Shown: positions 1-64,000 of the stretch, piece after piece
Position numbering within the stretch: position 1 is the stretch's first letter
How the letters are laid out: the number at the start of each line of letters is the position of its first letter
Source: Obrimoposthia wandeli
Taxonomy: Eukaryota
Assembly (NCBI GenBank): GCA_977020255.1
Contig: CDROCS010000998.1
Coordinates: forward strand, 1-64,000
Direction of reading: 5' to 3'
DNA length: 64,000 nt
The notes under the pieces: model-generated
The model's database searches: none
What the model was told of the DNA's origin: nothing
The model's input: only the letters and a program-made list of their open reading frames with translations
Translations under genes and position numbers: made by a program

Positions 1-345
1 ATCAATTGTGCTTCCCCCAGTTTCAGTTGCATATTGCTCCATTCGCTAAAGAAATAGCTAGATTCGCCGAACTTATAATTAGGTTTATCGCGTAACAATA
101 TGCGCACTTAATGCCATATCAAGTAAGACCTTTTACACCATATTCACTCACATTGGTTTTGCGGCGACATCTACTGCATTGAGCCCTTGCTTACCCGCTT
201 GATCTAATGCAGCAAAGATACCCACAAATCACGTAAGTATTTCTTTTGAGTATGAAAAACGATAGGAGCAAAAGCCAACTTTGAGCTTCTGTTTTTGCAT
301 CAAGTGCATTAAATGGAGTCGTTTTGATATAAAAGTACAGATAAA
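1..345 (-). CDS. SAM-dependent O-methyltransferase of the APE cluster, 5' part (frameshifted here, runs off window)
   Basis: Manual minus-strand reading across frames gives ...AKTEAQKLAFAPIVF...LRDLGIFAALDQAG...SEYGVKVLLDMALSAHIV..., typical of the APE-cluster methyltransferase N-terminus. Start approximate. Confidence 0.55.
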
Positions 346-535
346 TCAATATGAAAGCGAAAGATAAAATGTAGTTTGAGTAAATTATCATAATAAGATG
401 TTGTTCAAGGACAAAAAAATGATGAATTTCTGAATTCCACAATCAACACGCCACATCGCCTTTCTATCAAATGAATAGAATGTGACGCTGCGATAAAATC
501 TTATGTACGGTACACGCCCTTAAACGGCTTTAAAA

Positions 536-917
536 TTAAAGGGCTAACATCGCCAGCTTTTCTTAATGTCGACATCAGAGTTGTTTACCCAACGGTTATA
601 GTTACGGTGTATTTACCGTCGCTATACTTGAGGTTTCTGAATAGCATGGTCAATTGAGTAGGTTTTTATTGTATTCAACATCAATGACTGCATCATGAGA
701 TCGCTTAGAATATTCGCCACGAATAGTACCGGGTTTAGTTTCAGTCATTATCCAACCACGGCTCATGCCCGATTCGATAATCGATTGTTTTACCTGAGAA
801 ATTTGAAGGTTATAAGCAACACAGGGTATTCTCTATATTATGGATTGGTTGTACACGACTACAACCTGAAACCGCTAATAATATTGCAGCAATGGTCAGA
901 CCTTTAAGTAGTTTCAT
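536..917 (-). CDS. Small Vibrionaceae lipoprotein (frameshifted here)
   Basis: Lipobox signal MKLLKGLTIAAILLAVSGC; after frame changes continues to ...IHRNYNRWVNN...LAMLAL*. Confidence 0.6.
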
Positions 918-1078
918 TGTTTCTCCTTTTTTCTTAATAGTTAAGGAGAAACTTATCGGTGTTTTTTGTATTGTTAACAGATAATCAGTACCAAAAATAT
1001 TCACCCAGAGTGCAACTTATGGCGCATTCATTAATATTGCTGATAGAACTAATAAGCCAACGAGTATACAATACCAAA

Positions 1079-1805
1079 ATGAACAGTGTACATTTCAATA
1101 TAAATAATTTTCTCTTTTTATCTTCTGGCTTATCAGATCATAATGCGTGGCAAAGTGGGCTAGCAATCAAAAGCTGTGGCCAGAACCACTAACGCCTGTA
1201 CCTCATCATTTGATACCGCCGATGATGCGCCGTCGATGACACGTAAACTGGCAATGCAAACAACACTCGCATTAACGGAAATCATAAAGTTGACTATATC
1301 GTTTTGCCAGCCGCCACGGCGAACTCACAAGAACAGTGAAGTTAATGCAAGATATCTTAGTGGGTGACGATGCCTCGCCGATTGCATTCTCTCAGTCAGT
1401 ACATAATACGGCTGCAGGTTTATACGATAACCCAACCGAGTTTTCGCTCGGTGCTTGCGAGAACACACTTCATGCCGCTTTAATTGAAAGTGCAAAACAT
1501 GGCAGTAACCCTGAACATAACGTGTTATTGGTTGATTTCGGTGACCTCTTCCTGAACCCTATCAAGAATTTGATTCCGCAGAGCTAAACACGCCAACATA
1601 TCCCACGGCTATGCCTTGGGGTATGATTCTTTCAGGTGGAATGGCTATCCAGTTAACCTGGGAAGCTGGGCTCAAGAATAAAAACATTACAAGAGTCAAA
1701 ACAGCAATACCCGCAAACACTGAATGTAATCGCTAATTTAATAAGTGATAAACAAGAATGGACAATTGCTGCACCTCGCTTTTGCTATGGCATTGGAAGC
1801 GTTAG
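1079..1805 (+). CDS. Beta-ketoacyl synthase chain-length factor (multiple frameshifts here)
   Basis: Fragments RKLAMQT, DASPIAFSQSVHNTAAGL, TLHAALIE, VLLVDF match the APE chain-length factor; position at head of the operon. Confidence 0.7.
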
Positions 1806-1809
1806 CACG

Positions 1810-2614
1810 ATGGAATCTCGACCTCTTACAGTCAAACAAAGAATCAACAAATTGTAGCGGCGGTATTGCGACTGGCCTATGTTTTTTATTTTTTGGTTTA
1901 GGGGCACGCTTTGCCTTACCTTCATCCTTTTCCAATCTTTGACAATATCGGCCCACAACAATCAGCATCAACGTGAAATGCGTACAGTCGGTTATTCAGC
2001 AATCCTTTGCTTTTTTGTCAGGCTGGTACCGGCGCTATCGATTACAAATTTACAGGCGTAGAAACACTGCAGCAAGATCGTAATTGCTTAATTTGTTGCC
2101 AATCACCCAGATGCGATCGTTATGTTCTTATTGCCTCGTTAACACCACAGTGCGATTGTTTAGTTAAAACCAATTATTTGCTTTATAACCGTTATAAAAG
2201 GCATAGTAAAGCCGCGGGATATATACTTAATCGAGATCACAAGAAAGCAATTGAAGACTGCAATCAACGCTTAGAAGGTAGGGTTAGCTATTACTCGGCG
2301 TATTTCCTGAAGGTACACGTACGACACCAAACAAAACATCTAAACTTCAACATTAGGGGGCTGCACCAAATTGCAGTCAGAACAAAAACCGACTTACGCG
2401 TCATTCATATCACGGTTGCACCCACTTTTTTGACAAAAGAGAGATGAAATGGTACCAAGTTCCCGATACTAAACCCTTTTTTCGTGTTGAGTGAAGAAGG
2501 TAAGATAGCCGTTACGCTTTTATCTGTAAGGCTGATTCAGCAACATCGGCAGCAAGGCATGTTAACCGCCACGCTACGATGCTTTTCACCTTCAGGTAAT
2601 AATAAGCACTCTAA
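1810..2614 (+). CDS. Lysophospholipid/glycerol-phosphate acyltransferase (multiple frameshifts here)
   Basis: Fragments GIATGLCFLFFGLG, RYVLIAS...CDCLVK, and FPEGTR readable in an alternative frame (tttcctgaaggtacacgt); APE synteny. Confidence 0.65.
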
Positions 2615-2634
2615 TAAGAAATAAGTAGGCCCCA

Positions 2635-2894
2635 GTGGAACAATTACAAACCGAATTAAAAGAACTCATCATTGAAGCACAGCAACATGAGAGACATCAC
2701 AGTTATGATATTGAAAACAGATACCTCTTTTTTGAGTGACGGTTTAGGGGCTCAGATTCAATTGATGCATTAGAACTTGACAGCCATTAAGAAAAATACA
2801 ACATTATTATTGATGCGAGATGATACCAATACCGCGATCATTTTTCATCAGTTGCTTGCCTTGCGGAGTTATATTTCAAAAGAACAAAGCGTAA
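2635..2894 (+). CDS. Acyl carrier protein 1 (frameshifted here)
   Basis: EQLQTELKELIIEA...DSIDALEL (gattcaattgatgcattagaactt) phosphopantetheine motif. Confidence 0.7.
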
Positions 2895-2957
2895 CTAAAC
2901 ACCATACCTATTATAAGTAATGCCAACGTTTGTAGGCACAGAAAAAGCGTATACATT

Positions 2958-3216
2958 ATGACAGAAGTAAACCGTAACGAAGTTTTTCAACCAAGTGCGC
3001 GATGCATTGATTGAACTATTTGAACTTGATGCTGAGTGACATCAAACCTGAAGCTCAACTTTATCAAAGCTTGATTTAGTGGCATTGATGCCGTTGACCT
3101 TGTTGTTCACCTACAAATTTAACGGGTAAGAAAATTAAACCTGACGAATTTAAAGCAGTTCGCACCGTTGACGATATCGTTGATGCTGTCGTTGAACTAC
3201 TAACCTTCTTGAATAA
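2958..3216 (+). CDS. Acyl carrier protein 2 (frameshifted here)
   Basis: MTEVNRNEVF...IDAVDLVVHLQ...FKAVRTVDDIVDAVVEL; tandem ACP typical of APE clusters. Confidence 0.7.
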
Positions 3217-3790
3217 ATGCTGGCTGACAATACTGTCATAGTGCACTGTTATGCCTATCCATTAGCCGTTTACTACGGGCTTAGTCGTTGGGGCTCGGTG
3301 TCGTTGCTGGATTGCTAGTGGTACTATTTTTGCTTCATTATTGCGGAAATCAAACTCGCTTACCCGAACTAAAATACATTGCTTGAAATAAGTGGTGGGG
3401 CTGGTATCGTGCTGGCTTTGCCCGGCAGCTTATTTAAACAAGAAGGATGGTTTACCTTCTATCCGTTATCGTTAATACCTTAATGCTAAGGTTTTTTCCG
3501 AGTGATGCCAGTTTATGGCGAAAGCAAACAATGATTGAACGCTTTGCTCGCTTACAAGGAACCAGAGGTTACCCGATGAGTGGTATTCGTTATGCCCGTA
3601 CAGTGACCAAAGTTTGGTGTGGCTTTTTATCATCAACGGTTCAGTGCATTAACAACGTGCTTTATGACGTTAGAAGTCTGGACCCTGTATAACGGACTCA
3701 TCAGTTACTTGATTGGCTGGTTTGTCTCTTTATTGGTGAATGGTTTATTCGTCGTGGGTTAAAAAGCAGGAACAATAAAGCATTATGAAA
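3217..3790 (+). CDS. APE-cluster membrane protein (frameshifted here)
   Basis: Fragment YP.IVN..ML..F..S.....QTMIERFARLQ...Y.R.VT.VWC.F; synteny. Boundaries approximate. Confidence 0.6.
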
Positions 3791-5275
3791 GAAGCTTGTG
3801 CCATTATGACCTTAAAATCACTGACTAACTTGATGGCTCAACCTTGGCAGATACGCACCCGTGGCTATCGCACCGTTTAATTCTTCGGCTTCTAATAAGC
3901 GATTTCTAATAACGTAATGTCTAATAGCAAGCCTTTTAGTATAGCTTCCGGTAATATTATGGTCTCAGTTTAAGCTCCAGATGTTAATGCGTTAACCCAG
4001 CGGCTTACCGCCGGTAAAGCATCAACGTTGGGCTATTTGCTTTGAAGATAGCCCTTTTTTTTGCGGTCGCTTTTATGGCTGCCGCACACGCTAATCGTCA
4101 TCATCTTACCGGGTAACTACCAGCCAGCCGCTTTAAGCTGAGCTAACACCACATTTTGATGCCGTTTGCATGATGGCATGTTGTGAACTTTGTACTACAA
4201 ATATCGAGCTGCTCACCGTAAAGCGTCTGCATCGCTTATTATTATGAGTATTGCCTCTACGGCAACAAATAGCCCCCTATGTTACCACCATTGCTTCTTA
4301 ATACTATTTGTTTAACGTTATTTACTTCAGGATCAAACGGCACCCCAAAGCAATAGAAAAACACTCTCGTTACTCGATGCTGAAATTGAACAGCTTGATA
4401 CGGTTTGGGGTGAAAAGCTTTCAAATTCAACCGCCATCACAAGCACCGTGTCACATCAGCATATTTACGGCTTATTATTTCGTATTTTATGGCCATTATG
4501 TGTGGGTCGTACCACATTTGATCGTTTAAATGTGGTTTACCCAGAACAAGTCATCACTCACGCAAACCAAGACACCACGCTAATTGAGTAGCCCTGCGTT
4601 ATTAAAACGTCTAACTAACGAACACGAGTCTAAGCCGTATCGTGCAATTTTCTCATCTGGTGGCCCACTGTCATTCGATGCTGCACAACACAGCCATAAT
4701 CTGTTTTGAACAACGCCCTTTTTGAAGTTTTTGGCAGCACTGAAGCAGGTGGCATTGGGTATCAAACAACAAGATGCCACAACACGAGATTTGGTTACCT
4801 ATTCCTGCGATTAATATGGTGTTAAATGCTGAAGGCTGTTTACGCTTATTATCGCCTTTTATCGACCCTAAAATGGTATCAAACCAGCGATCAGTGCGCA
4901 TGCTTGAAGTGAGCGTACCTTTATGCTAAAAAGGACGAGCTGATCGCATTGTAAAAATAGAAGAAAAGCCCAAGTTTCATTAACCGAGTTGAACGGCGCT
5001 TATGCAGATGATTGGATTGAAGAGGCTGCGGTATTGCCATTGAAGAAACCAACCGACTGATTCTAGCGGCAGTGATCACATTGTACTGAAAATGGTAAGC
5101 AAACCATTGATACATTAGGCAAAGGAAAGTTTGGCTAAAATTACGGGCAAGCCTTACGGCAATCAGTCGAACCCGTTGGGGTGCCCGCCGCTTCACCGAA
5201 CCGTTGATGAAATACCGCTAAATAGCCAAGGTAAGCGTTTAGTACGAGACTTAGAACAATTGTTCATCGATTAAA
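3785..5275 (+). CDS. AMP-binding acyl-CoA/acyl-ACP synthetase (heavily frameshifted here)
   Basis: Motifs TSGS.G.PK (~4322), EVFGSTEAGGIG (~4723), GRADRIVKIEEK (~4933). Boundaries approximate. Confidence 0.7.
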
Positions 5276-5300
5276 TTAACACACGGTAGATAAGATCATA

Positions 5301-5652
5301 ATGATAAAACGTAAGCCAACCATTGTTGCTCAACACATATCAGACAATAGCGTCGAACTCACGCTAAAAGCTGATGCTGATATATTGGACTTTCAAGGTC
5401 ACTTTTCATCTCATCACTTACCTGCCTGGTGTTACGCAAATCGACTGGGCTATGCATTATGGTCAAACATTACTTCATGCCAACCCTCTTTTTGCGGGTA
5501 TGGAAGTAGTTAAATTTCAAGAACCTATTTTACCCGATAGTATCTTCACATTATCGTTAACATGGTCAGATGAAAAACAAAAATTGCACTTCGTTTACAC
5601 GTCAGATAAAGGCACACACTCTTCTGGTCGTATTAAATTGAGGTCCAAGTAA
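5301..5652 (+). CDS. Hotdog-fold 3-hydroxyacyl-ACP dehydratase, ApeI-like (frameshifted here)
   Basis: DFQGHF...LPGVTQIDWA...VKFQEPILP...HSSGRIKL across two frames. Confidence 0.75.
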
Positions 5653-7341
5653 TGACGACCTTTCACCCTTGCTTTCTCATACCTTGTTATAACCATGGTG
5701 AAACAGTACCTGCTGTTATTGACTCGCTTGCACCTTATGGCTTCCCTATTATCGTGGTTGATGATGGTAGCGAAACAAACACACAAAAAATCTTGAGTCA
5801 GCAATCGCAGCGTGACAACGTCACTGTTATCTCACTTTCAGAGAATCAAGGAAAAGGCAGCGCGGTTACCGCGGAATCTATCAAGCGTATGAACAATGTT
5901 TCAGCCATGCGATTCAAATCGACGCAGACGGGCAGCATAATTTAGACGCGTTACCCAAACTCATTACGGAATCGAAAAAACATCTTACAGCGCTCATTTC
6001 TGGTCAGCCAAATTTATATGACGAATCGGTACCTAAATCACGCTTATATGGGCGTTATGCCACGCATATTTGGGTATGGATTGAAACACTATCTTTCACC
6101 ATTAAAGACAGTATGTGTGGTTTCCGTTCTTATCCTATTGGCCGCACTATCAAGATATTAGAACGTAATCGTCTTGGTAAACGCATGGATTTCGATACCG
6201 AAATCATGGTTCGTATGTATTGGGACGATTGTGATGTTCGCTTTATTGATACCAAAGTGATCTACCCAGAAGGCGGAATATCTCACTTCGATGCATTGTG
6301 GGACAACGTGAAAATCAGCGCCATGCATACCCGCTTATTCTTTGGCATGTTGCCGCGAATTCCTAAGCTATTAAAACGCAAATCCAGCCAGCAACAACAT
6401 TGGTCATCGCACACTGAACGCGGCACAATCCTTGGTATTAAAGCATTGCTAGCGGTATATGCATTATTAGGACGTACAGCCTTTAATTTATTATTAAAAG
6501 CGGTTATGGCGTATTACTACCTAACAGGCAAAAAAGCGCGCAAGGCATCAGAAGAATACCTTAACCAACTTAGAAAACACGCCCAGCAGCAGAATATACC
6601 ATTACCCGCCAAGCTCAGTAGCTATAACCATTTATTGTCTTTTGGCCATACCATGCTGGATAAACTGGCAGCATGGCGCGGCGACGTTCTGAAAAAACCT
6701 AACCATACATGGTCAAGCATTTTGACAGCATTGTTAAACAACAGCGTGGCGTGGTCATTATCGAGTTCCCATTTAGGCAATTTAGAACTTTGCCGAGCAT
6801 TAAAAGCCGTCGTCATACGCATATAAAAATTAACGCGTTAGTTTTTGCGAACATGCTGAACGTTTTAATGCCGTCATGAAGGCTGTTAACCCAAAATCTG
6901 ATCTCAATCTTATTCAAGTCAGTACGCTTGGGCCAGATACCGCCATTTTACTGCAGCAAAAAATTGAACAAGGAGAGTGGATTGTCATTGTTGGCGATCG
7001 CACCTCTGTTACCAAAGAGCAACGTGTTGTTTGGGCTGATTTTCTTGGTCAACCAGCGCCATTTCCTCAAGGTCCATTCATGTTGGCAACCGTGCTAAAA
7101 GCCTTAGGTTTTACCTCTTATTTGGACTTAGGGATGATAATCAAAAGACACCGCACTTTGATGTCTACTTTGAACCTTTTAGCGAACAAATCAAACTGCC
7201 CAGAGGTCAACGTGAAGAAGCCCTTACCCAAGTGGTCAATCAATATGCAAATCGTTTAGAGCATTACACGATAAAAGCACCACTACAATGGTACAACTTC
7301 TTTAATTTCTGGCAGTTAAGTGGAAAAGATAATGACAAATA
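5652..7341 (+). CDS. GT2 glycosyltransferase / acyltransferase fusion (several frameshifts here)
   Basis: IPCYNHG...VVDDGS...NQGKG; MCGFRSYP; RMDFDTEIMVR; C-terminal HLGNLELCRAL, IVGDRT, WYNFFNFW. Confidence 0.8.
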
Positions 7342-8876
7342 ATACACAGCAACCTATTACCTTTGGCGCAGAACGTCTCACCATTGAAGATGTTATGTCT
7401 ATCGCCAATGGCGCAACAGCTGCCATGAACAGTACCCCTGAATACACCGCAAAAATCGATCGTAGTGTTGCATTTCTAGAGCGCCTTTTGAAAGAAGAAG
7501 GGGTTATTTATGGAGTAACAACCGGTTATGGTGATTCATGCACTGTCGCGATTCCACCCAACCTTGTTGATGAGTTACCACTCCACTTAACCCGTTTTCA
7601 CGGCTGTGGCTTAGGCGAAAACCTTGACCACCAGCAAACCCGTGCAGTATTGGCGACGCGTTTGTGTTCTTTGTCTCAAGGCTTTTCTGGCGTGAGTCAC
7701 GATTTACTTAATCAGCTTATAACGTTAATCAACCACGATATTTCACCCCGCATTCCTCAAGAAGGCTCTGTTGGTGCAAGTGGCGATTTAACCCCGCTAT
7801 CGTATGTTGCTGCTGTATTAATTGGCGAACGAGAGGTTATCTACAAAGGTGAAATTCGACCAACCGCAGACGTATTTGCTGAATTAGGCATTAAACCCAT
7901 CAAGCTAAAGCCCAAAGAAGGGTTAGCCTTGATGAACGGTACTTCGGTGATGACAGCGTTAGCTTGTATCGCTTACAAACGTGCCGAATACCTTGCTAAG
8001 TTAGCTACCCGTATTACAGCAATGGTGTCTTTGGGCATGCATGGTAATGACTTCCATTTTGATGAAGCATTATTTGCGGTAAAACCGCACCTAGGTCAGC
8101 AAGAAATCGCGCGCTGGTTACGTTCAGATCTTCAGGCCGATACCCCACCACGCAACAGTGATCGTCTACAAGATCGTTATTCACTGCGTTGTGCACCGCA
8201 CGTAATTGGGGTATTGCAAGATACGCTACCGTGGCTACGCCAGATGATCGAAAATGAGCTGAATAGCGCCAATGATAATCCAATCATCGATGGTGAAAAC
8301 GAGCGTGTTCTACACGGTGGTCACTTCTATGGCGGGCATATCGCGATGGCAATGGACACATTAAAAACCGCGGTTGCTAATATTGCCGATCTATTGGATC
8401 GTCAAATGGCGCAGTTGATGGACTACAAATTTAATAATGGTCTACCGTTTAATCTAACTGGCGCAGAAGGCGAACGTAAGCCTATTAATCACGGCTTCAA
8501 AGCGGTACAAATTGGTATTTCGGCATGGACAGCCGAAGCATTGAAAAACACCATGCCTGCCAGTGTCTTCTCGCGTTCTACTGAATGTCATAACCAAGAT
8601 AAAGTCAGCATGGGTACCATTTCCTCTCGTGACTGCTTACGTGTTTTGCAATTAACCGAACAAGTAACAGCGGCTTCACTGCTAGCGGCAACACAAGCGT
8701 TAGAGCTACGCAAACGCCATAATGAACTCGACGAGAATCACTTCAGTCCCGCACTGAAATCCATGACAAAATCGGTACTTAATGATTTCGAATTTGTGAT
8801 TGAAGATCGTCCGCTAGAAGGGGAGCTGCGTCATTTCATCGAGATGATCCAACAACAGCATTGGGATCTTTACTGA
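7332..8876 (+). CDS. MIO-dependent aromatic amino acid ammonia-lyase (HAL/PAL/TAL family)
   Basis: Intact ORF; YGVTTGYG, GSVGASGDL (MIO Ala-Ser-Gly), QDRYSLRC, GGHFYG, HNQDKVSMG. Confidence 0.92.
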   Translation: MTNNTQQPITFGAERLTIEDVMSIANGATAAMNSTPEYTAKIDRSVAFLERLLKEEGVIYGVTTGYGDSCTVAIPPNLVDELPLHLTRFHGCGLGENLDHQQTRAVLATRLCSLSQGFSGVSHDLLNQLITLINHDISPRIPQEGSVGASGDLTPLSYVAAVLIGEREVIYKGEIRPTADVFAELGIKPIKLKPKEGLALMNGTSVMTALACIAYKRAEYLAKLATRITAMVSLGMHGNDFHFDEALFAVKPHLGQQEIARWLRSDLQADTPPRNSDRLQDRYSLRCAPHVIGVLQDTLPWLRQMIENELNSANDNPIIDGENERVLHGGHFYGGHIAMAMDTLKTAVANIADLLDRQMAQLMDYKFNNGLPFNLTGAEGERKPINHGFKAVQIGISAWTAEALKNTMPASVFSRSTECHNQDKVSMGTISSRDCLRVLQLTEQVTAASLLAATQALELRKRHNELDENHFSPALKSMTKSVLNDFEFVIEDRPLEGELRHFIEMIQQQHWDLY

Positions 8877-8920
8877 TTTCAACCATCATTGATGCATGAT
8901 CAAACACGGAGCTTTTTTAA

Positions 8921-9358
8921 ATGACAGAACAACACCGTACTCTAGATGCTGACGTCATTATGGTGACATCTTTCCAGGATGCTGATCCTATGGGCGTGGT
9001 TTATCACGGTAACTACTTCCGATACTTTGAAGAAGCTCGTCGTATTTTGATGGAAAAAATTGCATACAGTTACCATGACATGATGGCTTCTGGTTATATG
9101 TGGCCGATCATTGATACGCGGGTTAAGTACGTTAAACCTATCCCGTTTAATCATCAAATCCGCATTACTGCAACGTTAACTGAATGGGAAAATCGCCTGC
9201 GGGTTGATTACGTTATTTACGATGCAAAATCAGGAGTACGGATGACCAAAGCACATACCATGCAAGTTGCAGTTGGTATTGAAGATGGTGAAATGTGTTT
9301 TGTTTCACCTAAAACATTCACCGATAAAGTGGAGACATGGCATGCTGGCACAAAATAA
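8921..9358 (+). CDS. Acyl-CoA thioesterase (YbgC/4HBT hotdog family)
   Basis: DADPMGVVYHGNYFRYFEEAR motif. Confidence 0.9.
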   Translation: MTEQHRTLDADVIMVTSFQDADPMGVVYHGNYFRYFEEARRILMEKIAYSYHDMMASGYMWPIIDTRVKYVKPIPFNHQIRITATLTEWENRLRVDYVIYDAKSGVRMTKAHTMQVAVGIEDGEMCFVSPKTFTDKVETWHAGTK

Positions 9359-10027
9359 TATCGCAAGTAGCAACATTCGCCCCCCACGAACAACAGCTAA
9401 GCGTTTATTACACAACGTCACTCTTGGGTTAAGCCTATGTGCAGGGCTTATCAGTTTTTCATCTAACGCGATTACATTGCCTGATCTGCAAGAGAAATTA
9501 TCGAATCAACCGATTGTTCGCGGCGACTTTGAACAAACTCGAAAAATGGAAATGTTCAATGCACCATTAATCTCACAAGGGCAATTTCTATTAGCAGAAA
9601 AACAGGGATTACTTTGGCAACAAACCACCCCTTTCCCCGTCGCCTTAATACTAACCAAAGACAAGTTAAGCCAGCAATTTGGCGACCAAGACGCGCAAGT
9701 GGTTTCAGCAAGTGAGAACCCAATGGTGTTCTATTTTAGTCATGTATTCCTGTCTTTATTTAAAGGGGATACTAGCCAATTAACCGAACAGTTCGAACTA
9801 GCATTAAGCCAACAGCCAGATAACGAAGGGGATGGCAATTGGTGCTTACACCTAAAGCTGCCCCTTTGAATGCAGTCTTTAAAACCATCACGATCAATGG
9901 TGATGCGTTCATTAACCATTTAACGTTAACCGAAATTCGTGGCGATGTGACTGACATTACGTTTTCCAACCAACGCACAACCCCTGCTGAACTGACTGTA
10001 GAAGAACAACGTGCCTTCCAATTCTAA
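9342..10027 (+). CDS. LolA-like outer-membrane lipoprotein carrier (one frameshift at ~9840)
   Basis: RGDFEQTRK...SQGQF...GLLWQQTTPF; continues as VLTPKAAPL...E.RGDVT.I.F in the next frame. Confidence 0.8.
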
Positions 10028-12406
10028 ACTTGCCTTTGCTTGGTTATTCATCACCTTGATTTTTATTGGTGCCTTAGGGTATCAATTGACCGTGCGCAAC
10101 CAATCCCCAATAGAAACCAACATTCTGGCATTGCTACCAGAAAATCGGCAAGATCCTATCGCACAAGAGGCCTTTGATCAGGTCGCGAATAGCATGAGCG
10201 ATAAAGTTATCTTTCTGATCGGAGGCCAAGATAAACAAGCGTTATTAGCGGCTTCTGAGCAATTTTCATCAGAACTCGCAACGGTGGGGCTATTCAGTAA
10301 AGTCACAGGCAGAATCAGCCAGAACGTACAACAAGCTTGGGGAGAGTTATATTTCCCTAAACGCTTTCAACTACTGACATCTGAACAACAAGCACGCTTA
10401 CAACATACCCCAGAGCTGCAAAAACAGCAGGTTCTTCAAGCTCTGTATAACCCATTTTCAGGGTAACAGGTAATGAACTGCGCAGTGATCCGTTTCTGCT
10501 CTTTCGTGATTTTCTTTCTCAGCTAACGAAGCAATCAGGTGATTTTCAATTAACCGATGGCTTTTTAACGACAGATTATCAAGGCAAAGATTACATATTA
10601 ATTACTGCCGATTTATCAGATTCAGCCTATAGCGTAAACCTACAGCACCAACTGCCAGCACTCACCACGTTAGAAAATAGTATTCGCCAACATTATAATG
10701 TCGACGTGCTGCACACAGGGGTAATTTTCTATGCGGCACACGGCACTGAAAGCGCTAAAAGTGAAATAAGTACCATAGGGCTAGGTTCGCTACTTGGTAT
10801 TATCGTCTTACTATTGGCGGTATATCGTAGCCCTTTACCGATTGCGCTCGCCTTGCTGTCTATTAGCTGTGGGTTGCTGTCGGCATTTGTATTAACCGTC
10901 GCTATTTTCGGTAAAGTCCATTTGTTCAGTTTGGTATTCGGTGCCAGCTTAATTGGCGTATCTATCGATTATGCCTTTCATTTTCTTACTGACCGCTTGG
11001 CAGCAGGCAAAACCTGGAATGCACAACAAGGCTTACAACATATTTTTGCCGCCATCACGCTAGGCCTAATTACCAGTTTGATTGGCTACCTTGGCATGCT
11101 TATCGCGCCTTTCCCTGGTTTGCAGCAATTATCTTTATTCTCTGCCATTGGCTTAACCGCAGCTTATGCGACAGTCGTGTGCTGGTATCCGATTTTAGCG
11201 CGTAAACCTAGCCAACAACGCAGTGCTTTGCCATTCATGCATACAATGACTGCATGGCTAAATTTATGGCAAAAACCAGTTATTCGTATAGCTTTCCCTT
11301 CCATCATATTCATTGCTGCTCTAGTGGGTATGTATCATGCCGATTACAATGATGATATTCGCCAACTGCAAGCATTGCCGACAGATTTGAAACAACAAGA
11401 AGCAACGATTAAAGCAATCACTGGCGTAAGCAGTAGCCAGCAAATGTTGCTAGTAAAAGCAGCGGATGAACAAGGCCTGCTAAACCAGTTACAACAAGTG
11501 ACACAGCAGCTTGATACGTACCAACAGCAAGGGGCATTAGGCGGATACCAAAGCATTAGCCAATACTTGCCATCTGAAAATACCCAGCGCGACAATTTCG
11601 CCTTAGTACAGCAGCTTTACCAGCAGCAAGGCGATGCATTAACCCAGCAGTTAAAACTCAATACGCCAGTAACATTGACGCAAACATTTACGCCTCTCAC
11701 CATTGATGATTTTCTGACGTCGCCCGTTGCTGAACCATTGCGTTTTATGTGGCTAGGTCAGTTACAAGGCACGCAATCTGCCATCATTATGTTGAGCGAT
11801 GTGCATCAACCAAAAATCATTCAACAATTTGCGGCTCAGCACCTGAATATCAGTTACCTTAATAAAGCGGATGAAGTCTCGTTACTCTTTGGTGAATACC
11901 GAGTACGAGTAACAGAATTACTGATTGGTGCAACACTGGCAATTTGGGCGTTACTTGCTTGGCGATATGGCATGGAGAAGGGTTTTTTACTTATTTTACC
12001 GCCAGTTATTGCTGGCTGTGCCGGAATCGCTGTTACGACAATGACAGGCGTACCGCTAAATCTATTTAACTTACTCGCACTAATATTAATTTTGGGGATT
12101 GGAATAGATTACACCCTATTCTTTGCTGAGCAGGATCAGGCTATTGATGCTAACGCTGAAAAAAACGCTGCATCGGTTTCGACCCACAGTACATTACTGG
12201 CAATCAGCCTATCAGCAGCCACTACCCTATTGTCATTTGGCTTATTGGCCTTGAGTGCGACCCAAGCGATACACAGTTTTGGCATTACCGTATTAGTAAG
12301 CATTATCGTGGCGTGGTTACTTGCCCCTTTGTCTATGTCGGTGCAATCCATGTCGGTTCACGATAAACAGACTAATAACACTCGACACAATAAGGCGAAT
12401 GAATGA
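10011..12406 (+). CDS. MMPL/RND-family exporter (one frameshift at ~10460)
   Basis: IETNILALLP; two TM blocks with GVSIDYAFH and GIGIDYTLF; frame break at a G homopolymer (tcagggtaac). Confidence 0.85.
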
Positions 12407-13029
12407 TGTTCACCCTAACGCAGCGATCAATCGTGCAGGCAATGCCATTCAAACCATTAGCGTTAGCCATGTTGGTATTCACCTTCAGCGGTTGTGCAAT
12501 GAAGCCAGAACCACAAGCCAATCAAGTCAGTATTGCACCCGATACATTGGTCACATTACCGACTGCAGCCCAATTGGGGTATTCATTAACCGCAAGTCAA
12601 TTGATCACTGCACAGTGGGCAGAAAAAAACCACCAACTACCCGTGCAACTGCAAGTCGATAGTCAGAAGCTGGCATTAGCAGGCTTTTCATCGTGGGGAT
12701 CTCGTATTCTGAGCTTAACCTATGAAAACCAGACCATTGAAGCCAGTGTCTTACCAGGATTAGGGGATACGTTGCCCAAGCCTGAGCAAGTGTTGTTTAA
12801 TTTAATGCTAACGCTATGGCCGTTAGATGCATGGCATAAACCATTAGACGATGTGGGGTGGCAGCTAATAGAAATAGCACAGCACCGCCAGCTCATTGAT
12901 GATATGGGGATGGTTGTCGCTGATATTAACTATCAGTCAGCACAGCACCTTGATGGTGACATTACCTTTATCAATCATAAGCTTGGCTACACAATTACCA
13001 TTAAAACGTTAGATTACAACCAACAATAA
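12403..13029 (+). CDS. DUF3261-type lipoprotein
   Basis: Lipobox FSGC; LALAGFSSWGSRILSL, QVLFNLMLTLWP; APE synteny. Confidence 0.75.
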   Translation: MMFTLTQRSIVQAMPFKPLALAMLVFTFSGCAMKPEPQANQVSIAPDTLVTLPTAAQLGYSLTASQLITAQWAEKNHQLPVQLQVDSQKLALAGFSSWGSRILSLTYENQTIEASVLPGLGDTLPKPEQVLFNLMLTLWPLDAWHKPLDDVGWQLIEIAQHRQLIDDMGMVVADINYQSAQHLDGDITFINHKLGYTITIKTLDYNQQ

Positions 13030-13040
13030 TAAGAAGTGCA

Positions 13041-14315
13041 ATGACGATTAATATGTCGAACACCACGGAAAAAGAACATAAATGCACGCCCGTGTATATT
13101 CATGGCTGTGGGTTTCATTCTGCGCTAGGCAAAAATGCAGAAGAAATACATTCACGCCTACAGCAAGGAGCTTCACCCGATATGCTGCCCGTAACAGGCT
13201 GGTTGAATGATGGGGCTGATACGGTTATCGGTAAAATACACGACCCACTGCCCGCTGTACCAGCACGTTGCCAACAACAAGGTTCCTTTAATAACCGCCT
13301 TGCACTATCAGCCTTACAGCAAATCACAGCCCCCATTGAACATGCGATTAACCAATACGGTAAAGAACGTCTAGCCGTCATCATTGGCACCAGCACTTCT
13401 GGTATTTCAGATGGCGAGCAAGCTCTAAGCAAGCAAATGAATGACGGTGATTTTCCTACTGATTATCATTACTACCAACAAGAAATTGGTAATCCAGCTG
13501 AATTTGTTGCTGATTATTTCGGGCTAGAAGGGCCAACCTATACCATTTCAACGGCTTGTTCTTCAAGCGGTAGGGTTTTTCTGACAGCGAAACGATTATT
13601 AAAAATGGGCATTGTTGATGCTGTTATCGTCGGTGGGGTCGATTCTCTTTGTAAGCTAACCTTAAATGGTTTCCACGGTTTAGACGCACTTTCAAGCACC
13701 TTATGTAACCCTTTTAGCAAAAACCGTAATGGCATTAATATTGGTGAAGCGGCCGCATTCATGTTGTTAGCCTTAACACCAGAACCTGACGCATTGCATC
13801 GAGATAAAGCAGATTCAAGTCGATCTAACGCGAAACAGCAGATCGCTTTGCTAGGTGTCGGTGATAGCTCTGACGCCCACCACATATCGGCGCCACACCC
13901 AGAAGGTAACGGCGCAGAAGAAGCGATGCGCAAAGCACTGGATGATGCAGGGCTAACCCCAGAAGACATTGGCTACATCAATGCCCACGGTACAGCAACC
14001 CCCTTGAATGATGAGATGGAAGCAAAGGCGATTCATCGTGTCTTTGGTGGAAAAACGCCAGTAAGCTCAACGAAACCGTTTCTAAGCCATACTCTAGGGG
14101 CAGCAGGTGCTGTAGAAGCTGCTATTTGTTGGCACATACTGCATTATGGCATTGACCTTCCAGCACAAATAAATGATGGTGAAATAGCAGACAGCCTTGC
14201 ACCCATTACGTTAGTTAAACCGAATACGAAACTTGTTCAGCCCGCGATTCTAAGTAATTCATTTGCCTTTGGTGGCAATAACATCAGCCTGATATTTGGG
14301 TACACACATGTCTAA
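13041..14315 (+). CDS. Beta-ketoacyl-ACP synthase
   Basis: STACSSS (catalytic Cys), NAHGTAT, SHTLGAAG, SNSFAFGG. Confidence 0.92.
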   Translation: MTINMSNTTEKEHKCTPVYIHGCGFHSALGKNAEEIHSRLQQGASPDMLPVTGWLNDGADTVIGKIHDPLPAVPARCQQQGSFNNRLALSALQQITAPIEHAINQYGKERLAVIIGTSTSGISDGEQALSKQMNDGDFPTDYHYYQQEIGNPAEFVADYFGLEGPTYTISTACSSSGRVFLTAKRLLKMGIVDAVIVGGVDSLCKLTLNGFHGLDALSSTLCNPFSKNRNGINIGEAAAFMLLALTPEPDALHRDKADSSRSNAKQQIALLGVGDSSDAHHISAPHPEGNGAEEAMRKALDDAGLTPEDIGYINAHGTATPLNDEMEAKAIHRVFGGKTPVSSTKPFLSHTLGAAGAVEAAICWHILHYGIDLPAQINDGEIADSLAPITLVKPNTKLVQPAILSNSFAFGGNNISLIFGYTHV

Positions 14316-14787
14316 TATTCCGCATTTGCATCAACTTATTCCTCATGACACACCAATGGTGCTGGTTGATGAGCTTATCGACGTAGGTGAAGAGCATGTT
14401 CATTGTCGAGTGAGTATCAACGAAAATTGTATTTTTTTCGATGCTGAAACCCGTAGTATTCCTGGGCATGTCGGCATTGAATTTATGGCTCAATCTGTTG
14501 CGGGTTGGGCGGGTTATCATGCTTGGAAACAAGGCAAACCTTCACCCATTGGTTTTTTACTCGGTTGTCGCCGCTACCAAACAGAATGCAGCGCTTTTAA
14601 TGAAGGCGACTTACTCGACATTTATGCCGATCGCCTAATGGAAAATAATGGAATGGCCGTTTTCACTTGCCGCATTGAACACCAAGGCACAGTGTTAGCC
14701 ACTTGCCAATTAAATGCATTTGTACCATCACCAGAAAAATTAGATCAAATGATCGGTAACTCTCAAGAAAATAGGAATCCTTCATGA
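14296..14787 (+). CDS. Hotdog-fold dehydratase (ApeP-like)
   Basis: LIPHDTPMVLVD...GIEFMAQSVA...GFLLGCR. Confidence 0.85.
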   Translation: MGTHMSNIPHLHQLIPHDTPMVLVDELIDVGEEHVHCRVSINENCIFFDAETRSIPGHVGIEFMAQSVAGWAGYHAWKQGKPSPIGFLLGCRRYQTECSAFNEGDLLDIYADRLMENNGMAVFTCRIEHQGTVLATCQLNAFVPSPEKLDQMIGNSQENRNPS

Positions 14788-15508
14788 CCCGACAGGTATT
14801 AGTAACAGGCGCGAGCAAAGGTATTGGACGTGCTATTGCTACACAGCTTGCTAAAGACGGTTTTACTGTCGTAGTGCATTACATGAGTGACAAACCTGGC
14901 GCAGAAGCAACATTAAGTGATATTCAGCACGCTGGCGGTTCGGGTCGTATCATTCAATTTGATATCGGTGATCGCGCTCAATGCCGTGAACAACTTGAAG
15001 CCGATATTGCTGCGTATGGCGCTTACTATGGTGTCGTCAGTAACATGGCATTACCCGTGATACCTCATTCCCAGCGATGACAGAAGAAGAATGGGATGGC
15101 GTTATTCATACCAATCTCGACAGCTTTTATAACGTACTTCACCCTTGCGTTATGCCAATGGTACAGAAACGTAAAGGTGGCCGCATTATTACATTAGCCT
15201 CTGTTTCTGGCATTATAGGTAACCGTGGTCAAACCAACTATAGCGCAGCAAAAGCAGGCGTTATTGGTGCAACCAAATCGTTAGCACTAGAGCTGGCTAA
15301 GCGGAAAATCACGGTGAACTGTGTCGCACCAGGCTTAATCGATACAGGTATGGTTGATGACCATGTTAAAGAACATGCCTTACCGCAAGTGCCATTGCGC
15401 CGTATGGGTGAACCTGAAGAAGTCGCGGGTCTTGTTAGTTACTTAATGTCTGATATCGCGGCGTATGTGACACGCCAAGTAATTTCGGTTAATGGAGGAT
15501 TAATATGA
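14784..15508 (+). CDS. 3-oxoacyl-ACP reductase, FabG-like (one frameshift at ~15045)
   Basis: VTGASKGIG; NYSAAK (YxxxK); NCVAPGLIDT. Confidence 0.88.
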
Positions 15509-16740
15509 TCCGTCGCGTTGTTGTAATAAGGTATGTCTGGCGTAACCGCTTTAGGAAATGACTGGCAGGCCATCGAGCCTAAATTACGAACTTGTGAAAA
15601 TGCGACCCAGTATATGGTCGATTATGAACAATATGATGGCTTAAATACCAAGCTCGCCGCGCCTATTCACGGCTTTTCACTGCCAAAGCATTACACCCGA
15701 AAGAAAATTCGTTCGATGGGTCGAGTATCAAAACTCTCAACCTTAGCGACAGAGAATGCACTAATACAAAGTGGGTTGCTCGATAACGACGTGCTAACTA
15801 ACGGTGAAAGCCATTATTGCTTACGGCTCTTCAATAGAGTAGCACTCCTGCTATTGGTGCCTTTGGTGTCATGCTCAATGAAAAGAGCACCAGAGCCATC
15901 ACAGCAACAACGTATGTACAAATGATGCCCCATACAACCGCGGTTAACGTCGGTTTATTCTTTGGCTTTCGTGGTCGTGTTATTCCAACTAGTAGCGCAT
16001 GTACGTCTGGCAGCCAAGCTATCGGTTATGCCTATGAAGCGATAAAGCACGGCTACCAAACTGTCATGATTGCAGGCGGCGCTGAAGAGTTATGCCCAAC
16101 AGAGTCGGCGGTTTTTGATACTTTGTTCGCGACTAGCCTTAAGAATGATGCCCCTAAAACGACCCCTCGCCCTTACGATACCGATCGCGATGGTTTAGTG
16201 ATTGGTGAAGGTGCAGGTACATTAATACTAGAAGAATACGAACACGCTATTGCGCGTGGCGCCAAAATTTATGCAGAACTGGTTGGCTTCGCCAGTAACT
16301 GCGATGCGGCACATATTACTCAGCCACAACAAGAAACCATGCAAATTTGTATGGAAATAGCGCTAAAAAATGCGAATTTGTCGGCAGAATCTATCGACTA
16401 CATTTCTGCACATGGCACAGCGACAGAAAAAGGTGATATTGCAGAAAGTAATGCAACAGCCAACATCTTTGGCGATAAAGCACCGATTAGCTCATTAAAA
16501 AGCTATTTTGGTCATACTCTTGGTGCCTGTGGTGCCATTGAAGCATGGTTAAGTTTAGAAATGATGCACACGGGCTGGTTTAGCCCAACATTGAACCTTG
16601 ATAACGTTGATGAACGTTGCGGTGCATTAGATTATATTCGCGGTGATGGACGCAACATTGATTGCCAATATATTATGAGCAATAACTTTGCTTTCGGTGG
16701 TATCAATACATCATTGATATTTAAACGCTGGCAAGATTAG
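15505..16740 (+). CDS. Beta-ketoacyl-ACP synthase, FabF-like (frameshifts at ~15520 and ~15810-15835)
   Basis: MIRRVVV start; SSACTSGS, SAHGTAT, GHTLGACG, SNNFAFGG. Confidence 0.88.
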
Positions 16741-16817
16741 TAGACGATAGCCATTGAGCTAAATCGTTTAGTGTCGTTCGGTTAAGGATCAGTTGAACGA
16801 TCCTATGGGGCCGACAT

Positions 16818-16850
16818 AATCCGGGATCAGTTAATGATTCCGGATTTTTT
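16818..16850 (+). terminator. Intrinsic terminator after the APE operon
   Basis: AATCCGGGATC-7nt-GATTCCGGATT followed by a T run. Confidence 0.7.
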
Positions 16851-17107
16851 ATGCAACTTTCAAATGCTCTTACCTCCGTTTCCCCTCAATAGCGGCTTTG
16901 TTGCAACACTAAAGCTTTGTGGTTGGAAAACGGATAATTTCATCGATATCCACTCAAGCCTTGAAGTATGGATTCTCAAAGAGATAAAAAGTGATACTTT
17001 ATACTGGCATCATCTTAAGGGATAAGAAACTTTCCGTTTCCTACCCATGGACGTTATGGGCTAAGATGGTTCATTATGCCCATGGCTTTTATATCTGTTA
17101 ATAAAGG

Positions 17108-17845
17108 TTAGAAGTAGTAGTTAGCTTGTAGCCACGCAACTGTGTCATCTTTATCCATATTCAGCTTAGTATTTTTAGCTGTATATTCCACTTTAGCACC
17201 CACACTCACTTTATCTGCAACCATAAAACCGCCACCTGCTTCAACTTGGGCAAGATTCGTATTGGCTTTACTCATGTGAGTTACTTTAGGATTCACATAT
17301 AACCAATGACCATCATCAAAGCTATACATTGCATATAGACCACCTTGAAATAAGGTGTCCGTTTCTTTTGTATCAATACCCAGAGTATCTGCATCAATAC
17401 GGGTATAACCAAGGCTTGCCATTGGGAACACACTGATATTATCAGTGACCTGAAATTTATAGATTAAACCTGCCAGGACGGCATTAGATGTAGATTTATC
17501 ACCGCTTTCATAGTTTGTTGCACTTCCTAACACATCAACAGAATAACCAAGGCCATCAGTAACATGGAAGTAGCGACCACGGTAGTTCACATCACCGCCT
17601 TTACCCTTGTCATCCGTTTTATTTTTCACACCAAGATCCAGTGAAAAAATATTTGAATCAACACCATACATACCGTTTAACTGAGTGTGGTCTTTAGACG
17701 CACTAACACCTAAAGTTGAAAAAGATGCGGTAGGGTCCCCGTAATTAATATCTTCTTTAACTTGCTCTTGGGCTGCTACATTAGCCGCAGAAACATTGAA
17801 AGAAAGTACAGCAACGGTTGCGATAGCTAATATTGACTGTTTCAT
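17108..17845 (-). CDS. Putative outer-membrane beta-barrel protein
   Basis: Sec signal MKQSILAIATVAVLSFNVSA, amphipathic strands, C-terminal ...QANYYF. Confidence 0.6.
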   Translation of the reverse strand: MKQSILAIATVAVLSFNVSAANVAAQEQVKEDINYGDPTASFSTLGVSASKDHTQLNGMYGVDSNIFSLDLGVKNKTDDKGKGGDVNYRGRYFHVTDGLGYSVDVLGSATNYESGDKSTSNAVLAGLIYKFQVTDNISVFPMASLGYTRIDADTLGIDTKETDTLFQGGLYAMYSFDDGHWLYVNPKVTHMSKANTNLAQVEAGGGFMVADKVSVGAKVEYTAKNTKLNMDKDDTVAWLQANYYF

Positions 17846-17980
17846 GATGGTTAATCCTTTTAATTCAGATGAAGACACTTAAACGAAGGTATTAGCGCTA
17901 TAAGTTAGAAATATTGTTAATGTCTAAAAATGTATAATTGCTTCAACAAAGCCCTAAGCAGTCGGATTGCTTATCCTAAT

Positions 17981-19111
17981 TTACTTAAAACAAACCTTGG
18001 AATATCCAGAGAAATTAGGGTTATCACCTGACACATAAGCACAGCCTCCGACGGTATCGAAGATCATTGCTTCAACAGTGACAAAGTCTTTACCTTTGTA
18101 TTTGGTCATGTTGATAGGTCGCTGACTAAATAACCACTGCATAGACTCAACGGTTAGTTCTGGCGAATAATCAAGGAAATTTTCTGCGGCAACTTCACGA
18201 GAGAAGGTACTAAAAAATGCAGCATTGGCATCTATTGCTGAATGTTCAGCAAGAAAACCCTGCTTAAATTCAGCAGTGTGATTAGCATGAACAGATCCAC
18301 GCTCAGAATATTGAATCGCTTTTACACCATTTTCGACCGTAACTTCTATAGCAGCGTGATTCCCTTTATCATCCGCAACGGTGAAATTGAATGGGATGAT
18401 AGTGCGTACATCTTTGATAGTATTAAGGAAGGTATCTACACTCTTAGCTTGTGTTGCCGCTGCAAAAATAGCGTCCACCGTAACTAAATTTTTGTGGTCA
18501 ATACCGTCGATTCCTGCGGGGGCACCCATAAAATTAATAACAATGCCGACATGTTTACCCATGCCTTGAAAATGTGCTCCATCAGCAACAACGAAAATGG
18601 AGTCATCCGTTTTTACGACCGTAGTGTGATCGGTCAAGCTAGTGGCTAAGCTTAAGTCATTGGTTTGACCAACAATGCCGTTATTAAAGGCAATAGAAGT
18701 ACACCCCTTAATGGCTTCTACTTCTTGTTTTTCCTGCATGCTGCTTTTAACTGCCTGATTCACGCTATAATCAACTTGCGATACCGAAGCAAAAAGCTCA
18801 GCCACATCAATACCTCTGATCTTGGCTGAAGCCTCCATCATCGCAACATAACCAGGTGCAATTTCCCGATTGTTCTCAACGGCATGTTTAGCTGCTTTTA
18901 AAACATCTTCAGAAAATTCGCCTAAAGGTTGTTTAGCCATGAATTGTGCTAATGAAACCTGATCTTGGCCGCTCATATCTTTGATGATGGCGCCATTTTG
19001 TACGGCTTCTCGTTCAGCATTAAAAAAAGGTAAGTCATCACCTGCGACAGGTATATTTGCGAATACTGAAAATGATGCGGTTAAAGTCAGTGCAATAATG
19101 GTCTTTTTCAT
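17981..19111 (-). CDS. Secreted Ntn-hydrolase, C45/choloylglycine-hydrolase-like
   Basis: Signal peptide MKKTIIAL...; G|CTS autoprocessing site followed by GQTNDL; NFTVAD, HANH motifs. Confidence 0.7.
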   Translation of the reverse strand: MKKTIIALTLTASFSVFANIPVAGDDLPFFNAEREAVQNGAIIKDMSGQDQVSLAQFMAKQPLGEFSEDVLKAAKHAVENNREIAPGYVAMMEASAKIRGIDVAELFASVSQVDYSVNQAVKSSMQEKQEVEAIKGCTSIAFNNGIVGQTNDLSLATSLTDHTTVVKTDDSIFVVADGAHFQGMGKHVGIVINFMGAPAGIDGIDHKNLVTVDAIFAAATQAKSVDTFLNTIKDVRTIIPFNFTVADDKGNHAAIEVTVENGVKAIQYSERGSVHANHTAEFKQGFLAEHSAIDANAAFFSTFSREVAAENFLDYSPELTVESMQWLFSQRPINMTKYKGKDFVTVEAMIFDTVGGCAYVSGDNPNFSGYSKVCFK

Positions 19112-19213
19112 AATAACCTCGAATAGCTTGCTGTTAATATTGAGAACGAATGTATTATTGACCATATTTTCAATATCATTTAAGAGGTTTCCTATGGTAA
19201 TAGCAGAGGGTTT

Positions 19214-20095
19214 ATGATTAAGCTTGAGTTACTGAAAAGCTTTATCGCTGCAGCAGACACTGGATCTTTTAGTGCAGCAGCGAGGGGGCTCGGCAAGCAC
19301 CTTTCGACTGTCAGTGGCAACATTGCGCGCTTGGAGGATGAACTGGGTGTTGTGCTATTTGATAGAAAAGGAAAGTATCCAGAAGTTACAGCTGAAGGGT
19401 TGAATCTTTACGATAGCGCAAAGATTGTCGTAGATAGTGCAGAGCGTTTTAGTAATAATGCATTACAGCTTTCAATGGGTGTGCCAGCTAAGCTGACACT
19501 TGCGTTAGATCAAGATATTAACGTTGACCATGTGCTCGCTTCTTTGCCAGAATTTCAAAAAAAATGGCCTCACCTGCGATTAACGGTGGTTAATTTAAGC
19601 TCGCAGGATATTTTTGAAGGTGTTAAACAAGGAACCATTGATCTCGCCTTATCCCAATCTCTTGAAGGACAAAGTAGCTTTTATGAATTCATGGCTATTG
19701 GTCATAGCAATGCCAAAATAGTTGTGGGGAAGGGACATCCGCTAGCACGAAAACGTCATATTTCAAATGATCAATTAGCAATGGTAACCCAAATATTATC
19801 AAACTCGCTGCAAAACCAACCGAATATGATGGAGATATCGAGGATGTCTCCTTATGTATGGTTTGCGCAGGGCTATCATGGTGTGGTTGATATGGTGAGA
19901 AATAATTTAGGCTGGTCGCTATTAATGTGTGGCAATATGCCTCTACCTGAAGGGGTTGCAGAGCTAGATGCAGAGTTCGCAAAAACAGAATTTTTTATTC
20001 AATACGATGCGATTTGGCCTAAAAACAGATCACTAAGAGATGTGGACCTTTATTTTATTGAAGCGTTTAAGACTCTGTTGAAATCGACAGTGTAA
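19214..20095 (+). CDS. LysR-family transcriptional regulator
   Basis: GSFSAAARGLG...STVSGNIARLEDELGVVLFDR HTH; divergent from the C45 gene. Confidence 0.93.
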   Translation: MIKLELLKSFIAAADTGSFSAAARGLGKHLSTVSGNIARLEDELGVVLFDRKGKYPEVTAEGLNLYDSAKIVVDSAERFSNNALQLSMGVPAKLTLALDQDINVDHVLASLPEFQKKWPHLRLTVVNLSSQDIFEGVKQGTIDLALSQSLEGQSSFYEFMAIGHSNAKIVVGKGHPLARKRHISNDQLAMVTQILSNSLQNQPNMMEISRMSPYVWFAQGYHGVVDMVRNNLGWSLLMCGNMPLPEGVAELDAEFAKTEFFIQYDAIWPKNRSLRDVDLYFIEAFKTLLKSTV

Positions 20096-20280
20096 GATTT
20101 TAATGTCAACCGATAGTGCCAAGGACAAAGCAACCTCAGCATTTCAACAAAACCCTAGAGTATGGAAGTGTTCAAAATAGATATCTCACTAGAAAAAACA
20201 ATGCCACTCACGTTAAGTGAACGACATTAAGCCAAGGGTTCTCTTTTTTATGAAAAAAGTATCCGTTAAAAACAGATTAA

Positions 20281-22287
20281 CTAAGAGGCTGCATCCAATT
20301 TAAATGCCGTCACTTCATGCACTAATTCAGCCATACGTTGTTGAACAATATCCATTTCAGCATGAATACTAACAATCGTTTGATTAGTGCTTTGCGCCAT
20401 TTCTAATAAATTATCAACATCGGCATCAACAGTGTTTGTTGTTTGCGATTGTTGCTCAGACGCTGTAGCAATGCTGGTATTAAACTCAGCAATTTCATTT
20501 ACTGTACCAATCAACGCTTCCATTAGTGTTTTTGTTTCTGATACAACACTTTGAGTTTCATAACTCGCTTCACGGCTTTGCTGCATATTCACAAATGATA
20601 CTTTAGCATTCTCACTGATACCATCTAGCAAGTGTCGTATATCTTCTGTTGATTGCTTACTACGCTGCGCCAATGTTCGCACTTCATCTGCCACTACAGC
20701 AAAACCTCGACCTTGCTCACCTGCACGGGCAGCTTCAATTGCAGCATTCAAGGCAAGCAAGTTCGTCTGCTCAGAAATTGCATTAATCGTATCAAGGATC
20801 TGCGATACGTTAACCATCTGCTTTTCTAGCCCTTCAATGCACTCATAAGTTTGATTAACACTATCAAGCAAACGTGTGGTGGTAACAAAAGATTGTTCAC
20901 CATGATCATAACAAGCCATCGCGTTGGTTTTCACCAAATCAGTGCTCGTTTGTGCTTCATCCGTAATGCCTGCAACTTGATCACTCGTTTGCGCCATTTC
21001 AGTCATCGCAGCGGCAATACTGTCACAACGTTGATGGGTCTGCTCACTCACCGTTCGCGCTTTATCAACCAAGGCGACCATGGCCACCATTTCCTGTTGA
21101 GTCTGACTCGCAACACGTAGTGACTTTGCTAAAGTGCCACTCAAACTAATAGCAAGACCATCAAAATGACGAGCGATTTCCCCTAATTCATCATTTTGGT
21201 TATCAGATAAACGTACGGTGAGATCTTTATTTCTAGCCATCATATCCAGCTTTTGCGTAAAGCCAGATACACGATGACGCAGCTTTATAACAGACTGCAT
21301 AGTTAGCAAGATCAAAGGCAAAATCGCCAAAACACTTAAGCAGATATACAGTAATCGAACAAAACTCGCATTGTTTCGATTAGCTTGAGCTTGTAATAAA
21401 ATATCAGCAGTCAAACTATCGCGTAATCCTTTGACTAAACCAATGCGTTGAGTGGCTAAATCAAACCATACAGAAGCTGTCGGACCTTGAATGGATGACA
21501 AAGTATTTTTCTGAGATAAATATTGCTGTTGAATCGTCATCACTTGCTGCCAAGTATTGGTTTGTGTTGTTTCGCTAATACGGCGTTTAGCATCACCTTC
21601 CAATAACATGTTAGCTTGACGTAGAGCGTAACGCTCGGCATCAATATAGCTACTGACTTGAGCATATTGGTCTAACGAAGAACGCTTACCTGTAAAAGCA
21701 CCGTTTAATGCACCACGGGCTTTGCCCGCTTGCTCTTTAACGACAAGCAAAGACAGCAGCCCTTGCAGTTCTTGTTTTAAATCACGGTTGCTAATTTGTG
21801 TCAGCAACATAGATAGGTTATCGAGCGATAAAGTATTCACATTTGAGTAATAAGCAAAGGGTGAATCAACAATGGCTAAACGATCCACTTGCGTACGAAT
21901 ATTTTGACGATTATCTAATTCATTCTGTACAGCACGCAACAAATCACGCACTAAAACCATATCAAGGCTTTCTGGTTTAAATTCAACTAAATTACGGTAA
22001 GCCTGATCTGCAACATTACGTTGATTATTTAATTTATCACGCTGCATCCCTTGCCCTTTAGCTGCGATAACGCCCGCAGTTAAACCACGCTCAACCGCAA
22101 ACTGATGAGCAACTTCATCGTAAAGGTTAAACAGCTCAATAGTTTCACTTGATACCTCTGCATTAACAAGTTGCTTATTTGCAGCATTAATTTGCATTCC
22201 AATAAAGAATAATAAGAAAGAGGTTGGAATGATAAAAACTAATAATATTGTCGTTCGAATTGTAATCGAGCGAAATGGATTAGGCAT
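20281..22287 (-). CDS. Methyl-accepting chemotaxis protein with NIT sensor domain
   Basis: [12 protein letters not shown] (NIT), [42 protein letters not shown]. Confidence 0.9.
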
Positions 22288-22755
22288 GGTTAACCTTAAC
22301 TATAATGTGTATTAGATCTGCATAATTTATCAAATGATACTGCATATAAATACAATACCTCACAGGTATTTAAGGTAATAGTGACTCAGCGCAACAAGGG
22401 TCAATTTCTTGACTTTTAACGTCATTATTTAGCCTTAACATTACAGTTAGCGCCACAATGAAACACTCCCTAAGTGGTATTTACAGAAGCAAGGCGAATC
22501 ATTTATGGGTAAATATTCATAACGGGAATGTGACATACAAAGACAAGCCCGAGATTATTAACCGCCTCTAGCGATAACCTGATTAAGATAAACTAACTGT
22601 TAGAGGTAATGGTTATATACTCAAGCCATAGTTACCCACTGTTTTTGTGGATAAGAACTTTTAAACCTTTAAAAACATATAGATAACTATTTCAATGATA
22701 ATAACTATAATATTTATCAAAATTAAATTGAAATAATGAAAAACGCTTATTGAAT

Positions 22756-22912
22756 TGCAGCCACCCACGAGGTTTGGCAAATGAAACAGCCAGATAGTTA
22801 GCCCACAGCTTCCATTAACATTGGGAATAATACCTGTAGCCGCCCGCGAGGTTTGGCAAATGAAACCGCTAGGAATGACAAATCCCTATTTTTGCCATTC
22901 TGGGCGGTTTCA
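22756..22912. repeat. Mu-type transposase-binding end repeats (R1/R2/inverted R3) plus an outer degenerate copy
   Basis: 35-bp direct repeat at 22756-22790 and 22835-22869 (4 mismatches, both start TG); 22-bp inverted pair at 22861-22882 / 22891-22912 (TGAAACCGC...GAATG.CAAA). Confidence 0.75.
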
Positions 22913-22961
22913 GTGTGAGAGGTGTTTAATAAATGTAATTCTTAAACTCTTTAAACGCTGT

Positions 22962-25112
22962 TTAAACGATTTGGAGGGGATGTTGAACAATAAGCACCTG
23001 TGAGTAACTCTGCATCGCGTCATTACCTTCTCGGGTGGTGGTTAGGGTGATGGTTAATCGCTGAGTTTCTACAGGTATTAATGTTTCATCCAATAATAAT
23101 TCAGTATCTATCGTCTCGCCTTCAAACAGTACATCGCTGGTATCAGCATTCGTTACTTTCATCAACGTAGAAGTGCCTGGCTCAGGGGTTCCGGGGGTAT
23201 ACCAGTTGGTTAAATACTGCGGCTCGGTTACCTGACTGATTCTGTTACGATGTGACCACGTAACGTTGACTGGCATGGTGATGGTTTCAGGCCAGTGTTC
23301 ATCATTCAGTTTTACGTTTGTCACGCAGAGTGGTTTTGCTGCACGCCCTACCAGTTCGGTGGTAATAATAGTCGCATCGTCCTTTGGTAAAGCCCCTCGC
23401 GCTGTCACGGTTAAACCTCGCACACTCACCTGTTCACCCGTGGTGAACTCTGTATCTAGCGCGTCACCATCTAAGGCCGCTATTACTATCATTGCCGCGT
23501 GTTCGGCGGGTATCGTATCAAGTACACCTCGCTCAACCTCTGCCACACCATCAACAATGCTTTTAACTACCACTAATTCACCACCCAACTGACATACTGC
23601 GGGTAACTCAATCGTCAGCAGGTTACTGTCAATCAGTCTAAGTTGCGTTGCCATTGGTGATATCGATTCGGCCAACATTGAGCTAGTCGAAAAAGAGGCT
23701 CGATGACTGTAAATCCAGCGGTCAAAGTTGTTGTAATACAGATCAGCACCAATAGTATCGCCAGACGGTTTACGGGCTAGCCAGCCAACAAAACAACTAT
23801 GTTTATTTAGCGCCGCCAGCTCTGACGGATTAAGGCTGGTAGCCAGCAGCCAATAAGGTGACTCAACCACCTGCTGAATGATGATCGGTACTGGCGTTGT
23901 AATTGGGTCTTTCCAGCCACTCGGTGGCGGCGGTATATAGTCTCCGGTTGCTGCTGAAAAGATATCTTCCATCAAATCTAACTTTACTTCAGGCTGCGCC
24001 ATACTGCCTCGGCGCTTTTTCTGTACTCGCATAATGTGGTTTAACCCTGCGGGTGGATACACGACTCGTACTACATCACCAGGCTGATAAACCGATGCCG
24101 TCGTGTCACAATAAAGCTCGGTCGTCATCAATCGTGCTGATAGCATTTTCAGCTCACGCATTGCGACTCTGTAGGCTAACTGCGCATCATGAATCATTGG
24201 GAAATTAACGGTTTCACCTATTGTGCGACCGACAGCATGTACCATTGCCGAATTTATCACTGTAACTGCTGACTTCTCGTAAGTCGTAGGGTCGGTATAC
24301 GTCAATGTTAACGTATTAATAATGTCAGCCTGACTGCGACGGCGGACATTCTTTGCTGTTCTGATGACTTTTGTGGTTAGTATTGGCAACGTCTCTGGAT
24401 CATAATTATCTCTGGCAAGGCGCATGGTTATGAGGCCACTGGCCTCATCGGTAAAGACATAACCGTTTAAATAACGACAAATATCTTTTACAAATTGTTC
24501 GACGGGCTGTTGCTTTACCCAATGTGCATTGAGACCAAAACCTTCGGTGTATAATGTATTCGCACACGCTTCAAACGCTTTGTTATCAATATTAGAGTTA
24601 CCCGTTCCCCACTCTGGGCACTCAATCAACTCATGAATAATATGGGCACCATTGAGACTATTACCGATTGCTGCTTTTGTAACATACCAAATTTCGTTGC
24701 CATCCCAGCCTGTAGAAATACGTTCAACCTCAACAGCCACTGGGGCGGGATAGCTGGAATTACCCATTTCAGGTTTACGGAATACCAAGGCGGTCAGGTG
24801 ACGAAATGCACTCACCACCTTCTGCCCGTTGACCACCTGCCCACAATGATGAGCTAAATAATTATTTACGATCTGGCTGGCATGGCCCAAACAGATATCA
24901 ATATCACCAACAATACCACCATACTGATCGCGGTCACCAAACAAGGTTGGCTGATCAATATGAATACGCGAATTGCTCGATACACTCCCCGGCCAACCTA
25001 CCTTCTCGCCAAACCATATCCGCCTAACGGCATCAACAGGGCCATGGCATAACACCAGATGCTGCCCCCAAAACCAACGATGGCCTGCGACCTGTTTTTT
25101 CTTACTCCCCAT
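22962..25112 (-). CDS. Phage tail tip / central tail protein
   Basis: 716 aa; HLVLCHGPVDAVRRIWFGEK N-terminus and the layout of D3112/YuA-type tail tip proteins; last phage gene. Confidence 0.75.
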   Translation of the reverse strand: MGSKKKQVAGHRWFWGQHLVLCHGPVDAVRRIWFGEKVGWPGSVSSNSRIHIDQPTLFGDRDQYGGIVGDIDICLGHASQIVNNYLAHHCGQVVNGQKVVSAFRHLTALVFRKPEMGNSSYPAPVAVEVERISTGWDGNEIWYVTKAAIGNSLNGAHIIHELIECPEWGTGNSNIDNKAFEACANTLYTEGFGLNAHWVKQQPVEQFVKDICRYLNGYVFTDEASGLITMRLARDNYDPETLPILTTKVIRTAKNVRRRSQADIINTLTLTYTDPTTYEKSAVTVINSAMVHAVGRTIGETVNFPMIHDAQLAYRVAMRELKMLSARLMTTELYCDTTASVYQPGDVVRVVYPPAGLNHIMRVQKKRRGSMAQPEVKLDLMEDIFSAATGDYIPPPPSGWKDPITTPVPIIIQQVVESPYWLLATSLNPSELAALNKHSCFVGWLARKPSGDTIGADLYYNNFDRWIYSHRASFSTSSMLAESISPMATQLRLIDSNLLTIELPAVCQLGGELVVVKSIVDGVAEVERGVLDTIPAEHAAMIVIAALDGDALDTEFTTGEQVSVRGLTVTARGALPKDDATIITTELVGRAAKPLCVTNVKLNDEHWPETITMPVNVTWSHRNRISQVTEPQYLTNWYTPGTPEPGTSTLMKVTNADTSDVLFEGETIDTELLLDETLIPVETQRLTITLTTTREGNDAMQSYSQVLIVQHPLQIV

Positions 25113-25115
25113 GGG

Positions 25116-25355
25116 TTACTCCTTACCCTGCTTAAACTTAACGACCATAGCTGTCACCACAGGATCACCCAGCGCCAGCAAGGCATCACAATCTGCGCCG
25201 TGCTTTAGAGCTTCTGTCCAGCTCAACCCATAAGCATCAAATACCCCACGCGCCCCTGAACAACAGTAACCAAGCGGGGCCAAATCTTTAGGATAAATAC
25301 GATTACTTTCTGATTTCTTCATTCGATAAATCCCCCCACCAGTAAACACTGCCAC
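25116..25355 (-). CDS. Small tail assembly protein
   Basis: YCCSGARGVF..GLSWTEALKHG motif; real start probably at MKKSES. Confidence 0.6.
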   Translation of the reverse strand: MAVFTGGGIYRMKKSESNRIYPKDLAPLGYCCSGARGVFDAYGLSWTEALKHGADCDALLALGDPVVTAMVVKFKQGKE

Positions 25356-25518
25356 TCGTGATTTTCACCCGACCAAAAACCACACCCAATGGTTTGCCCT
25401 CTTCGATGACGGGCGCTTTAGGCTCTTGCGCATCTGGGGCGGTATGGGTTTGATTCATTGCTCGATAACTAATAAACAGCGATGCCACCATCATGATGGC
25501 CATTACCCAAATCATCAC
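25303..25518 (-). CDS. Small virion/tail assembly protein
   Basis: Hydrophobic N-terminus, EEGKPLGVVFG...VYWWGD motif. Confidence 0.6.
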   Translation of the reverse strand: MMIWVMAIMMVASLFISYRAMNQTHTAPDAQEPKAPVIEEGKPLGVVFGRVKITSGSVYWWGDLSNEEIRK

Positions 25519-25551
25519 AATCTCCTTGTGAATATATCGTTAGCGTTAGTG

Positions 25552-26301
25552 TTAGCGGTCGATAGGATCGCCAATATAGGGATTTTTGGTCGGCAGGTTT
25601 ACCGCACCGCCAAAGTTAATGGCGTTGTTAAAACGCGTGTGACATGTCGCCAAGGTGCGGTCACAACCTCGGTTCACTTCAACTTGATCCCCCGCCGTAA
25701 AGGTTGCGGGGTGCAGAAGGCGCAGTGTCTTAACGTTCGGTTGCGTATCAATATAATGATGGTTATACCCGTGTTTAAGGCGACCGTAGTTATATTCCAG
25801 CGGCAATGACTCGTTCAGGGTTACGAGGTTGCCGTCCACCGCTGTCACCGTTACTGTTCGGGCACTTTCAATATGACCACACTTACGGCTACCCAGCGAG
25901 TAACGACACTGCGGGGTAACCGTTTCTGTCAATCCAGTGATCTGCAGTTCGGTATGTACCGCCTCCAACTCGACACTAACAAAACCGTCATTCCAGACCC
26001 CTGCCATTATTCGTCCAGCAAACACCGTATAAAACTGCCGACCATCTTCTGAACGGAGGATGGTGATTTTAGGGGCGACATTGAGCGGTGGATTCAGTGC
26101 TAAATTTGCTAGGTCGCTACCTGCTGCCACCTCAAAAGCAGTATCAGCACGTAAAGGGTTATCTGATTGCTCGATACCATTACCACGTTCGATTGCATGG
26201 GCAGACCAATTCATACCGTCATACAACGCGTCATTTTGATGCGACGTATAACGCCACACCTCGTTGTGAACTTCAGTTTTATACAGTTCAATGACTGCCA
26301 T
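25552..26301 (-). CDS. Tail hub-like protein (DUF2163/BR0599 type)
   Basis: CRYSLGSRKCG and GCDRTLATCHTRFNNAINFGG Cys motifs. Confidence 0.8.
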   Translation of the reverse strand: MAVIELYKTEVHNEVWRYTSHQNDALYDGMNWSAHAIERGNGIEQSDNPLRADTAFEVAAGSDLANLALNPPLNVAPKITILRSEDGRQFYTVFAGRIMAGVWNDGFVSVELEAVHTELQITGLTETVTPQCRYSLGSRKCGHIESARTVTVTAVDGNLVTLNESLPLEYNYGRLKHGYNHHYIDTQPNVKTLRLLHPATFTAGDQVEVNRGCDRTLATCHTRFNNAINFGGAVNLPTKNPYIGDPIDR

Positions 26302-27931
26302 CGGGCACCTCGATCATTGGCATAGATACAGACAAGAGCTGGCGCGGTTGGTGTGTTATTTTTACCTTATCGTCCGCTGGTCGCATCAAGCGCATAATGT
26401 GCCCGCCAAGTAAATCACTAGGGGTAACCTCTCGATCGTCATCTCCTCCTAGATCAATCACCTCGTTACCCTCTTGGTCATAACCAAGAGATTTTGCATA
26501 AACCATCTGCACGCCATCGTGCCAATTCAGGTACAGATGTCTGCCGCCAAATTCGACCAAACCGACTCGCTTAATCACAATTCTTTTGCGATTACAGAGT
26601 GCCGCAATACGAATTTGGCGATGATACGACACCCACCAACACGCGTTTAAACGTCCTTTAAATTGATATAAAAATTGTTTTAGTTGCCATGCCTGTTCAC
26701 GATTACTGGCAATCATTTCAACAGTGGTAGAATGTCGGCCGTAGTCTTGCTCGACATCCATGATGTGATGACCACTGGCTGTGGTTTTCTCGCGCCAAGC
26801 AAAGGCCATATCATCAGCCACCGACACGCCTTTACTGCGCTGTACAATTACTGAAGAACCCAAATATTCCGCAACCATGTCAAAACCGGAAAGGTTTAAT
26901 TCCGGTAGCTCCAGCGGCTTGCTATTAACGAAGGTAATTTTCTGCGTTGTTCGCGCCCCCTGTCGGCTTGAACGGACACCTTCCGTTGCCATGCAACTTA
27001 TCGCGGGGAGTAAAATAACATTGGTGTGCTCAAACAATAACGGCCTTGATAACAACAGATTTCCATCATTAACCTGATCAATAAACACCACCTCGTAGCT
27101 GCGCTCGTTTTTATACAATAGCGCCATACCACCCGCTTGAAATGAGCGCGACGAGACATCGGTATAGATAACCATATCGCCCTTATTGGCACTGACGGGC
27201 GATGTGGCATCGCTCCAAACGGGCACAACCATCTGCTCTTTTCCTTGTGCTGCATAACGAGCAGTTTGCTCTGCCGCAGCCAGATTCGGCAAATTATAGG
27301 TGTAATCAATGCGTTGCAATGGTTTATCTGCGTTACACAACCGCTGTTCACTGGCACGGGTTTCAATCACGGCACTAAACCATTGCCAAGATTCGGTAAC
27401 GGGATAAATGGGCGGGTATGGCCACACTGAAACACGATTGCCCACGACGTTCAGCAGTACTGTCACGCCTGCATTAAACTGCCACTGATAATTGGCATCA
27501 ATAACCTGTTCAACGTCTAGTGACACCTTGAGTGTATAGTTCCAATGACCGCCATAAGCAGCCAATACTTGAATAGGATGTGGCCCAATTAGCTCTAAGC
27601 CTTTATCTTTTGATTTGACTAATTGAGACAGAACTATCGGTTTGGTGAAGCTGCTCCAGATTTCGATAGGATGTTCTGATGGGCTGGCAACAAACTTTAG
27701 GTCGATGGTTTTAGGGATAACGAATAGGCTGTTTTTAAAGTCGCGATGCCAGAATGAATCAAGCGGCGCTGATTTAGCGTTTGGTCGCGGTCTCCCACTG
27801 ACCCAAGCCCTACCGGATAAACCATTGATGCATAATTGGCCCGGCTCTGCGACTGGTGTAGGAATCGGCAGAGACGGCTCTACATACAGATCAACAGAAA
27901 AACCAGCGAGCAATGGATATCCGTGTTTCAC
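26288..27931 (-). CDS. Virion structural (distal tail-like) protein
   Basis: 547-aa ORF coupled to neighbours in the tail module; W..P.W and GRLNACW motifs. Confidence 0.6.
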   Translation of the reverse strand: MKHGYPLLAGFSVDLYVEPSLPIPTPVAEPGQLCINGLSGRAWVSGRPRPNAKSAPLDSFWHRDFKNSLFVIPKTIDLKFVASPSEHPIEIWSSFTKPIVLSQLVKSKDKGLELIGPHPIQVLAAYGGHWNYTLKVSLDVEQVIDANYQWQFNAGVTVLLNVVGNRVSVWPYPPIYPVTESWQWFSAVIETRASEQRLCNADKPLQRIDYTYNLPNLAAAEQTARYAAQGKEQMVVPVWSDATSPVSANKGDMVIYTDVSSRSFQAGGMALLYKNERSYEVVFIDQVNDGNLLLSRPLLFEHTNVILLPAISCMATEGVRSSRQGARTTQKITFVNSKPLELPELNLSGFDMVAEYLGSSVIVQRSKGVSVADDMAFAWREKTTASGHHIMDVEQDYGRHSTTVEMIASNREQAWQLKQFLYQFKGRLNACWWVSYHRQIRIAALCNRKRIVIKRVGLVEFGGRHLYLNWHDGVQMVYAKSLGYDQEGNEVIDLGGDDDREVTPSDLLGGHIMRLMRPADDKVKITHQPRQLLSVSMPMIEVPDGSH

Positions 27932-27933
27932 GG

Positions 27934-28875
27934 CTAATCCCCCACACTCAGCTGAAGGGCGACACCCATTTGATCGCTGTCATTACGACGCTTAAATACA
28001 ATCCACTTACGGCCTTGATATTCGACGATATCACCGTTACCAATAAACGTCGTATTACATACTCTTAATTGAGACGCGTCATAAGCAACTTCGTAACCAG
28101 CCGCATCACCGCCACGATGTACTGCCAAAACCATAGGAAGAAAGACGGCTGTTGCGCTTAAATCCATCCGCATTTGTTTTACTGTATCGTGAGAATAGAT
28201 ATTCAGTTTGGCATTATTCCGTTCTTCCATTGGAGCCGAAAACCTTGGATAGGATTCTGAATCATCACCACACGCCCTCCAAATACCGTTATGACGCAGG
28301 CCACAACAAGCATAAGGAAATCCTGGCCAGCCCCTTGATCCTGCGGAGTATCTTGAACACCATGGCCAGCCCCAGTAACCAGAGTTATTACCAAGCCCAC
28401 CGTAGGTTGTCAGGAAGTGTCCAACGTTACCAGCATATGAGCCTACGCCATCCATCAAGCAACCGCCCGAAGTAAGTACGTCGCTATCAGAGAGTCGAAT
28501 AAGAAAAATGAACAAATACGTATCGGAACAAACAATATGATAATTGCGCGGCCATGTTAGCTTGCCGCCACCGCCTGCGTTCCTATTAGTCGGCATTTCA
28601 AGACTTCCGACAATACCAGGGAAAGCCCCTCCGACGTAATCATCGCCGGAAGATACAACAATTTTATCGCCGTTATCTTGCCCCTTTAATTTAGCGTTAA
28701 AACCGATGGAATAAGAATGCGTTTTATGACTCACAACGCATTGCTGTTCATCACTCTCGCGAACTAACTGCCACTCTGTATCTGGATTAGCCATAAAGAA
28801 ATCGCGGAGCATTTGAGTCCATTCACTCACCCCGTTAATGGTTCCGGTTTGATACGCCACTATGCCAACTCCCAT
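27934..28875 (-). CDS. Virion structural protein
   Basis: 313-aa ORF, YQTGT N-terminus like the upstream gene; tail module position. Confidence 0.55.
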   Translation of the reverse strand: MGVGIVAYQTGTINGVSEWTQMLRDFFMANPDTEWQLVRESDEQQCVVSHKTHSYSIGFNAKLKGQDNGDKIVVSSGDDYVGGAFPGIVGSLEMPTNRNAGGGGKLTWPRNYHIVCSDTYLFIFLIRLSDSDVLTSGGCLMDGVGSYAGNVGHFLTTYGGLGNNSGYWGWPWCSRYSAGSRGWPGFPYACCGLRHNGIWRACGDDSESYPRFSAPMEERNNAKLNIYSHDTVKQMRMDLSATAVFLPMVLAVHRGGDAAGYEVAYDASQLRVCNTTFIGNGDIVEYQGRKWIVFKRRNDSDQMGVALQLSVGD

Positions 28876-29711
28876 GCCATGAAATCACGAAACCCATTGC
28901 GATAAATATTCTGCAGCGCAATCCAGCGACGCTGGCCATCGGAAGATTCAAAGGTTTGGCCTGATGAGCTCCGATCGCCACAAATGTAGTAACAGCCAAT
29001 AAATTCTCCCATCGCGCCATGCTCACTGGATAGACAAGTTAGGGGGATCATCCAGTGGTCGCCATTTTCATAGTTACCACCACCGCCATCCGTTAACACA
29101 CTCGGGTACTGGGAGGGATAGGTTGAGAGTGTGGTGTCGGTGATCCACTGCCCATTGGTCCACAAGATGGCACGGGGATTACTCCGCAACCACTGAATAG
29201 AACCATAGCCATTCCCCTGTGAAGACCACCGTCCCGACTCGCTTGAGCCATCTCCAAACGCGACAACTTGGCGCGGCCAATGACCGAGAGAGCAGTAGGT
29301 TCTTAGTTTTCCCACATAAAAATCATGGGTCGTACCCGATACCTGACTGCCCATTTTGATATGGTCCAAATCAACACAGATGACGTAATCCATATCGTTC
29401 TGCCACAGATAGACATACTGGACAGGGCACGCACCTGGTTGGCTCTCAAATGGTGAGCCCGCAGAAAAGAGTGGACTCGCACAAATTTTAAAATTGTATC
29501 GGTCTCCAGGTACGTTGTAAGACGTCTTGATGCCCACATAGACACTTTCTTGACCGCTCTCACCATTCGAGCTGAGTATCAGCTCATCATCTGCAATCCC
29601 CAAGGGGTCATAAATCCATCGCTCAACTTTCCAACCATTCGCTTGTGAAAAAGATTTCAGCTTTAATAATAAATCGCGGTGGCCATTCGCCGTCCCTGTT
29701 TCCCATGCCAT
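28860..29711 (-). CDS. Virion structural protein
   Basis: MAWETGTA..HRDLL N-terminus typical of post-tape-measure proteins in D3112/YuA-type siphoviruses. Confidence 0.6.
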   Translation of the reverse strand: MAWETGTANGHRDLLLKLKSFSQANGWKVERWIYDPLGIADDELILSSNGESGQESVYVGIKTSYNVPGDRYNFKICASPLFSAGSPFESQPGACPVQYVYLWQNDMDYVICVDLDHIKMGSQVSGTTHDFYVGKLRTYCSLGHWPRQVVAFGDGSSESGRWSSQGNGYGSIQWLRSNPRAILWTNGQWITDTTLSTYPSQYPSVLTDGGGGNYENGDHWMIPLTCLSSEHGAMGEFIGCYYICGDRSSSGQTFESSDGQRRWIALQNIYRNGFRDFMAWELA

Positions 29712-29724
29712 ATCGAATCCTTAA

Positions 29725-32667
29725 TTAGCTCGTTTGGTTACGCTTCATTATTCTCACCACGGCCTGCTCACCCATATCACTGCGTAAATAAGCGTTCAAT
29801 TGCTCTTGGTTATCAAGAAAAGCCACATGTACTGGCGGGGCTGCCACGTTGACGTTGGGTGCTCCGCCGTACTGCATCGCCTGTTGTTGCTGCTGTTCAC
29901 TTTGCATGGTTTTCATTTGATTCATCATGGTGACCATCCAGCGAAAGTTATCGGCCTGCTTCGGATTCAGCACCATTTCGTCTTTGCGCAGCATCCACGT
30001 GCCTTCATTTTTGGCTGGTACTCGATTAATGCCATCGTGGGCTTGCCCTGCCAGCGCCTGCCCGGCAACAATTCCCACCGAGGCATAACCCATGGTGCGA
30101 ACTGCCGTTGATAACGCCATGCCCACGGGCGGTGGACCGAAGCTTAATGCCTTGGTGGCCGCTTCTTCGGTTGCGACCACCATGGAAGGGATCGCCGCCA
30201 GTTTCTGGGCCGCAAACAGCAACCGATACAAACCGCCCTGCTCTTCACCTGCTTGCTTTAAAAAGTGGGTGGTAATACTGAGCTGTTGCTGGGTAAACGT
30301 TAGGGTCGATTCGGCAACTTGCGCCTGATAGGCCGACCGTTCATCGGTGGCCTGTTTCTCAATATCGGTTAAATTAGCTTGATGGTCAGCCCGCAGTATT
30401 TCCCGATTAGCAAAATATTCACGTTCAAGTTCATCTTGTAGTTGCTGGTTTTCTTGGGCTTGTGCATAAGCGGATTGGAATGATTGAGAAAGACGCGCTA
30501 GCCTGTCGTTATAGGCATAGTCTTCACGGATTTTGGCTTCATTTTCCATGTCGGCTTGCATCGCCAGACGCATCAGCCATGCACCGTTGATCTCGTCTGA
30601 TTCGGCGTAGAATGCCTCTATATCGCGGGTATTTTTAGGCGATTGCCCCTGCTTTTTATCCAGCCGTTCGGCTTCTAACAGCAGGTTCTTCGCCAACTCT
30701 TCATTAATGCCTTTGAGTACGCCATGCTCGATTTCATACTGCAATTTAGCGACTTCACTCGTAATACCATGAAGTGCGATTTGCTGCTGCATTTGCGTTA
30801 AACGGTCTTGCCCGGCATCGTTCAGCGCTTTGGCCTGTTGCAGTCTCTGAGCTTCGGCGGCTTTGTTATCGAGCTTTTGCGCTTCAAGCAACAACTGTTC
30901 TTTCAGCTTGCCATTAATCGCTTTGAGAGCACCGTGTTCTAAGTCGTAACTGACCTTGGCCAGTTCGCTTTTCTTACCAAATAACGCCAGTTGACGCTGC
31001 ATTAAAGTAAGCTGCTTTTGTGCCTGATTATCAGTTTTGTCATCCCGTTTTTTTTCAGGTTTAGGTTTATCTTCAGGCTTATTCCGCAACTCATACAGTT
31101 TGTCTTCAAGCGCAAGCACATCTTCTCGCCAAGACACTTCTTGCTTGCGAAGTACCTCCACTTTGTTCAAGCGCTCATCAAGATCATTCGTGCCTTTGCG
31201 CGCATGTAATGTTTCAAGCTCTGCGCTCACCAAGGCCTGCTTGGCTTGTGCTTCTGCTAATACGCTTTCAACTTGCTTTACCTGTAACGCATTCATACGA
31301 CCCAATAGGTGATCGATACGGTCGGATAGATGATCGGTTTCGGCTGCCGCTGTTTGATTTGATAACGCAAAATACCCAAGAGCGGCAACCGCCATCATCG
31401 CGATACCCGCAGGCCCACCAAGTAATGAGAGCGCCATGCCCAATGCTCGGCCCGAAACAGCTGCGGCTTGCTGTGCATTTTTGAGTGTTACCGTAGCGAT
31501 AGCTAAACGCCCTCGGGCTGCGGCTAATCGTTCTTCCGCTTTTGTGGCCATTACAGCACCCACGGCTACTTTACGTTGAATTTCAAGGTGGCGGATTTCA
31601 GCGTGAGTTGCCAAAATCGTGGCTTGAGTGTGGCGAACCGTCATTTGAGCATCTTGAATAAGCGCTGCCGTATGGGCACGAGAAGCCACAATTTTCGCCA
31701 CTTGCGCCGTTGTCATATTCATGACTGCGGCCGTTCCCCTGCCCATCGCAAGCGCCATTGTTACACCGACAGCCGTTGAGACCAGATCGGCATTGTCGGC
31801 AAAAACGTCAAGGCTACTGGTCAGCCCTAATATAACGGGAGAGAAAGAATCGGAAATCGGTTGTTCATAGGCGGTAACGGCTTGGGTATAGGCCGTCGCT
31901 AAATCACCGTATAGCGCATTGATGTTACCTGCTGTATTAGCTGCTGCGCCATCATAGCTTTCTAACGCTTTAACCAAGGTTTCAGCAAAGAAATCAGAGG
32001 TGACTTTGCCGTCATTGACCAGCTTGCGAAAACCACCGGATGCCAACCCTGCGGCTTTATCCATTTTGGTTAATAAACCAGGCAAAGGTTCTGTTGTTTG
32101 ATTGAGTTCTTCGGCACGAACAGTCTGGCTCGCCATCGCTTGCTGTAAACCGAACATACTCTGATTGAGCTGATCATTGGTGGCCCCGTAAGTACTGGCG
32201 GCATTGCTCATGCCTTCAAAGATTGCGATCGTTTGTTGGTGAGTGATCATGCCTGCATCTTCTACCGAAGCGACACGTGCGTAATTGCCCGCCATTTCAA
32301 GCATGGCTTTATTGTGCTCTTTACTGACTTCAATGAGATATTGCTCAGTATCAATCCACGCTTGTTGGCTGCCGACCAGCGCAGTAATACGGGTACGGAT
32401 ATCCTGATAGGCACCCAGTCGGTCGGTTGCCTTCTGGGCAGCCGCAATGGCAGAGAATCCGGCAGCCGCACCAAACAGTTGATTGCGCAGTGACAACATC
32501 TGTCCTTCCAGCGCATCCGACTGATGATTCATAGTGCGCATTTGACGGCCCGTGGTGGCCGACTGGTTGCCAAGGGATGCAACCGCATTATCAGCACCAC
32601 GAACCTGACCGACGAACTGTTTGTTTTCTGCGTCAAAGCGCAGGGTAAATTTCAGATCTTTACTCAC
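29725..32667 (-). CDS. Tape measure protein
   Basis: 980 aa, Ala/Gln-rich; tape-measure domain (GLQQAMASQTVRAEELNQ), GGPAGIA, C-terminal GQAHDG. Confidence 0.92.
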   Translation of the reverse strand: MSKDLKFTLRFDAENKQFVGQVRGADNAVASLGNQSATTGRQMRTMNHQSDALEGQMLSLRNQLFGAAAGFSAIAAAQKATDRLGAYQDIRTRITALVGSQQAWIDTEQYLIEVSKEHNKAMLEMAGNYARVASVEDAGMITHQQTIAIFEGMSNAASTYGATNDQLNQSMFGLQQAMASQTVRAEELNQTTEPLPGLLTKMDKAAGLASGGFRKLVNDGKVTSDFFAETLVKALESYDGAAANTAGNINALYGDLATAYTQAVTAYEQPISDSFSPVILGLTSSLDVFADNADLVSTAVGVTMALAMGRGTAAVMNMTTAQVAKIVASRAHTAALIQDAQMTVRHTQATILATHAEIRHLEIQRKVAVGAVMATKAEERLAAARGRLAIATVTLKNAQQAAAVSGRALGMALSLLGGPAGIAMMAVAALGYFALSNQTAAAETDHLSDRIDHLLGRMNALQVKQVESVLAEAQAKQALVSAELETLHARKGTNDLDERLNKVEVLRKQEVSWREDVLALEDKLYELRNKPEDKPKPEKKRDDKTDNQAQKQLTLMQRQLALFGKKSELAKVSYDLEHGALKAINGKLKEQLLLEAQKLDNKAAEAQRLQQAKALNDAGQDRLTQMQQQIALHGITSEVAKLQYEIEHGVLKGINEELAKNLLLEAERLDKKQGQSPKNTRDIEAFYAESDEINGAWLMRLAMQADMENEAKIREDYAYNDRLARLSQSFQSAYAQAQENQQLQDELEREYFANREILRADHQANLTDIEKQATDERSAYQAQVAESTLTFTQQQLSITTHFLKQAGEEQGGLYRLLFAAQKLAAIPSMVVATEEAATKALSFGPPPVGMALSTAVRTMGYASVGIVAGQALAGQAHDGINRVPAKNEGTWMLRKDEMVLNPKQADNFRWMVTMMNQMKTMQSEQQQQQAMQYGGAPNVNVAAPPVHVAFLDNQEQLNAYLRSDMGEQAVVRIMKRNQTS

Positions 32668-33016
32668 GCTGGTTCAGTTCCTCGGCCATGACGCTGGCGA
32701 TTGATTTGAGTTTTTGATAATCATCGGGGTTGATACCACGGCCAGACAATTGGGCATCGGCTTTGACCTGACAGACATCCATACCTAAGCAACAGAAGCC
32801 ATTCCAGCGCAGAAAGGCGGGAATAGTGAGCCACCATTCGAGCACGTCGGCATGCTCTTGCCACACTTCTATCGTTTCGCCGATGTCATCATTCGTTGTT
32901 GCTTCGGGGTGTTGACTCACTCCCCAACTGGCCAGCTCTTGCTGCCAATCTTGTTCATCTTTCGCAGTCGCAGGCTGGCCCTTAATGGCCGCCCGTACTG
33001 CGTCTAGGAGTTTTTT
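32660..33016 (-). CDS. Tail assembly chaperone -1 frameshift extension (GT-like, DUF1799-type)
   Basis: Open frame reached by a -1 slip at AAAAAAC (33010-33016); W...W...GLD...MAEE pattern. Confidence 0.8.
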   Translation of the reverse strand, partial: KKLLDAVRAAIKGQPATAKDEQDWQQELASWGVSQHPEATTNDDIGETIEVWQEHADVLEWWLTIPAFLRWNGFCCLGMDVCQVKADAQLSGRGINPDDYQKLKSIASVMAEELNQRE

Positions 33017-33354
33017 ATGCTGGCCTGCCCGCTCATCGCTTTCAGGTAGGCCGACAAGGCACCAGCGGTGAAGTGCGGATTCAGACAAGCCGCTTTGAGG
33101 TTTTCTGGGGTAAATACCAATGATTCACCGCTTTCGTCAGCGATACCCGACCAGCCAGTGATCACCTCGGTAAACATTTCCGCATCCCCTTTACGGCTCA
33201 GTTCATTAAATGTTTTGCTATCAACCAGCTTGAGATCGATGGTCATGTCAAAGGTTTCCACCTTGCCGCCATCCACCGGCACACTGATGCTAACGGGCCA
33301 GGCTTTTACTTTTCTTTCAGCTACAAGTTTGAACATGATTTTTCCTTTCTTCAT
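33004..33354 (-). CDS. Tail assembly chaperone (G-like)
   Basis: Between tube and tape measure; ITGWSGI motif; ends ATA AAA AAC TCC TAG. Confidence 0.85.
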   Translation of the reverse strand: MKKGKIMFKLVAERKVKAWPVSISVPVDGGKVETFDMTIDLKLVDSKTFNELSRKGDAEMFTEVITGWSGIADESGESLVFTPENLKAACLNPHFTAGALSAYLKAMSGQASIKNS

Positions 33355-33392
33355 CGAGGGTTAAACGTTTTTAATTCGCAGTTAAACGCTGT

Positions 33393-34325
33393 TTAACGGG
33401 TAATAAACTGGTCGGCATTCGAGATAATGCGTAGTGGAATACTGTAGGTTTGGGTGCCGTCTTGCTCGCCATAGCTCGGGCGACCAAGTTGCACCCGTGG
33501 GCTTTGCCAAACCACCTGATTACCGATTGAGCCATTAGAGAACACCAGTTCGTGCTCTTCACCGGCTTGCGCCAACGCAAACACATCTAACTCTGTCAGC
33601 TTCGGCGCTTCAATCACCATGGTGGCGGTCGGCTGGTAATCGGTGATCATCACCTCTTCATGACCGACATATTCCTGATACGGCACTTGGTTAGCCTGAT
33701 CATATTCAAGGGAAATGAGCTTGGCGGCAGTGCCATCGATGGTGAAACTGGAATGTTGCACCCCTATTTTTAGTGGTGTAAGCCAGGTCGAAAAATCGGG
33801 TACGGGATGTGCCTGCACCTCTGCCGGTACATGCAAGCCGGTAAAGGTAAACTTGATCCCACCGAAGGCTTTTGCCGCCGCGTTAAACGCCAAACTGCCC
33901 CGCGTGCCAACTACTTTATGTAAGGTGCCCGACTGGTAGTAATAGAGTGTCAGGCTACCTGTAGCATCATCATCGATGCTGTAAACGGTCTGGCTATTTT
34001 CAACATCTTCGGTGACCCGACGCAAACAAGCTGCCATTAAGTCACCCCACGGTGCAGCCTTGGCCGGATGTGCCGATGCGGCCAAATCTACCGTGAATTC
34101 AACCGAGACATACACCTCGGTCATGATTTCAGCTGACTGACCCAAAGTGCCATCGTCATATTCGAGTGCCTGAGATTCACCCGCGAGCGGTGTAATAGAA
34201 AACTCACGCCCCAGCACATGCTTCATTACCGCACCATTGGCAATGTTTTCAGCCGACAGCCCATCGACGCCATAGGTTGTTTCGGGCACAAAGCCGATGA
34301 TTTTTTTTCGTTCTTTACGAGCCAT
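33393..34325 (-). CDS. Major tail (tube) protein, siphovirus type
   Basis: 310 aa, E.TYG.D N-terminus, PWGDLMAAC; no sheath gene in the module. Confidence 0.8.
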   Translation of the reverse strand: MARKERKKIIGFVPETTYGVDGLSAENIANGAVMKHVLGREFSITPLAGESQALEYDDGTLGQSAEIMTEVYVSVEFTVDLAASAHPAKAAPWGDLMAACLRRVTEDVENSQTVYSIDDDATGSLTLYYYQSGTLHKVVGTRGSLAFNAAAKAFGGIKFTFTGLHVPAEVQAHPVPDFSTWLTPLKIGVQHSSFTIDGTAAKLISLEYDQANQVPYQEYVGHEEVMITDYQPTATMVIEAPKLTELDVFALAQAGEEHELVFSNGSIGNQVVWQSPRVQLGRPSYGEQDGTQTYSIPLRIISNADQFITR

Positions 34326-34758
34326 AACTGTTTTGGTCCTCGGTATATTCCGTTACAAATTGATCGAGCCATGTCGCCCGTCCGCTCTCTACGGCCAGCA
34401 GCCGACCACTACCCAGCCAGTACGGCTCAAACTCATCATCCCCTGACCAGCCAAACAGCCGTTTTTTCAGTTCATCGCGCAGCGGTTTCCAGTTGAGTGG
34501 CTTACTGTTACTGCTGGCATCAACAATCACCACGCCCACGGTTACCGTGACGGTTTGCAGGTAGGCTCCGCTGCCACGCACATCAGGCTGCGGAGAATCA
34601 CCCACTTGAAACACATACAGCGATGGGGTTCTTACTGTTTTGCTGCGCTTCAAATCCAGCTGCGTCAACGAATCAAGTTCATGTACGTCAATCCAGGGCG
34701 GCTTGCCTTTAACTGTCGATTTCAATCTATCTACTGTTAGCTTGATAAGATCGGCCAT
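34315..34758 (-). CDS. Tail terminator / Mu gp37-like protein
   Basis: 147 aa, position after gp36, RLFGWS motif. Confidence 0.65.
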   Translation of the reverse strand: MADLIKLTVDRLKSTVKGKPPWIDVHELDSLTQLDLKRSKTVRTPSLYVFQVGDSPQPDVRGSGAYLQTVTVTVGVVIVDASSNSKPLNWKPLRDELKKRLFGWSGDDEFEPYWLGSGRLLAVESGRATWLDQFVTEYTEDQNSYGS

Positions 34759-35192
34759 CAGATAAACCCTTTGGCACGACCGCGACCAAACACACTGCCC
34801 GCACTGGTAATGGTGGCGGTGTTGTTGCTCTCGGCTCTGGCATTGTTACTGTCTAAACCTAACTGCAATATGCCGCGCCCCACCTTTTCCAGATAACTGA
34901 TGCCATCTTTATAGCGCTTAGCTACTTGGTGTTCATCACCCAGCACATCATCATTCAGGTAGTAACGAGCCAAATCACAGGCCGTTCTTGTTAACACCCG
35001 AGGGACAATATGGAGTGGCAGACTATATCTGCCACCCAGATAGCCATCGATGGTGGCGCTGGCATCATCCATTGCTTGGTTCAACACGGTGTCGACAATG
35101 TCACCAGCGCTGCCATCGCGGTCAGTCAGTGCAATTAGCTCTTGTCCACCAAAGCGGGCTTTCATGTCATCTCGGGTGCAATACATCGCCAT
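34758..35192 (-). CDS. Mu gp36-like head-tail adaptor (DUF1320)
   Basis: MYCTRDDM..RFG..EL..LTD...A.IDGYL.GRY.LPL motif. Confidence 0.9.
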   Translation of the reverse strand: MAMYCTRDDMKARFGGQELIALTDRDGSAGDIVDTVLNQAMDDASATIDGYLGGRYSLPLHIVPRVLTRTACDLARYYLNDDVLGDEHQVAKRYKDGISYLEKVGRGILQLGLDSNNARAESNNTATITSAGSVFGRGRAKGFI

Positions 35193-35632
35193 TACTCCGC
35201 GTTATCAGCCTGCTCAGCAGCCAGTTTCTGGAATTCAGTCCACGCTTCATCACGCTCTTTTGCTGTCAGCGATATCCCTGCCAATTTCTCCAGCGCATTC
35301 ACTTGCGGCTTGTTACCACTTGTGAAGTGTTCTGAATTTTCTGGGTCGAGCTTTCCAATCGCATCAAGCAGGCTTAGCTCAGAAACATGGCCTAAACCAT
35401 CGTGTTCACTTCCTTGAACCACGTTCCCCGCCGTACCGTCTGCCGTATCTGCTTGGGCATACGACACTGCAAGGCGTGGATCTGCTTCAAGCATGGCCAG
35501 TTGCGAGCAGGTAACTGTACCCGCTTCCAGAATGTTTTCCCCGGTGTTAAACGCCATTCCCGCACGGCGGTAACCATCGTGCGCCACGCTTTTAATAACC
35601 AGTTTTTTATCGATAACAGTTTGTTGTGACAT
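35192..35632 (-). CDS. Mu gp35-like (HI1506-related) protein
   Basis: GYRRAGMAF...LEADPRLAV; C-terminal SGNKPQVNALE. Confidence 0.75.
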   Translation of the reverse strand: MSQQTVIDKKLVIKSVAHDGYRRAGMAFNTGENILEAGTVTCSQLAMLEADPRLAVSYAQADTADGTAGNVVQGSEHDGLGHVSELSLLDAIGKLDPENSEHFTSGNKPQVNALEKLAGISLTAKERDEAWTEFQKLAAEQADNAE

Positions 35633-35711
35633 AACATTGTGCTCTCCATATCAACGTTAAACAGGGCTTAAACAGCATTCGGCTAATGCCGTTTAAGTTA
35701 GTAAATTGGGA

Positions 35712-36620
35712 TTAAGCCAACCAAGGCACCACAACCAGCTCAACGGCTTTGTAGTTGGTGTTCGATTCACCCTGAGCCTTGTTTTCTGCTTCCAGCACTT
35801 TCTTGGCCGCGCTGCGATTGCTAGGGCCGCACACCAACACGCTAGACATGATCCCTAACGGGCGGCCTTCGTCTGACTTAAAGGCCATCATGGTTTCGAT
35901 TCCACTGTCGAAATTGGCATCGGTTAATGCAGCTTTAGATGCAAAGGCTTGCTGCCAGAACGCGAGCCCCCAGTTACCACGTCCATCAACGCCATAAAGA
36001 TATTCATCCGCCATGAAGACATGATCTGACTGGCCCGCATCTGTTTTTGCATTCAGGCGATAGTCTTTACGTTTCTGGTAAATGAACGGTTTTAAAGGTC
36101 GGCGGGTATCAAGCAGGAACCACGGGGCTCCCGCGCCTGCCTGCATGTTCGACACTGACTCTTCTTTACCAGTTTCAGGATTAACCACCGGATGGTCGGT
36201 ATCAAAGAAGTACTGACCGTCATAACACTTGGTGGTAAAGCCTGCGGCCATTAGGGCAAACAGCATTTCATCAGGATGTGATGCACTGGCGTAACCCATT
36301 TCTTGATACAGCGGCATAAACACACCGTAGGCATCGTCATCAATGGCTTCAGCAGGAATACCCACGGTTGATTCGTACTTTTTGTTCTTGAGCGTGTAAT
36401 CATGACTGGCCAGTTTTTTAACCTGACGATCACCTACCCATTCACGCAATCGGGGAAACTGACCTAACCAGGTGTACGCTTCCGCCGAGGTCGAAGACGG
36501 CACCATGGTGGCGAATTGCGGCCACAATGCGGTGTAACTACCGCTACCGGTGTTAAACGCAGTTTTAACCGCTGTATAAAGGGCGCTTAAATTATTTTGA
36601 TTAATATCCACTTTGTTCAC
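35712..36620 (-). CDS. Major capsid protein (Mu gpT family)
   Basis: Y.WLGQFP.LREWVGDR, CYDGQYFFDTDHPV, WQQAF motifs. Confidence 0.93.
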   Translation of the reverse strand: MNKVDINQNNLSALYTAVKTAFNTGSGSYTALWPQFATMVPSSTSAEAYTWLGQFPRLREWVGDRQVKKLASHDYTLKNKKYESTVGIPAEAIDDDAYGVFMPLYQEMGYASASHPDEMLFALMAAGFTTKCYDGQYFFDTDHPVVNPETGKEESVSNMQAGAGAPWFLLDTRRPLKPFIYQKRKDYRLNAKTDAGQSDHVFMADEYLYGVDGRGNWGLAFWQQAFASKAALTDANFDSGIETMMAFKSDEGRPLGIMSSVLVCGPSNRSAAKKVLEAENKAQGESNTNYKAVELVVVPWLA

Positions 36621-36657
36621 TCCAACACTGTTTATGTCTGTGCTATTTCACGCCCAG

Positions 36658-37044
36658 CTATTTGATTCCCAACCACACCCACACACCGTCACTCTCTACT
36701 TGGGTGATCACCCCAGCTTTAGGACGCGCATTGGTGTTACTGCTGATGGACAAGCTGCCGTCATCAACAAAGAAGGCATCTGAACCCACATCGGCATTAT
36801 CAATATCACCGCTGTTCAAAAACTTATGCTCACCAACATCGACACCAATACGGGTTTCACCATCAAAACCTGTGGTGTTGTCTACACCGAGGTTTGACAC
36901 ACCAGCACAGATGTCGGCAGGCGCGGCACTGGCAAAACCGATGGCTAGCCCTGCTGCCAACATCACCACCGCATTACCGCCAATGTACTGGCCCCCTTTA
37001 ACCGGATAATCTCGGCGGGTGCCCGTTCGTTTTGCTGTTCCCAT
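36658..37044 (-). CDS. Capsid decoration/cement protein
   Basis: 128 aa Gly-rich ORF between scaffold and capsid genes, ends GVWVWLG. Confidence 0.65.
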   Translation of the reverse strand: MGTAKRTGTRRDYPVKGGQYIGGNAVVMLAAGLAIGFASAAPADICAGVSNLGVDNTTGFDGETRIGVDVGEHKFLNSGDIDNADVGSDAFFVDDGSLSISSNTNARPKAGVITQVESDGVWVWLGIK

Positions 37045-37595
37045 TAGCTGTTTTCCTTTTTCGCTGCCAAGAATGCGGTTTTATCAAGATCACATGCCTT
37101 GAGCACTGCCAGCTCTTCAGCTGTTAGATCGTTATCGTTCTTGGTTTTATGGTGGGTTTGCTGGGTTGCCGTTTGTTGCGAAGTAAGAGCAGCAATGGCT
37201 GGGCGCTTTTCAAGCATTGCCGACAACGCAACAACGCCTTGTTGTTCACCAAACTGTTTTAAGTAGTCGGTTTCCGCTTCAACAATCTGGCCTTTGTCTT
37301 TCGCGGCTTTAATCACGGAATCAATACCTGTTGAATCTGTACCCGCTTTTAATACAGCCAGTTCACCGACCACGCCGTTATAGGCATCGATAGTGACAAA
37401 CTGAGTTAGATCGACAGCTTTGCCCTTATCTGCGGTTAATGCTGCCACCTGCGTTTTCAGATTATTGCTTTCGGTCGCCTTGGTTTGCAGGGCATCGAGG
37501 GCTGTTAATGCGGCCTGCCCTTGCTCTTGGGTTAAGGTGTCTTCTGTTGGGGTGATACCTAACTTACCGAGCAGTTTTTTCAGTAGTTCATTCAC
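37044..37595 (-). CDS. Internal-start scaffold protein (Mu gpZ analogue)
   Basis: In-frame GTG at 37595 preceded by GGAGG at 8-nt spacing. Confidence 0.7.
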   Translation of the reverse strand: MNELLKKLLGKLGITPTEDTLTQEQGQAALTALDALQTKATESNNLKTQVAALTADKGKAVDLTQFVTIDAYNGVVGELAVLKAGTDSTGIDSVIKAAKDKGQIVEAETDYLKQFGEQQGVVALSAMLEKRPAIAALTSQQTATQQTHHKTKNDNDLTAEELAVLKACDLDKTAFLAAKKENS

Positions 37596-38222
37596 ATTAC
37601 GATCCTCCGTTTGACCGTATAGATTAATTTCGGTGCCGATACCGGCGGTGTGGGAATTCAATCTGAGATTGAAGTCAGCCGTCTTTTCTGCGTACAGGGC
37701 TGCCAGTGATTCCATGCCGACGACACCGGGATCATTGGTAATAGCCGCCATGCGCAGCAGTAACGGGTGACCGTGTTTGTTGTAGGGGAAAACAGCAGAA
37801 AGAAAGGCGTACTCTTTAGCGTCAATATGGCCTTTAGCGGTATTGGTCCAATCGGGGCGAATATATAAACCCTGCCCTTCACGCCACTCAATATCGACAC
37901 CACTATTCAGCCAGCCGGATGCAATGGCCTTTTGACCATTTTCGGCGGTATTGAGGGTTTGATGTTCGTAATCAATCAGGACTTTGGGGGCTGTGGCTTT
38001 AGTGGCCGCAATCATCTGCGCGGCGATATCGGCATTAAGGTGCCAATAGCCATCGGCGGTATCGTGGGGGCGACCATCACGGGCTTTGAATTTGCCCGCA
38101 GGTAGCAGCTGATGCCAGCCGTCTTCTGACTGGTTTAAGTCTGCTACCAGTACAGCAAGGTTACCGGTAAGGTTGGCAGCTAAAACTGCCTGCGCGATGT
38201 GAGTGCGTTTTGATGTTTTCAT
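37044..38222 (-). CDS. Mu gpI-like prohead protease with C-terminal scaffold
   Basis: QLLPAGKF.ARDGRP, IDYEHQTL, Y.FLSAVF, AAITNDPG motifs. Confidence 0.92.
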   Translation of the reverse strand: MKTSKRTHIAQAVLAANLTGNLAVLVADLNQSEDGWHQLLPAGKFKARDGRPHDTADGYWHLNADIAAQMIAATKATAPKVLIDYEHQTLNTAENGQKAIASGWLNSGVDIEWREGQGLYIRPDWTNTAKGHIDAKEYAFLSAVFPYNKHGHPLLLRMAAITNDPGVVGMESLAALYAEKTADFNLRLNSHTAGIGTEINLYGQTEDRNVNELLKKLLGKLGITPTEDTLTQEQGQAALTALDALQTKATESNNLKTQVAALTADKGKAVDLTQFVTIDAYNGVVGELAVLKAGTDSTGIDSVIKAAKDKGQIVEAETDYLKQFGEQQGVVALSAMLEKRPAIAALTSQQTATQQTHHKTKNDNDLTAEELAVLKACDLDKTAFLAAKKENS

Positions 38223-38280
38223 AGCGCCAGTGTGGCGCTATTTGGCTAGGAGGCGTGGTGGAAGAAGTTCGGGAATGTGG
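38222..38280 (-). promoter_or_regulatory. Putative late promoter/leader of the head operon
   Basis: TCCCGAACTTCTTCCA (38259-38274) shared 14/16 with the lysis leader; TAGCGCCA-N3-TGGCGCTA hairpin overlapping the ATG. Confidence 0.55.
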
Positions 38281-38539
38281 ATTGGCTTGAGATTGAACAG
38301 AAGTGAGTGAGTTAGTTTTTTTTGCTCTATTTTTAGGTTTCGGATAAGGTTTCATATTGCAAATGTTGAATTTGCGCGAGTAAACGCTATAAATATGACC
38401 TAATTCACGAGGCTACTACAGTACAGTACTACGAAGCGTTGGGGCTGAAACCTGATCTTGGTATTTGACCTTATTGAGTAAAGACAGCAAAAGAATTTAA
38501 TTGTTATACTCTATAATGGCTCCAGAATAATGGTGATTT

Positions 38540-39298
38540 ATGATGGTAGATGGAAACAACGAAAGATTATTAGAGCCTGAAATCAAATCATTGCTACTTA
38601 ACCATTTGGTTATGAAAGGGATATTAACATCTGCCGATACGGTTTTTAACGAATTTACAGTTGATAACGCTTCTCGTAGGGTTGATCTAGCTATCTCTAA
38701 AGGGAAAGAGTTGTGGGCATTTGAAATTAAAAGTGAAGCCGATACTCTGACTAGACTAAAAGGACAAGTAAACATCTATTCAAAGTACTTTGACAAAGTA
38801 TTTGTAGTGGTTGCAAAAAAGCATGTTGACTCAGCATTGTCCATAATTCCTACTTCAGTAGCTCTTTGGGAAATAAAACAAAACAGAATAGTAGTGAAGC
38901 AAAAAGGGAGAAAAAAACTAATTAAAAACTCTGAAAGTTTCATTGATATGATGAGTGTCTCTGATTTAACTAAAATCGTGAGTAAAAGTGGCCTAAAATC
39001 CCCATCTAAAAGAAGACAAGATTTAGTCAGTTCTTTAGCTAAAGTAAATAGTAATTTATTGAGAGAAGCTGCTTTTGAAGCCATCACGCAAAAATATAGG
39101 CTATCTTCGAAGATGTTCTTTGATCAAGTCATGAATAGGGATATTACTCCTAATGATATTTCTTTATTAAGTCGATTCAAATTACAGGACTTACGCTCAC
39201 TTATCCCCACAGACGATATTGAGGATATTATATGTACCCTTAATGCTATAGGCATTGATGGCGATAGGATACAGTGCAATGATTTAAGTTGCGTATAG
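38540..39298 (+). CDS. sce7726-family PD-(D/E)xK-like protein
   Basis: RRVDLAI...AFEIKSEADTLTRL..Q...Y..YFD.V.VV motif. Confidence 0.8.
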   Translation: MMVDGNNERLLEPEIKSLLLNHLVMKGILTSADTVFNEFTVDNASRRVDLAISKGKELWAFEIKSEADTLTRLKGQVNIYSKYFDKVFVVVAKKHVDSALSIIPTSVALWEIKQNRIVVKQKGRKKLIKNSESFIDMMSVSDLTKIVSKSGLKSPSKRRQDLVSSLAKVNSNLLREAAFEAITQKYRLSSKMFFDQVMNRDITPNDISLLSRFKLQDLRSLIPTDDIEDIICTLNAIGIDGDRIQCNDLSCV

Positions 39299-39312
39299 AC
39301 ATATAGACACAA

Positions 39313-40446
39313 CTAATCTACCCAATCTTCATCTGTATCGAGGTCTTCCAGAATATCACTGTAATGAAGCTGCTGGTACAGGTGTAAGTTGATTCTTACA
39401 GCTGTTGCCCGATTTGGAGACGTAATGCCATATTCGTCACCTTCTGAAGTCCTCTCTATCATTTGAACTCCCCAAAGTTGTAGACCTTCAATCCAGTAAT
39501 CGCTAATGATCATTTCAGATGCAGCTTCTTGGTAAAGTTCTTCTTTTTCTCCTAGAGCAATGTTTTTGGGGTCATCAAATTCCTTTCTTATAAAACGCCA
39601 ATCGTTTTTTAGTGAATAATCAATGCGAGGAGGCGGAGTTGACCCACCACCACTAAGTTTAGCCGCTCTAGCACCACCGCGATCTGAATATAGCATCGCT
39701 ATATCCGATGAACAGTTTTTAAATGTACTATTGAAAAGCAGTCTTTCATATATCGGAATTTCTCCACGATATGAACCTGCAAAACTAAAAGGAAAAGATG
39801 CAGCGGATATTGAAAAAACTGCTTGAGGAAAGAGTCGGTGCAGACTTTCGACTAGTTTCGCATGTTTTTCACCTTCTAGAGTATCAATTTTTCCCACATC
39901 TTCATGATCAAATATAAATAGAAGCTGATTTATGCTTTTACCTAGTAATGATCTGGCTACGGTATTAAATAGCACTGCCGAACTTTTCTTCATCATAAAT
40001 CGAACGACTAGCCCACGATTTAGAGAGACTAAAGACACAATTTGCTTATCCAATTCACTTAAATTATCAAGCTGTAATGTTGGTATAGCGTTGGGAGTGC
40101 TTTGAATATAATTAAACCAGTTTTCGTACCCATTATTTGGGTTAAGAAGGTTATGAATTTCTTCATGAACGGCTCTTGGATATTCTTGTGTTGCAATATA
40201 CTTTTTGTTTTTAAATAGAAAGTCACTATCAATATCAGCAATAAAATGTCTTTCGCCAATTGATTTCTGAATTCTTTCTATAGAGCTTTTCAGGTAACGA
40301 GCTGTTGTCCACCCTTTTAATGGGAACATCGGCAGTATCTTATCTTTGTCTTTTTCTGGCAACTGCTCGATTGCTGTCATTTCCGAAGGATTTAACGCCA
40401 GTATCGGGGCATATTGAAAAAGTAATGCTTGCTCTGATATAAACAA
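39313..40446 (-). CDS. Beta-family protein (related to satellite P4 beta / sce7725)
   Basis: N-terminal YAPIL...E..AI..L, PRIDY, C-terminal W.....S.......RINLHL; probable TTG start at 40446 after a GAGGT RBS. Confidence 0.7.
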   Translation of the reverse strand: MFISEQALLFQYAPILALNPSEMTAIEQLPEKDKDKILPMFPLKGWTTARYLKSSIERIQKSIGERHFIADIDSDFLFKNKKYIATQEYPRAVHEEIHNLLNPNNGYENWFNYIQSTPNAIPTLQLDNLSELDKQIVSLVSLNRGLVVRFMMKKSSAVLFNTVARSLLGKSINQLLFIFDHEDVGKIDTLEGEKHAKLVESLHRLFPQAVFSISAASFPFSFAGSYRGEIPIYERLLFNSTFKNCSSDIAMLYSDRGGARAAKLSGGGSTPPPRIDYSLKNDWRFIRKEFDDPKNIALGEKEELYQEAASEMIISDYWIEGLQLWGVQMIERTSEGDEYGITSPNRATAVRINLHLYQQLHYSDILEDLDTDEDWVD

Positions 40447-40447
40447 A

Positions 40448-40948
40448 TTAACCTCTATAATTATCAAGTTGATATTTCAAAGAAGTTAGAGACACGTCAA
40501 AATCTAGTGCAAGCTGTTCATACAAAGCTTCACCTTTGAGTGTATTTTCACTATCTCTTTTATGTTTAGCTAATAAGTGCATAGGCATTAGAATATCAGC
40601 AGCTAAGTTATTTGCTTCGGTTTCTATAGTTGAGGGAAGCTTGGAACGAAATAGTGCATCATCAATAATGCCATCACCAATATATTTCCTATGTAGAAGA
40701 AAATGGGCTATCTCATGAGCTAAAGTAAATCGTTGGCGGTGTTTAACATCATGTCTATTAACACGTATTAATACGACTCCATTCGACTCTTTTATTTCAC
40801 CCGAAATATTACCTTGTAATGTTGATGATTTAACTATCAACCCAAAAGCCTTGGCTAAAGTGCCAACCTTGATTGGGAAGCTATTTTGATGTGCTTTTAT
40901 GATTGAAATTTGTTCATGGGATAGTTTACTCCACTCTCTTGAAATCAT
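40448..40948 (-). CDS. ImmA/IrrE-family Zn metallopeptidase (no HTH)
   Basis: RFTLAHEIAHFLLH (HExxH) and ETEANNLAADILMP. Confidence 0.9.
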   Translation of the reverse strand: MISREWSKLSHEQISIIKAHQNSFPIKVGTLAKAFGLIVKSSTLQGNISGEIKESNGVVLIRVNRHDVKHRQRFTLAHEIAHFLLHRKYIGDGIIDDALFRSKLPSTIETEANNLAADILMPMHLLAKHKRDSENTLKGEALYEQLALDFDVSLTSLKYQLDNYRG

Positions 40949-41721
40949 TTTATATCCCCATCTTTCTGTACGCTTTCGTCCGTATCACCAAGCTGATCCC
41001 AGTCGATATCTTCATCTAATTCGGCCCAGTCTATGCTCTTGCTTCCATTTTTATTTCTAAGAATAAAGGCATCAACAACATCCTCTAAATGCTTAGTGAA
41101 TTTACCTTCGTCAATAAGCTCTTCCAATTTATTTTTTACTACACTATCAATTTTCTGTTCTGTCGTTTCTCCTGCGACTTTTTCTGCAATAGTTTCAGCA
41201 GTAGATTCGGTCGTTTGCTTTATGTTTCGATAGCCCCAAAAAGAAAGTACGGCTATAGCAATACCGAGAGCGGTTATGATAACTGATACGGAAGTAATCG
41301 ATATCGCTGCAAAATCAGCGTAGGAAAAGTAGTTTTGATGTTGATATAAGTTATCAACTCTTTGTTTTAGTTTGGGTAAGTTATTAGGTAACTCTGTACG
41401 ATTTTGAGTAACTATTGAACTTTTTAATATTGCTTCATTAATTGCACTAGAGCTTTTTAATATTTCTTTATGAAGCTTTTGGTAATCGTCTCTGATTTCA
41501 TTGTCGATTATCTCGTTGGAAGCTTGAGATAACTGGACAGTGGCATTGGCTAGAGTATCAAGAGATTGTGATATAGAAAGCAAAGATTCGAGAACCGCCT
41601 TGTTATGTTCTTTATCAATATTGGTTGTTGTAGGAGGGGATTCGATAGCATTAAGTTCTGCTGCAACGAGAGGAAATGAACATACCCAAATGATAATGGC
41701 TTTAATAACAAAGTGCATCAC
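40945..41721 (-). CDS. Hypothetical membrane protein (signal peptide, coiled coil, one TM, acidic tail)
   Basis: Hydrophobic N-terminus; TM segment AAISITSVSVIITALGIAIAVLSFWGY; ATGA overlap with the peptidase gene. Confidence 0.7.
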   Translation of the reverse strand: MMHFVIKAIIIWVCSFPLVAAELNAIESPPTTTNIDKEHNKAVLESLLSISQSLDTLANATVQLSQASNEIIDNEIRDDYQKLHKEILKSSSAINEAILKSSIVTQNRTELPNNLPKLKQRVDNLYQHQNYFSYADFAAISITSVSVIITALGIAIAVLSFWGYRNIKQTTESTAETIAEKVAGETTEQKIDSVVKNKLEELIDEGKFTKHLEDVVDAFILRNKNGSKSIDWAELDEDIDWDQLGDTDESVQKDGDIK

Positions 41722-41868
41722 TACTAGTTCCAGACTCTAAATATCAAGATTTGGACCAATAATACTACAACTATCGCTACGGTTATCATATCACTCTTTG
41801 ATTTTGATGAAATTTATTTTTTATTGATGAGGAGCTTGAAGACTAATACATAATAATAAAACTGATTA

Positions 41869-42030
41869 AATCGCTTGGTTTGAGATGTAAGGGCTTTAGT
41901 CAGCGACTAGTACAGCAAGGTTACAGGTAAGATTGGCAGCTAAAACTGCCTGAGTGACTTGAGTGCGTTTTGATGTTTTCATAGCGCCAGTGTGGCGCTA
42001 TTTGGCTAGGGGGCGTTCGGGGATGTGGAG
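41869..42030 (-). repeat. Chimeric duplicate: gene I leader + first 28 codons fused to gene G stop + 3' flank
   Basis: 41896-42030 matches 38136-38280; 41869-41904 matches 46214-46249; mini-ORF MKTSKRTQVTQAVLAANLTCNLAVLVAD* at 41896-41982. Confidence 0.92.
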
Positions 42031-42318
42031 GATTTGGTTCGGAACTGCTTGGTGTGAGTCAGCAATGATCTCATTGACTCATTTTTGGACAAAATCGTGT
42101 CAGTGATATTGCTAATTTAGCTATTAATGAATTAGTTCAAGTATAGAAAGGACTCCCTTATATGAAGCCCGACTGCAGCTTATCCGTACATAACACTCAA
42201 GGTAGCAACTACATCAAAGTAATTAAAGCCTCAGGTAACGTCTTAATTTTGTGATGATATCAACTTCAGTTGTTGATTCTGCTGATATCATATTGCAACG
42301 ACTAGGCTGATATAAAAG

Positions 42319-43182
42319 ATGAGTATGGCAATAGACCCAGTATATAAGTTCATGAGTGGGGAGTGCTTCCATCTCAAAGGCTTACGAGAAAACACTGTGT
42401 GGTTTTCTAGCGTTAAAGATTTAAATGATCCCTATGAAGGGCGTGTGAGTCTAAAACATAATGATGTATCACTAATTGACAGAAAACTAGCCCTAACTCA
42501 TGTTTTTGACGAGGAAAATAAAGACCTAAAGAAATCTCGTAAGGAAGTTGAATCATTCCTAAAAAGAGTAGGTATGGATAAATTCAATGAGCATGTAGAA
42601 AAAAACACGAAGAGGCACTTTGAGGATTTTTTAACGTTTCACCATGAGCAACGTCACGTGCTCTCGTTATCTCGAGCGAGTGAGCTATTAAACGAAAACC
42701 CTATACCAAAGCCTCTTAGTCTAATGATGATGTGGGGGCATTATGCCAACGGCTTTAGAGGTATGTGTGTTGAGTATGACTATCACGAGCTAGTCAGAAG
42801 TATCAATGTATTAAACAATATCGCAGTATCTGCTAAGACGGTTGATTATGTTGAAGGAACTCTCCCAATAATAGAAACTAAAACTATCCTTGATGACATA
42901 GTTTATAAAAACGGGAACACTTCGAGAGAAATACTCAGAGCTTACTGTACCAAGCACAAGGCTTGGGATTATGAAAATGAAGTCAGGGTTATTAGTCCGC
43001 TTCACGGAGTTAACAGACATAGTGAAAAGAGTATTAACAGAGTCTTTGTTTCAGACCAAAACCCTGCATTAATAAAAAAGGTCAAGAGCATCCTTAAAAC
43101 CAAAAAACAAAAACCTGAGTTACTGAAAGTTTCATTACATAAGAAAGAGTTTGGCTTCTACTTTAAGACCATTGAATACTAA
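42319..43182 (+). CDS. DUF2971-family protein
   Basis: WFSS...LNDPYEG, MWGHYA....GMCVEYD, K...WDYENEVR motifs. Confidence 0.8.
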   Translation: MSMAIDPVYKFMSGECFHLKGLRENTVWFSSVKDLNDPYEGRVSLKHNDVSLIDRKLALTHVFDEENKDLKKSRKEVESFLKRVGMDKFNEHVEKNTKRHFEDFLTFHHEQRHVLSLSRASELLNENPIPKPLSLMMMWGHYANGFRGMCVEYDYHELVRSINVLNNIAVSAKTVDYVEGTLPIIETKTILDDIVYKNGNTSREILRAYCTKHKAWDYENEVRVISPLHGVNRHSEKSINRVFVSDQNPALIKKVKSILKTKKQKPELLKVSLHKKEFGFYFKTIEY

Positions 43183-43514
43183 AGGAAGAACTGATTTTTC
43201 TCGAGTCTGTAGATACGTTACAGGCATGAAAAAAATTAATCAAATGATGATTTAGTGAAATGGGGCTTAAACAGCCGCGAACTTGATGTTTTGGGGCACT
43301 TCCATGTCAGCAGGGATCGCGCTGAAACGTATCTGGACAAAAACAATTTGGGTACATTGATCTTACCGATTTCAATCAGATTAGAGAAAGTACCTTGAAT
43401 CCTAAAACATTCGTTGGCTGCGTTCTAATTTGATGAGAGATACAAAGAAATGACTAACGATAAACCAAAATCTTGTGATTAAGGTTTGAAAAGCTGACAA
43501 CTATTTAAGTGGAA

Positions 43515-43766
43515 TTAAACTAATAAACTTAGGTAGAAGCCTAAAGAGCTTTCGCCCTCTAAACTTAACCCTGCACCTACACCAGTAGCTACGACACCTG
43601 CACAAACCGCACTCACCCCATTTAATAATGAAGCCAATAGTACTCTTACGTTTTGCATCACTCTTTCCATAAAGCCACCTTTTATTCCCATTGTCGTTAC
43701 GTTCAATAAACTAGCGAAGTAGTTACATACAATAATTATCAATGTGAGAGCGGTTATTATGTCCAC
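43515..43766 (-). CDS. Small hydrophobic hypothetical protein
   Basis: ORF track only; start uncertain. Confidence 0.3.
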   Translation of the reverse strand: MDIITALTLIIIVCNYFASLLNVTTMGIKGGFMERVMQNVRVLLASLLNGVSAVCAGVVATGVGAGLSLEGESSLGFYLSLLV

Positions 43767-43767
43767 A

Positions 43768-43796
43768 GTGCCGAGCTGAAGAATCGAACTCCAGAC
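43768..43796 (-). other. tRNA 3'-half relic (att-like)
   Basis: GTC-TGGAG-TTCGATT-CTTCA-GCTCGGC-AC: T stem/loop, acceptor 3' strand and discriminator; no 5' half. Confidence 0.6.
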
Positions 43797-43855
43797 TTCT
43801 GCCTAAATTTACTTACACCAAAACAATAACTTAAAAATCAATCATTCGCAATAGT

Positions 43856-43979
43856 AGTTAACGCCTTGTAAGGGGGAGCAACACAATACCGAGGTTGTAC
43901 AACCACCTTAAACACTTAGCCCGCCGCATAATAACAACGCCACGCGTTGTGAATCACTTTTGGACAAAATGTGTCATGG
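43856..43979 (+). repeat. Degenerate Vibrionaceae integron attC site
   Basis: 124-bp imperfect palindrome TAACGCCTTG.AAGGGG.GAGCAAC...ACCACCTTAAACACT...CGCATA...GCCACGCGTTG.GAATCAC...GTCATG, close to Vibrio superintegron repeats as I know them; R' GTT changed to GTC. Confidence 0.7.
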
Positions 43980-44024
43980 ATTTTGCTAATTTATAAATAA
44001 CTACAGGTATGGCAAATCGTGTAG

Positions 44025-44053
44025 TTGGTGCTTACAACCTTACATTGTAGAAT
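44025..44053 (+). promoter_or_regulatory. Putative sigma70 promoter for the ATPase-HNH pair
   Basis: TTGGTG-17 nt-TAGAAT. Confidence 0.4.
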
Positions 44054-44071
44054 ATCAATCAGGCTCATAAT

Positions 44072-45313
44072 TTGGTTAAAGGCATGATCGAATCAATAGA
44101 CTTCAAATTGATTGGCACTAGCGATAAGCGTGTTAGCACGACGTTAAGTGGCAAAAACCTGATAATCACAGGTGAAAACGGCTGCGGCAAAACTCGCTTC
44201 CTGCGTCAATTGCACCAATACCTACAACAATTCTTCAATAGGCAAATACAGCCTAGGGAAGTAATTCAACAACAACTAGAGAGTACTCGACGGGCGTTAG
44301 AACAGGCTAGCGTATCTCATAGAAACTATAATTCGTACGCTCAAAATATTAAGTCGTATGAACAGCAGCTAGAGCGTCTATCTAACGAAAATATGGTGTT
44401 CAGCGGTCCTGATGCTCTGTTCGAATTGGTTAACAACAAGCAATTCATCCTTCGATTTTTCGAAGCAAATCGACTTGCCAGCAACATTGCTAGTAACGGT
44501 CAGATTGAAAGCATATCTAATATCAAAAATACTGCTCAGTCCCAAAACTTCGAACAAGATTCAAGTAATCAGTTCGAAAAATATCTAGTCAGTTATTACA
44601 ACTACGGTTCGCATGTAATTGCTCGTGAAAATAATCCTGAGAAAGAGCAACAAATCAACGCATGGTTCGAGAAAGTACAAAATGACTTACGTGACCTGTT
44701 TGAAGATCATGAATTAATCCTTCAATACAACCCAGAAGAACAAGCCTTCTACATTCACCAAGAAGGCAAAGATCCATATCGTTTTAGCACATTGTCTTCT
44801 GGCTATAGTTCGATTCTAAGCATTTATGCTGATTTGCTTATGACAGTTGAGTTGCGTGACATACCAGCGGAAGACATCACTGGTTTCGTTTTAATTGATG
44901 AAATTGATGCGCATCTGCATGTATCAATTCAAAGAAAAATCTTCTCGTTCTTTGACAAGGCTTTCCCAAAGATTCAATTCATCATAACTACGCATTCACC
45001 TTTCGTAGTTCAATCAGTGAATAATTCGATAATCTATGACCTGAGTAAACTTGAACCACTAAAAGATCTTTCTATGTACTCATATGAGTCCATCCTAAAA
45101 GGGTTACTAGGTGTTGAAAGCACATCCGATATATTAAACGCTCAACTGGATGAAATGGCTGAAATCATTAACCAAGATCCAGTAAACACAGAGCGATTAA
45201 AGAAATTAATCGACTCAATAGAGCCGCATGAAGAGCAGTTAAACGCTCGTTCACGTGCATTCCTTTTACTTGGCAAGAATGCTCTTTTAGATTCAACCGA
45301 TGGTGAGGGGTAA
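44072..45313 (+). CDS. ABC/AAA ATPase, PtuA (Septu)-like
   Basis: GENGCGKT (Walker A), LSSGY signature, VLIDEIDAHLH (Walker B/D-loop), TTHSPF. Confidence 0.85.
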   Translation: MVKGMIESIDFKLIGTSDKRVSTTLSGKNLIITGENGCGKTRFLRQLHQYLQQFFNRQIQPREVIQQQLESTRRALEQASVSHRNYNSYAQNIKSYEQQLERLSNENMVFSGPDALFELVNNKQFILRFFEANRLASNIASNGQIESISNIKNTAQSQNFEQDSSNQFEKYLVSYYNYGSHVIARENNPEKEQQINAWFEKVQNDLRDLFEDHELILQYNPEEQAFYIHQEGKDPYRFSTLSSGYSSILSIYADLLMTVELRDIPAEDITGFVLIDEIDAHLHVSIQRKIFSFFDKAFPKIQFIITTHSPFVVQSVNNSIIYDLSKLEPLKDLSMYSYESILKGLLGVESTSDILNAQLDEMAEIINQDPVNTERLKKLIDSIEPHEEQLNARSRAFLLLGKNALLDSTDGEG

Positions 45314-45317
45314 TTAA

Positions 45318-45983
45318 ATGTTCAATGTTGTTCGAACATACCCTGAACCCCCAAGCATCGCTAAGAACGAGTACAACAAAGAGGACGTGCTCAAGAAACT
45401 CAGACCGATGTTCTTCGATAAGTGCTACCTATGTGAACGAGATGATATTCAAGATGTAGAAGTAGAGCACTTCATCCCACACAAAAAAGATACAGTACTG
45501 AAATACAATTGGGAGAACCTGTATTACTCATGTTCTCGATGCAATAGCATCAAAAGTAGTACACACATTAATCTATTAGATTGTGCTAATCGTTTCTACG
45601 ATGTTAGTGCAATGATTAAGTGCTTGATGCCTTCTACGCCTGATGGAGACGTTCAAGTTTCGGCAACTAGTGCAAACCCATGCACTCAAACAGAAAATAC
45701 TGTGACGTTGCTTGAGGCTTGCTACAACTTAGATAACACGGCTCTTCGAGGTATCAGTCGTGAAACTCTGATGGAGCAAACGTGGGATCATTACACGGAA
45801 TTACTTAATGCGAGGCAGGTACTTCGTAATAAGCGAACAGGACGCACAGATAAACAAAAGGCAGAAGAAACATTTGAAGCAATGCTTGATGTAAAATTTC
45901 CATTTTCTATCTTTTGGCGGTATTACTACCTGAACGATTCTTTTCTTATACGGAATTACCCTCAATTAAGAGTTGGGTTTTAA
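45318..45983 (+). CDS. HNH endonuclease, PtuB (Septu)-like
   Basis: CYLCE...EVEHFIPH...WENLYYSCSRCNSIK; 4 nt after the ATPase stop. Confidence 0.85.
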   Translation: MFNVVRTYPEPPSIAKNEYNKEDVLKKLRPMFFDKCYLCERDDIQDVEVEHFIPHKKDTVLKYNWENLYYSCSRCNSIKSSTHINLLDCANRFYDVSAMIKCLMPSTPDGDVQVSATSANPCTQTENTVTLLEACYNLDNTALRGISRETLMEQTWDHYTELLNARQVLRNKRTGRTDKQKAEETFEAMLDVKFPFSIFWRYYYLNDSFLIRNYPQLRVGF

Positions 45984-45985
45984 AC

Positions 45986-46012
45986 AAAGGAGTCAATATT
46001 GGCTCCTTTTTT
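45986..46012 (+). terminator. Intrinsic terminator after HNH gene
   Basis: AAAGGAGTC-AATATT-GGCTCCTTTTTT. Confidence 0.7.
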
Positions 46013-46240
46013 ATCCATTCGGGTAACTTTTAGTAAGGCTAGTACACACTAACAGAATGTAAATGAGTAAAAGCACTAGATAGCTTCGAGGCAGGAACGT
46101 GTCAGACAGGATTCACTGACACACCCCTAACCCCACATTGGTACACGCCGTTTAAACCTTTCCCAAAACGTTTAACCCTTTCCCGCCCACACGGTTGCAC
46201 CAGAAATTAATTCAATCGCTTGGTTTGAGATATAGGGGCT

Positions 46241-46699
46241 TTAGTCTGCGGTAAGAAAGTTACCCATGATCTGATAAATTTTATCTGTATCTGCATCTGA
46301 AACACCTAACCATGGCCTTGCGGGTATGGCGGCGAGGTGCGGTAACATATCTTCTTTGCCACCGTAGTGATGGATTGCGCCGTATTCTAGCGGGGTGCCG
46401 AAGCTGAGCCCTTGACCGTCATTCCAGTAGTTGAGACTTTGGCGCAGGTGGTTGTTTAGTACCAGAATGAGATCGCTGTCGGCGGGCTTGCTGCGCTGGT
46501 AGTCTGGACTGAGAGGTTGCCATGACTCCCCTTCTGGCGACTGTTGCAACCGCCAACGTTGTTGATGGACGGTTAACAGGTAGTCGCCGATTTGCTGATA
46601 CAGCGGCTGGAGGCTTTCTGTTTTTTTTATTATGGCGTTCAGTTTGCGCCGAGGCGACTGCATGGCTGGCAAGGTGATGGCAAACGTTGAATTGCTCAT
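46241..46699 (-). CDS. Mu gpG-like virion morphogenesis protein
   Basis: QQSPEGESWQPLS, YGAIHHYGG, IPARPWLGVS motifs. Confidence 0.92.
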   Translation of the reverse strand: MSNSTFAITLPAMQSPRRKLNAIIKKTESLQPLYQQIGDYLLTVHQQRWRLQQSPEGESWQPLSPDYQRSKPADSDLILVLNNHLRQSLNYWNDGQGLSFGTPLEYGAIHHYGGKEDMLPHLAAIPARPWLGVSDADTDKIYQIMGNFLTAD

Positions 46700-48027
46700 A
46701 CTTTGTGGCTCTTGTTTGGTGGGGTGGATGCATCGTTACTGTTTGGGTTTTGACCTGATTTGAGTTGGCCTAATATGACCTCCCCTTCTTTTGCGACGGG
46801 AATGTTGGTTTTTTGATGCAGCCAACTTTGCGGTATTCGCATCCCAAGCCCGACTAAGCCAGGCAAAGCAGTCGATAACATTTGGATGTCTTCGGCTTCG
46901 GTGAGATCAAATTCAAAGCGGGGAATACGGTGGCGATTGCGATAGCTTTTGCCATTTAAGGCATACAGCGGGAACACTAAATCTCGGGTTAAGGTGGCGG
47001 CGATACGCTTAAGATCGAAATCTCGGATTTCTTCGCGCACTTCGTTATGCACGTTACCTAGTGCATTGGTGCTGGTTTTGCCGTCGGCTTGACTGGTGAG
47101 GGTGCCACCTAGAATGGCTTTTGACTGGGATTTTTCACACCAGTTGACCATTGCCATGAAGGGATCGCTGGCACCATCGGCGGCATTCTGAAAATCGATA
47201 TCCATGCCTTTGGGGATAATGCCACCCGCATTATGACCAATCGACATGACAGCCCGTAGTAAAGTGGATTTCTCGCGTTCGGTCGCCCCTTCTGGGTATT
47301 TTCCTAACCGAATGGGTAAGCCGTAAATTTCTAAGAATTCAGCTAAATCACGAATACTGTAGTTTTTGAATAAGAATGGCCATGCCAGCACCCGCACCAG
47401 ACCACGGCGGCTTAGATAACCTGACTTGGCTTTGGCGGTGTGGGATATCCAGCCAAACGGGTTCAGCTCGGCTCCTTCATGGCTGCCATCACGTAGGCGC
47501 AGCTGGTTGCGGTTATCTGGATGGGTTTGAAACCACGATGGATCACGGTGGTCGTAGCCGGTGACGCTGTGCATTCCTTCGATTATTTCCCATTTCAGTT
47601 CGAGATTTGAAAAGGTTTTAAGGGTGGCATCGGCCATGTCAAACAAGGCATCTTCTAACCACGTTGCATCTTCGAGTAGCTCTTGCAGCATGTCTGCATC
47701 GCGCTGTTCTTCTGCTGTGGCATTGCGCGGCGGGCGGATGTTCCAATCGATATTAAGCAGGGCCATTTTGCGTTTTGCCAGCTCTGACTGAATATGGGCG
47801 TCTTTTTCTTCCATGTCTTCGGCTAGCTCGCACTGGGCGATTAAATCGCCGTCTTCGGCGCGTTTCATGATGCCTGCCAGTTTCGCTGGCGTAAGCCCTG
47901 ATGAAGGATGCCCGGCAAAGTGGCGTTTAAGCTCGCTGAGTTTGGCATCGCTGTCGGTTTGCTGCTCGTCTAGATCGGCCGTCTCTATTTGACGGCCCCA
48001 TAAATCTACAATTGGTGATGTTGCCAT
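46696..48027 (-). CDS. Portal protein (Mu gp29/DUF935)
   Basis: HPSSGLTPAKL, MEEKDAHI.SEL.KRK, FLEIYGLP.RLGKY, SKAILGGTLTS; 443 aa from ATG 48027. Confidence 0.92.
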   Translation of the reverse strand: MATSPIVDLWGRQIETADLDEQQTDSDAKLSELKRHFAGHPSSGLTPAKLAGIMKRAEDGDLIAQCELAEDMEEKDAHIQSELAKRKMALLNIDWNIRPPRNATAEEQRDADMLQELLEDATWLEDALFDMADATLKTFSNLELKWEIIEGMHSVTGYDHRDPSWFQTHPDNRNQLRLRDGSHEGAELNPFGWISHTAKAKSGYLSRRGLVRVLAWPFLFKNYSIRDLAEFLEIYGLPIRLGKYPEGATEREKSTLLRAVMSIGHNAGGIIPKGMDIDFQNAADGASDPFMAMVNWCEKSQSKAILGGTLTSQADGKTSTNALGNVHNEVREEIRDFDLKRIAATLTRDLVFPLYALNGKSYRNRHRIPRFEFDLTEAEDIQMLSTALPGLVGLGMRIPQSWLHQKTNIPVAKEGEVILGQLKSGQNPNSNDASTPPNKSHKV

Positions 48028-48053
48028 GTTCTTAATCCTTGAATATCGGCCTT

Positions 48054-49634
48054 CTAATAACAACCCTGATCGAAGGCGTGCCCTTGTTCATGCAACAAAT
48101 CTGCATACAGATCATCGTCTTCGGTCAGTTCGCCTTTGGCGGGTAGTGGTGTAAATTCAATCGCGGCCCCGTCCATCCAGCTGGCACGAATAGCCATCGC
48201 CAAGCCCACTGCAAAGTCACCGTGACGCTGTTTGCCGTCTTGGCCTTTGCTTTTGCCTTTGTCGATTTTGGGCACGCCGTTGATCACCTGAATGTGGCTG
48301 AGGTCGTCTTTGATATCTTCATGTCGGGGTAAATCGAGATTCAAATCTTCAAATTCGGCTTTAAGCTTTGGCATCCATTCGCGATACCACGGGTCGTTGA
48401 GCGAAACTTGATCGACCATTTCTGTGCCGTATTTAAGTGCGGCAGATTCTGCCAGATAGCCACCGTTACCTGTGGCATCGAAGGCCATTCCGCGTTTACG
48501 GGGCAGCGCTTCCAATAAGAAATGTAAGATTTGTCGCTGACCTTCATAGGTCATGTTGCGCAGCTCGACCACGAACGGGACATATTTGCTGAGGTTGGGA
48601 CGAATCCCTAATGGTACGAAGATGGACAAATCCCCTTTGCGGGCGAAATCTTCTCCGAACGAGTGCGAGTGACTGGTATCGAGTTTATCCAACTCTGGTT
48701 TTAAGACACGTTTACACCAGTCATCAACATGCGCTTTACGCTGACCGTCACTCCATTCCATAAAGCCTTTGGGGGCTTCGATGGTCAAAATATTAGGGCC
48801 GTGCTTCATCGCGGAATCAATCAATACAGAGGGAATATACTGACCACTGGATGCTTTGGGCACGCAGTAATACTCTTCTAGGGCATCATCTTCGGTGGCG
48901 GTATCGTTAAGCAGGTTGGCTTTCCATTCGTCTTCTTTTTGTTGCGACCACTCAATTTTTTGGATCTGGCAAATACGCTGATAAAGCCCTTCGGCACAGG
49001 CATCATCAAGGGTGATGGTGTGAACGCTATAGCGTTTTTTTCCTGCCCGTGAATCGTTAATCAGTGAGTTAAACAGGTTACTCACGCCATTGTGGGTACT
49101 GATTAAACGCACCTTTGCGCCCCACATGGTCAGTGCAAGTGCCGCTTTTAGTACTTCCGCTAGACGATCATGAAACGCGGCTTCATCGATGATAACGGTG
49201 CCTTGCATGCCCCGCAGGTTAGATGGGTTGGAGCTGAGTGCCTGAACTTTAAAGCCAGAATCGAAGTAGACGACAAAGGTTAAAATGTCTTTGTCTTCAT
49301 TGGTGAGCACTTCTTCTTGTACTTCACTGGCAACTTTATTAAACGCCTTGGCCCACATGGCCACCGCATCAATGAACTCTCGCGCCATCTCTTTATTAGA
49401 ACCAACATAAAACACGTTGCTGCCACCTTCCCCTTTGGCGGTGCCAGCGGTTAGTGATGAATCGGCAGCTTCGGCAAAGGTTAAGCCAGTACGGCGGGAT
49501 TTCTCGGCAATCTTTAGAACCGACTTATCTTCCATCCAGCGTTTCTGATAACCCAGCAACAATTCATTAGGGTCGAACGCATGAATAACAGCTTCAGTAA
49601 CATGGTTCAGCTCAGGTCGAAATACTTCGGTCAT
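48054..49634 (-). CDS. Terminase large subunit (Mu gp28-like)
   Basis: EKSRRTGLT (Walker A), VIIDEAAFH (Walker B), GEDFARKGDLS, HGDFAVG. Confidence 0.93.
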   Translation of the reverse strand: MTEVFRPELNHVTEAVIHAFDPNELLLGYQKRWMEDKSVLKIAEKSRRTGLTFAEAADSSLTAGTAKGEGGSNVFYVGSNKEMAREFIDAVAMWAKAFNKVASEVQEEVLTNEDKDILTFVVYFDSGFKVQALSSNPSNLRGMQGTVIIDEAAFHDRLAEVLKAALALTMWGAKVRLISTHNGVSNLFNSLINDSRAGKKRYSVHTITLDDACAEGLYQRICQIQKIEWSQQKEDEWKANLLNDTATEDDALEEYYCVPKASSGQYIPSVLIDSAMKHGPNILTIEAPKGFMEWSDGQRKAHVDDWCKRVLKPELDKLDTSHSHSFGEDFARKGDLSIFVPLGIRPNLSKYVPFVVELRNMTYEGQRQILHFLLEALPRKRGMAFDATGNGGYLAESAALKYGTEMVDQVSLNDPWYREWMPKLKAEFEDLNLDLPRHEDIKDDLSHIQVINGVPKIDKGKSKGQDGKQRHGDFAVGLAMAIRASWMDGAAIEFTPLPAKGELTEDDDLYADLLHEQGHAFDQGCY

Positions 49635-50215
49635 TAGACTATCCCCAGTATTTCTTTTTTGATGCTGGATACTGTTTCGGCGGTCATTCCGGCTTTTTTG
49701 GCGACGGTTTCCGCCACCTTGGCCGCTTCATCTGCAAAGGCTTTGCGAATTTCTTTTTCGCGCTTATGGCTAGACATTGCGGCACTTTCAAGACGCTGCG
49801 CGGCGAGCATGGCATCTTTAATCATACCGATATCGACTTCGCCGTCCTTTTCATTGGCGTTCATCATGGCTTTGAACAGTTGGGTGCGGCCAATTTCAAG
49901 GATGAGTTTGGATACTTCGCCTGTCGGTTTATCACCAAGCTGGGCCACCAGCGCTTGCGAGACTTCACGTACATCACGCAGGTCTTTACCAATGGCTTCC
50001 ATACGAGATGAATAACGATTTAAACCGCTACGGCTCGGTTTCAAATCTTCGGGTAAGCCTTGTTGTTCAATGTATTCATTCACGGCCTGCAGCACTTCTT
50101 GCTGGCTGTTTTTTCCATCACGCAGCAAGCCATCGAGCAGTTGTTTTACATCATCAGGCAACAAGTCGATTTTGCTGCGACGGCCACGGGTGGGGTTATC
50201 TGTTTTATCCGTCAT
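49634..50215 (-). CDS. Mu gp27-like small terminase (DUF3486)
   Basis: GRRSKIDLLP, SRSGLNRY motifs. Confidence 0.88.
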   Translation of the reverse strand: MTDKTDNPTRGRRSKIDLLPDDVKQLLDGLLRDGKNSQQEVLQAVNEYIEQQGLPEDLKPSRSGLNRYSSRMEAIGKDLRDVREVSQALVAQLGDKPTGEVSKLILEIGRTQLFKAMMNANEKDGEVDIGMIKDAMLAAQRLESAAMSSHKREKEIRKAFADEAAKVAETVAKKAGMTAETVSSIKKEILGIV

Positions 50216-50216
50216 A

Positions 50217-50513
50217 TCATTCCCCTGGTCGTGGCTTCTTAATTCCCGATACCTTTGCACGACCACTTGCCACATCTTCACCTCGCCCCGTTAAGGTCGC
50301 GATGTAAGTGGAACCTAGCTTTTCAAGTGTGACTAACCCTAGTTCACTCAACCATTCCAGCTCTGCTCGTAGTGCGTCTCGGCTAATATCTAAGCCATAG
50401 CGGTCTAAGCCATCTTGAATAATTGATTCATTCAAATCATATCCAGGTACTTCAGACAGCAAACGCAAAATGACAAGCCGCTGGTGCTCGCGCAGAATTT
50501 GAGTAATCGCCAT
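50217..50513 (-). CDS. Mu gp26-like winged-helix protein
   Basis: RL.ILRLL.E.PGY..NES, L.WL.E.GLV, G.DVA.GRA.V.GI..P.P. Confidence 0.85.
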   Translation of the reverse strand: MAITQILREHQRLVILRLLSEVPGYDLNESIIQDGLDRYGLDISRDALRAELEWLSELGLVTLEKLGSTYIATLTGRGEDVASGRAKVSGIKKPRPGE

Positions 50514-50851
50514 TATTTTTGCTCCTTTCTAAATTCGTTTTCGTACAACATGGCGAGGCGGTTTTCGATATTGCTTATCGAGCTTAAAATCGCTTCGTTT
50601 TGGGTGCTAACCTTGACTAAGCGGCGGTCGGTTTCGTGCCAATCGTCTTTCGATGGCGCTGCTGCGATCGCTTTTTCCACATCGGCTACACGATCTTCCA
50701 GTTTCTTCTGCTCTGCCTTTGTCGCGAAGCGGTTTGAAAGCCAGGCAAACACCCCAGCCCCAACAAGACCACCCGCCACTACCACAACGGGCCACCATGT
50801 TTTTATCAGTTCACCGTCCATGTTTACCTTTCTTTTCTTTAATCGTTTCAC
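50513..50851 (-). CDS. Mu gp25-like membrane protein (DUF2730)
   Basis: Single TM followed by RFATKAE...LE.RV..VE coiled coil. Confidence 0.75.
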   Translation of the reverse strand: MKRLKKRKVNMDGELIKTWWPVVVVAGGLVGAGVFAWLSNRFATKAEQKKLEDRVADVEKAIAAAPSKDDWHETDRRLVKVSTQNEAILSSISNIENRLAMLYENEFRKEQK

Positions 50852-51038
50852 ACGGCACGCATCGCACGGCCTCTGGCGTTTTTTCTGTCCGCCTTGGATC
50901 TATCTTGCTTGTACAACCTAAGCAATAACGCCCCAATTCATCTTCGTCTGGTATTTCCACCGGCTTGCGCTGACGATGAATGCAGTCGGCAATATAGATA
51001 TCTGTTTCTACTGCAGCCCGATCAACTAAATCTGACAT
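50811..51038 (-). CDS. TraR/DksA C4-type zinc-finger protein
   Basis: D.VDRA...CLGC...I...R....P....C..C. Confidence 0.88.
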   Translation of the reverse strand: MSDLVDRAAVETDIYIADCIHRQRKPVEIPDEDELGRYCLGCTSKIDPRRTEKTPEAVRCVPCETIKEKKGKHGR

Positions 51039-51076
51039 GCTCTATTCCTTGTGTCGCTACGCCTTAAATAGCCAGC

Positions 51077-51625
51077 CTACGTGGCTGTTCCCTGACCTTT
51101 TTCTCGGTGGCGAATACCCATATAGGCCGTTGCCAACGCGAACATGAACCCTGTGATAACCATGTCGGGTCCATCGCCTTTTCCAAATGCCTGCAGTGCT
51201 TCAGATCCAATCACGTAAATCGAACCAGAAATAGCACTGATATAGGCCAGATTCGGGCGGCATGCGGCCACTTTTTTACTTTGTGATTTATCGCCAACCT
51301 GAATGGTTTGCTGTCCGGTCGCGAAAATGGTTTCTTCATGCTCTAGCTGGCGGGCTTCGCGTTCGGCTTCAATTTTTGCCAGTTCGACCTGCACCTTACC
51401 CATGCGTTCTAGCTCTTGTGGCGATAGCTTATTCAGCTCGTTGACCACGTGCTTTTGCTTCACTTCAAACGGGGCGATGGATTTGTCGATCTGCTCAATT
51501 TTGTCGGCCATTCGCACTGCAGTTTCGCTGGCACTGTCGCCAAACATTCCACCGACGGTTTTGATCAATGTCGGCCCAGCTGAGAGCAGTGTTTTTGCTA
51601 ATCCGAAAATGGTGAATGGGTCCAT
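51077..51625 (-). CDS. Holin (3TM type)
   Basis: Follows the putative endolysin; RPNLAYIS and AYMGIRHREK C-terminal motifs. Confidence 0.7.
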   Translation of the reverse strand: MDPFTIFGLAKTLLSAGPTLIKTVGGMFGDSASETAVRMADKIEQIDKSIAPFEVKQKHVVNELNKLSPQELERMGKVQVELAKIEAEREARQLEHEETIFATGQQTIQVGDKSQSKKVAACRPNLAYISAISGSIYVIGSEALQAFGKGDGPDMVITGFMFALATAYMGIRHREKGQGTAT

Positions 51626-51668
51626 TGCTGCGATACTCCTAATAATGAATGTTGTATGCCAGCAACGG

Positions 51669-52091
51669 CTATGCGCTGATGATTTCTAGCTGCCATTCCT
51701 TGCCACCTAAAAAGGTCATCATTTTGTTGAATGCCTCGGTCGAGTTCATTACTGCCCACTCACCATAACTGACGCCAAAGTGTGTGCCTGGTGCGAGGCA
51801 GCCTTGCAGTTCATTGGCTCGGTTGGCTTTGTGGAATAAACAGTGAATACGTAGGCTTGGCCCATAACGGGTGACACCTAACGTCGGTGCTTCGAGCGCA
51901 TAGCAGGTGCCAAATTTAGGGCTTTGATGCGGGATGAGTTTGTAATTACCTTTGGGCACGCAAGAGATGCTGGGCTTGTTGTTATCCCATTCACGCTCGA
52001 CGATGCAGCACAGCTGTTCGCCATTTTGGGTATGGAGTGTTGAGTAAGTACCGTGATCGAAGTGGCGACGTTTTAGGGTGAGGGTGTTCAT
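51669..52091 (-). CDS. DUF5675-family putative endolysin
   Basis: W..N....SC.P.G.Y, H.AN...LQGC..PG motifs. Confidence 0.8.
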   Translation of the reverse strand: MNTLTLKRRHFDHGTYSTLHTQNGEQLCCIVEREWDNNKPSISCVPKGNYKLIPHQSPKFGTCYALEAPTLGVTRYGPSLRIHCLFHKANRANELQGCLAPGTHFGVSYGEWAVMNSTEAFNKMMTFLGGKEWQLEIISA

Positions 52092-52094
52092 TAG

Positions 52095-52169
52095 CCATCC
52101 CTGTAAAATATGTGATTACAGGGATGGTATGGGAGGCGCGGGGTTTACTGGGTTGGAAGGGGTTCGGGA
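52095..52169 (-). promoter_or_regulatory. Putative late (lysis) promoter and RBS-sequestering hairpin
   Basis: Perfect 12-bp inverted repeat at 52095-52106 / 52116-52127 directly upstream of the ATG; TCCCGAACCCCTTCCA at 52154-52169. Confidence 0.55.
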
Positions 52170-52307
52170 TTAATATGGCGTGGCAAATTACATCAAAGAA
52201 GCATCTGCGTTATTATCACACGCTCTCAGATGATTTATTAGAACTCAGAAACTGTAATAAAACATGCTCCTCGTCTCTTCATTGCGAGAAAGACAAGGAG
52301 CAAGCAA

Positions 52308-53150
52308 TTACTTGACGAACTTAAGAAGGTCAGAAAAACTTTTCGCTATAAAACACGGTTTCGTGTCATTCAAAGCAAGTTTTAACTCTTCTTCTCTCTT
52401 CACATCTTCATCAGTCCAGTGAGTTATTGAAACCAGTAACTTCCAAAAATCGGGATTATGCTGCTTACCATACTCAGCCCAAACAGAAGTAACTCCAGCA
52501 GTATTTGCCATGGCAATGTCTTTTACAATCGAATCACCAATGTAAACCGCATCGCTCATATGAACACCTTCCTTTTCACAAATCTGTTTCAACAAATGAG
52601 GATTAGGTTTTCGATCACTTTCATCAAGAAGTTGAAGGTATTCACCTTGTTCATTTAACCAATTGAGGGATCTTTCATCTAGCTCATGATGAAACCTGTC
52701 CCTTGGTGCGTATAAATGTGTAAAGAAGTCTTTAAGCCCCAACTTTTCAAGCCTGTAAAGAGCATTTCTAACTGGCGCTTCCGTATGCGCTACTAACTTA
52801 ACATCTTTAGATTTCAGAGCGTTCAAAGTATCAATAACACCGTCATAACACTTTAAACTATCTAAACGGGCTCTATTAAATGCATGAAACGCTGAATCAA
52901 TTTTTCCCTTGATCAATTCATCACTAGACGTTTCAAAATATTCAATTAAAGATGGAAGCTCCAATACCGCCCAAGGATGTTCAGCATTACCATGCTTCTG
53001 ATGAACGGACTTAAAATCTGCTAATAATTTATCACGAGAAATTCCCGTGATACATATCAGTTCTTCCAGCATTGCAGTGAAGGAAATTGAGTAATAACTG
53101 ATCCAATCGTATAGCGTATTGTCTAAGTCTGTAATTATTAATTTCTTCAT
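52308..53150 (-). CDS. HAD-superfamily phosphatase
   Basis: TDLDNTLYD (DxDxT), RKPNP, IGDSIVKD. Confidence 0.88.
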   Translation of the reverse strand: MKKLIITDLDNTLYDWISYYSISFTAMLEELICITGISRDKLLADFKSVHQKHGNAEHPWAVLELPSLIEYFETSSDELIKGKIDSAFHAFNRARLDSLKCYDGVIDTLNALKSKDVKLVAHTEAPVRNALYRLEKLGLKDFFTHLYAPRDRFHHELDERSLNWLNEQGEYLQLLDESDRKPNPHLLKQICEKEGVHMSDAVYIGDSIVKDIAMANTAGVTSVWAEYGKQHNPDFWKLLVSITHWTDEDVKREEELKLALNDTKPCFIAKSFSDLLKFVK

Positions 53151-53152
53151 AA

Positions 53153-54796
53153 TCAATCCAGTATAAACTCAATGGGTTCTGCCATTTTTATCCAGCTGTT
53201 ATTCTTAATTTCATGGAATTGGATTTTAATATACTCACCCGTAAAATCTAATTCTGCCATTTGATTAGGATGTCCCTCTACTCGATGACCATCACTAACA
53301 CCTGTACTACCAAGCCCTACAATCCAAATGGATTTCATCTCATTATCCACGGCTTGACTCAACTTCATTACACTTCTTTCATGGGTATGCCCATGAAGTA
53401 CAGCATCCACTTTATTTTTAATGCACCAATCAATAGTAGCTTGAGCATCATAAACAACGCTTCCCTGCATTCCATACGTTGGCTTTCTAGCATACTCAAC
53501 AGGAATAAGATTATGGTGCAAAACTACAATCCGGATTGCACCAAAAGCTTTTTCTTTTGACCAACCAAGCCTCTTCCGAGCATCATTTCTTTGATCTTGC
53601 CCGATAAAACCTTGCCCCTGGAATAGATACTTATACTGTTCTACAGTGTTCGTATTTAAGAAGCAAATATCGACTGGACGCTGATTATTAATCAGATATT
53701 TTCGCCCCATTGAAAGATATTCATTAGCTTTTGCTGATGTAATTGCTTTAAAATGGTTTTCGTAAGCACTTTTGTTGATTTGACTTGTTTCAGCCATCTT
53801 AATAGATAGCTTATCTTCCGGTGTTAAATCAACGCCCTTCTTTCCTTGCTGAATCGAATGCAATTTATCAATCGCAGTTAAAAGATCTTGAGGTAATTCC
53901 TCAGAAAACATAACATCATGATTTCCAGGGCAGAATCCAATTTTAGACTTATCAAGCCCAACCTTTGAGCCTAGAAACGAGTAAAAGTCTTCAACTTGCT
54001 TGAATTCACTAGTACTACTTTTCCATGTCATATCACCGGAAACGATCAAGGACTGAAGTTCACCTTCAAACTTTTCAGCGACAAGCTCTTTCAACTGCGT
54101 TGCGGTTTTTTTATCATTAAATTGATGGAAATCTTCCACATCCGAAAAGTGTAGATCTGTAACCCAATGAATTTTTGAACCACTCAATTTAGTATAGTTT
54201 GATGAAAAATCCTCCGGAGTAGCTACATTCGCATTAATGAGCAAGATTTCTTTAGTTGATTGTCCTTTTTCATACTCTTTCACGAACCAAACAGTTCTAT
54301 CCTGATGCTGTAACTCATCCAAGCTGGATACTTGCTTATTACGGAAATCTTCAAAAAATTCCGTCTTGTCTGCAAACAGACCAAAGTCACTATCACAGTA
54401 GCTAAACTGATGTAACTCAGCTTCAACATCAGCGCCATCAACTTTATTAATATCCTTAAATCTGAACCACGTTTTAAAACCACGTGACTCTCTGTAATAT
54501 TCAGGACATGCATCTGGTGTTGGGCATGCTTCTCCAGCTTCCCCTCTGGCGATAAATGTATCTAAAAGCTCAGCTTTGTATAATTGTTTTGTCCCTGTAT
54601 CGAAAAGATAGACAAATTCAAATTCGACTTCTTTTTCAAGCATTTTACGGAAAATACTTGGAATTCTTTCATGAGGTTTCGCCCACCAGCCCCAATAAAC
54701 ATATTCTTGTAATTGACTAATCTCTTGATGTTTTTTTATTGTGTCTCCCTCAGGGGTGACCAAATCTCTAAATCGTAAAATGATTGCTTTTGCCAT
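53153..54796 (-). CDS. Calcineurin-like metallophosphoesterase with ~210-aa N-terminal domain
   Basis: TDLHF, SGDM, PGNHD, LHHN, HGHTH: all five metal-binding motifs. Confidence 0.88.
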   Translation of the reverse strand: MAKAIILRFRDLVTPEGDTIKKHQEISQLQEYVYWGWWAKPHERIPSIFRKMLEKEVEFEFVYLFDTGTKQLYKAELLDTFIARGEAGEACPTPDACPEYYRESRGFKTWFRFKDINKVDGADVEAELHQFSYCDSDFGLFADKTEFFEDFRNKQVSSLDELQHQDRTVWFVKEYEKGQSTKEILLINANVATPEDFSSNYTKLSGSKIHWVTDLHFSDVEDFHQFNDKKTATQLKELVAEKFEGELQSLIVSGDMTWKSSTSEFKQVEDFYSFLGSKVGLDKSKIGFCPGNHDVMFSEELPQDLLTAIDKLHSIQQGKKGVDLTPEDKLSIKMAETSQINKSAYENHFKAITSAKANEYLSMGRKYLINNQRPVDICFLNTNTVEQYKYLFQGQGFIGQDQRNDARKRLGWSKEKAFGAIRIVVLHHNLIPVEYARKPTYGMQGSVVYDAQATIDWCIKNKVDAVLHGHTHERSVMKLSQAVDNEMKSIWIVGLGSTGVSDGHRVEGHPNQMAELDFTGEYIKIQFHEIKNNSWIKMAEPIEFILD

Positions 54797-54948
54797 AATC
54801 CAGAACCTACCGTTATTGTTTTGACGGAATTCTAGCAAGTCTTATTTTTTATGTCTTTGAATATATTAAATATACATTTCACATAAGAATTACAGCATTG
54901 TGATAAAGTTCTCATTCAAGCTCGTATTTATAAAGTAGTACTAATTAT

Positions 54949-55368
54949 CTAAAATAACGCTCTCTGCCTACGCTGAACTTCTGCCAAGCGCTGACCTCGC
55001 ACTATTTGAGTTACCTGCCGCTCGGTCAGTTTATGCCGAGCGGCAAGCTGTTCAATGTTACGGCCATTAAATTCACGCCAAATGTCGATATTACGAAGAG
55101 CGGATTTCAGCTTAGAACCATTGGGGATGTAGATATCACGCCCACCGAAGTAATGGCCTAGGGCAATGGTGAGTTTATCGGCTAGGTGGGGCTCATCAAC
55201 CTTGGCACGTTTCAGCTCACTATTTAGCACTTCACTCAATGACTGCAAGGTGGAAGGCCAACGCTTGCGCACGTTGTCGTCAGAAATTTCAGTAACACTA
55301 TCTAGCAACAACTCAAGTTCTGAGGTTTCCGTTTTGAAAATCTCATGCTGCTGTTCCATTGCTGTCAC
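54949..55368 (-). CDS. Mor/C-family transcription activator
   Basis: HYFGGRDIYIP...RNIDIWREFNGRN..QLA..HKLTERQV.QIV. Confidence 0.9.
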   Translation of the reverse strand: MTAMEQQHEIFKTETSELELLLDSVTEISDDNVRKRWPSTLQSLSEVLNSELKRAKVDEPHLADKLTIALGHYFGGRDIYIPNGSKLKSALRNIDIWREFNGRNIEQLAARHKLTERQVTQIVRGQRLAEVQRRQRALF

Positions 55369-55445
55369 CCTGAATTAATTTCGATCTCTCTATTTAGCTA
55401 TACGATTGTTCTTCTGGTCAATACAAGGCTTCCGGGCGGGGATAA

Positions 55446-55469
55446 AAAAACGCCTTAAACGGCGTTTTT
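55446..55469. terminator. Bidirectional terminator-like hairpin upstream of mor
   Basis: AAAAACGCC-TTAAAC-GGCGTTTTT. Confidence 0.55.
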
Positions 55470-55650
55470 CTTCCTCTAGGTCATTCCCCTAGCACTCATC
55501 CATAAACTGTTCTGATTCTCCGTAACCATCAGATGAGAGCGAATAGCTGTCGTAACTTGTTCACTCATCATCTAAAGAAAAGCCCACAAAGAAATGAACG
55601 GGGAAATCCCGTAAAAACTGCCGTTCGTTACGGATCACCTTGATTATTTT

Positions 55651-56694
55651 TTACGAGTGTTCTTCTTTATTTGTTAATAACTTTGTTCTGCTATGCTCCA
55701 GCAACTTGTCTTTAAATAAATCACCAACATCGTGTACTTGATCATTAATCTCAATTGTTGGCTGATCACCTAACAACAAGTCAAGTTGGCGTGCTATTTT
55801 CTTCGTTGCAGAGTTTAACTGGTCGTTAATTTCGGTAGTGTTATAACCATTTTTTTCAAGCTGCTCTGAGATTTTCAAGAGATCATTTACCGCAGTAACA
55901 GAGCTTGGTAATTGTTTCAACTGTCCCGTTTCAGTAAAGCTCTCAAGATAATAAGCAGATGCTGAGTTGAGGATCGTCGTCAACACTGTTGCTGTCAAAG
56001 CATGCCCAGCAACCTTAACCCATAAGCTACCATTTTCGATATGCTCAATAACTATTGGATTATCCGTTATTGATACATCAAACAAATGGCATATTTCAAG
56101 GTATATGGCATCAATCGCTTCTAATTTCAGACCAAAAGCCTTCAGAGTGCTTACGTTAGATAAATAGAGCTCTAATTGAGTCAATTCACCACTATCAGCT
56201 TTGCTCTCAGCATTTGAAAGCAGTAAGTCGATTGAGAAAACTAGGTTTTCTACATTGCTTGCAAGATTTTCCGAAGCAAATGACAATCGATATAGCATCT
56301 CTGGTTGGAAGTTAGTACGGTAATTTTCATATACGTCTAAGAAAGCCTCTAAATTTACCAAAAATTTATTCAAGATAACGTATATCGTTTGATTAGCATC
56401 TATCTGATTTAAAAACTCTCTAATAGAATCTTCGATTTCATAACAGTTAACAATTAGCTTACGGTAAGTGACCTTGCTTTTTTCCTTAGCAATAGCTTGA
56501 GTAACTATATTTGTTATTTGGTTACGTTGAATTTGTCCATTCTGGGTCTCACCAAACGTCTGGTAGCTAATTGATTGAACAGCCTTTGCTGTAGCACTCA
56601 GATCTGCACATATACCTAAAAGACTATTAAACCTTTCTCCCTGCAACTCTTTCTTCAAACTCTTAAGGGATCTATAAAACGCTCTCTTATTCAC
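55651..56694 (-). CDS. Hypothetical AT-rich cargo protein (347 aa)
   Basis: GTG start with GAGGT RBS; no family recognised. Confidence 0.7.
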   Translation of the reverse strand: MNKRAFYRSLKSLKKELQGERFNSLLGICADLSATAKAVQSISYQTFGETQNGQIQRNQITNIVTQAIAKEKSKVTYRKLIVNCYEIEDSIREFLNQIDANQTIYVILNKFLVNLEAFLDVYENYRTNFQPEMLYRLSFASENLASNVENLVFSIDLLLSNAESKADSGELTQLELYLSNVSTLKAFGLKLEAIDAIYLEICHLFDVSITDNPIVIEHIENGSLWVKVAGHALTATVLTTILNSASAYYLESFTETGQLKQLPSSVTAVNDLLKISEQLEKNGYNTTEINDQLNSATKKIARQLDLLLGDQPTIEINDQVHDVGDLFKDKLLEHSRTKLLTNKEEHS

Positions 56695-57107
56695 GAATAC
56701 CTCTTTTTATTTCGATCCGATACTTTATATTAAACGATCTAAGATCGTATACCTCCCTATGTTACCAGACACTTACAGGTAAAAATCACAAAAACCGTCC
56801 AAACATTCTTTAGGTACGCTAAGTGCCCAATTAGGTACCAAAAATAGCTTTTCCAGCCCCTCATAAGCTCGTTAAGTCCATTAATCGATCTAACCCACGC
56901 TGATATAACCCTAAACACGATTGAAAGTTTGTGACGATTTCTGGGCAACTTACATTCATTGAACAGGCAAAAACAATTTAAGTGAAAAATGTTCTGAAGT
57001 GCGCGTTTTGTCACCTTTACTGTTTGCTAAATAACCGCCCGAAAGCGGTTTATCATTAATCCACATACTGCTGCGAATGTTGCGCCTCTGACGCGATGGC
57101 TAATGAT

Positions 57108-57671
57108 TCACTCATCCTTCACCGCCTTCTGTTGCACCATCATAAATTGATACCCTTCGACCACGGCTTTATATCCGGCGAGCCCTGTACCGTTTCGATT
57201 GAGCGGTACTGCCCACCCTACTTCTTTCATTCGGTCGGCAAGTTCTCGCTTATGCCAGTTTTTGAGTGATTCCAATACGGTGTACGCCTGCTTGGCATCA
57301 CACCAGCCAATATGTTCAACACCTTCGCCTTTGTTCCTATTGGTTATACGGCGAACGTAAGCATCCAGTGCCGATTCACTGCGATCACGCACAATGTCGT
57401 GCTGGGCCATGGTGATCCAGATAGCGCGGGTTTTGTCGATTTCTGTATGCTTGGCTTTGCCTGCTTTGGGGCTTAAACGTCGTTTAACTGCACGTTTAAA
57501 GCCTTGAATTTCCATTACTGCCAGCACGAGTTCTAGCTGTTTGATGTTCATTTTGCTACAGCTGGAATGCTCACCATTGGCAAACAGTAAAGCGCGGTAC
57601 GTATCGTCATCTAGTGCTAGCTCTCGCTTGCCGACATGAATCAGTTGTATTAGGCGATTTCGATTTTCCAT
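57108..57671 (-). CDS. Mu gp16/GemA-like protein (DUF1018)
   Basis: LIQLIHVGKRELALDDDTYR, ALDAYVRR, LESLKNW. Confidence 0.9.
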   Translation of the reverse strand: MENRNRLIQLIHVGKRELALDDDTYRALLFANGEHSSCSKMNIKQLELVLAVMEIQGFKRAVKRRLSPKAGKAKHTEIDKTRAIWITMAQHDIVRDRSESALDAYVRRITNRNKGEGVEHIGWCDAKQAYTVLESLKNWHKRELADRMKEVGWAVPLNRNGTGLAGYKAVVEGYQFMMVQQKAVKDE

Positions 57672-57748
57672 ATTTAACCCTAAATTCAGTGTGTACGAAG
57701 CCCCACGCGGGGGCGTGTAATTTCTGAAACTTTATTTATTCATCGATT

Positions 57749-57826
57749 TAGCTGCTCATCAGTACCCAGCCGCTACGCTGGATAGACATCACCCTTTTTA
57801 CTGCTTTAACAAGGGCGATGTTTCGC
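57749..57826 (-). ncRNA. Type II hammerhead ribozyme
   Basis: GC-GAAA-stem III (10 bp)-GUC-stem I (8 bp)-CUGAUGA-GC; loop I UAGC can pair with 3' tail GCUA. Confidence 0.85.
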
Positions 57827-57847
57827 TCATTTACTTCATTGCGCTTT

Positions 57848-58492
57848 CTACAATGCCGCTAAGTCCAACGGGATATTAATCAACTTGCCTTCACTGGTAC
57901 GCTCTCGGAAATTCAGGTACGTTTTTGAACCTGTGATCATAATGGCATCGGCGATTGCTTCCATGGCATTCATCCAACGCTGGTCGATGATTTTATCTTT
58001 GTGCTTTCGCAATGAGAGGATGCGTGCGGTGTTGAGGTTACCCTCGCGATCTACTTCAAAGGCGTCGTTCACCAGTACTTTAAGGTAGTCGTTGGCGTTT
58101 GAACTCCAGTCTTGCACGCATTCGTCTATTAGCTCTTTGGCTATCTGAAGCTCGGGGCCAAAGGTAATGCGGTCTTGCACGGTAATTTTGATTTGTTGCT
58201 TGCCGTCGTAAGCGGTGAAGGAGAAACCGCCTTTCGCGCCGCCTTTCTTTTTCTTGCTTTCGTACTTCTCGGCCAGCAACTCTTGAAAGGCATTACAATC
58301 ATCAAAGACGTCACGCTTGAACTGCCTCAGTACTGTTTGGATTTCTCGTGCTTTAGCCGTGTGTTTAATCACGAAATCATTTATTTCCATGTCATAGTCA
58401 TCAACCATTGTGATTGGCACCATGCGCTGTTTGCTGTCAAACATGTAGCCTTCTGGTGCTGCCGCCGTTGGTTGTACTTCTGGGGTATTCAT
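57848..58492 (-). CDS. DUF3164-family protein
   Basis: GGAKGGFSFTAYDG, I.FGPELQIAK.LIDEC, AF.VD.EG.LN, I.D.RW..AM.AI. Confidence 0.88.
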   Translation of the reverse strand: MNTPEVQPTAAAPEGYMFDSKQRMVPITMVDDYDMEINDFVIKHTAKAREIQTVLRQFKRDVFDDCNAFQELLAEKYESKKKKGGAKGGFSFTAYDGKQQIKITVQDRITFGPELQIAKELIDECVQDWSSNANDYLKVLVNDAFEVDREGNLNTARILSLRKHKDKIIDQRWMNAMEAIADAIMITGSKTYLNFRERTSEGKLINIPLDLAAL

Positions 58493-58506
58493 TCAGTCAT
58501 TCCTTT

Positions 58507-58995
58507 TTAAACTGGGTTGTTGCTTTGTATAGAGCCGATGGTTTGACCCCGTAATAGACGATGGAATGCTCGGGCACTGGCATCATCTTTTGCATATTGA
58601 GCTGAGCGTGTATTGGCTCGGTACTTCTTCTTATTTGCCGTCTTTACCTTTGGCTTTTTAATCTTTTGCGTTCCACCTTCGAGCCAGTGCATGTTCTGAC
58701 AGTAATTACAGACATCGTTGGTTACCGTCCAACAAAGACGAGGCCTGTTACAGCTCTTGCACTCCACTAAAAGACCCTTTTCTTCAATAAGGCGATAAAC
58801 CCGGCAGGCTTCATTACCTCGCCTAACAAAACCTTGATCTGTTAGGTGTTTCAGTTGATAAAGAATGGCTCTGGACGTTACTTCATCAATCACTATTGAG
58901 AGCTGAGGCCGTGTTAATGGTCGTTCTTTCAGCTGCTCAACAATCCTCTCTGCTAATGTCATCGCTATGCCCTCCAGGTGACTAGGCAACCACAC
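58507..58995 (-). CDS. Hypothetical winged-helix / Zn-ribbon protein
   Basis: wHTH-like N-terminus, CKSC...CNYC. Confidence 0.55.
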   Translation of the reverse strand: MWLPSHLEGIAMTLAERIVEQLKERPLTRPQLSIVIDEVTSRAILYQLKHLTDQGFVRRGNEACRVYRLIEEKGLLVECKSCNRPRLCWTVTNDVCNYCQNMHWLEGGTQKIKKPKVKTANKKKYRANTRSAQYAKDDASARAFHRLLRGQTIGSIQSNNPV

Positions 58996-59204
58996 AATGA
59001 CGCCACCCGCATTTGCTGGGTTTGGCCCTGCGCTCGGCAGGTAATATCAAAACCCTGACACATGCCGTTAGGCCGTTCGATTTCAATGACGGGACGGATA
59101 TTGCCAATCCGTGTCGAGCGTACTTCCATGCCATTTAATACCAACCGACGCACGGCTCGGTCGATGCATTTGTTTTTTGCGACAATTCCTTTTTGCCTGA
59201 TCAT
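58965..59204 (-). CDS. Hypothetical phage protein
   Basis: 79-aa ORF coupled to neighbours, ends GC.V.W as in other Mu-like early genes. Confidence 0.55.
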   Translation of the reverse strand: MIRQKGIVAKNKCIDRAVRRLVLNGMEVRSTRIGNIRPVIEIERPNGMCQGFDITCRAQGQTQQMRVASLCGCLVTWRA

Positions 59205-59725
59205 GGTTTGCTTCTCCTTGCGTATTTACTGCTCCATAGCAACTGGTTATATCGGTTTGCCAGCCGTGACAGTTCCTTTTCCAGTAACTCGTTGAGTTTC
59301 AGGGCGTCACCTTGCGCGCTGCGTTTGACATAGGCCAGTTGGCTGTCGATGTTATAGGCTTCTTCATTGGGGCTGACTCGGACGTCGATGCGTTGCGAGT
59401 TTGCCGTGGGCTCTAGTTTTGAGTTAGGACACCCAGAGCGACAGGCTCGGTGCATTTTGACCCGCTCTCGATTAGCCGATGAAAAGGGTTTACCTTGGTG
59501 ATCGAGACATTCATCTAGCCGAATGCGGCCTTTAACCGGACATTGCACTGTGCGGTCCATCAAGCGCCCTTCTACACGGGCCTTTAATGTGTCGGTACTG
59601 CCGGAATAGATGCCTCTTATCACTTGGCTAAGCATGGAGGTGCTCACACCAAGTTCTCGGGCCAGTTTGTTCTGGGTTACCTCTGCTTTGCTTAATTCTG
59701 CCGTTATGGCCTCTAACCAATTCAT
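59201..59725 (-). CDS. XRE-HTH protein with Cys-rich domain
   Basis: LARELGVSTSMLSQV; CPVKG...C..HQ...HRAC...CP. Confidence 0.75.
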   Translation of the reverse strand: MNWLEAITAELSKAEVTQNKLARELGVSTSMLSQVIRGIYSGSTDTLKARVEGRLMDRTVQCPVKGRIRLDECLDHQGKPFSSANRERVKMHRACRSGCPNSKLEPTANSQRIDVRVSPNEEAYNIDSQLAYVKRSAQGDALKLNELLEKELSRLANRYNQLLWSSKYARRSKP

Positions 59726-60243
59726 GGGCGCAGCTCCTTGATAAAGGGATAGATGGCTCCGCTGTTTTGGCAGCGAATGCTTGAGCCCCTGATTTCTGGG
59801 TGACGCGGTCCGAGATCGCAGTTCAGGCGGAAGATGTCTCCGTCTAGCGTTGATTTACGACGTATGATCTTTGCTTTCTCCAAAGCGCGGATAAATTGTC
59901 GAGTCGTTCTCTCTCCTGATTCAGCTGTCGCTTGCAGCTCATATTGACCAAAAGTTTTCATGATCCTCATGCTGTTCCATATCCGCTGCCTGACATTCGG
60001 TTTTCGGCCTTGCCATGATCCCCATGCAGGGATTGGACGCTTGCTGATCACTCGGTATTTCATATGGCTGTACATTTCCATGTCACCTGTTGCTTCAATC
60101 CGTTTTGCGTTCTCGAACTGCCGTATATATCGCTTGGCGGCTTTGGTGGTCATTTCTGTTGCCGCCGCCAGCTTTGGCGCTGTAAAGGTGGTTCGGTGGT
60201 GAAGCTGACAAATATACGTCCATGCCAACTGTCGATTTGTCAT
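59722..60243 (-). CDS. Hypothetical (tandem winged-helix) protein
   Basis: RQRIWNSMRIMKTF, YIRQ/FIRAL repeats. Confidence 0.6.
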   Translation of the reverse strand: MTNRQLAWTYICQLHHRTTFTAPKLAAATEMTTKAAKRYIRQFENAKRIEATGDMEMYSHMKYRVISKRPIPAWGSWQGRKPNVRQRIWNSMRIMKTFGQYELQATAESGERTTRQFIRALEKAKIIRRKSTLDGDIFRLNCDLGPRHPEIRGSSIRCQNSGAIYPFIKELRP

Positions 60244-60252
60244 GTCGAACTC

Positions 60253-60969
60253 CTATACAGCAAGGCTTCTGAGGCCATGGAATGGCTGGTCGCCCCAATC
60301 ATCCAAGGTGATCAGGTCGAGGTCGTTGGCTAATGCCAATGCCTCAATTTTGGTCAGGCCGATGGTGATGCGGCGCATCTCACCATTGGTACTCTGGCGG
60401 AGGTGATCAAGCAGTTCTGGCTCGGCTTTGATGCCTTCTTCAAGCAGGTAATCCGCCATAATTTGCACATCTTCCAGATCAGCAGGTTTGAACTCAACCC
60501 ACTCTGAAATGCGGTTATAGAATTGTTTGTGCGCGCTGATACGGCGAGCAATCTGATCCATTCCGATGAGGATTACTGGGGTTTCGGTGCCGTCGTAAAG
60601 GTCACGAATGGTGTCGAGCATACGGGTGTCATTCATCAGGTAATCCGCTTCATCAATGAACAGCGGGCGCTCGTACATGCTCATTTGCTCGATAATGTAA
60701 TCGACATTTTTGCTGATGCGATGTTTCGGCTGTGCGCCAAGCTCTTCAACGATGCGGCTGGTCAGGCTTGAGGTGGTGTCGTGCGCACGGGCACTGACAT
60801 AAATGCCATTGACTTGGTTGTAGAGGTAGGTTGTGGTGGTCGTTTTACCAAACCCCGATGGCCCGTGAACTAACGCCATTCCTGGCACACCAAGGGCGCG
60901 CTGGAATAAGGTGCTGAATGCAATTTGGGTTGCAGATACATTTTTAACTGGTGCAACAACTGGTTTCAT
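60253..60969 (-). CDS. MuB-like transposition AAA ATPase
   Basis: GPSGFGKT (Walker A), LFIDEAD (Walker B), directly after the transposase. Confidence 0.9.
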   Translation of the reverse strand: MKPVVAPVKNVSATQIAFSTLFQRALGVPGMALVHGPSGFGKTTTTTYLYNQVNGIYVSARAHDTTSSLTSRIVEELGAQPKHRISKNVDYIIEQMSMYERPLFIDEADYLMNDTRMLDTIRDLYDGTETPVILIGMDQIARRISAHKQFYNRISEWVEFKPADLEDVQIMADYLLEEGIKAEPELLDHLRQSTNGEMRRITIGLTKIEALALANDLDLITLDDWGDQPFHGLRSLAV

Positions 60970-61023
60970 TGTTATGATCCTTTTGGGTTGAGTTTCTGAT
61001 AAGTTACTTTGCTCTATGGCACG

Positions 61024-63252
61024 TTATGCTTGGCGGCGACGTGCCATAATTTCCTGAATTGTTCGTTTCCCTATTTGATTTTTCTTCTGGTAATCCTCCA
61101 AAAACGCTTTCTCTTTTTCTGTTAAATCGCGCACCAGTGATTGCTCGGCTAGGTAGCGGGCTTTGTCGTGGATATTTCGATGCAGATGATTTTTCTGCTG
61201 ACTAAGCTGTGTTTCTTTCTCTTCTAGCTGTTTTCTTGCCTGCTCCAGATGCTGCAGCTCTGCCTCGCTGTAAGCCGGAACTTCTTTGGCTTTGGCTGCT
61301 TTGGTCAGACTATGCAGAGCAGGATTGTGGGTGATTTCCGATGGCTGCTTGAATGCCGATAATGTATTTCTGGCTTTGTCTGCTGCTAACGATTCAGCAT
61401 ATTGGGTATCGATTCCGAACTCGTTTTGCAGCTTCTTGGCACTACGGCGGAACTCACCTAATACTTTGCTCTGCTGTTTGCGCTGCTCTCGGAAGGTTGT
61501 CGGGTCAATAGAACGGCCAACCAAATCGATGTTCACGGCTTCTATAAAGCGGTCCCAGTTTTCAATCGGATATAACGTGGCACGTCCGACATCGTTGGGA
61601 TCAAGGAACACTCGTACTCGCTTGCGATCCCAATCTGGATTCATTAACTCTGGCGCGGTGTATTTGATGCTACTCGCAGAGACACGCCCTCGGATCACGG
61701 TTGCATCACCGATGTAGTTAAGCAGGTAATCTAGACTGTGTTCATCGGCGACGAGACATGGTCGATAACCGGATTCTGTGTAGACTTGGAACGGCGTTTT
61801 CCCATTAAGTCCTTCACGCGCGGTGTGGTTATAGCGGTGCTCTAGCCAATCATTCATCACTTCTTCAAGCTCATCGGGTGTTAACGCTAATTCCAGTGCT
61901 TCTTGCTGGGCCTTCTTTTTTCCATCACCAATTCGCTGGGCAAACGCTTTGGCCGCTTCAATTTTCTGGCGGTCTGAGACTGAGTGACCTATATAACCGG
62001 GTAGCAACTCGAAGAGTCCTTGGCTCAGAGTGCGAAAGAAGCGCTCTATGTAGGGTTTCTCCCAACCAGAAAACGGATTTGCTCTAGATTGGTCGATACC
62101 AAGCATGTCGAATATGGCGGTAACGCGTTTGGAAACGTAATCAGACCCGTTATCGGTTCGGGCGATGCCGCCTTCGTTGGGTACACCCCAATCCATTAGG
62201 CATTTGCGGAGGAGTAGGCAGATCCCTTCTGAGCTGGAGGTGGGCGATAGCAGTAATTTGACCCGACGGGTATAGACATCAATGGCTGCAATAATGCTGT
62301 AGCGAACCAATTTGCCGTTAACCCGCAACTGTACATCGGTTGGAGTGCTATCAAACTCCCAACAGTCGTTCGGGGCTTGCACCCATGGGTACATTTTCCC
62401 GAATAAAGGTCGGTGCTTGTTGTTATAGGCATCAGGGTTAGTGAGGTAGGTAAATTTAGCGCCATTATCTGCCATCCATTTATTAACCCAGCGACCAATT
62501 GATGAAGAGCTCGGTATATCCCAATGCGGGTAACTTTCGAGTTTTTCTTCAATCATTCGATGCAGCACATGTGGACGCTGCGCCATATGTGGTTTACCTG
62601 TTATTACAGCCAACAGATAATTTTGAAGATCGGGCTGTTGCTCAATTTTCCCCTGCCGTTTATTGGCGGAATAATTCCCTGCCAGTCGTGTCATGCCTGA
62701 TTCATCAAGTAATTCAGCCCAGCGACGACAGGTGCGCCAACTGATCTGCTTAATCGCGTTATAGACCCAGCTGTCGATACCGAGTTTTTTCTGGTTGTAC
62801 TCCTCTACGAACTGACGCTCACCAACAGTCAGACTGTTCACGTCGATGTATGGTTGTAGGTACAATTCGCGGGCTTTTAATATCACCAGTTTGGCATTGG
62901 CTTTGGTTTGCTGTTCTCCTGTCAGGCTGTTAAATGCCATTAAGGATTGAGCTTTGCGCTTTTGCTTACCTTTCACGTCGAGCTTTTCATTAAGCGCGAT
63001 GCTTTTGACTGCCTGCTCTCCTTCAATGGCTGCGGTATCTGTTTGGCATAGCGTCTCAATTTCCTGCTTGGCTAAATAAGCACGGGTTTGATCTGGTAAG
63101 CTACTGATGTGATATTCAAATCCTTTTCCTTTTTGTTTTTTTCTCGATTTCCATTCTTCCCTTTCAGCCCGTCGTCTTACCGAAAAAGACGCATTCGGTA
63201 ACCCAGGGGATTCTGATAGTTCTGAGGCGGTGTACCATTCTTTACTCACCAT
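61024..63252 (-). CDS. MuA-like DDE transposase
   Basis: N-terminal Mu-type HTH (WYTASEL...GLP), WEFDST, TDNGSDY, KPYIERFF. Confidence 0.95.
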   Translation of the reverse strand: MVSKEWYTASELSESPGLPNASFSVRRRAEREEWKSRKKQKGKGFEYHISSLPDQTRAYLAKQEIETLCQTDTAAIEGEQAVKSIALNEKLDVKGKQKRKAQSLMAFNSLTGEQQTKANAKLVILKARELYLQPYIDVNSLTVGERQFVEEYNQKKLGIDSWVYNAIKQISWRTCRRWAELLDESGMTRLAGNYSANKRQGKIEQQPDLQNYLLAVITGKPHMAQRPHVLHRMIEEKLESYPHWDIPSSSSIGRWVNKWMADNGAKFTYLTNPDAYNNKHRPLFGKMYPWVQAPNDCWEFDSTPTDVQLRVNGKLVRYSIIAAIDVYTRRVKLLLSPTSSSEGICLLLRKCLMDWGVPNEGGIARTDNGSDYVSKRVTAIFDMLGIDQSRANPFSGWEKPYIERFFRTLSQGLFELLPGYIGHSVSDRQKIEAAKAFAQRIGDGKKKAQQEALELALTPDELEEVMNDWLEHRYNHTAREGLNGKTPFQVYTESGYRPCLVADEHSLDYLLNYIGDATVIRGRVSASSIKYTAPELMNPDWDRKRVRVFLDPNDVGRATLYPIENWDRFIEAVNIDLVGRSIDPTTFREQRKQQSKVLGEFRRSAKKLQNEFGIDTQYAESLAADKARNTLSAFKQPSEITHNPALHSLTKAAKAKEVPAYSEAELQHLEQARKQLEEKETQLSQQKNHLHRNIHDKARYLAEQSLVRDLTEKEKAFLEDYQKKNQIGKRTIQEIMARRRQA

Positions 63253-63469
63253 TAGCCTCCATTAACGAAATGGATAGCGTTTTGGATAAGTCCGTCATAA
63301 TGGCTTTTGATAAACGTCTTTTGGGAAGGCGTTTTTGATCTGGTGCGAAAGTGCTAATGCAATGCAGTACGGTTCGTGGGTTGTAACCGTGAGCTATCGC
63401 CCAGCTCCTTACCGTCCAAGCACTTGCCCTTAAAGCACCTTGTAGTTGATAAGCGGTTTCTATTTCCAT
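63242..63469 (-). CDS. Ner-like DNA-binding protein
   Basis: 75 aa, first gene of the early operon, divergent from the repressor. Confidence 0.6.
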   Translation of the reverse strand: MEIETAYQLQGALRASAWTVRSWAIAHGYNPRTVLHCISTFAPDQKRLPKRRLSKAIMTDLSKTLSISLMEANGE

Positions 63470-63508
63470 TTAGTCACCCCGTGGTAATATAATGATTGCG
63501 AGTAAGTT

Positions 63509-63628
63509 TCTTATTGCGACAATAAGACGATATTGCAAACTATAAGACGCATCAAGAACAATAAGACTCTATTTTATAAATTATAAAACCCCATCGCACT
63601 ATTGTATGAAACAGATGCAATATAAGAC
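63509..63628. promoter_or_regulatory. Operator region of the lysis/lysogeny switch
   Basis: Palindrome TCTTATTG-N3-CAATAAGA (63509-63527); ATAAGAC at 63522, 63542, 63561, 63622. Confidence 0.6.
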
Positions 63629-63701
63629 GCGACCATGTGTTTTTCTTAATTTCTTAGTCCTCATGAATAATGGATTAAACCACTGATTTTTAGGTCATTT
63701 A

Positions 63702-64000
63702 ATGAAAAAGCACGTTAAAGTAGAGAAAAGCACACTAGGTGCTTTTAATAAGGACGGAATCGCACATTTTTCAGCGCGTCTAAAAGAACTAATTGGGAAT
63801 GAATCTATTCGGAGCTTTGGGGAGAGTGTCGGGATTACAGATAGTGGTTTACGAAAATACCTTCCGCCAAATAGCTCCAAGCCTACTTTTGATAAGTTGG
63901 TGGCTATTGCCGATTACAAAGGTGTTCGACTTGAATGGCTGGCGACAGGGAATGGACCTAAGTTAACAGAGTCAACTTCTCACACAATTGAACATTTTCA
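63702..64000 (+). CDS. Phage repressor (XRE HTH), 3'-truncated by window end
   Basis: Manual translation MKKHVKVEK...FSARLKELIG..SIRSFGESVGITDSGLRKYL...V.LEWLATGNG. Confidence 0.85.
   Translation, partial: MKKHVKVEKSTLGAFNKDGIAHFSARLKELIGNESIRSFGESVGITDSGLRKYLPPNSSKPTFDKLVAIADYKGVRLEWLATGNGPKLTESTSHTIEHF

What the first reader, a model, noticed from the sequence alone, without database searches (positions are those of the whole stretch)
38300..41860. Candidate four-gene system: membrane protein - ImmA/IrrE peptidase - beta protein operon facing a sce7726 nuclease
Seen: three tightly coupled minus-strand genes (ATGA overlap; 1-nt gap) converge on a PD-(D/E)xK-like gene with a 14-bp gap, all AT-rich and bounded by phage G/I sequence. 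Established: P4 beta neutralises the Gop toxin in the gop-beta-cII anti-phage locus; ImmA/IrrE/CapP peptidases are stress or ssDNA-activated switches; RosmerTA pairs this peptidase family with membrane-acting toxins. Inference: an anti-phage or abortive-infection module in which the peptidase senses or restrains, the membrane protein and/or nuclease kills, and beta acts as antitoxin. I do not recognise this exact combination as a named system.
Basis: partly seen in the sequence, partly recalled or inferred. Interest (0 to 1): 0.75.

Follow-up and report, generated by a model that had tools for sequence, protein, structure and literature searches.

The report
Peptidase-bearing variant of gop-beta-cII defence
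The four genes are a real, intact and widely conserved mobile cassette: a relative of the phage-satellite P4 gop-beta-cII anti-phage system in which the Gop toxin is replaced by an unrelated two-pass membrane protein plus a small zinc peptidase, here parked in a cargo hotspot of a Mu-like prophage; its function is inferred, not tested.

Summary
Observation confirmed. The genes and junctions are as described: an ATGA overlap, a 1-nt gap and a 14-nt convergent gap, at 34-38% GC against about 50% in the flanks.

Beta is a P4 beta homologue (27% identity; Pfam 1.3e-53). The layout, effector then beta facing a convergent cII, is that of P4 gop-beta-cII, a validated defence system.

Two things differ from P4:
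- Gop is replaced by a non-homologous two-transmembrane (2TM) protein.
- A 166-aa M78 (ImmA/IrrE/CapP-type) peptidase sits between that protein and beta.

The four-gene order recurs in 44 of 52 genomes retrieved with beta alone. The other eight are contig-cut or decayed. Flanks are unrelated, cassette GC is lower than the flanks, and the four genes co-diverge (r 0.79-0.88).

An October 2026 preprint on "TIM-B systems" already sketches this architecture by comparative genomics. No experiment exists for this variant.

The cassette lies in the G-I gap of a Mu-like prophage. In related phages that gap is empty or carries other defence genes. In the window it is stacked next to a PDC-S31 + Septu cassette across a chimeric I'::'G scar.

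Verdict: new variant of a known kind, of moderate interest.

The parts
38257..38539 (+). Cassette edge and upstream region of the cII-like gene. Similarity to the I-upstream copy ends at 38256. A weak sigma-70-like site lies at 38481-38510.
   Evidence: Repeat D1 ends at 38256. The promoter-like match is not above shuffle expectation.
38540..39298 (+). cII-like / sce7726-family protein, 252 aa. It has an N-terminal PD-(D/E)xK restriction-endonuclease-like domain (D49, E62-x-K64) and a helical C-terminal domain. It is convergent with beta.
   Evidence: PADLOC 'cll' 1.7e-49. NCBIfam sce7726_fam 4e-37. 35% identity to P4 cII, E 4e-31. Catalytic residues invariant in 54/54. AF2 pLDDT 92.3. Foldseek hits 3dnx, PaqCI, AF1548, XisH and SfsA.
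39299..39312 (.). 14-nt spacer between the convergent stop codons of cII and beta. No terminator-like site.
   Evidence: In 44 relatives the stop-to-stop distance has a median of -4 nt, and 25 of them overlap.
39313..40446 (-). Beta (Pfam Beta_protein, 'TIM-B'), 377 aa. Predicted (beta/alpha)-barrel with many invariant polar residues and a conserved acidic C-terminal tail containing Trp.
   Evidence: Pfam 1.3e-53. PADLOC beta 2.1e-39. 27% identity to P4 beta over 97% of its length. AF2 pLDDT 87.5. Foldseek finds only generic TIM barrels, TM <= 0.40. Tail motif present in 45/45.
40448..40948 (-). M78 (ImmA/IrrE/CapP-type) zinc metallopeptidase, 166 aa. Peptidase domain only, with no HTH and no C-terminal sensor domain.
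   Evidence: Pfam Peptidase_M78 1.3e-14. PADLOC capP 1.3e-26, covering profile positions 10-146 of 242. PDB IrrE 8slm/3dte and CapP 7t5t. H78, E79, H82 and E109 invariant in 53/53.
40945..41718 (-). Two-transmembrane protein, 257 aa. Hydrophobic N-terminal helix (about 4-22), variable loop of about 110 aa, conserved second TM (about 139-157) and a conserved C-terminal tail of about 90 aa. It occupies the position of Gop in P4.
   Evidence: Hydropathy and family conservation. Only 11 close clusters. An iterated HMM finds one homologue directly upstream of M78 in nearly every locus. No similarity to Gop.
41719..41858 (-). AT-rich upstream region of the three-gene operon. The promoter is not identified.
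41859..42016 (-). Chimeric scar. It holds a copy of the I gene start (34 nt upstream plus the first 28 codons, 90% identical to 38132-38256). This is joined, at a short microhomology, to a copy of the G 3' end and its downstream sequence (87% identical to 46204-46250). It separates this cassette from the PDC-S31 + Septu cassette.

Best explanation
**What it is**
The region is a self-contained, horizontally mobile four-gene cassette of the gop-beta-cII / 'TIM-B' class of anti-phage systems. It is carried as cargo in the G-I hotspot of a Mu-like prophage.

**Shown**
- Beta and cII are true homologues of the P4 proteins, in the P4 layout.
- The Gop slot holds an unrelated 2TM protein.
- A catalytically intact, sensor-less M78 peptidase is translationally coupled between that protein and beta.
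- cII is a PD-(D/E)xK nuclease-fold protein whose 3' end abuts or overlaps that of beta.
- The four genes travel and diverge together.

**Inferred mechanism (steps not shown)**
1. In uninfected cells the barrel protein beta keeps the module silent, as P4 beta does for Gop. It may do so enzymatically.
2. A phage-derived cue lifts this restraint.
3. The peptidase has no sensor domain of its own, so it probably depends on a partner. It then acts as a proteolytic switch on a cassette partner. Candidates are the cytoplasmic tail of the 2TM protein and the conserved acidic tail of beta.
4. The 2TM protein damages the membrane and aborts the infection.
5. The convergent cII nuclease is a second or back-up effector. 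Its expression is set against the operon by head-on or overlapping transcription.
For: **Homology and layout**
-.
- P4 gop-beta-cII protects against lambda and P1, and Gop is toxic without beta (PMC9122126).
- A phage accessory gene triggers it to cause cell death (10.1101/2023.04.06.535777).

**Recurrence**
- All contexts of membrane-protein homologues show the same four genes.
- So do contexts of more distant beta homologues.
- 44 of 52 loci retrieved by beta alone are complete.
- cII relatives at 29-30% identity still face a beta gene; the one locus with enough flank also shows M78 and a small upstream gene.

**Unit behaviour**
- Pairwise identities of the four genes correlate at r 0.79-0.88.
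- Flanks are distinct in 38 of 40 (upstream) and 35 of 40 (downstream) loci.
- Cassette GC is below flank GC in 43 of 44 loci.

**Intact active sites and folds**
-.

**Defence context**
- PDC-S31 and Septu PtuA (4.8e-143) lie next door.
- The same G-I gap in relatives carries Dsr1 or a kinase/phosphatase pair, or is empty.

**Precedents**
- Peptidase plus beta in PD-lambda-2 (PMC9519451).
- The architecture is sketched in 10.64898/2026.10.19.760177.
Against: - No experiment exists on this variant. The defence role rests on homology and location.
- Gop itself is absent and the 2TM protein is not detectably related to it (hhalign probability below 1.5%). The 'effector' role is therefore assigned by position and topology only.
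- In PD-lambda-2 the peptidase-bearing protein, not the expected toxin, was toxic, and beta was not needed to neutralise it. Roles may differ here too.
- No substrate of the peptidase is identified.
- The specific link of beta to deazaguanine transglycosylases claimed in the preprint did not stand out in my Foldseek searches.
- No convincing promoter or terminator was found.
Confidence: 0.6

Rival explanations
1. The peptidase is the toxic or executive component, as PD-lambda-2B is. The 2TM protein anchors or restrains it rather than killing, and beta is required for sensing rather than for neutralisation.
For: - PD-lambda-2B (HTH-M78) is toxic alone and rescued by its upstream partner. The beta-like PD-lambda-2C is needed only for defence (PMC9519451).
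- M78 is the most conserved of the four genes (mean pairwise identity 50%).
- Its catalytic residues are invariant.
- The genes are tightly coupled, and rare single-ORF forms occur with beta (P0046) or with the 2TM gene (L059).
Against: - The window peptidase lacks the HTH part of PD-lambda-2B and matches it only over the peptidase domain (1.1e-7).
- The upstream partner is a 2TM protein, not HigB-like.
- In P4, where there is no peptidase, the small 2TM protein Gop in the same position is the toxic component.
Confidence: 0.13
2. The cII nuclease is the main killer, and the three-gene operon is its regulator or sensor. The 2TM protein would be a membrane-located sensor.
For: - The PD-(D/E)xK core is invariant and the fold is nuclease-like.
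- cII and the 2TM protein are the fastest-diverging genes (29% and 23% mean identity), as expected of parts that meet phage factors.
- The 3' ends are always convergent and often overlapping.
Against: - In P4 the toxicity maps to gop and its relief to beta.
- cII has its own promoter side and opposite orientation. This fits an alternative or back-up arm better than a regulated downstream effector (preprint view).
Confidence: 0.1
3. The cassette is an addiction (toxin-antitoxin-like) module that only stabilises the mobile elements carrying it and has no role against phages.
For: - Gop and beta behave as a toxin-antitoxin pair.
- The cassette is found next to integrases and in islands.
- It has low GC and patchy distribution.
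Against: - The P4 relative does protect against lambda and P1.
- The window copy shares a hotspot with Septu and PDC-S31. Relatives carry Dsr1 or a kinase pair at the same site.
- Many copies lie in chromosomal islands beside RM, HipA and Mrr-type genes.
Confidence: 0.12
4. The peptidase is an ImmA-type anti-repressor that belongs to the prophage's own lysis-lysogeny control, and the neighbouring genes are unrelated morons.
For: ImmA/IrrE-family membership. The location is inside a prophage.
Against: - No HTH repressor gene is adjacent.
- The same four genes occur together outside prophages in unrelated chromosomal sites.
- The cassette lies among late morphogenesis genes, far from the Mu-type early region at about 57-63 kb.
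Confidence: 0.03

Closest known systems
P4 gop-beta-cII (Rst_gop_beta_cll; Rousset et al. 2022, PMC9122126)
   Same: Beta and cII are homologous (27% and 35% identity). The layout is identical: a small 2TM gene, then beta on the same strand, with cII convergent at the 3' end. The system is carried as cargo of a mobile element. One relative (Enterobacter kobei, L011) even sits next to a P4-type integrase, as in P4.
   Different: Gop is absent. The first gene belongs to an unrelated 2TM family with a longer, variable loop. An M78 peptidase gene is inserted between it and beta. The beta subfamily has its own conserved acidic, Trp-containing C-terminal tail. Among the 52 species genomes retrieved, this type occurs in Gamma- and Alphaproteobacteria. 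All named Gop-family hits were from Enterobacterales and Aeromonas.
'TIM-B systems' (bioRxiv 10.64898/2026.10.19.760177, Oct 2026; comparative genomics only)
   Same: The preprint describes Beta_protein as a TIM barrel coupled to varied effectors, including a second 2TM family distinct from Gop. It describes a metallopeptidase gene often lying between effector and TIM-B, and a convergent REase in P4-type versions. This is the window's architecture.
   Different: I could not see their figure or lists, so identity of the window's 2TM family with their '2TM-B' is presumed, not checked. Their proposed specific kinship of TIM-B with deazaguanine transglycosylases did not stand out in my structure searches. 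The prophage G-I location is not part of their description.
PD-lambda-2 (Vassallo et al. 2022, PMC9519451)
   Same: It pairs an M78 peptidase gene directly with a beta-like gene, it is a validated abortive-infection defence, and its three genes lie on one strand.
   Different: Its first gene is HigB-like, not a membrane protein. Its peptidase is fused to an Xre HTH. No cII nuclease is described. Similarity to the window proteins is weak (1.1e-7 over the peptidase domain; 3.2e-6 over the first 50 residues of beta).
CapH/CapP, ImmR/ImmA, DdrO/IrrE and RosmerTA (RmrA) peptidase switches
   Same: Same peptidase family (capP 1.3e-26; RmrA about 1e-10; IrrE in PDB 3.6e-6). They give a precedent for proteolytic de-repression on a stress or phage cue.
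   Different: There is no HTH substrate or HTH fusion, no CBASS genes and no RmrT. The window peptidase is the bare catalytic domain.

Membership tests
gop-beta-cII (P4 type) | Beta protein (PF14350) homologue | tested here: met
   Pfam 1.3e-53 over the full profile. PADLOC beta 2.1e-39. tblastn to P4 beta: 27% identity over 97% of length, E 1e-19.
gop-beta-cII (P4 type) | cII (sce7726 / PF26915) homologue | tested here: met
   PADLOC cll 1.7e-49. 35% identity to P4 cII, E 4e-31. NCBIfam sce7726_fam 4e-37. Neighbours in relatives carry PF26915.
gop-beta-cII (P4 type) | Gop homologue | tested here: not met
   No PADLOC gop hit. BLASTP of Gop against both upstream proteins found nothing. HMM and profile-profile comparison of the 2TM family against the Gop family gave probability below 1.5%.
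gop-beta-cII (P4 type) | Layout: small membrane gene then beta on one strand, with cII convergent at the 3' end | tested here: met
   P4 annotation compared with window.
gop-beta-cII (P4 type) | First gene toxic, neutralised by beta; protection against phage | not testable with these tools
   Known only for P4.
TIM-B systems with 2TM-B and metallopeptidase (preprint) | TIM-B domain with TIM-barrel fold | tested here: met
   AF2 model pLDDT 87.5 with alternating strand/helix pattern. Foldseek hits are TIM-barrel enzymes.
TIM-B systems with 2TM-B and metallopeptidase (preprint) | Specific relation of the barrel to deazaguanine transglycosylases | tested here: inconclusive
   No such enzyme in the PDB top 50. 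A phage queuine tRNA-ribosyltransferase appears only at rank 45 in BFVD, E 0.048.
TIM-B systems with 2TM-B and metallopeptidase (preprint) | 2TM effector distinct from Gop, upstream on the same strand | tested here: met
   Two hydrophobic helices in the window protein and in most relatives. Identity with the preprint's '2TM-B' family could not be checked.
TIM-B systems with 2TM-B and metallopeptidase (preprint) | Metallopeptidase gene between effector and TIM-B; convergent REase | tested here: met
PD-lambda-2 | HigB-like first component | tested here: not met
   The first gene is a 2TM protein with no HigB or PD-Lambda-2_A hit.
PD-lambda-2 | Xre-HTH fused to the M78 peptidase | tested here: not met
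   The 166-aa protein matches PD-Lambda-2_B only at profile positions 283-380 of 402. No HTH domain.
CapH/CapP or ImmR/ImmA | Adjacent HTH repressor that the peptidase cleaves | tested here: not met
   No HTH gene in the cassette, in the window or in relatives.
RosmerTA | RmrA (HTH + M78, about 380 aa) with RmrT toxin | tested here: not met
   RmrA models match only the peptidase part. No RmrT hit.

The most novel reading that the evidence does not exclude
The four-gene form may be the ancestral and most widespread version of gop-beta-cII, with the P4 three-gene form a reduced derivative. It would work as a three-tier switch. An enzymatic TIM-barrel protein (beta) holds a sensor-less protease in check, possibly through beta's conserved acidic, Trp-containing C-terminal tail. 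Once released, the protease processes a 2TM protein into a membrane-damaging form. A convergently encoded nuclease serves as an alternative arm. The I'::'G scar would further show that Mu-like phages build multi-system defence islands by unequal recombination between genomes carrying different cargo at the same site.
Probability: 0.2. Interest if true: 0.65.

Novelty: new variant of a known kind. Interest (0 to 1): 0.45.

Why it matters
- gop-beta-cII is a validated defence system whose mechanism is unknown.
- The variant found here appears more widespread than the P4 prototype. It was found in 52 species-level genomes of Gamma- and Alphaproteobacteria with a narrow two-pattern scan, and many further protein clusters exist.
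- It adds a protease with an intact active site. That gives a concrete handle on how beta controls its effector.
- It links gop-beta-cII with PD-lambda-2 through the shared peptidase-beta pair.
- The PADLOC models recognise only two of the three named parts and have no model for the 2TM protein, so such loci are probably under-counted in defence censuses.
- Separately, the G-I gap of Mu-like phages is known as the anti-CRISPR locus in Pseudomonas phages. Here it is shown carrying defence systems, stacked in tandem.

Tried and rejected
- **Gop homology.** BLASTP, HMM and two hhalign modes compared the 2TM protein and its family with Gop and the Gop family. All were negative.
- **PDB sequence search with the beta profile.** No hit at E <= 1.
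- **Foldseek of the beta model.** Only generic TIM barrels came back. The transglycosylase link was neither confirmed nor excluded.
- **Promoter and terminator scans.** Counts were at or below shuffle expectation, so no regulatory claim is made.
- **Local Pfam copy.** It lacks PF26915, so cII gave only a sub-threshold MmcB-like hit there. The family was established by other routes.
- **Host identification.** The window's proteins are not on record and megablast to phage records gave only a 76% terminase match to Vibrio phages. The host is unknown. It is probably a marine gammaproteobacterium, judged from the best protein hits (Shewanella, Oceanisphaera, Vibrio).
- **ImmA-type prophage regulator reading.** Rejected on distribution and the lack of an HTH partner.
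- **Shared acidic-Trp tail.** The idea that both the 2TM protein and beta carry one was checked. It is conserved only in beta (45/45 against 6/45).


Full report
**1. What is in the sequence**

Between 38.5 and 41.7 kb there are four intact genes:
- a 252-aa protein on the plus strand (38540-39298);
- beta on the minus strand (39313-40446, 377 aa);
- a 166-aa M78 peptidase on the minus strand (40448-40948);
- a 257-aa membrane protein on the minus strand (40945-41718).

There is an ATGA stop/start overlap, a single base between the peptidase stop and a TTG start of beta, and 14 nt between the two convergent stops. An alternative TTG for beta would overlap the peptidase gene by 20 nt.

GC drops from about 0.50 to 0.34-0.38. 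No tRNA is present in the window.

**2. What the proteins are**

*Beta*
- It matches Pfam Beta_protein end to end (1.3e-53) and the PADLOC 'beta' model (2.1e-39).
- It has no sequence relative in the PDB.
- Its AF2 model (pLDDT 87.5) is a (beta/alpha)-barrel that resembles other TIM barrels only generically (TM <= 0.40).
- In the viral structure library the best match is an uncharacterised Gordonia phage protein (TM 0.66). A queuine tRNA-ribosyltransferase appears only at rank 45.
- Many polar residues are invariant across 54 relatives, which fits an enzyme.
- The last residues form an acidic tail with a Trp. The tail is conserved in 45 of 45 relatives but disordered in the model.

*The plus-strand protein*
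- It matches the PADLOC 'cll' model (1.7e-49) and NCBIfam sce7726 (4e-37).
- Its model (pLDDT 92.3) has an N-terminal restriction-endonuclease-like domain. The best matches are 3dnx, PaqCI, AF1548, XisH and SfsA. A helical C-terminal domain follows.
- D49 and E62-x-K64 are invariant.
- The family is large: 2413 representatives at E <= 1e-3.

*The peptidase*
- It is of the ImmA/IrrE/CapP type (Pfam 1.3e-14; PADLOC capP 1.3e-26; PDB IrrE and CapP).
- H78, E79, H82 and E109 are invariant.
- It consists of the catalytic domain only.

*The membrane protein*
- It has two hydrophobic helices, a variable loop and a conserved C-terminal tail of about 90 residues.
- It has no Pfam, NCBIfam or PADLOC family.

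**3. Relation to P4**

The P4 record shows gop (133 aa), then beta 2 nt later on the same strand. cII is convergent and ends 27 nt after beta.
- The window's beta is 27% identical to P4 beta over 97% of its length.
- The window's plus-strand protein is 35% identical to P4 cII.
- P4 Gop is a small protein with two N-terminal hydrophobic helices and a hydrophilic tail. That is the same topology as the window's first gene.
- There is no detectable sequence relation between Gop and that gene, nor between Gop and the peptidase.

The cassette is therefore gop-beta-cII with the Gop slot filled by a different 2TM protein plus an added peptidase.

According to the papers read:
- gop-beta-cII protects E. 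coli against lambda and P1, and Gop is toxic without beta (PMC9122126).
- A phage accessory gene triggers it to kill the cell (10.1101/2023.04.06.535777).

**4. Is the four-gene set a unit?**

- Homologues of the membrane protein are rare (11 clusters).
- Every context read has the same four genes in the same order, in unrelated surroundings: Oceanisphaera, Shewanella, Vibrio cidicii and a metagenome.
- Beta relatives at 48-60% identity from the Vibrio harveyi group, Enterobacter kobei and Aeromonas caviae show the same layout, with a different-looking first gene.
- A scan of one genome per species with a beta alignment returned 52 loci from Gamma- and Alphaproteobacteria. ORF calling and iterated HMMs show 44 complete four-gene cassettes.
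- The other eight split in two groups. Four are cut by contig ends (one of these, L038, also has cII in three pieces). Four are decayed: L036 has the peptidase truncated and beta and cII each in two pieces; L047 has the 2TM gene and the peptidase each in two pieces; L059 has cII in two pieces, with the 2TM gene and peptidase read as one ORF; L067 has the 2TM gene, beta and cII each in two pieces.
- The first genes of all these loci form one divergent family. The loop is short in Alphaproteobacteria (proteins of 135-170 aa, the size of Gop) and long in Gammaproteobacteria.
- Pairwise identities of the four genes correlate (r 0.79-0.88). Flanks fall into 38 of 40 and 35 of 40 distinct groups. 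The cassette is lower in GC than its flanks in 43 of 44 loci, with a median difference of -9 points.
- The convergent stops are a median of -4 nt apart and overlap in 25 of 44 loci.
- cII relatives at only 29-30% identity still face a beta gene. Of the two loci read, the 3-kb contig ends inside beta, and the longer one also shows M78 and a small upstream gene.

Caveat: the scan patterns came from window-like betas, so the sample is biased toward this subfamily. It says nothing about how often other beta types occur.

**5. What is already known**

- PD-lambda-2 is a validated system with a HigB-like gene, an HTH-M78 fusion that is toxic on its own, and a beta-like gene needed for defence (PMC9519451).
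- A preprint of 22 Oct 2026 (10.64898/2026.10.19.760177) renames Beta_protein 'TIM-B'. It lists Gop and a second 2TM family among its effectors. It notes that a metallopeptidase gene often lies between effector and TIM-B. It describes the convergent REase of P4-type loci and proposes proteolytic de-repression.
- The window's architecture is therefore already sketched by comparative genomics. No experiment on it was found in the library. The term 'gop-beta-cII' occurs in only two papers from 2023 onward, and the earlier search added only Rousset 2022.

**6. Setting**

- The cassette lies in a Mu-like prophage running from about 22.9 kb to beyond 63.3 kb, between the G gene (46241-46699) and the I protease/scaffold gene (37044-38222).
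- In 12 related phage contigs that hold both genes, the G-I gap varies. It is about 240-260 bp in eight. In the other four it is 952, 1991, 4158 bp (a Ser/Thr kinase plus a PP2C phosphatase) and 4424 bp (Dsr1, present as two ORFs).
- In the window the gap is about 8 kb and holds two blocks. One is this cassette. The other is PDC-S31/DUF2971 (42319-43182) plus Septu PtuA/PtuB (44072-45983).
- The blocks are separated by a scar (41859-42016). There a copy of the I start (34 nt upstream plus 28 codons) runs into a copy of the G 3' end at a short microhomology. This is what unequal recombination would leave between two genomes carrying different cargo at the same site.
- The same G-to-protease/scaffold gap is the anti-CRISPR locus of Pseudomonas Mu-like phages (PMC3993853).
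- Among 50,697 phage records only P4 has a beta homologue. Four plasmid records have one.

**7. How it most likely works**

Shown: homology, layout, intact catalytic motifs, co-inheritance and defence-rich context.

Inferred, by analogy with P4, PD-lambda-2 and the ImmA/IrrE/CapP switches:
1. Beta restrains the module.
2. A phage cue releases that restraint.
3. The sensor-less peptidase transmits the signal by cleavage.
4. The 2TM protein is the membrane effector.
5. cII is an alternative nuclease arm coupled by convergent transcription.

I put 0.6 on the overall statement that this is a defence cassette of this class acting by abortive infection, and much less on any single step. The main rivals are that the peptidase is the executive or toxic part, that cII is the main killer, or that the module is purely an addiction system.

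**8. Verdict**

- It remains an experimentally uncharacterised, widespread variant of that family.
- Rating: new variant of a known kind, interest 0.45.

Noticed in passing
window 38223-46240; L069-L081: The G-I intergenic gap of this Mu-like phage lineage is a cargo hotspot. In relatives it is empty (about 250 bp) or carries a kinase/phosphatase pair, Dsr1 (present as two ORFs) or unknown genes. In the window it holds about 8 kb. It is the same site as the anti-CRISPR locus of Pseudomonas Mu-like phages (PMC3993853).
   Followed up: partly
window 41859-42016: A chimeric I'::'G scar lies between the two cargo blocks, with the crossover at a short microhomology. It suggests that cargo is stacked by unequal recombination between related phage genomes.
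   Followed up: yes
window 42319-45983: The second cargo block holds PDC-S31/DUF2971 (2.7e-32) plus Septu PtuA (4.8e-143) and an HNH PtuB-like gene, all on the plus strand. The PDC-S31 unit is flanked by a direct repeat of about 45 nt (42075-42119 and 43950-43993, 82-90% identical). This block may therefore itself be two stacked insertions.
   Followed up: partly
window 52308-54838: A further AT-rich island (GC about 0.37) lies inside the prophage. It holds a 282-aa protein matching the PADLOC 'Hydrolase' model (1e-63), which overlaps by 4 nt a 561-aa PUA-like + metallophosphatase protein. This may be another defence pair.
   Followed up: partly
window 55651-56694: A third AT-rich island (GC about 0.35-0.39) holds a 347-aa ORF with no Pfam or PADLOC match.
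   Followed up: no
window 39313-39345 (beta C-terminus); 45 relatives: M78-type beta proteins end in a conserved acidic tail containing Trp (T-D-E-D/E-W-x-D), disordered in the model. P4 beta has an acidic tail without Trp. The tail may be a docking or cleavage motif. The coding sequence of this tail is where beta and cII overlap in many relatives.
   Followed up: partly
L011/L012 (Enterobacter kobei): There the four-gene cassette lies directly beside a P4-type integrase, in the position of gop-beta-cII-int in P4. The peptidase-bearing form therefore also rides P4-like elements.
   Followed up: no
P0046; L059: Rare single-ORF forms occur: peptidase + beta (541 aa) and 2TM + peptidase (336 aa). 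They may be true fusions or sequencing or decay artefacts.
   Followed up: no
L036, L038, L047, L059, L067: Decayed copies of the cassette, with one to three genes in pieces. They include one in a Symbiopectobacterium genome.
   Followed up: no

Follow-up and report, generated by a model that had tools for sequence, protein, structure and literature searches.

The question raised by this locus is how two blocks of cargo came to stand in tandem between genes G and I of a Mu-like Photobacterium prophage, and whether the short joint between them belongs to a route that is used repeatedly. It was addressed in the window, i.e. the whole 64,000-nucleotide stretch of DNA analysed (C998:1-64000), which is part of a bacterial contig inside a 1.35-Gb mixed assembly (G000).

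The prophage is encoded on the minus strand and extends from 22835 to C998:64733 (41,899 bp; window part 22835..64000). Its markers are those of the Mu-like class: a DDE transposase, a MuB-like ATPase, TG...CA ends, and a portal-G-I-T gene order of the Mu type. Genes for terminase, capsid, and tail are also encoded. Both ends carry the identical 5-bp target duplication ATACC and lie inside one interrupted small ORF, which is zinc-ribbon-like. Gene I, the Mu-like protease/scaffold gene (37044..38222, minus strand; PF10123, E 8e-86), is intact; its 392-aa product shares 96% identity with a protein of Photobacterium sanguinicancri and 88% with one of P. minamisatsumaniensis. Gene G, the tail completion/neck gene (46241..46699, minus strand; PF05069, TIGR01635), directly follows a shortened portal gene, and gene F (minor head protein), normally located between portal and G, is absent. 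A defective tail was considered and rejected, the last tail gene being the same in relatives. At 52308-54838 and 55651-56694 there are, in addition, more low-GC cargo between the lysis genes and mor, with a HAD hydrolase that has a PADLOC match and a Pua-like metallophosphoesterase, and a 347-aa ORF without assignment.

The order on the minus strand is gene G, cassette A, hybrid, cassette B, gene I. This layout, proposed earlier by a sequence-only reading, was recovered by self-BLAST. Namely, a decayed copy of the gene I leader and codons 1-28 (41892..42016, minus strand) matches 38132-38256 at 113 of 125 positions (E 2e-45), while a copy of gene G's final 9 nt with approximately 38-40 nt of its 3' flank (41859..41905, minus strand) matches 46204-46250 at 41 of 47 (E 3e-11). 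They meet in a crossover patch (41892..41905, minus strand), where 11 of 14 bases are equal in the alignment of gene I codons 27-30 with the gene G end. The hybrid ORF starts with an ATG at 41982, comprises 28 codons (MKTSKRTQVTQAVLAANLTCNLAVLVAD), and is closed by a TAA at 41898-41896, which is the stop codon of gene G. Three non-synonymous and two synonymous changes are private to these codons, consistent with decay. The distal, 'A-type' gene I leader (42017..42087, minus strand) is 81% identical, over 210 bp including the hybrid, to a remnant on contig C4085 of the same assembly. Only two further repeats were revealed by self-BLAST of the whole window. The Rfam search of 38000-47000 gave one sub-threshold match only, and a sigma-70 scan at the hybrid gave nothing above shuffles. 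An inverted repeat with 9-bp arms over the gene I start codon (38221-38241) has a counterpart in the hybrid (41981-42001); it is kept in relatives, often with a different arm sequence, and could be a translational or promoter element.

A joint of this kind might arise if the prophages of two strains were merged during assembly, and the source assembly is indeed mixed, with at least two related strains present. However, the copies differ by 10-13% from both neighbours, as expected from the earlier claim that they had diverged from both parents, and the junction was recovered in a separate assembly, run X18 (Logan contigs, perhaps from the source sample). One X18 contig, over 41607-41989, crosses the junction with 0 differences, and another spans 41960-47011. 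The long contigs of this run have a depth of 7.3-8.3 across both cassettes and both flanks, with no joints listed; this flat depth gives no sign of prophage induction in X18. Since the junction is spanned with 0 differences and the depth is flat, an assembly chimera, the very outcome that the sequence-only reading had named as fatal to it, is excluded with near certainty, and the scar structure is genuine.

Both blocks carry predicted defence genes: Septu and DUF2971 in cassette A, beta-cII in cassette B. Module 1 of cassette A (44072..45983, plus strand) is Septu-like, with a PtuA ATPase gene and an adjacent PtuB HNH nuclease gene (PADLOC E 5e-143 and 2e-86), the arrangement by which a Septu system is recognised; it is 83% identical in G344. 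The middle part (43515..43967, minus strand; genome matches) holds a small cassette-like ORF and a repeat at about 43859-43967, a putative integron attC-like element. Module 2 (42077..43343, plus strand; family matches) consists of a DUF2971 (PDC-S31-like) gene preceded by a 45-bp motif of its own. This module is 96% identical in G059 and 89% in G036, where the flanks differ, and runs X1, X7, and X15 show coverage of it alone, with other flanks. A query with cassette A matched 344 of 401 Vibrionaceae genomes, most of the listed matches falling on the attC-like repeat. Judged by these matches, cassette A is a mosaic of modules that occur separately elsewhere, so that to speak of 'two cassettes' is a simplification. 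The 45-bp motif, which contains a GCTAAATTAGC palindrome, stands at the head of both the DUF2971 (42075-42119) and the Septu (43950-43993) modules, with a weaker copy at 43306-43342. Further copies precede gene I in L008 and occur at other sites in Vibrionaceae, in one case (L169) next to an ISNCY transposase gene. The motif may be a transposon end or a promoter/operator.

Cassette B (38540..41721, genes on both strands) comprises a 258-aa ORF, an M78 peptidase gene, beta (minus strand), and cII/sce7726 (plus strand; NF033832). The same four-gene order occurs in G034. The cassette resembles gop-beta-cII, described as anti-phage in the available part of PMC9122126; beta (PADLOC E 2e-39) and cII (E 2e-49) were matched and gop was not; the 258-aa ORF had no PADLOC match. 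Most G-I cargo ORFs in the window match defence families, and two are without assignment. The GC content is 0.385 in cassette A and 0.357 in cassette B versus 0.50 in the late genes. No A-like trace was detected in B, nor a B-like one in A, by self-BLAST.

The sequence-only reading placed the switch from gene I to gene G exactly at a shared GCAGACT. The present G and I genes do have this heptamer in common, within the 11/14 patch, but the hybrid itself reads GTC GCT GAC TAA (GCTGACT), as does gene I in the sister remnant on C4085 and in other relatives. Between the sister-remnant allele and gene G, the exact overlap is GACT. For 204,820 I/G breakpoint pairs taken as a null, an exact match of at least 7 bases had a frequency of 6e-4, one of at least 4 bases 0.019, and an 11/14 patch 5e-5. 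The breakpoint is located inside a short shared match, and this match is beyond chance.

The hybrid is probably best explained as a decayed I-start/G-end junction, left when two related Mu-like genomes, each with a single cassette, recombined out of register at the 14-bp near-match; the event likely happened once. One phage (G-A-I) would have supplied the part that ends with codon 28 of gene I, and the other (G-B-I) all that follows from its G stop. Integration of a small circle of the second phage through the I leader would give an equal product. No integrase would take part in the joining and none was found among the scanned prophage ORFs, which agrees with the integrase-free gain claimed before; nor does the locus display the recombinase and the reused site of a site-specific or integron-like array. 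Afterwards, the scar would have decayed neutrally, with the second gyrase-site-like flank truncated.

The two-genome origin draws support from the halves of the hybrid, which do not simply duplicate the resident genes, and from an A-type leader that stands on an unbroken gene I start in C4085. The hybrid differs from the resident gene I at 12 positions and from the sister remnant at 11, and it has ancestral alleles common to relatives. C4085 belongs to a sister strain (97% host identity) whose prophage relic occupies almost the same place in the host (236000-238700; L003, L004). This relic includes a right end, approximately 100 unbroken gene I codons, and the A-type leader, and is interrupted on the upstream side, where a group II intron has entered the 45-bp motif. 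By its sequence, it would be the nearest thing to a single-cassette parent.

Slippage at the same G/I near-match within a single genome would also yield this scar, provided that one copy of the resulting tandem duplication was later replaced, by in-register exchange or module by module. The microhomology suffices for such slippage and is still common to the resident G and I, cassette A is made of independently mobile modules, and the internal G copy of one relative, L022, is 96% identical to L022's own G. What counts against the two-phage origin is that the single-cassette parents for which the sequence-only reading proposed a search did not come to light: neither a G-A-I nor a G-B-I arrangement was present among 160 distinct G-I loci or 401 Vibrionaceae genomes. 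We nevertheless consider slippage within one genome unlikely, given the absence of A-like sequence in B and the reverse, and given hybrid alleles and a distal leader that fit the sister remnant and relatives, not the resident gene I.

In the 401 Vibrionaceae genomes, cassette B had no more than partial matches at 65-71%, and matches to cassette A modules elsewhere had no G or I within 1.5-kb flanks. The source assembly contained no second full copy of either cassette and no second G end; a related G-end contig is present in X18. The hybrid junction query found no match in phages or plasmids. The hybrid query matched 9 of 67 Photobacterium genomes, none of which has the same join, and the exact leader pattern had 0 matches in viral contigs. 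A scan with the single gene G protein added one weak locus.

The survey comprised 80 genome, 80 viral, and 51 metagenome loci with a gene I alignment, to which six stretches of genomes, a Vibrio phage, and the window were added. G and I were present in order in 187 loci, 160 of them distinct at 97%, and an interval of at least 450 bp was taken as cargo-bearing. This applied to 70 of the 160 distinct loci, the largest interval being that of the window (8.0 kb). The G-I interval is a cargo hotspot, in which the conserved genes G and I enclose variable cargo of low GC content, as the sequence-only reading had stated for anti-CRISPR genes; in JBD88a, AcrF3 occupies this interval. A PADLOC scan of the relatives' cargo revealed Dsr1, IetAS, Menshen with a methyltransferase, DRT5, and a kinase, and 8 of 16 scanned cargo proteins were without a match. 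One interval, in a Neptunomonas prophage (L071), contains a tandem array of 36-bp units.

Internal copies of the gene G coding end were found in four of the 70 cargo intervals (window, L009, L016, and L022); the decayed locus L203 has a fifth such copy but was left out of the 70 because its gene I is a stub. Two more intervals, L064 and L115, have an internal flank beginning near a G stop, and five others a displaced arm motif only; in all of these, cargo may have entered between gene G and the flank. Fragments of the gene I 5' part were present in two of the 70 intervals, those of the window and L016. The order in L016 is G, a 361-aa ORF, gene I codons ~9-35 joined to mid-G through the G end and flank, IetAS, and I. 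This second junction is short and degenerate (E 3e-6; alignment score 67 versus shuffled maxima of 30-42; nhmmer E 0.002). Its overlap is about GCTG, and its breakpoints lie elsewhere in both genes than those of the window. On the sequence comparison, I5'/G joining has occurred at least twice, and not at one site. The claim that stacking recurs is upheld to this extent, by L016 and by the duplicated G ends, while its extension to a repeatable route at this particular microhomology is not: the window's own junction is confined to the window (1/70), and a patch of at least 10/14 between G end and I start was seen in only 2 of 16 Vibrionaceae loci.

These counts also bear on the idea of a programmed, reversible device, in which the GCAGACT match would add cassettes and the 125-bp repeat would shed them. 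A 51-bp perfect run is left in that repeat, and 51 bp is long enough for RecA by the minimal lengths. The GCAGACTAA allele of the G end is found again in L168 and in the internal G copy of L016, and gene I relics in several genomes break near codons 28-44. The latter clustering was set aside as a sign of a specific site, since there are few cases, of which two go back to one event, and since erosion toward the cargo that was retained accounts for it. Besides the single occurrence of the window's junction and the different breakpoints in L016, the deleted copy of the promoter block speaks against such a device. So does the failure to find a stack of three with two such hybrids or a collapsed joint among the X18 contigs, although contigs hide rare variants and a low-level form could escape. 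Such a device therefore seems highly improbable to us.

Nor did the collapse proposed in the sequence-only reading, an easy RecA-dependent loss of cassette B with repair of gene I, find support. The scar has persisted long enough to accumulate 12 differences. No repair is needed, gene I being intact as it stands. The hybrid leader lacks about 11-12 bp of a conserved late-promoter block, including TTCC, a block present in all seven other aligned leaders and located where the late promoter is annotated in Mu (AF083977). With this block missing from the copied leader, collapse would probably repair nothing and would likely place the head operon behind a damaged promoter. The stack would have been kept for this reason and, likely, because both blocks protect the lysogen.

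Tandem or nested insertion of two related prophages offers another path to the same product, by an in-place deletion that runs from gene I of one prophage to gene G of the next. An older prophage did exist here: the relic of its right end lies at 22756-22793, 79 bp outside the present end, and L189 likewise has two right ends in tandem. The matching target duplications weaken the simple nested version, which would leave the ends of two different insertions, although the deletion could have occurred elsewhere, before a later transposition. We hold this path to be quite unlikely. It would gain from repeated landing beside the same rare motif, which would gather related genomes at one place.

A candidate motif of this type is an inverted pair of what we presume to be DnaA boxes (TTATCCAC-N7-GTGNRTAAC), located in host DNA just outside the tail-side prophage end. 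It was present at six of the seven ends first inspected, at a distance of ~80-132 bp. The window's motif (22631-22654) is 101 bp from the older end (22756) and 180 bp from the present end (22835). Among six prophages added later, three show the motif 87-127 bp from a clear end, two have the motif past the last tail gene with the end not recognised, and one has none. The prophages followed here are those of the window, L004, L294, L295, L296, L298, L300, L301, and L303. A search of 15 genomes gave 0 to 7 exact copies of the motif in each. Upstream of uvrB there are three insertions (the third recognised from sequence alone), and the E. coli uvrB promoter has DnaA sites according to the part of PMC6015884 available. 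Overall, the tail-side ends lie ~80-135 bp from the pair, which suggests target-directed transposition near inverted DnaA-box pairs. Motif-linked insertion is not without precedent, as the Pseudomonas phage Ab30 has hotspots at BIME repeats, with ~5% of insertions (PMC5977238, available part). If the lead holds, related phages would meet at one locus, and it may be more novel than the scar.

Returning to the out-of-register exchange between two phages, which we favour, the gene G side of the hybrid deserves attention. The 3' flank of gene G (46150..46240, minus strand; motif and Mu annotation) carries a phased TTAAAC...TTTAAAC arm (46150-46175). In Mu, the gyrase cut site is annotated 20 bp past the G stop (AF083977), and the strong gyrase site (SGS), which lies close to G and I, is most effective at the centre and requires its right arm (PMC10052514, available part). 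The pattern TTAAA-N10-18-TTTAAA follows the G stop of Mu and that of 52 of 142 loci, versus 0.08% of shuffles. The arm of the window is at +66 to +91 from the G stop, whereas the flank copy in the hybrid ends at about +38 to +40 and stops short of it. With the flank at ~46190 and the prophage centre at 43784, there is one full gyrase-site-like flank 2.4 kb off centre. Given its central position after G and its phased right arm, the flank is likely a homologue of the Mu strong gyrase site, and the presence of one full flank near the centre may explain why cargo builds up there. Gyrase breaks might drive the joins; the literature search for breaks driving joins of this kind returned nothing relevant.

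The loss of gene F is shared with other loci. The portal/G join (window position 46696) is identical in L016 though the host sites differ, so that an F-less lineage seems to have spread. Gene F is absent from 8 of 64 cargo-bearing loci and from 1 of the 79 that lack cargo (Fisher P 0.011, with lineages that are not independent); the loci listed with an F-less portal/G region are the window, L016, L008, L015, L022, L115, L118, and L130. Relics reduced to the end of G, the start of gene I (~14-44 codons), or both stand alone in host chromosomes in L168, L187, L189, L190, L203, and L205, most of them beside cargo; they suggest how a prophage hotspot may turn into a chromosomal defence island. All this could be combined into a built-in route in Vibrionaceae Mu-like phages, with targeting to DnaA-box pairs that would bring related phages to one site in a common orientation, central gyrase breaks, room made by the loss of F, additive joins, and decay to defence islands. 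We offer this synthesis tentatively and regard it as doubtful.

The literature search found no description of G/I stacking scars or of DnaA-box-directed Mu-like insertion, most subscription journals being outside its coverage. The hotspot preprint 10.1101/2024.10.15.618418 does not mention microhomology, tandem arrangement, or duplication, and PMC12482185, on Vibrio harveyi prophages, does not mention defense or hotspots. The mechanism of gene gain at phage accessory hotspots is left open in the available parts of PMC4378225 and PMC9122126, and the former states that flank analysis is still needed to infer it. Whichever mechanism applies, the Photobacterium/Vibrio Mu-like G-I interval is rich ground for mining defence genes, with Septu, beta-cII, Dsr1, IetAS, Menshen, DRT5, and unassigned ORFs.

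Compared with known systems, the locus most directly resembles the accessory region (RGP G) that D3112/MP22-like phages of Pseudomonas carry between gene G and their protease gene (PMC4378225, available part). The syntenic position, the low GC content, and the variable cargo are the same, but the window holds multi-kb cargo of predicted defence genes (PADLOC) in place of small Acr genes and keeps a G/I scar. With the gop-beta-cII-bearing phage hotspot it shares a small variable locus between two conserved genes, diverse defence functions, and homologues of beta and cII. It differs in being part of a transposable phage, in a hotspot that lies centrally by a gyrase-site-like flank and not beside cos, in the missing gop match, and in the added M78 peptidase gene. 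The G flank resembles the Mu SGS in its apparent position just past the G stop near the genome centre and in its phased TTAAA/TTTAAA tracts, except that the hybrid's copy ends before the arm. The closest general concept is that of morons and mosaic junctions formed by illegitimate or relaxed homologous recombination, as cited in the available part of PMC4378225. The scar is ordinary phage mosaicism, a moron-like gain at an accessory hotspot: autonomous low-GC modules were acquired without an integrase, through short-homology junctions. Unlike in morons, the cassette was added instead of swapped, and pieces of both flanking core genes can still be read. The locus has kept a readable junction, from which it follows that cargo can be added, and not just swapped, by short-homology joining of the flanking core genes, an outcome that recurs in L016.

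What the first reader, a model, noticed from the sequence alone, without database searches (positions are those of the whole stretch)
57749..57826. Complete type II hammerhead ribozyme in the prophage early operon
Seen (minus strand): GC GAAA CAUCGCCCUU [14-nt loop] AAGGGUGAUG UC | UAUCCAGC GUAGCG GCUGGGUA CUGAUGA GC AGCUA. All catalytic core bases are present, with a 10-bp stem III, 8-bp stem I, 2-bp stem II and a 4-bp loop I-tail pseudoknot (UAGC/GCUA). Predicted cleavage is after the GUC, between 57785 and 57784. Established: type II hammerheads with short stem II and a pseudoknot occur in bacteria and phages. Inference: self-cleavage splits the early transcript between DUF3164 and gemA, uncoupling gemA (a host-gyrase/supercoiling modulator in Mu) from transposition genes.
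Basis: partly seen in the sequence, partly recalled or inferred. Interest (0 to 1): 0.8.

Follow-up and report, generated by a model that had tools for sequence, protein, structure and literature searches.

The report
Type II hammerhead ribozyme, Mu-like prophage
The sequence really is a complete type II hammerhead self-cleaving RNA sitting between two early genes of a Mu-like prophage, but this RNA family and its link to Mu-like phages are already published, so the find is correct and ordinary.

Summary
Confirmed. Rfam's Hammerhead_II model (RF02276) matches window 57828..57746 on the minus strand at 59 bits (gathering score 37, E 1.2e-9). It is the only Rfam hit in the window.

The element lies between DUF3164 and GemA in the early region of a Mu-like prophage (MuA, MuB ... 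Mor, all on the minus strand). Relatives carry it too: 46 copies (41 distinct) in Photobacterium, Shewanella and IMG/VR Mu-like contigs. In these the core is invariant except at N7 and H17, 98.8% of pair cells are paired, 19 of 25 pairs show compensatory change, and every copy lies sense and downstream of DUF3164.

Type II hammerheads with a short stem II and a pseudoknot, prophage hammerhead arrays, and the link to Mu-like phages are all published, so this is ordinary. The claim that cleavage uncouples gemA is plausible but untested and not specific to gemA. Two things I did not find stated in the papers read: family members usually sit directly after a stop codon and just before the next ribosome-binding site, and one sister prophage has an intrinsic terminator at the same site.

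The parts
57746..57828 (-). Complete type II hammerhead ribozyme (Rfam RF02276 match, model positions 1-66)
   Evidence: 59 bits vs gathering 37, E 1.2e-9; own covariance model gives 95.7 bits; fold z = -3.67.
57825..57826 (-). Stem II, 5' strand (GC). Pairs with 57754-57755. This is the open stem that defines type II.
   Evidence: Read directly. The G-C and C-G pairs are invariant in 41/41 distinct relatives.
57822..57824 (-). Core G12 A13 A14
   Evidence: Invariant in 41/41 relatives.
57786..57821 (-). Stem III hairpin: arms 57821-57811 and 57796-57786 (11 bp including A15.1-U16.1, one G-U pair), 14-nt loop 57810-57797. It would form the 3'-terminal hairpin of the upstream cleavage product.
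   Evidence: the 44-nt upstream product end folds to -16.7 kcal/mol, z = -5.17. In relatives, 10 of 11 pairs show compensatory change.
57785..57785 (-). C17 of the GUC triplet (57787-57785). The predicted scissile bond is between 57785 and 57784.
   Evidence: Position in the Rfam alignment. H17 is C in 40 and A in 1 of 41 relatives. Cleavage itself is not shown.
57763..57784 (-). Stem I hairpin (8 bp, 6-nt loop 57776-57771). It would be the 5'-terminal hairpin of the downstream (gemA) product.
   Evidence: -12.1 kcal/mol. All 8 pairs show compensatory change in relatives.
57756..57762 (-). Core C3 U4 G5 A6 U7 G8 A9 (CUGAUGA)
   Evidence: Invariant in 41/41 relatives except N7 (U 35, C 5, A 1).
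57754..57755 (-). Stem II, 3' strand (GC)
57772..57775 (-). Pseudoknot, loop I strand (UAGC)
   Evidence: The helix is 96.2% paired in relatives. The second pair occurs as G-C 26, C-G 7, A-U 4.
57749..57752 (-). Pseudoknot, 3'-tail strand (GCUA), one base (A57753) after stem II
57848..58492 (-). Upstream gene: DUF3164 protein (214 aa). Its stop codon UAG at 57850-57848 lies 21 nt before stem II.
   Evidence: PF11363, E 3.9e-65..
57108..57671 (-). Downstream gene: GemA-family protein (187 aa). Its AUG at 57671 lies 74 nt after the end of the Rfam match.
   Evidence: PF06252, E 4.1e-33..
57700..57717 (-). Small G+C-rich hairpin in the spacer between the hammerhead and gemA. Two alternative registers are possible: CACGC/GCGUG or GCCCC/GGGGC. 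The sequence is conserved in the Photobacterium relatives. Role unknown.
   Evidence: The fold energy is not above shuffles (z = -0.85), so conservation is the only evidence.
57831..57839 (-). AUG-AAG-UAA remnant at the place where sister prophages carry a 62-aa ORF between DUF3164 and the hammerhead
   Evidence: alignment; (L012:3154-3342 ORF)
61024..63252 (-). MuA-like transposase. It marks the start of the early region that contains the ribozyme.
   Evidence: HTH_Tnp_Mu_1, rve, Mu-transpos_C
60253..60969 (-). MuB-like AAA+ ATPase
   Evidence: AAA_22, TniB
54949..55368 (-). Mor-family transcription activator, at the distal end of the early region downstream of the ribozyme
   Evidence: PF08765, E 7.1e-27

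Best explanation
This is a genuine type II hammerhead self-cleaving ribozyme. It is encoded on the minus strand in the 176-nt gap between the DUF3164 gene and gemA, in the early region of a Mu-like transposable prophage. The host is probably a Photobacterium.

Proposed mechanism:
1. The RNA is transcribed as part of the long early transcript that starts upstream of the transposase genes.
2. It folds into the three-way junction. The pseudoknot between loop I and the 3' tail holds stems I and II parallel, standing in for the very short stem II.
3. It cleaves itself after C57785 by internal transesterification.
4. The upstream RNA (transposase genes through DUF3164) keeps its stop codon. It ends in the 11-bp stem III hairpin with a 2',3'-cyclic phosphate.
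5. The downstream RNA (gemA through mor) begins with a 5'-hydroxyl directly on the stem I hairpin.

The two halves of the operon can then be degraded and translated independently, much as the synthetic RiboJ insulator works.

What is shown: the sequence, the structure, membership of the family, conservation and covariation, and the sense orientation and position within Mu-like early regions.

What is inferred: transcription through the site, cleavage in the cell, and any effect on the stability or expression of gemA and mor.
For: Identity:
- Rfam RF02276 at 59 bits against a gathering score of 37.
- All core bases are present.
- 46 homologous copies (41 distinct) have an invariant core except at N7 and H17, the two positions the published consensus leaves free (criteria in PMC3088659).
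- 98.8% of 913 pair cells are paired, against 75.4% in shuffles and 31-43% when the partners are slid. 19 of 25 pairs show changes on both sides, and the pseudoknot covaries.

Context:
- MuA, MuB, DUF3164, GemA and Mor all lie on the minus strand, with Mu Gp27, terminase, portal and tail genes downstream.
- No promoter-like site and no minus-strand terminator-like site occurs in 56500-59000. This is consistent with read-through transcription.

Position is conserved:
- Hammerheads occur in 5 of 9 genome loci and 27 of 80 IMG/VR loci chosen only for having DUF3164. All are sense to DUF3164 and downstream of it; none is upstream or antisense.
- In the motif-first scan, 104 of 120 IMG/VR stretches carry Mu-like early genes. 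Strand agreement is 363 of 363.

Intercistronic design:
- An upstream ORF's stop codon lies 0-4 nt before stem II in 35/44 and 90/150 distinct copies, against 2.3% of positions by chance.
- A ribosome-binding site plus start codon lies within 36 nt after stem II in 29/44 and 111/150.

Literature:
- Type II hammerheads with a 2-bp stem II and a pseudoknot of 4 bp or more are fast cleavers, and prophage arrays cleave during transcription and in E. coli (PMC3088659).
- Bacterial hammerheads associate most strongly with Mu-like phage genes (PMC10085705).
- A hammerhead placed upstream of a gene in E. coli raises transcript about 2-fold and protein 2-10-fold (PMC6206723).
Against: - No expression or cleavage data exist for this locus. 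Transcription of the minus strand through the site is inferred from gene order only.
- 53 of 80 DUF3164-bearing Mu-like contigs have no hammerhead and no other Rfam ribozyme. The element is therefore dispensable for the Mu-like life style.
- This copy is less compact than most. The stop of DUF3164 is 21 nt upstream and the gemA start 74 nt downstream, so the tight coupling to stop codon and ribosome-binding site seen in the family does not apply here in full.
- The effect of a 5'-OH or a terminal hairpin on mRNA life in Photobacterium is extrapolated from E. coli knowledge.
- The covariation alignment was fitted to the model structure, which favours pairing, although the slid controls argue that the signal is real.
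Confidence: 0.75

Rival explanations
1. The ribozyme is active but is a passenger. It is a small mobile or recombining cassette (ribozyme plus neighbouring small ORFs) that comes and goes in the variable distal early region of Mu-like phages. It has no specific regulatory role for gemA or mor in this prophage.
For: - Patchy distribution: 27 of 80 DUF3164 loci have it, and even an 81%-identical sister prophage (L013) lacks it.
- Copy number varies from 1 to 3, and up to 11 in one contig.
- The genes flanked are not constant (PMC3088659 says the same).
- Loci with hammerheads have longer DUF3164-gemA intervals (median 1329 vs 855 nt), as if the cassettes bring extra ORFs.
- In this window the small ORF that normally precedes the ribozyme has been lost.
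Against: - The core is perfectly conserved and the stems covary across proteins only 35-96% identical. This means purifying selection on catalysis.
- Strict sense orientation and intercistronic placement show that it works on the phage mRNA.
- Being a cassette and having a function are not mutually exclusive.
Confidence: 0.15
2. The element acts mainly as structure and not by self-cleavage. Its two stable hairpins would serve as a pause or attenuation signal, a protein or RNase recognition site, or a barrier to exonucleases. The hammerhead core would then be incidental or vestigial.
For: - Stems III and I are stable on their own (-16.7 and -12.1 kcal/mol).
- In sister prophage L013 an intrinsic terminator occupies the same place. 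It has a 9-bp stem whose 3' arm equals that of stem III in L003/L004, followed by eight T.
Against: - A merely structural element would not keep all the unpaired core nucleotides invariant in 41 distinct copies while the stems change freely.
- The pseudoknot also covaries. The literature ties the pseudoknot to fast catalysis (PMC3088659).
- Replacement by a terminator is a single case: plus-strand terminator-like sites occur in 0/29 loci with a hammerhead and 3/28 without.
Confidence: 0.06
3. Chance resemblance: an ordinary intergenic sequence that happens to match the hammerhead descriptor.
For: Hammerhead cores are short, and relaxed descriptors are known to give false positives (PMC6155905).
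Against: - E 1.2e-9 for the whole window against all families.
- The identical or homologous element sits at the same place in five Photobacterium/Shewanella genomes and in 27 IMG/VR contigs, with compensatory changes.
Confidence: 0.01

Closest known systems
Type II hammerhead ribozymes (Rfam RF02276; Perreault et al. 2011, PMC3088659)
   Same: The same 11 conserved core nucleotides and the same topology: stems I and III closed, stem II open and only 2 bp. The same pseudoknot of 4 bp between loop I and the bases right after stem II. The same prophage setting.
   Different: Nothing essential differs. Stem III is longer than the family consensus (11 bp with a 14-nt loop, a 17-nt insertion relative to the Rfam model). 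The pseudoknot uses UAGC/GCUA where most relatives use UGGU/GCCA.
Multiple-hammerhead arrangements that flank genes in prophages (Agrobacterium tumefaciens ardA, Azorhizobium caulinodans, Clostridium scindens; PMC3088659)
   Same: Sense-strand ribozymes in intercistronic gaps of long phage transcripts. The published hypothesis is that they process such transcripts into gene-length mRNAs. Relatives of this locus have 2-3 copies flanking small ORFs.
   Different: This window has a single copy. The published examples were shown to cleave during transcription; this one was not tested.
Association of bacterial self-cleaving ribozymes with Mu-like phage genes (Roth 2014 and Weinberg 2015, as summarised in PMC10085705)
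   Same: The hammerhead lies among Mu-like early genes. My own scans reproduce the association: 104 of 120 motif-found IMG/VR stretches carry Mu-like markers.
   Different: I could not read the two primary papers (not held). I therefore cannot say whether DUF3164 and GemA are among the genes they list. In the 80 DUF3164 loci scanned, no twister, pistol, hatchet or twister-sister was found; only hammerhead II.
RiboJ, the synthetic hammerhead-based insulator used in E. coli (PMC6206723)
   Same: It may work in the same way. A hammerhead just upstream of a cistron cuts off whatever RNA lies 5' of it, leaving a defined 5' end with a hairpin. Measured effects of RiboJ are about 2-fold more transcript and 2-10-fold more protein.
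   Different: RiboJ is an engineered type III satellite-RNA ribozyme with an added hairpin. This element is a natural type II. Membership is not claimed and the effect on gemA is not measured.
Rho-independent terminators at the same position (sister prophage L013/L011)
   Same: It occupies the same slot after the small ORF. It is built on a hairpin whose 3' arm is identical to that of stem III in L003/L004. Both elements would create a hairpin-ended 3' terminus for the upstream RNA.
   Different: A terminator stops RNA polymerase, so the downstream genes lose their transcript. A ribozyme lets transcription continue and only separates the RNAs.

Membership tests
Hammerhead ribozyme type II (Rfam RF02276) | Covariance-model score at or above the curated gathering score | tested here: met
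   59.0 bits vs 37, E 1.2e-9, full-length match to model 1-66; repeated
Hammerhead ribozyme type II (Rfam RF02276) | Conserved core: C3 U4 G5 A6 (N7) G8 A9, G12 A13 A14, A15.1-U16.1, H17 | tested here: met
   CUGAUGA at 57762-57756, GAA at 57824-57822, A57821-U57786, C57785. The acceptance criteria are listed in PMC3088659.
Hammerhead ribozyme type II (Rfam RF02276) | Watson-Crick pairs directly next to the core in all three stems (10.1-11.1, 1.1-2.1, 15.1-16.1) | tested here: met
   C57825-G57755 (pair 11.1-10.1), U57784-A57763, A57821-U57786
Hammerhead ribozyme type II (Rfam RF02276) | Type II permutation: stems I and III closed by loops, stem II open to the flanks | tested here: met
   Structure line of the Rfam alignment and centroid fold
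Hammerhead ribozyme type II (Rfam RF02276) | Pseudoknot of about 4 bp between loop I and the nucleotides just 3' of stem II | tested here: met
   57775-57772 with 57752-57749. In 41 distinct relatives the helix is 96.2% paired, and the second pair is G-C 26 / C-G 7 / A-U 4.
Hammerhead ribozyme type II (Rfam RF02276) | Stems supported by compensatory changes in homologues while the core stays fixed | tested here: met
   Stem III has 10/11 pairs and stem I has 8/8 pairs with changes on both sides. 0/500 shuffles reach the observed values, and slid controls give 31-43% paired. The core is invariant apart from N7 and H17. Caveat: the alignment was fitted to the model.
Hammerhead ribozyme type II (Rfam RF02276) | Site-specific self-cleavage giving 2',3'-cyclic phosphate and 5'-OH ends | not testable with these tools
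   No biochemical or transcript-end data are available here.
Mu-like transposable prophage, early region | MuA-type DDE transposase with Mu DNA-binding and C-terminal domains, followed by a MuB-like ATPase, on the same strand as the element | tested here: met
   61024-63252: HTH_Tnp_Mu_1, rve, Mu-transpos_C. 60253-60969: AAA_22/TniB.
Mu-like transposable prophage, early region | GemA and Mor downstream on the same strand, then Mu-type late genes | tested here: met
   GemA 57108-57671 and Mor 54949-55368. Mu Gp27 49634-50281. Terminase, portal, protease, tape measure and tail genes.
Mu-like transposable prophage, early region | Transcription of the whole stretch from one early promoter upstream of the transposase | not testable with these tools
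   Indirect only: no promoter-like site and no minus-strand terminator-like site in 56500-59000. The 75-aa ORF in the ner position (63242-63469) has no Pfam match.
RiboJ-like insulator (functional analogy only) | Cleavage changes the abundance or translation of the downstream cistron | not testable with these tools
   Analogy from PMC6206723. No expression data for gemA.

The most novel reading that the evidence does not exclude
The hammerhead cassette of Mu-like phages could be a translation-sensitive 3'-end and 5'-end former, and not only a passive cutter.

In most family members the stop codon of the upstream cistron directly abuts stem II, and the ribosome-binding site of the next cistron follows the pseudoknot tail. 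A terminating ribosome would therefore cover the 5' half of the ribozyme, and an initiating ribosome would compete with the pseudoknot. Cleavage, and hence the fate of the distal early genes gemA and mor, would depend on how the neighbouring cistrons are translated.

The sister prophage that carries an intrinsic terminator built on the same hairpin at the same site would then be an alternative solution to the same task: limiting or timing expression of the distal early genes.

In this window the arrangement is relaxed, because the small upstream ORF has been lost. The idea therefore applies to the family more than to this copy.
Probability: 0.12. Interest if true: 0.6.

Novelty: already known. 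Interest (0 to 1): 0.25.

Why it matters
For genome annotation, this marks a self-cleaving RNA that standard gene calling leaves out, and it explains the 176-nt gap between DUF3164 and gemA.

Biologically it adds nothing new in kind. Type II hammerheads, their pseudoknot, their clustering in prophages and their strong association with Mu-like phage genes are all published. What these ribozymes do for the phage is still an open question (PMC6155905).

The locus and its relatives make a tidy natural series for describing that question. Sister prophages have the ribozyme with or without an upstream small ORF, one has a terminator in its place, and many have nothing there. The family-wide placement directly after a stop codon and just before the next ribosome-binding site is a concrete feature that transcript-end and ribosome-profiling data could examine.

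Tried and rejected
1. Second or degenerate ribozymes in the same prophage. An Rfam scan with permissive filters over 50000-64000 at E<=1, and my own model over the whole window, found only the one copy.

2. Other ribozyme classes at the equivalent site in relatives. Rfam gathering scans of all 80 IMG/VR DUF3164 loci and 9 genome loci found only Hammerhead_II, apart from unrelated C4/isrK RNAs in L058 and L068.

3. The idea that hammerhead-less phages generally have a terminator instead. Plus-strand terminator-like sites in the DUF3164-gemA interval occur in 0/29 loci with a hammerhead and 3/28 without. Only L013 is a clear case, so this is not a general rule.

4. An internal promoter for gemA. 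No sigma-70-like site occurs in 56500-59000 on either strand. The scan is crude and covers only one promoter type.

5. The spacer hairpin at 57717-57700 as a stable structure. Its fold energy is not better than shuffles (z = -0.85). Only its sequence conservation stands.

6. Literature. The primary papers on ribozyme-associated genes (PMC3867598, PMC4509812) are not held. Searches for 'self-cleaving' with 'DUF3164' found 0 papers. 'Hammerhead' with 'gemA' returned only unrelated papers, mostly on sharks. 'Hammerhead' with 'Mu-like' found one paper.

7. The 'phages' collection holds only distant matches to this stretch (5 records, 69-72% identity over parts of it). No annotated phage genome was available for comparison.

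8. Pfam and PHROGs gave nothing for the 75-aa ORF in the ner position, for the 62-aa small ORF of sister prophages, or for the 85-aa and 347-aa ORFs between gemA and mor.

Full report
**1. Is it there?**

Yes. The minus strand of 57828..57746 reads as a textbook type II hammerhead.
- Stem II is two G-C pairs (57826/57825 with 57755/57754).
- GAA at 57824-57822 is followed by an 11-bp stem III. The arms are 57821-57811 and 57796-57786, with a 14-nt loop.
- The cleavage triplet GUC ends at C57785.
- Stem I is 8 bp (57784-57777 with 57770-57763) with a 6-nt loop.
- CUGAUGA lies at 57762-57756.
- In the 3' tail, GCUA (57752-57749) can pair with UAGC (57775-57772) of loop I.

Rfam's covariance models give a single hit above gathering in the whole 64-kb window. 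It is RF02276 Hammerhead_II at 59.0 bits against a gathering score of 37, E 1.2e-9, matching the full length of the model. A permissive rescan of 50000-64000 finds nothing else at E<=1. The 83 nt fold to -29.9 kcal/mol (z = -3.67; 0 of 200 shuffles do as well). Stems I and III survive when 221 nt of context are folded.

**2. Surroundings**

All neighbouring genes are on the minus strand.
- A MuA-type transposase lies at 61024-63252 (Mu DNA-binding domain, rve core, Mu transposase C-terminal domain).
- A MuB-like AAA+ ATPase lies at 60253-60969, followed by three small helix-turn-helix ORFs.
- DUF3164 (57848-58492, E 3.9e-65) comes next, then the ribozyme, then GemA (57108-57671, E 4.1e-33).
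- Two unassigned ORFs follow, then Mor at 54949-55368.
- Further down come Mu Gp27, terminase, portal, head protease, tape measure and tail genes.

The ribozyme is intergenic. The DUF3164 stop codon is 21 nt before stem II, and the gemA start is 74 nt after the Rfam match. A crude scan finds no promoter-like site on either strand and no terminator-like site on the minus strand in 56500-59000. This is consistent with read-through from upstream, but it is not evidence of transcription.

**3. Relatives**

A search of one genome per species with the DUF3164 protein returned four Photobacterium loci (80-96% identity) and five Shewanella or Arenimonas loci (about 35%). The four Photobacterium loci and one Shewanella locus have a Hammerhead_II hit downstream of DUF3164.

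An alignment of these proteins then pulled 80 DUF3164 loci from IMG/VR. Rfam scans of all 80 and a covariance model I built from six copies agree hit for hit.
- There are 46 matches in all: the window's own copy, 5 in the genome loci and 40 in 27 of the 80 IMG/VR loci.
- Every copy is on the DUF3164 strand and downstream of DUF3164. None is upstream or antisense.
- No other ribozyme class appeared.

A tblastn map shows that the hammerheads lie between DUF3164 and gemA. They come singly or as two or three copies flanking small ORFs. In one lineage (L056/L057) another copy lies right after mor.

A motif-first scan of IMG/VR used a pattern taken from the alignment. Of these, 104 carry at least one Mu-like early gene detectable with the window's own proteins, and the ribozyme is on the same strand as those genes in 363 of 363 comparisons.

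**4. Is the structure under selection?**

In the 41 distinct sequences of alignment A4, every conserved core position is invariant. The only variation is at N7 (U 35, C 5, A 1) and H17 (C 40, A 1), exactly the two positions the published consensus leaves free (criteria quoted).

For the structure including the pseudoknot:
- 98.8% of 913 cells form standard pairs, against 75.4% in shuffles and 31-43% with partners slid by 1-3 columns.
- 19 of 25 pairs show changes on both sides.
- No shuffle out of 500 reaches any observed measure.
- Stem III has 10 of 11 and stem I has 8 of 8 pairs with compensatory change.
- Stem II never varies.
- The second pseudoknot pair occurs as G-C (26), C-G (7) and A-U (4).

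The alignment was fitted to the model, which favours pairing, but the size of the effect and the slid controls leave little doubt. In the near relatives L003/L004 the cleavage triplet is AUC, with the 15.2-16.2 pair changed from C-G to U-A.

**5. How it most likely works**

Shown: a catalytically complete, conserved, sense-strand ribozyme in an intercistronic gap of the early region.

Inferred: the early transcript runs through it and the RNA cleaves itself after C57785.
- The upstream RNA keeps the DUF3164 stop codon. It ends in the stable stem III hairpin (-16.7 kcal/mol) with a cyclic phosphate.
- The downstream RNA starts with a 5'-OH directly on the stem I hairpin (-12.1 kcal/mol) and carries gemA through mor.

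From general knowledge of E. coli RNA decay (not tested here), a 3'-terminal hairpin hinders 3' exonucleases, and a 5'-terminal hairpin without a monophosphate hinders RNase E entry. The two products could therefore have lifetimes independent of each other.

The closest functional analogue is the synthetic insulator RiboJ, which raises transcript about 2-fold and protein 2-10-fold for the gene behind it in E. coli (PMC6206723). The published hypothesis for prophage hammerheads is the same: long phage transcripts are processed into operon-length or gene-length mRNAs. Three prophage arrays were shown to cleave during transcription, and one of them also in E. coli (PMC3088659).

**6. What argues for caution**

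- The function of prokaryotic hammerheads is still called an open question (PMC6155905).
- Two thirds of DUF3164-bearing contigs have no ribozyme.
- The genes flanked vary, so the link is to the distal early region and not to gemA as such.
I confirmed only the Pfam family.

**7. Comparison with the known**

Every defining feature of the type II hammerhead that sequence can test is met; the membership table lists them. Only cleavage itself is untestable here.
- The 2-bp stem II and a pseudoknot of four or more pairs between loop I and the bases just after stem II are the published consensus for type II. Mutational work shows that the pseudoknot is needed for fast cleavage (PMC3088659).
- A 2023 paper states that bacterial hammerhead and twister ribozymes are most strongly associated with genes of Mu-like phages (PMC10085705).

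The finding is therefore a correct recognition of a known element in its known habitat. I rate it as already known in kind. This particular copy is simply an unannotated member. An identical copy is in IMG/VR (L012).

**8. Things the comparison turned up that I did not find stated in the papers I could read**

(a) The family is a tight intercistronic cassette.
- The stop codon of an open frame of at least 45 codons ends 0-4 nt before the first G of stem II in 35 of 44 distinct DUF3164-ascertained copies and in 90 of 150 pattern-ascertained copies. In 19 and 45 of them respectively it abuts directly. By chance, 2.3% of positions would qualify.
- A Shine-Dalgarno motif plus the start of an ORF of at least 40 codons follows within 36 nt of stem II in 29/44 and 111/150. 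It often comes directly after the pseudoknot tail.
- These counts are not corrected for relatedness.
- PMC3088659 contains no mention of stop codons or ribosome-binding sites.

(b) The window and L001 lack a 62-aa ORF that five sister prophages carry between DUF3164 and the ribozyme. An AUG-AAG-UAA remnant is left at 57839-57831. This copy is therefore less tightly packed than most.

(c) Sister prophage L013 (same contig as L011) has no ribozyme. At exactly that place it has a canonical intrinsic terminator: a 9-bp stem followed by eight T. Its 3' arm is identical to that of stem III in L003/L004. This is a single case and not a rule.

**9. Verdict**

Novelty is low. The search pattern was taken from the tool-made alignment A4.

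Noticed in passing
window 38300-46240: An ~8-kb mixed-strand cargo island interrupts the late (head) genes of the prophage, between the head protease (37044-38222) and the virion morphogenesis and portal genes (46241-48063). It holds a Septu defence pair: PtuA 44072-45313(+), E 4.8e-143, and PtuB 45318-45983(+), E 2.1e-86. It also holds a PDC-S31/DUF2971 candidate (42319-43182,+) and a trio of 'cll' (38540-39298,+), Beta_protein (39313-40467,-) and an M78 peptidase/capP-like gene (40448-40948,-).
   Followed up: partly
window 52308-54838: Directly after mor, two minus-strand genes are unusual for a Mu-like phage. One is a Pua-like domain fused to a calcineurin-like metallophosphoesterase (53153-54838). 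The other is a HAD-family hydrolase (52308-53156) that matches the PADLOC 'Hydrolase' model PDLC03008 at E 1e-63.
   Followed up: partly
L013:3340-3372 (same contig as L011): This sister prophage (DUF3164 81% identical) has no hammerhead. It has a canonical intrinsic terminator (9-bp stem, 7-nt loop, eight T) at the same place after the small ORF. The 3' arm of the terminator is identical to that of stem III in L003/L004.
   Followed up: partly
window 57831-57839; L012:3154-3342: The window and L001 lack the 62-aa ORF (no Pfam match) that L012, L002, L003, L004 and L013 have between DUF3164 and the ribozyme. Only AUG-AAG-UAA remains in the window.
   Followed up: partly
L012-L091 and L092 onward (family-wide): In most Mu-like type II hammerheads the stop codon of the upstream ORF lies 0-4 nt before stem II (35/44 and 90/150, against 2.3% by chance). 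A ribosome-binding site plus start codon follows within 36 nt (29/44 and 111/150). The 3' tail often reads AGCC-GAGG, so the pseudoknot strand runs straight into the Shine-Dalgarno motif.
   Followed up: partly
window 57700-57717: A G+C-rich hairpin lies in the spacer between the ribozyme and gemA. Its sequence is conserved in all six Photobacterium-type copies, and it travels with the ribozyme even where other ORFs separate it from gemA (L002, L004). The fold energy is not above shuffles.
   Followed up: partly
L125:2822-5862 (IMGVR_UViG_3300017605_000570, 57 kb): Eleven matches to the hammerhead pattern occur within about 3 kb on one strand, an unusually dense array.
   Followed up: no
L058:5245-5424; L068:3367-3419: Two DUF3164-bearing IMG/VR contigs carry C4 antisense RNA, isrK or c4-a1b1 matches (P1/P7-type immunity RNAs) downstream of DUF3164, where others have hammerheads.
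   Followed up: no
window 55651-57014: Two minus-strand ORFs between gemA and mor (85 aa at 56757-57014, 347 aa at 55651-56694) have no Pfam, PHROGs or PADLOC match.
   Followed up: partly
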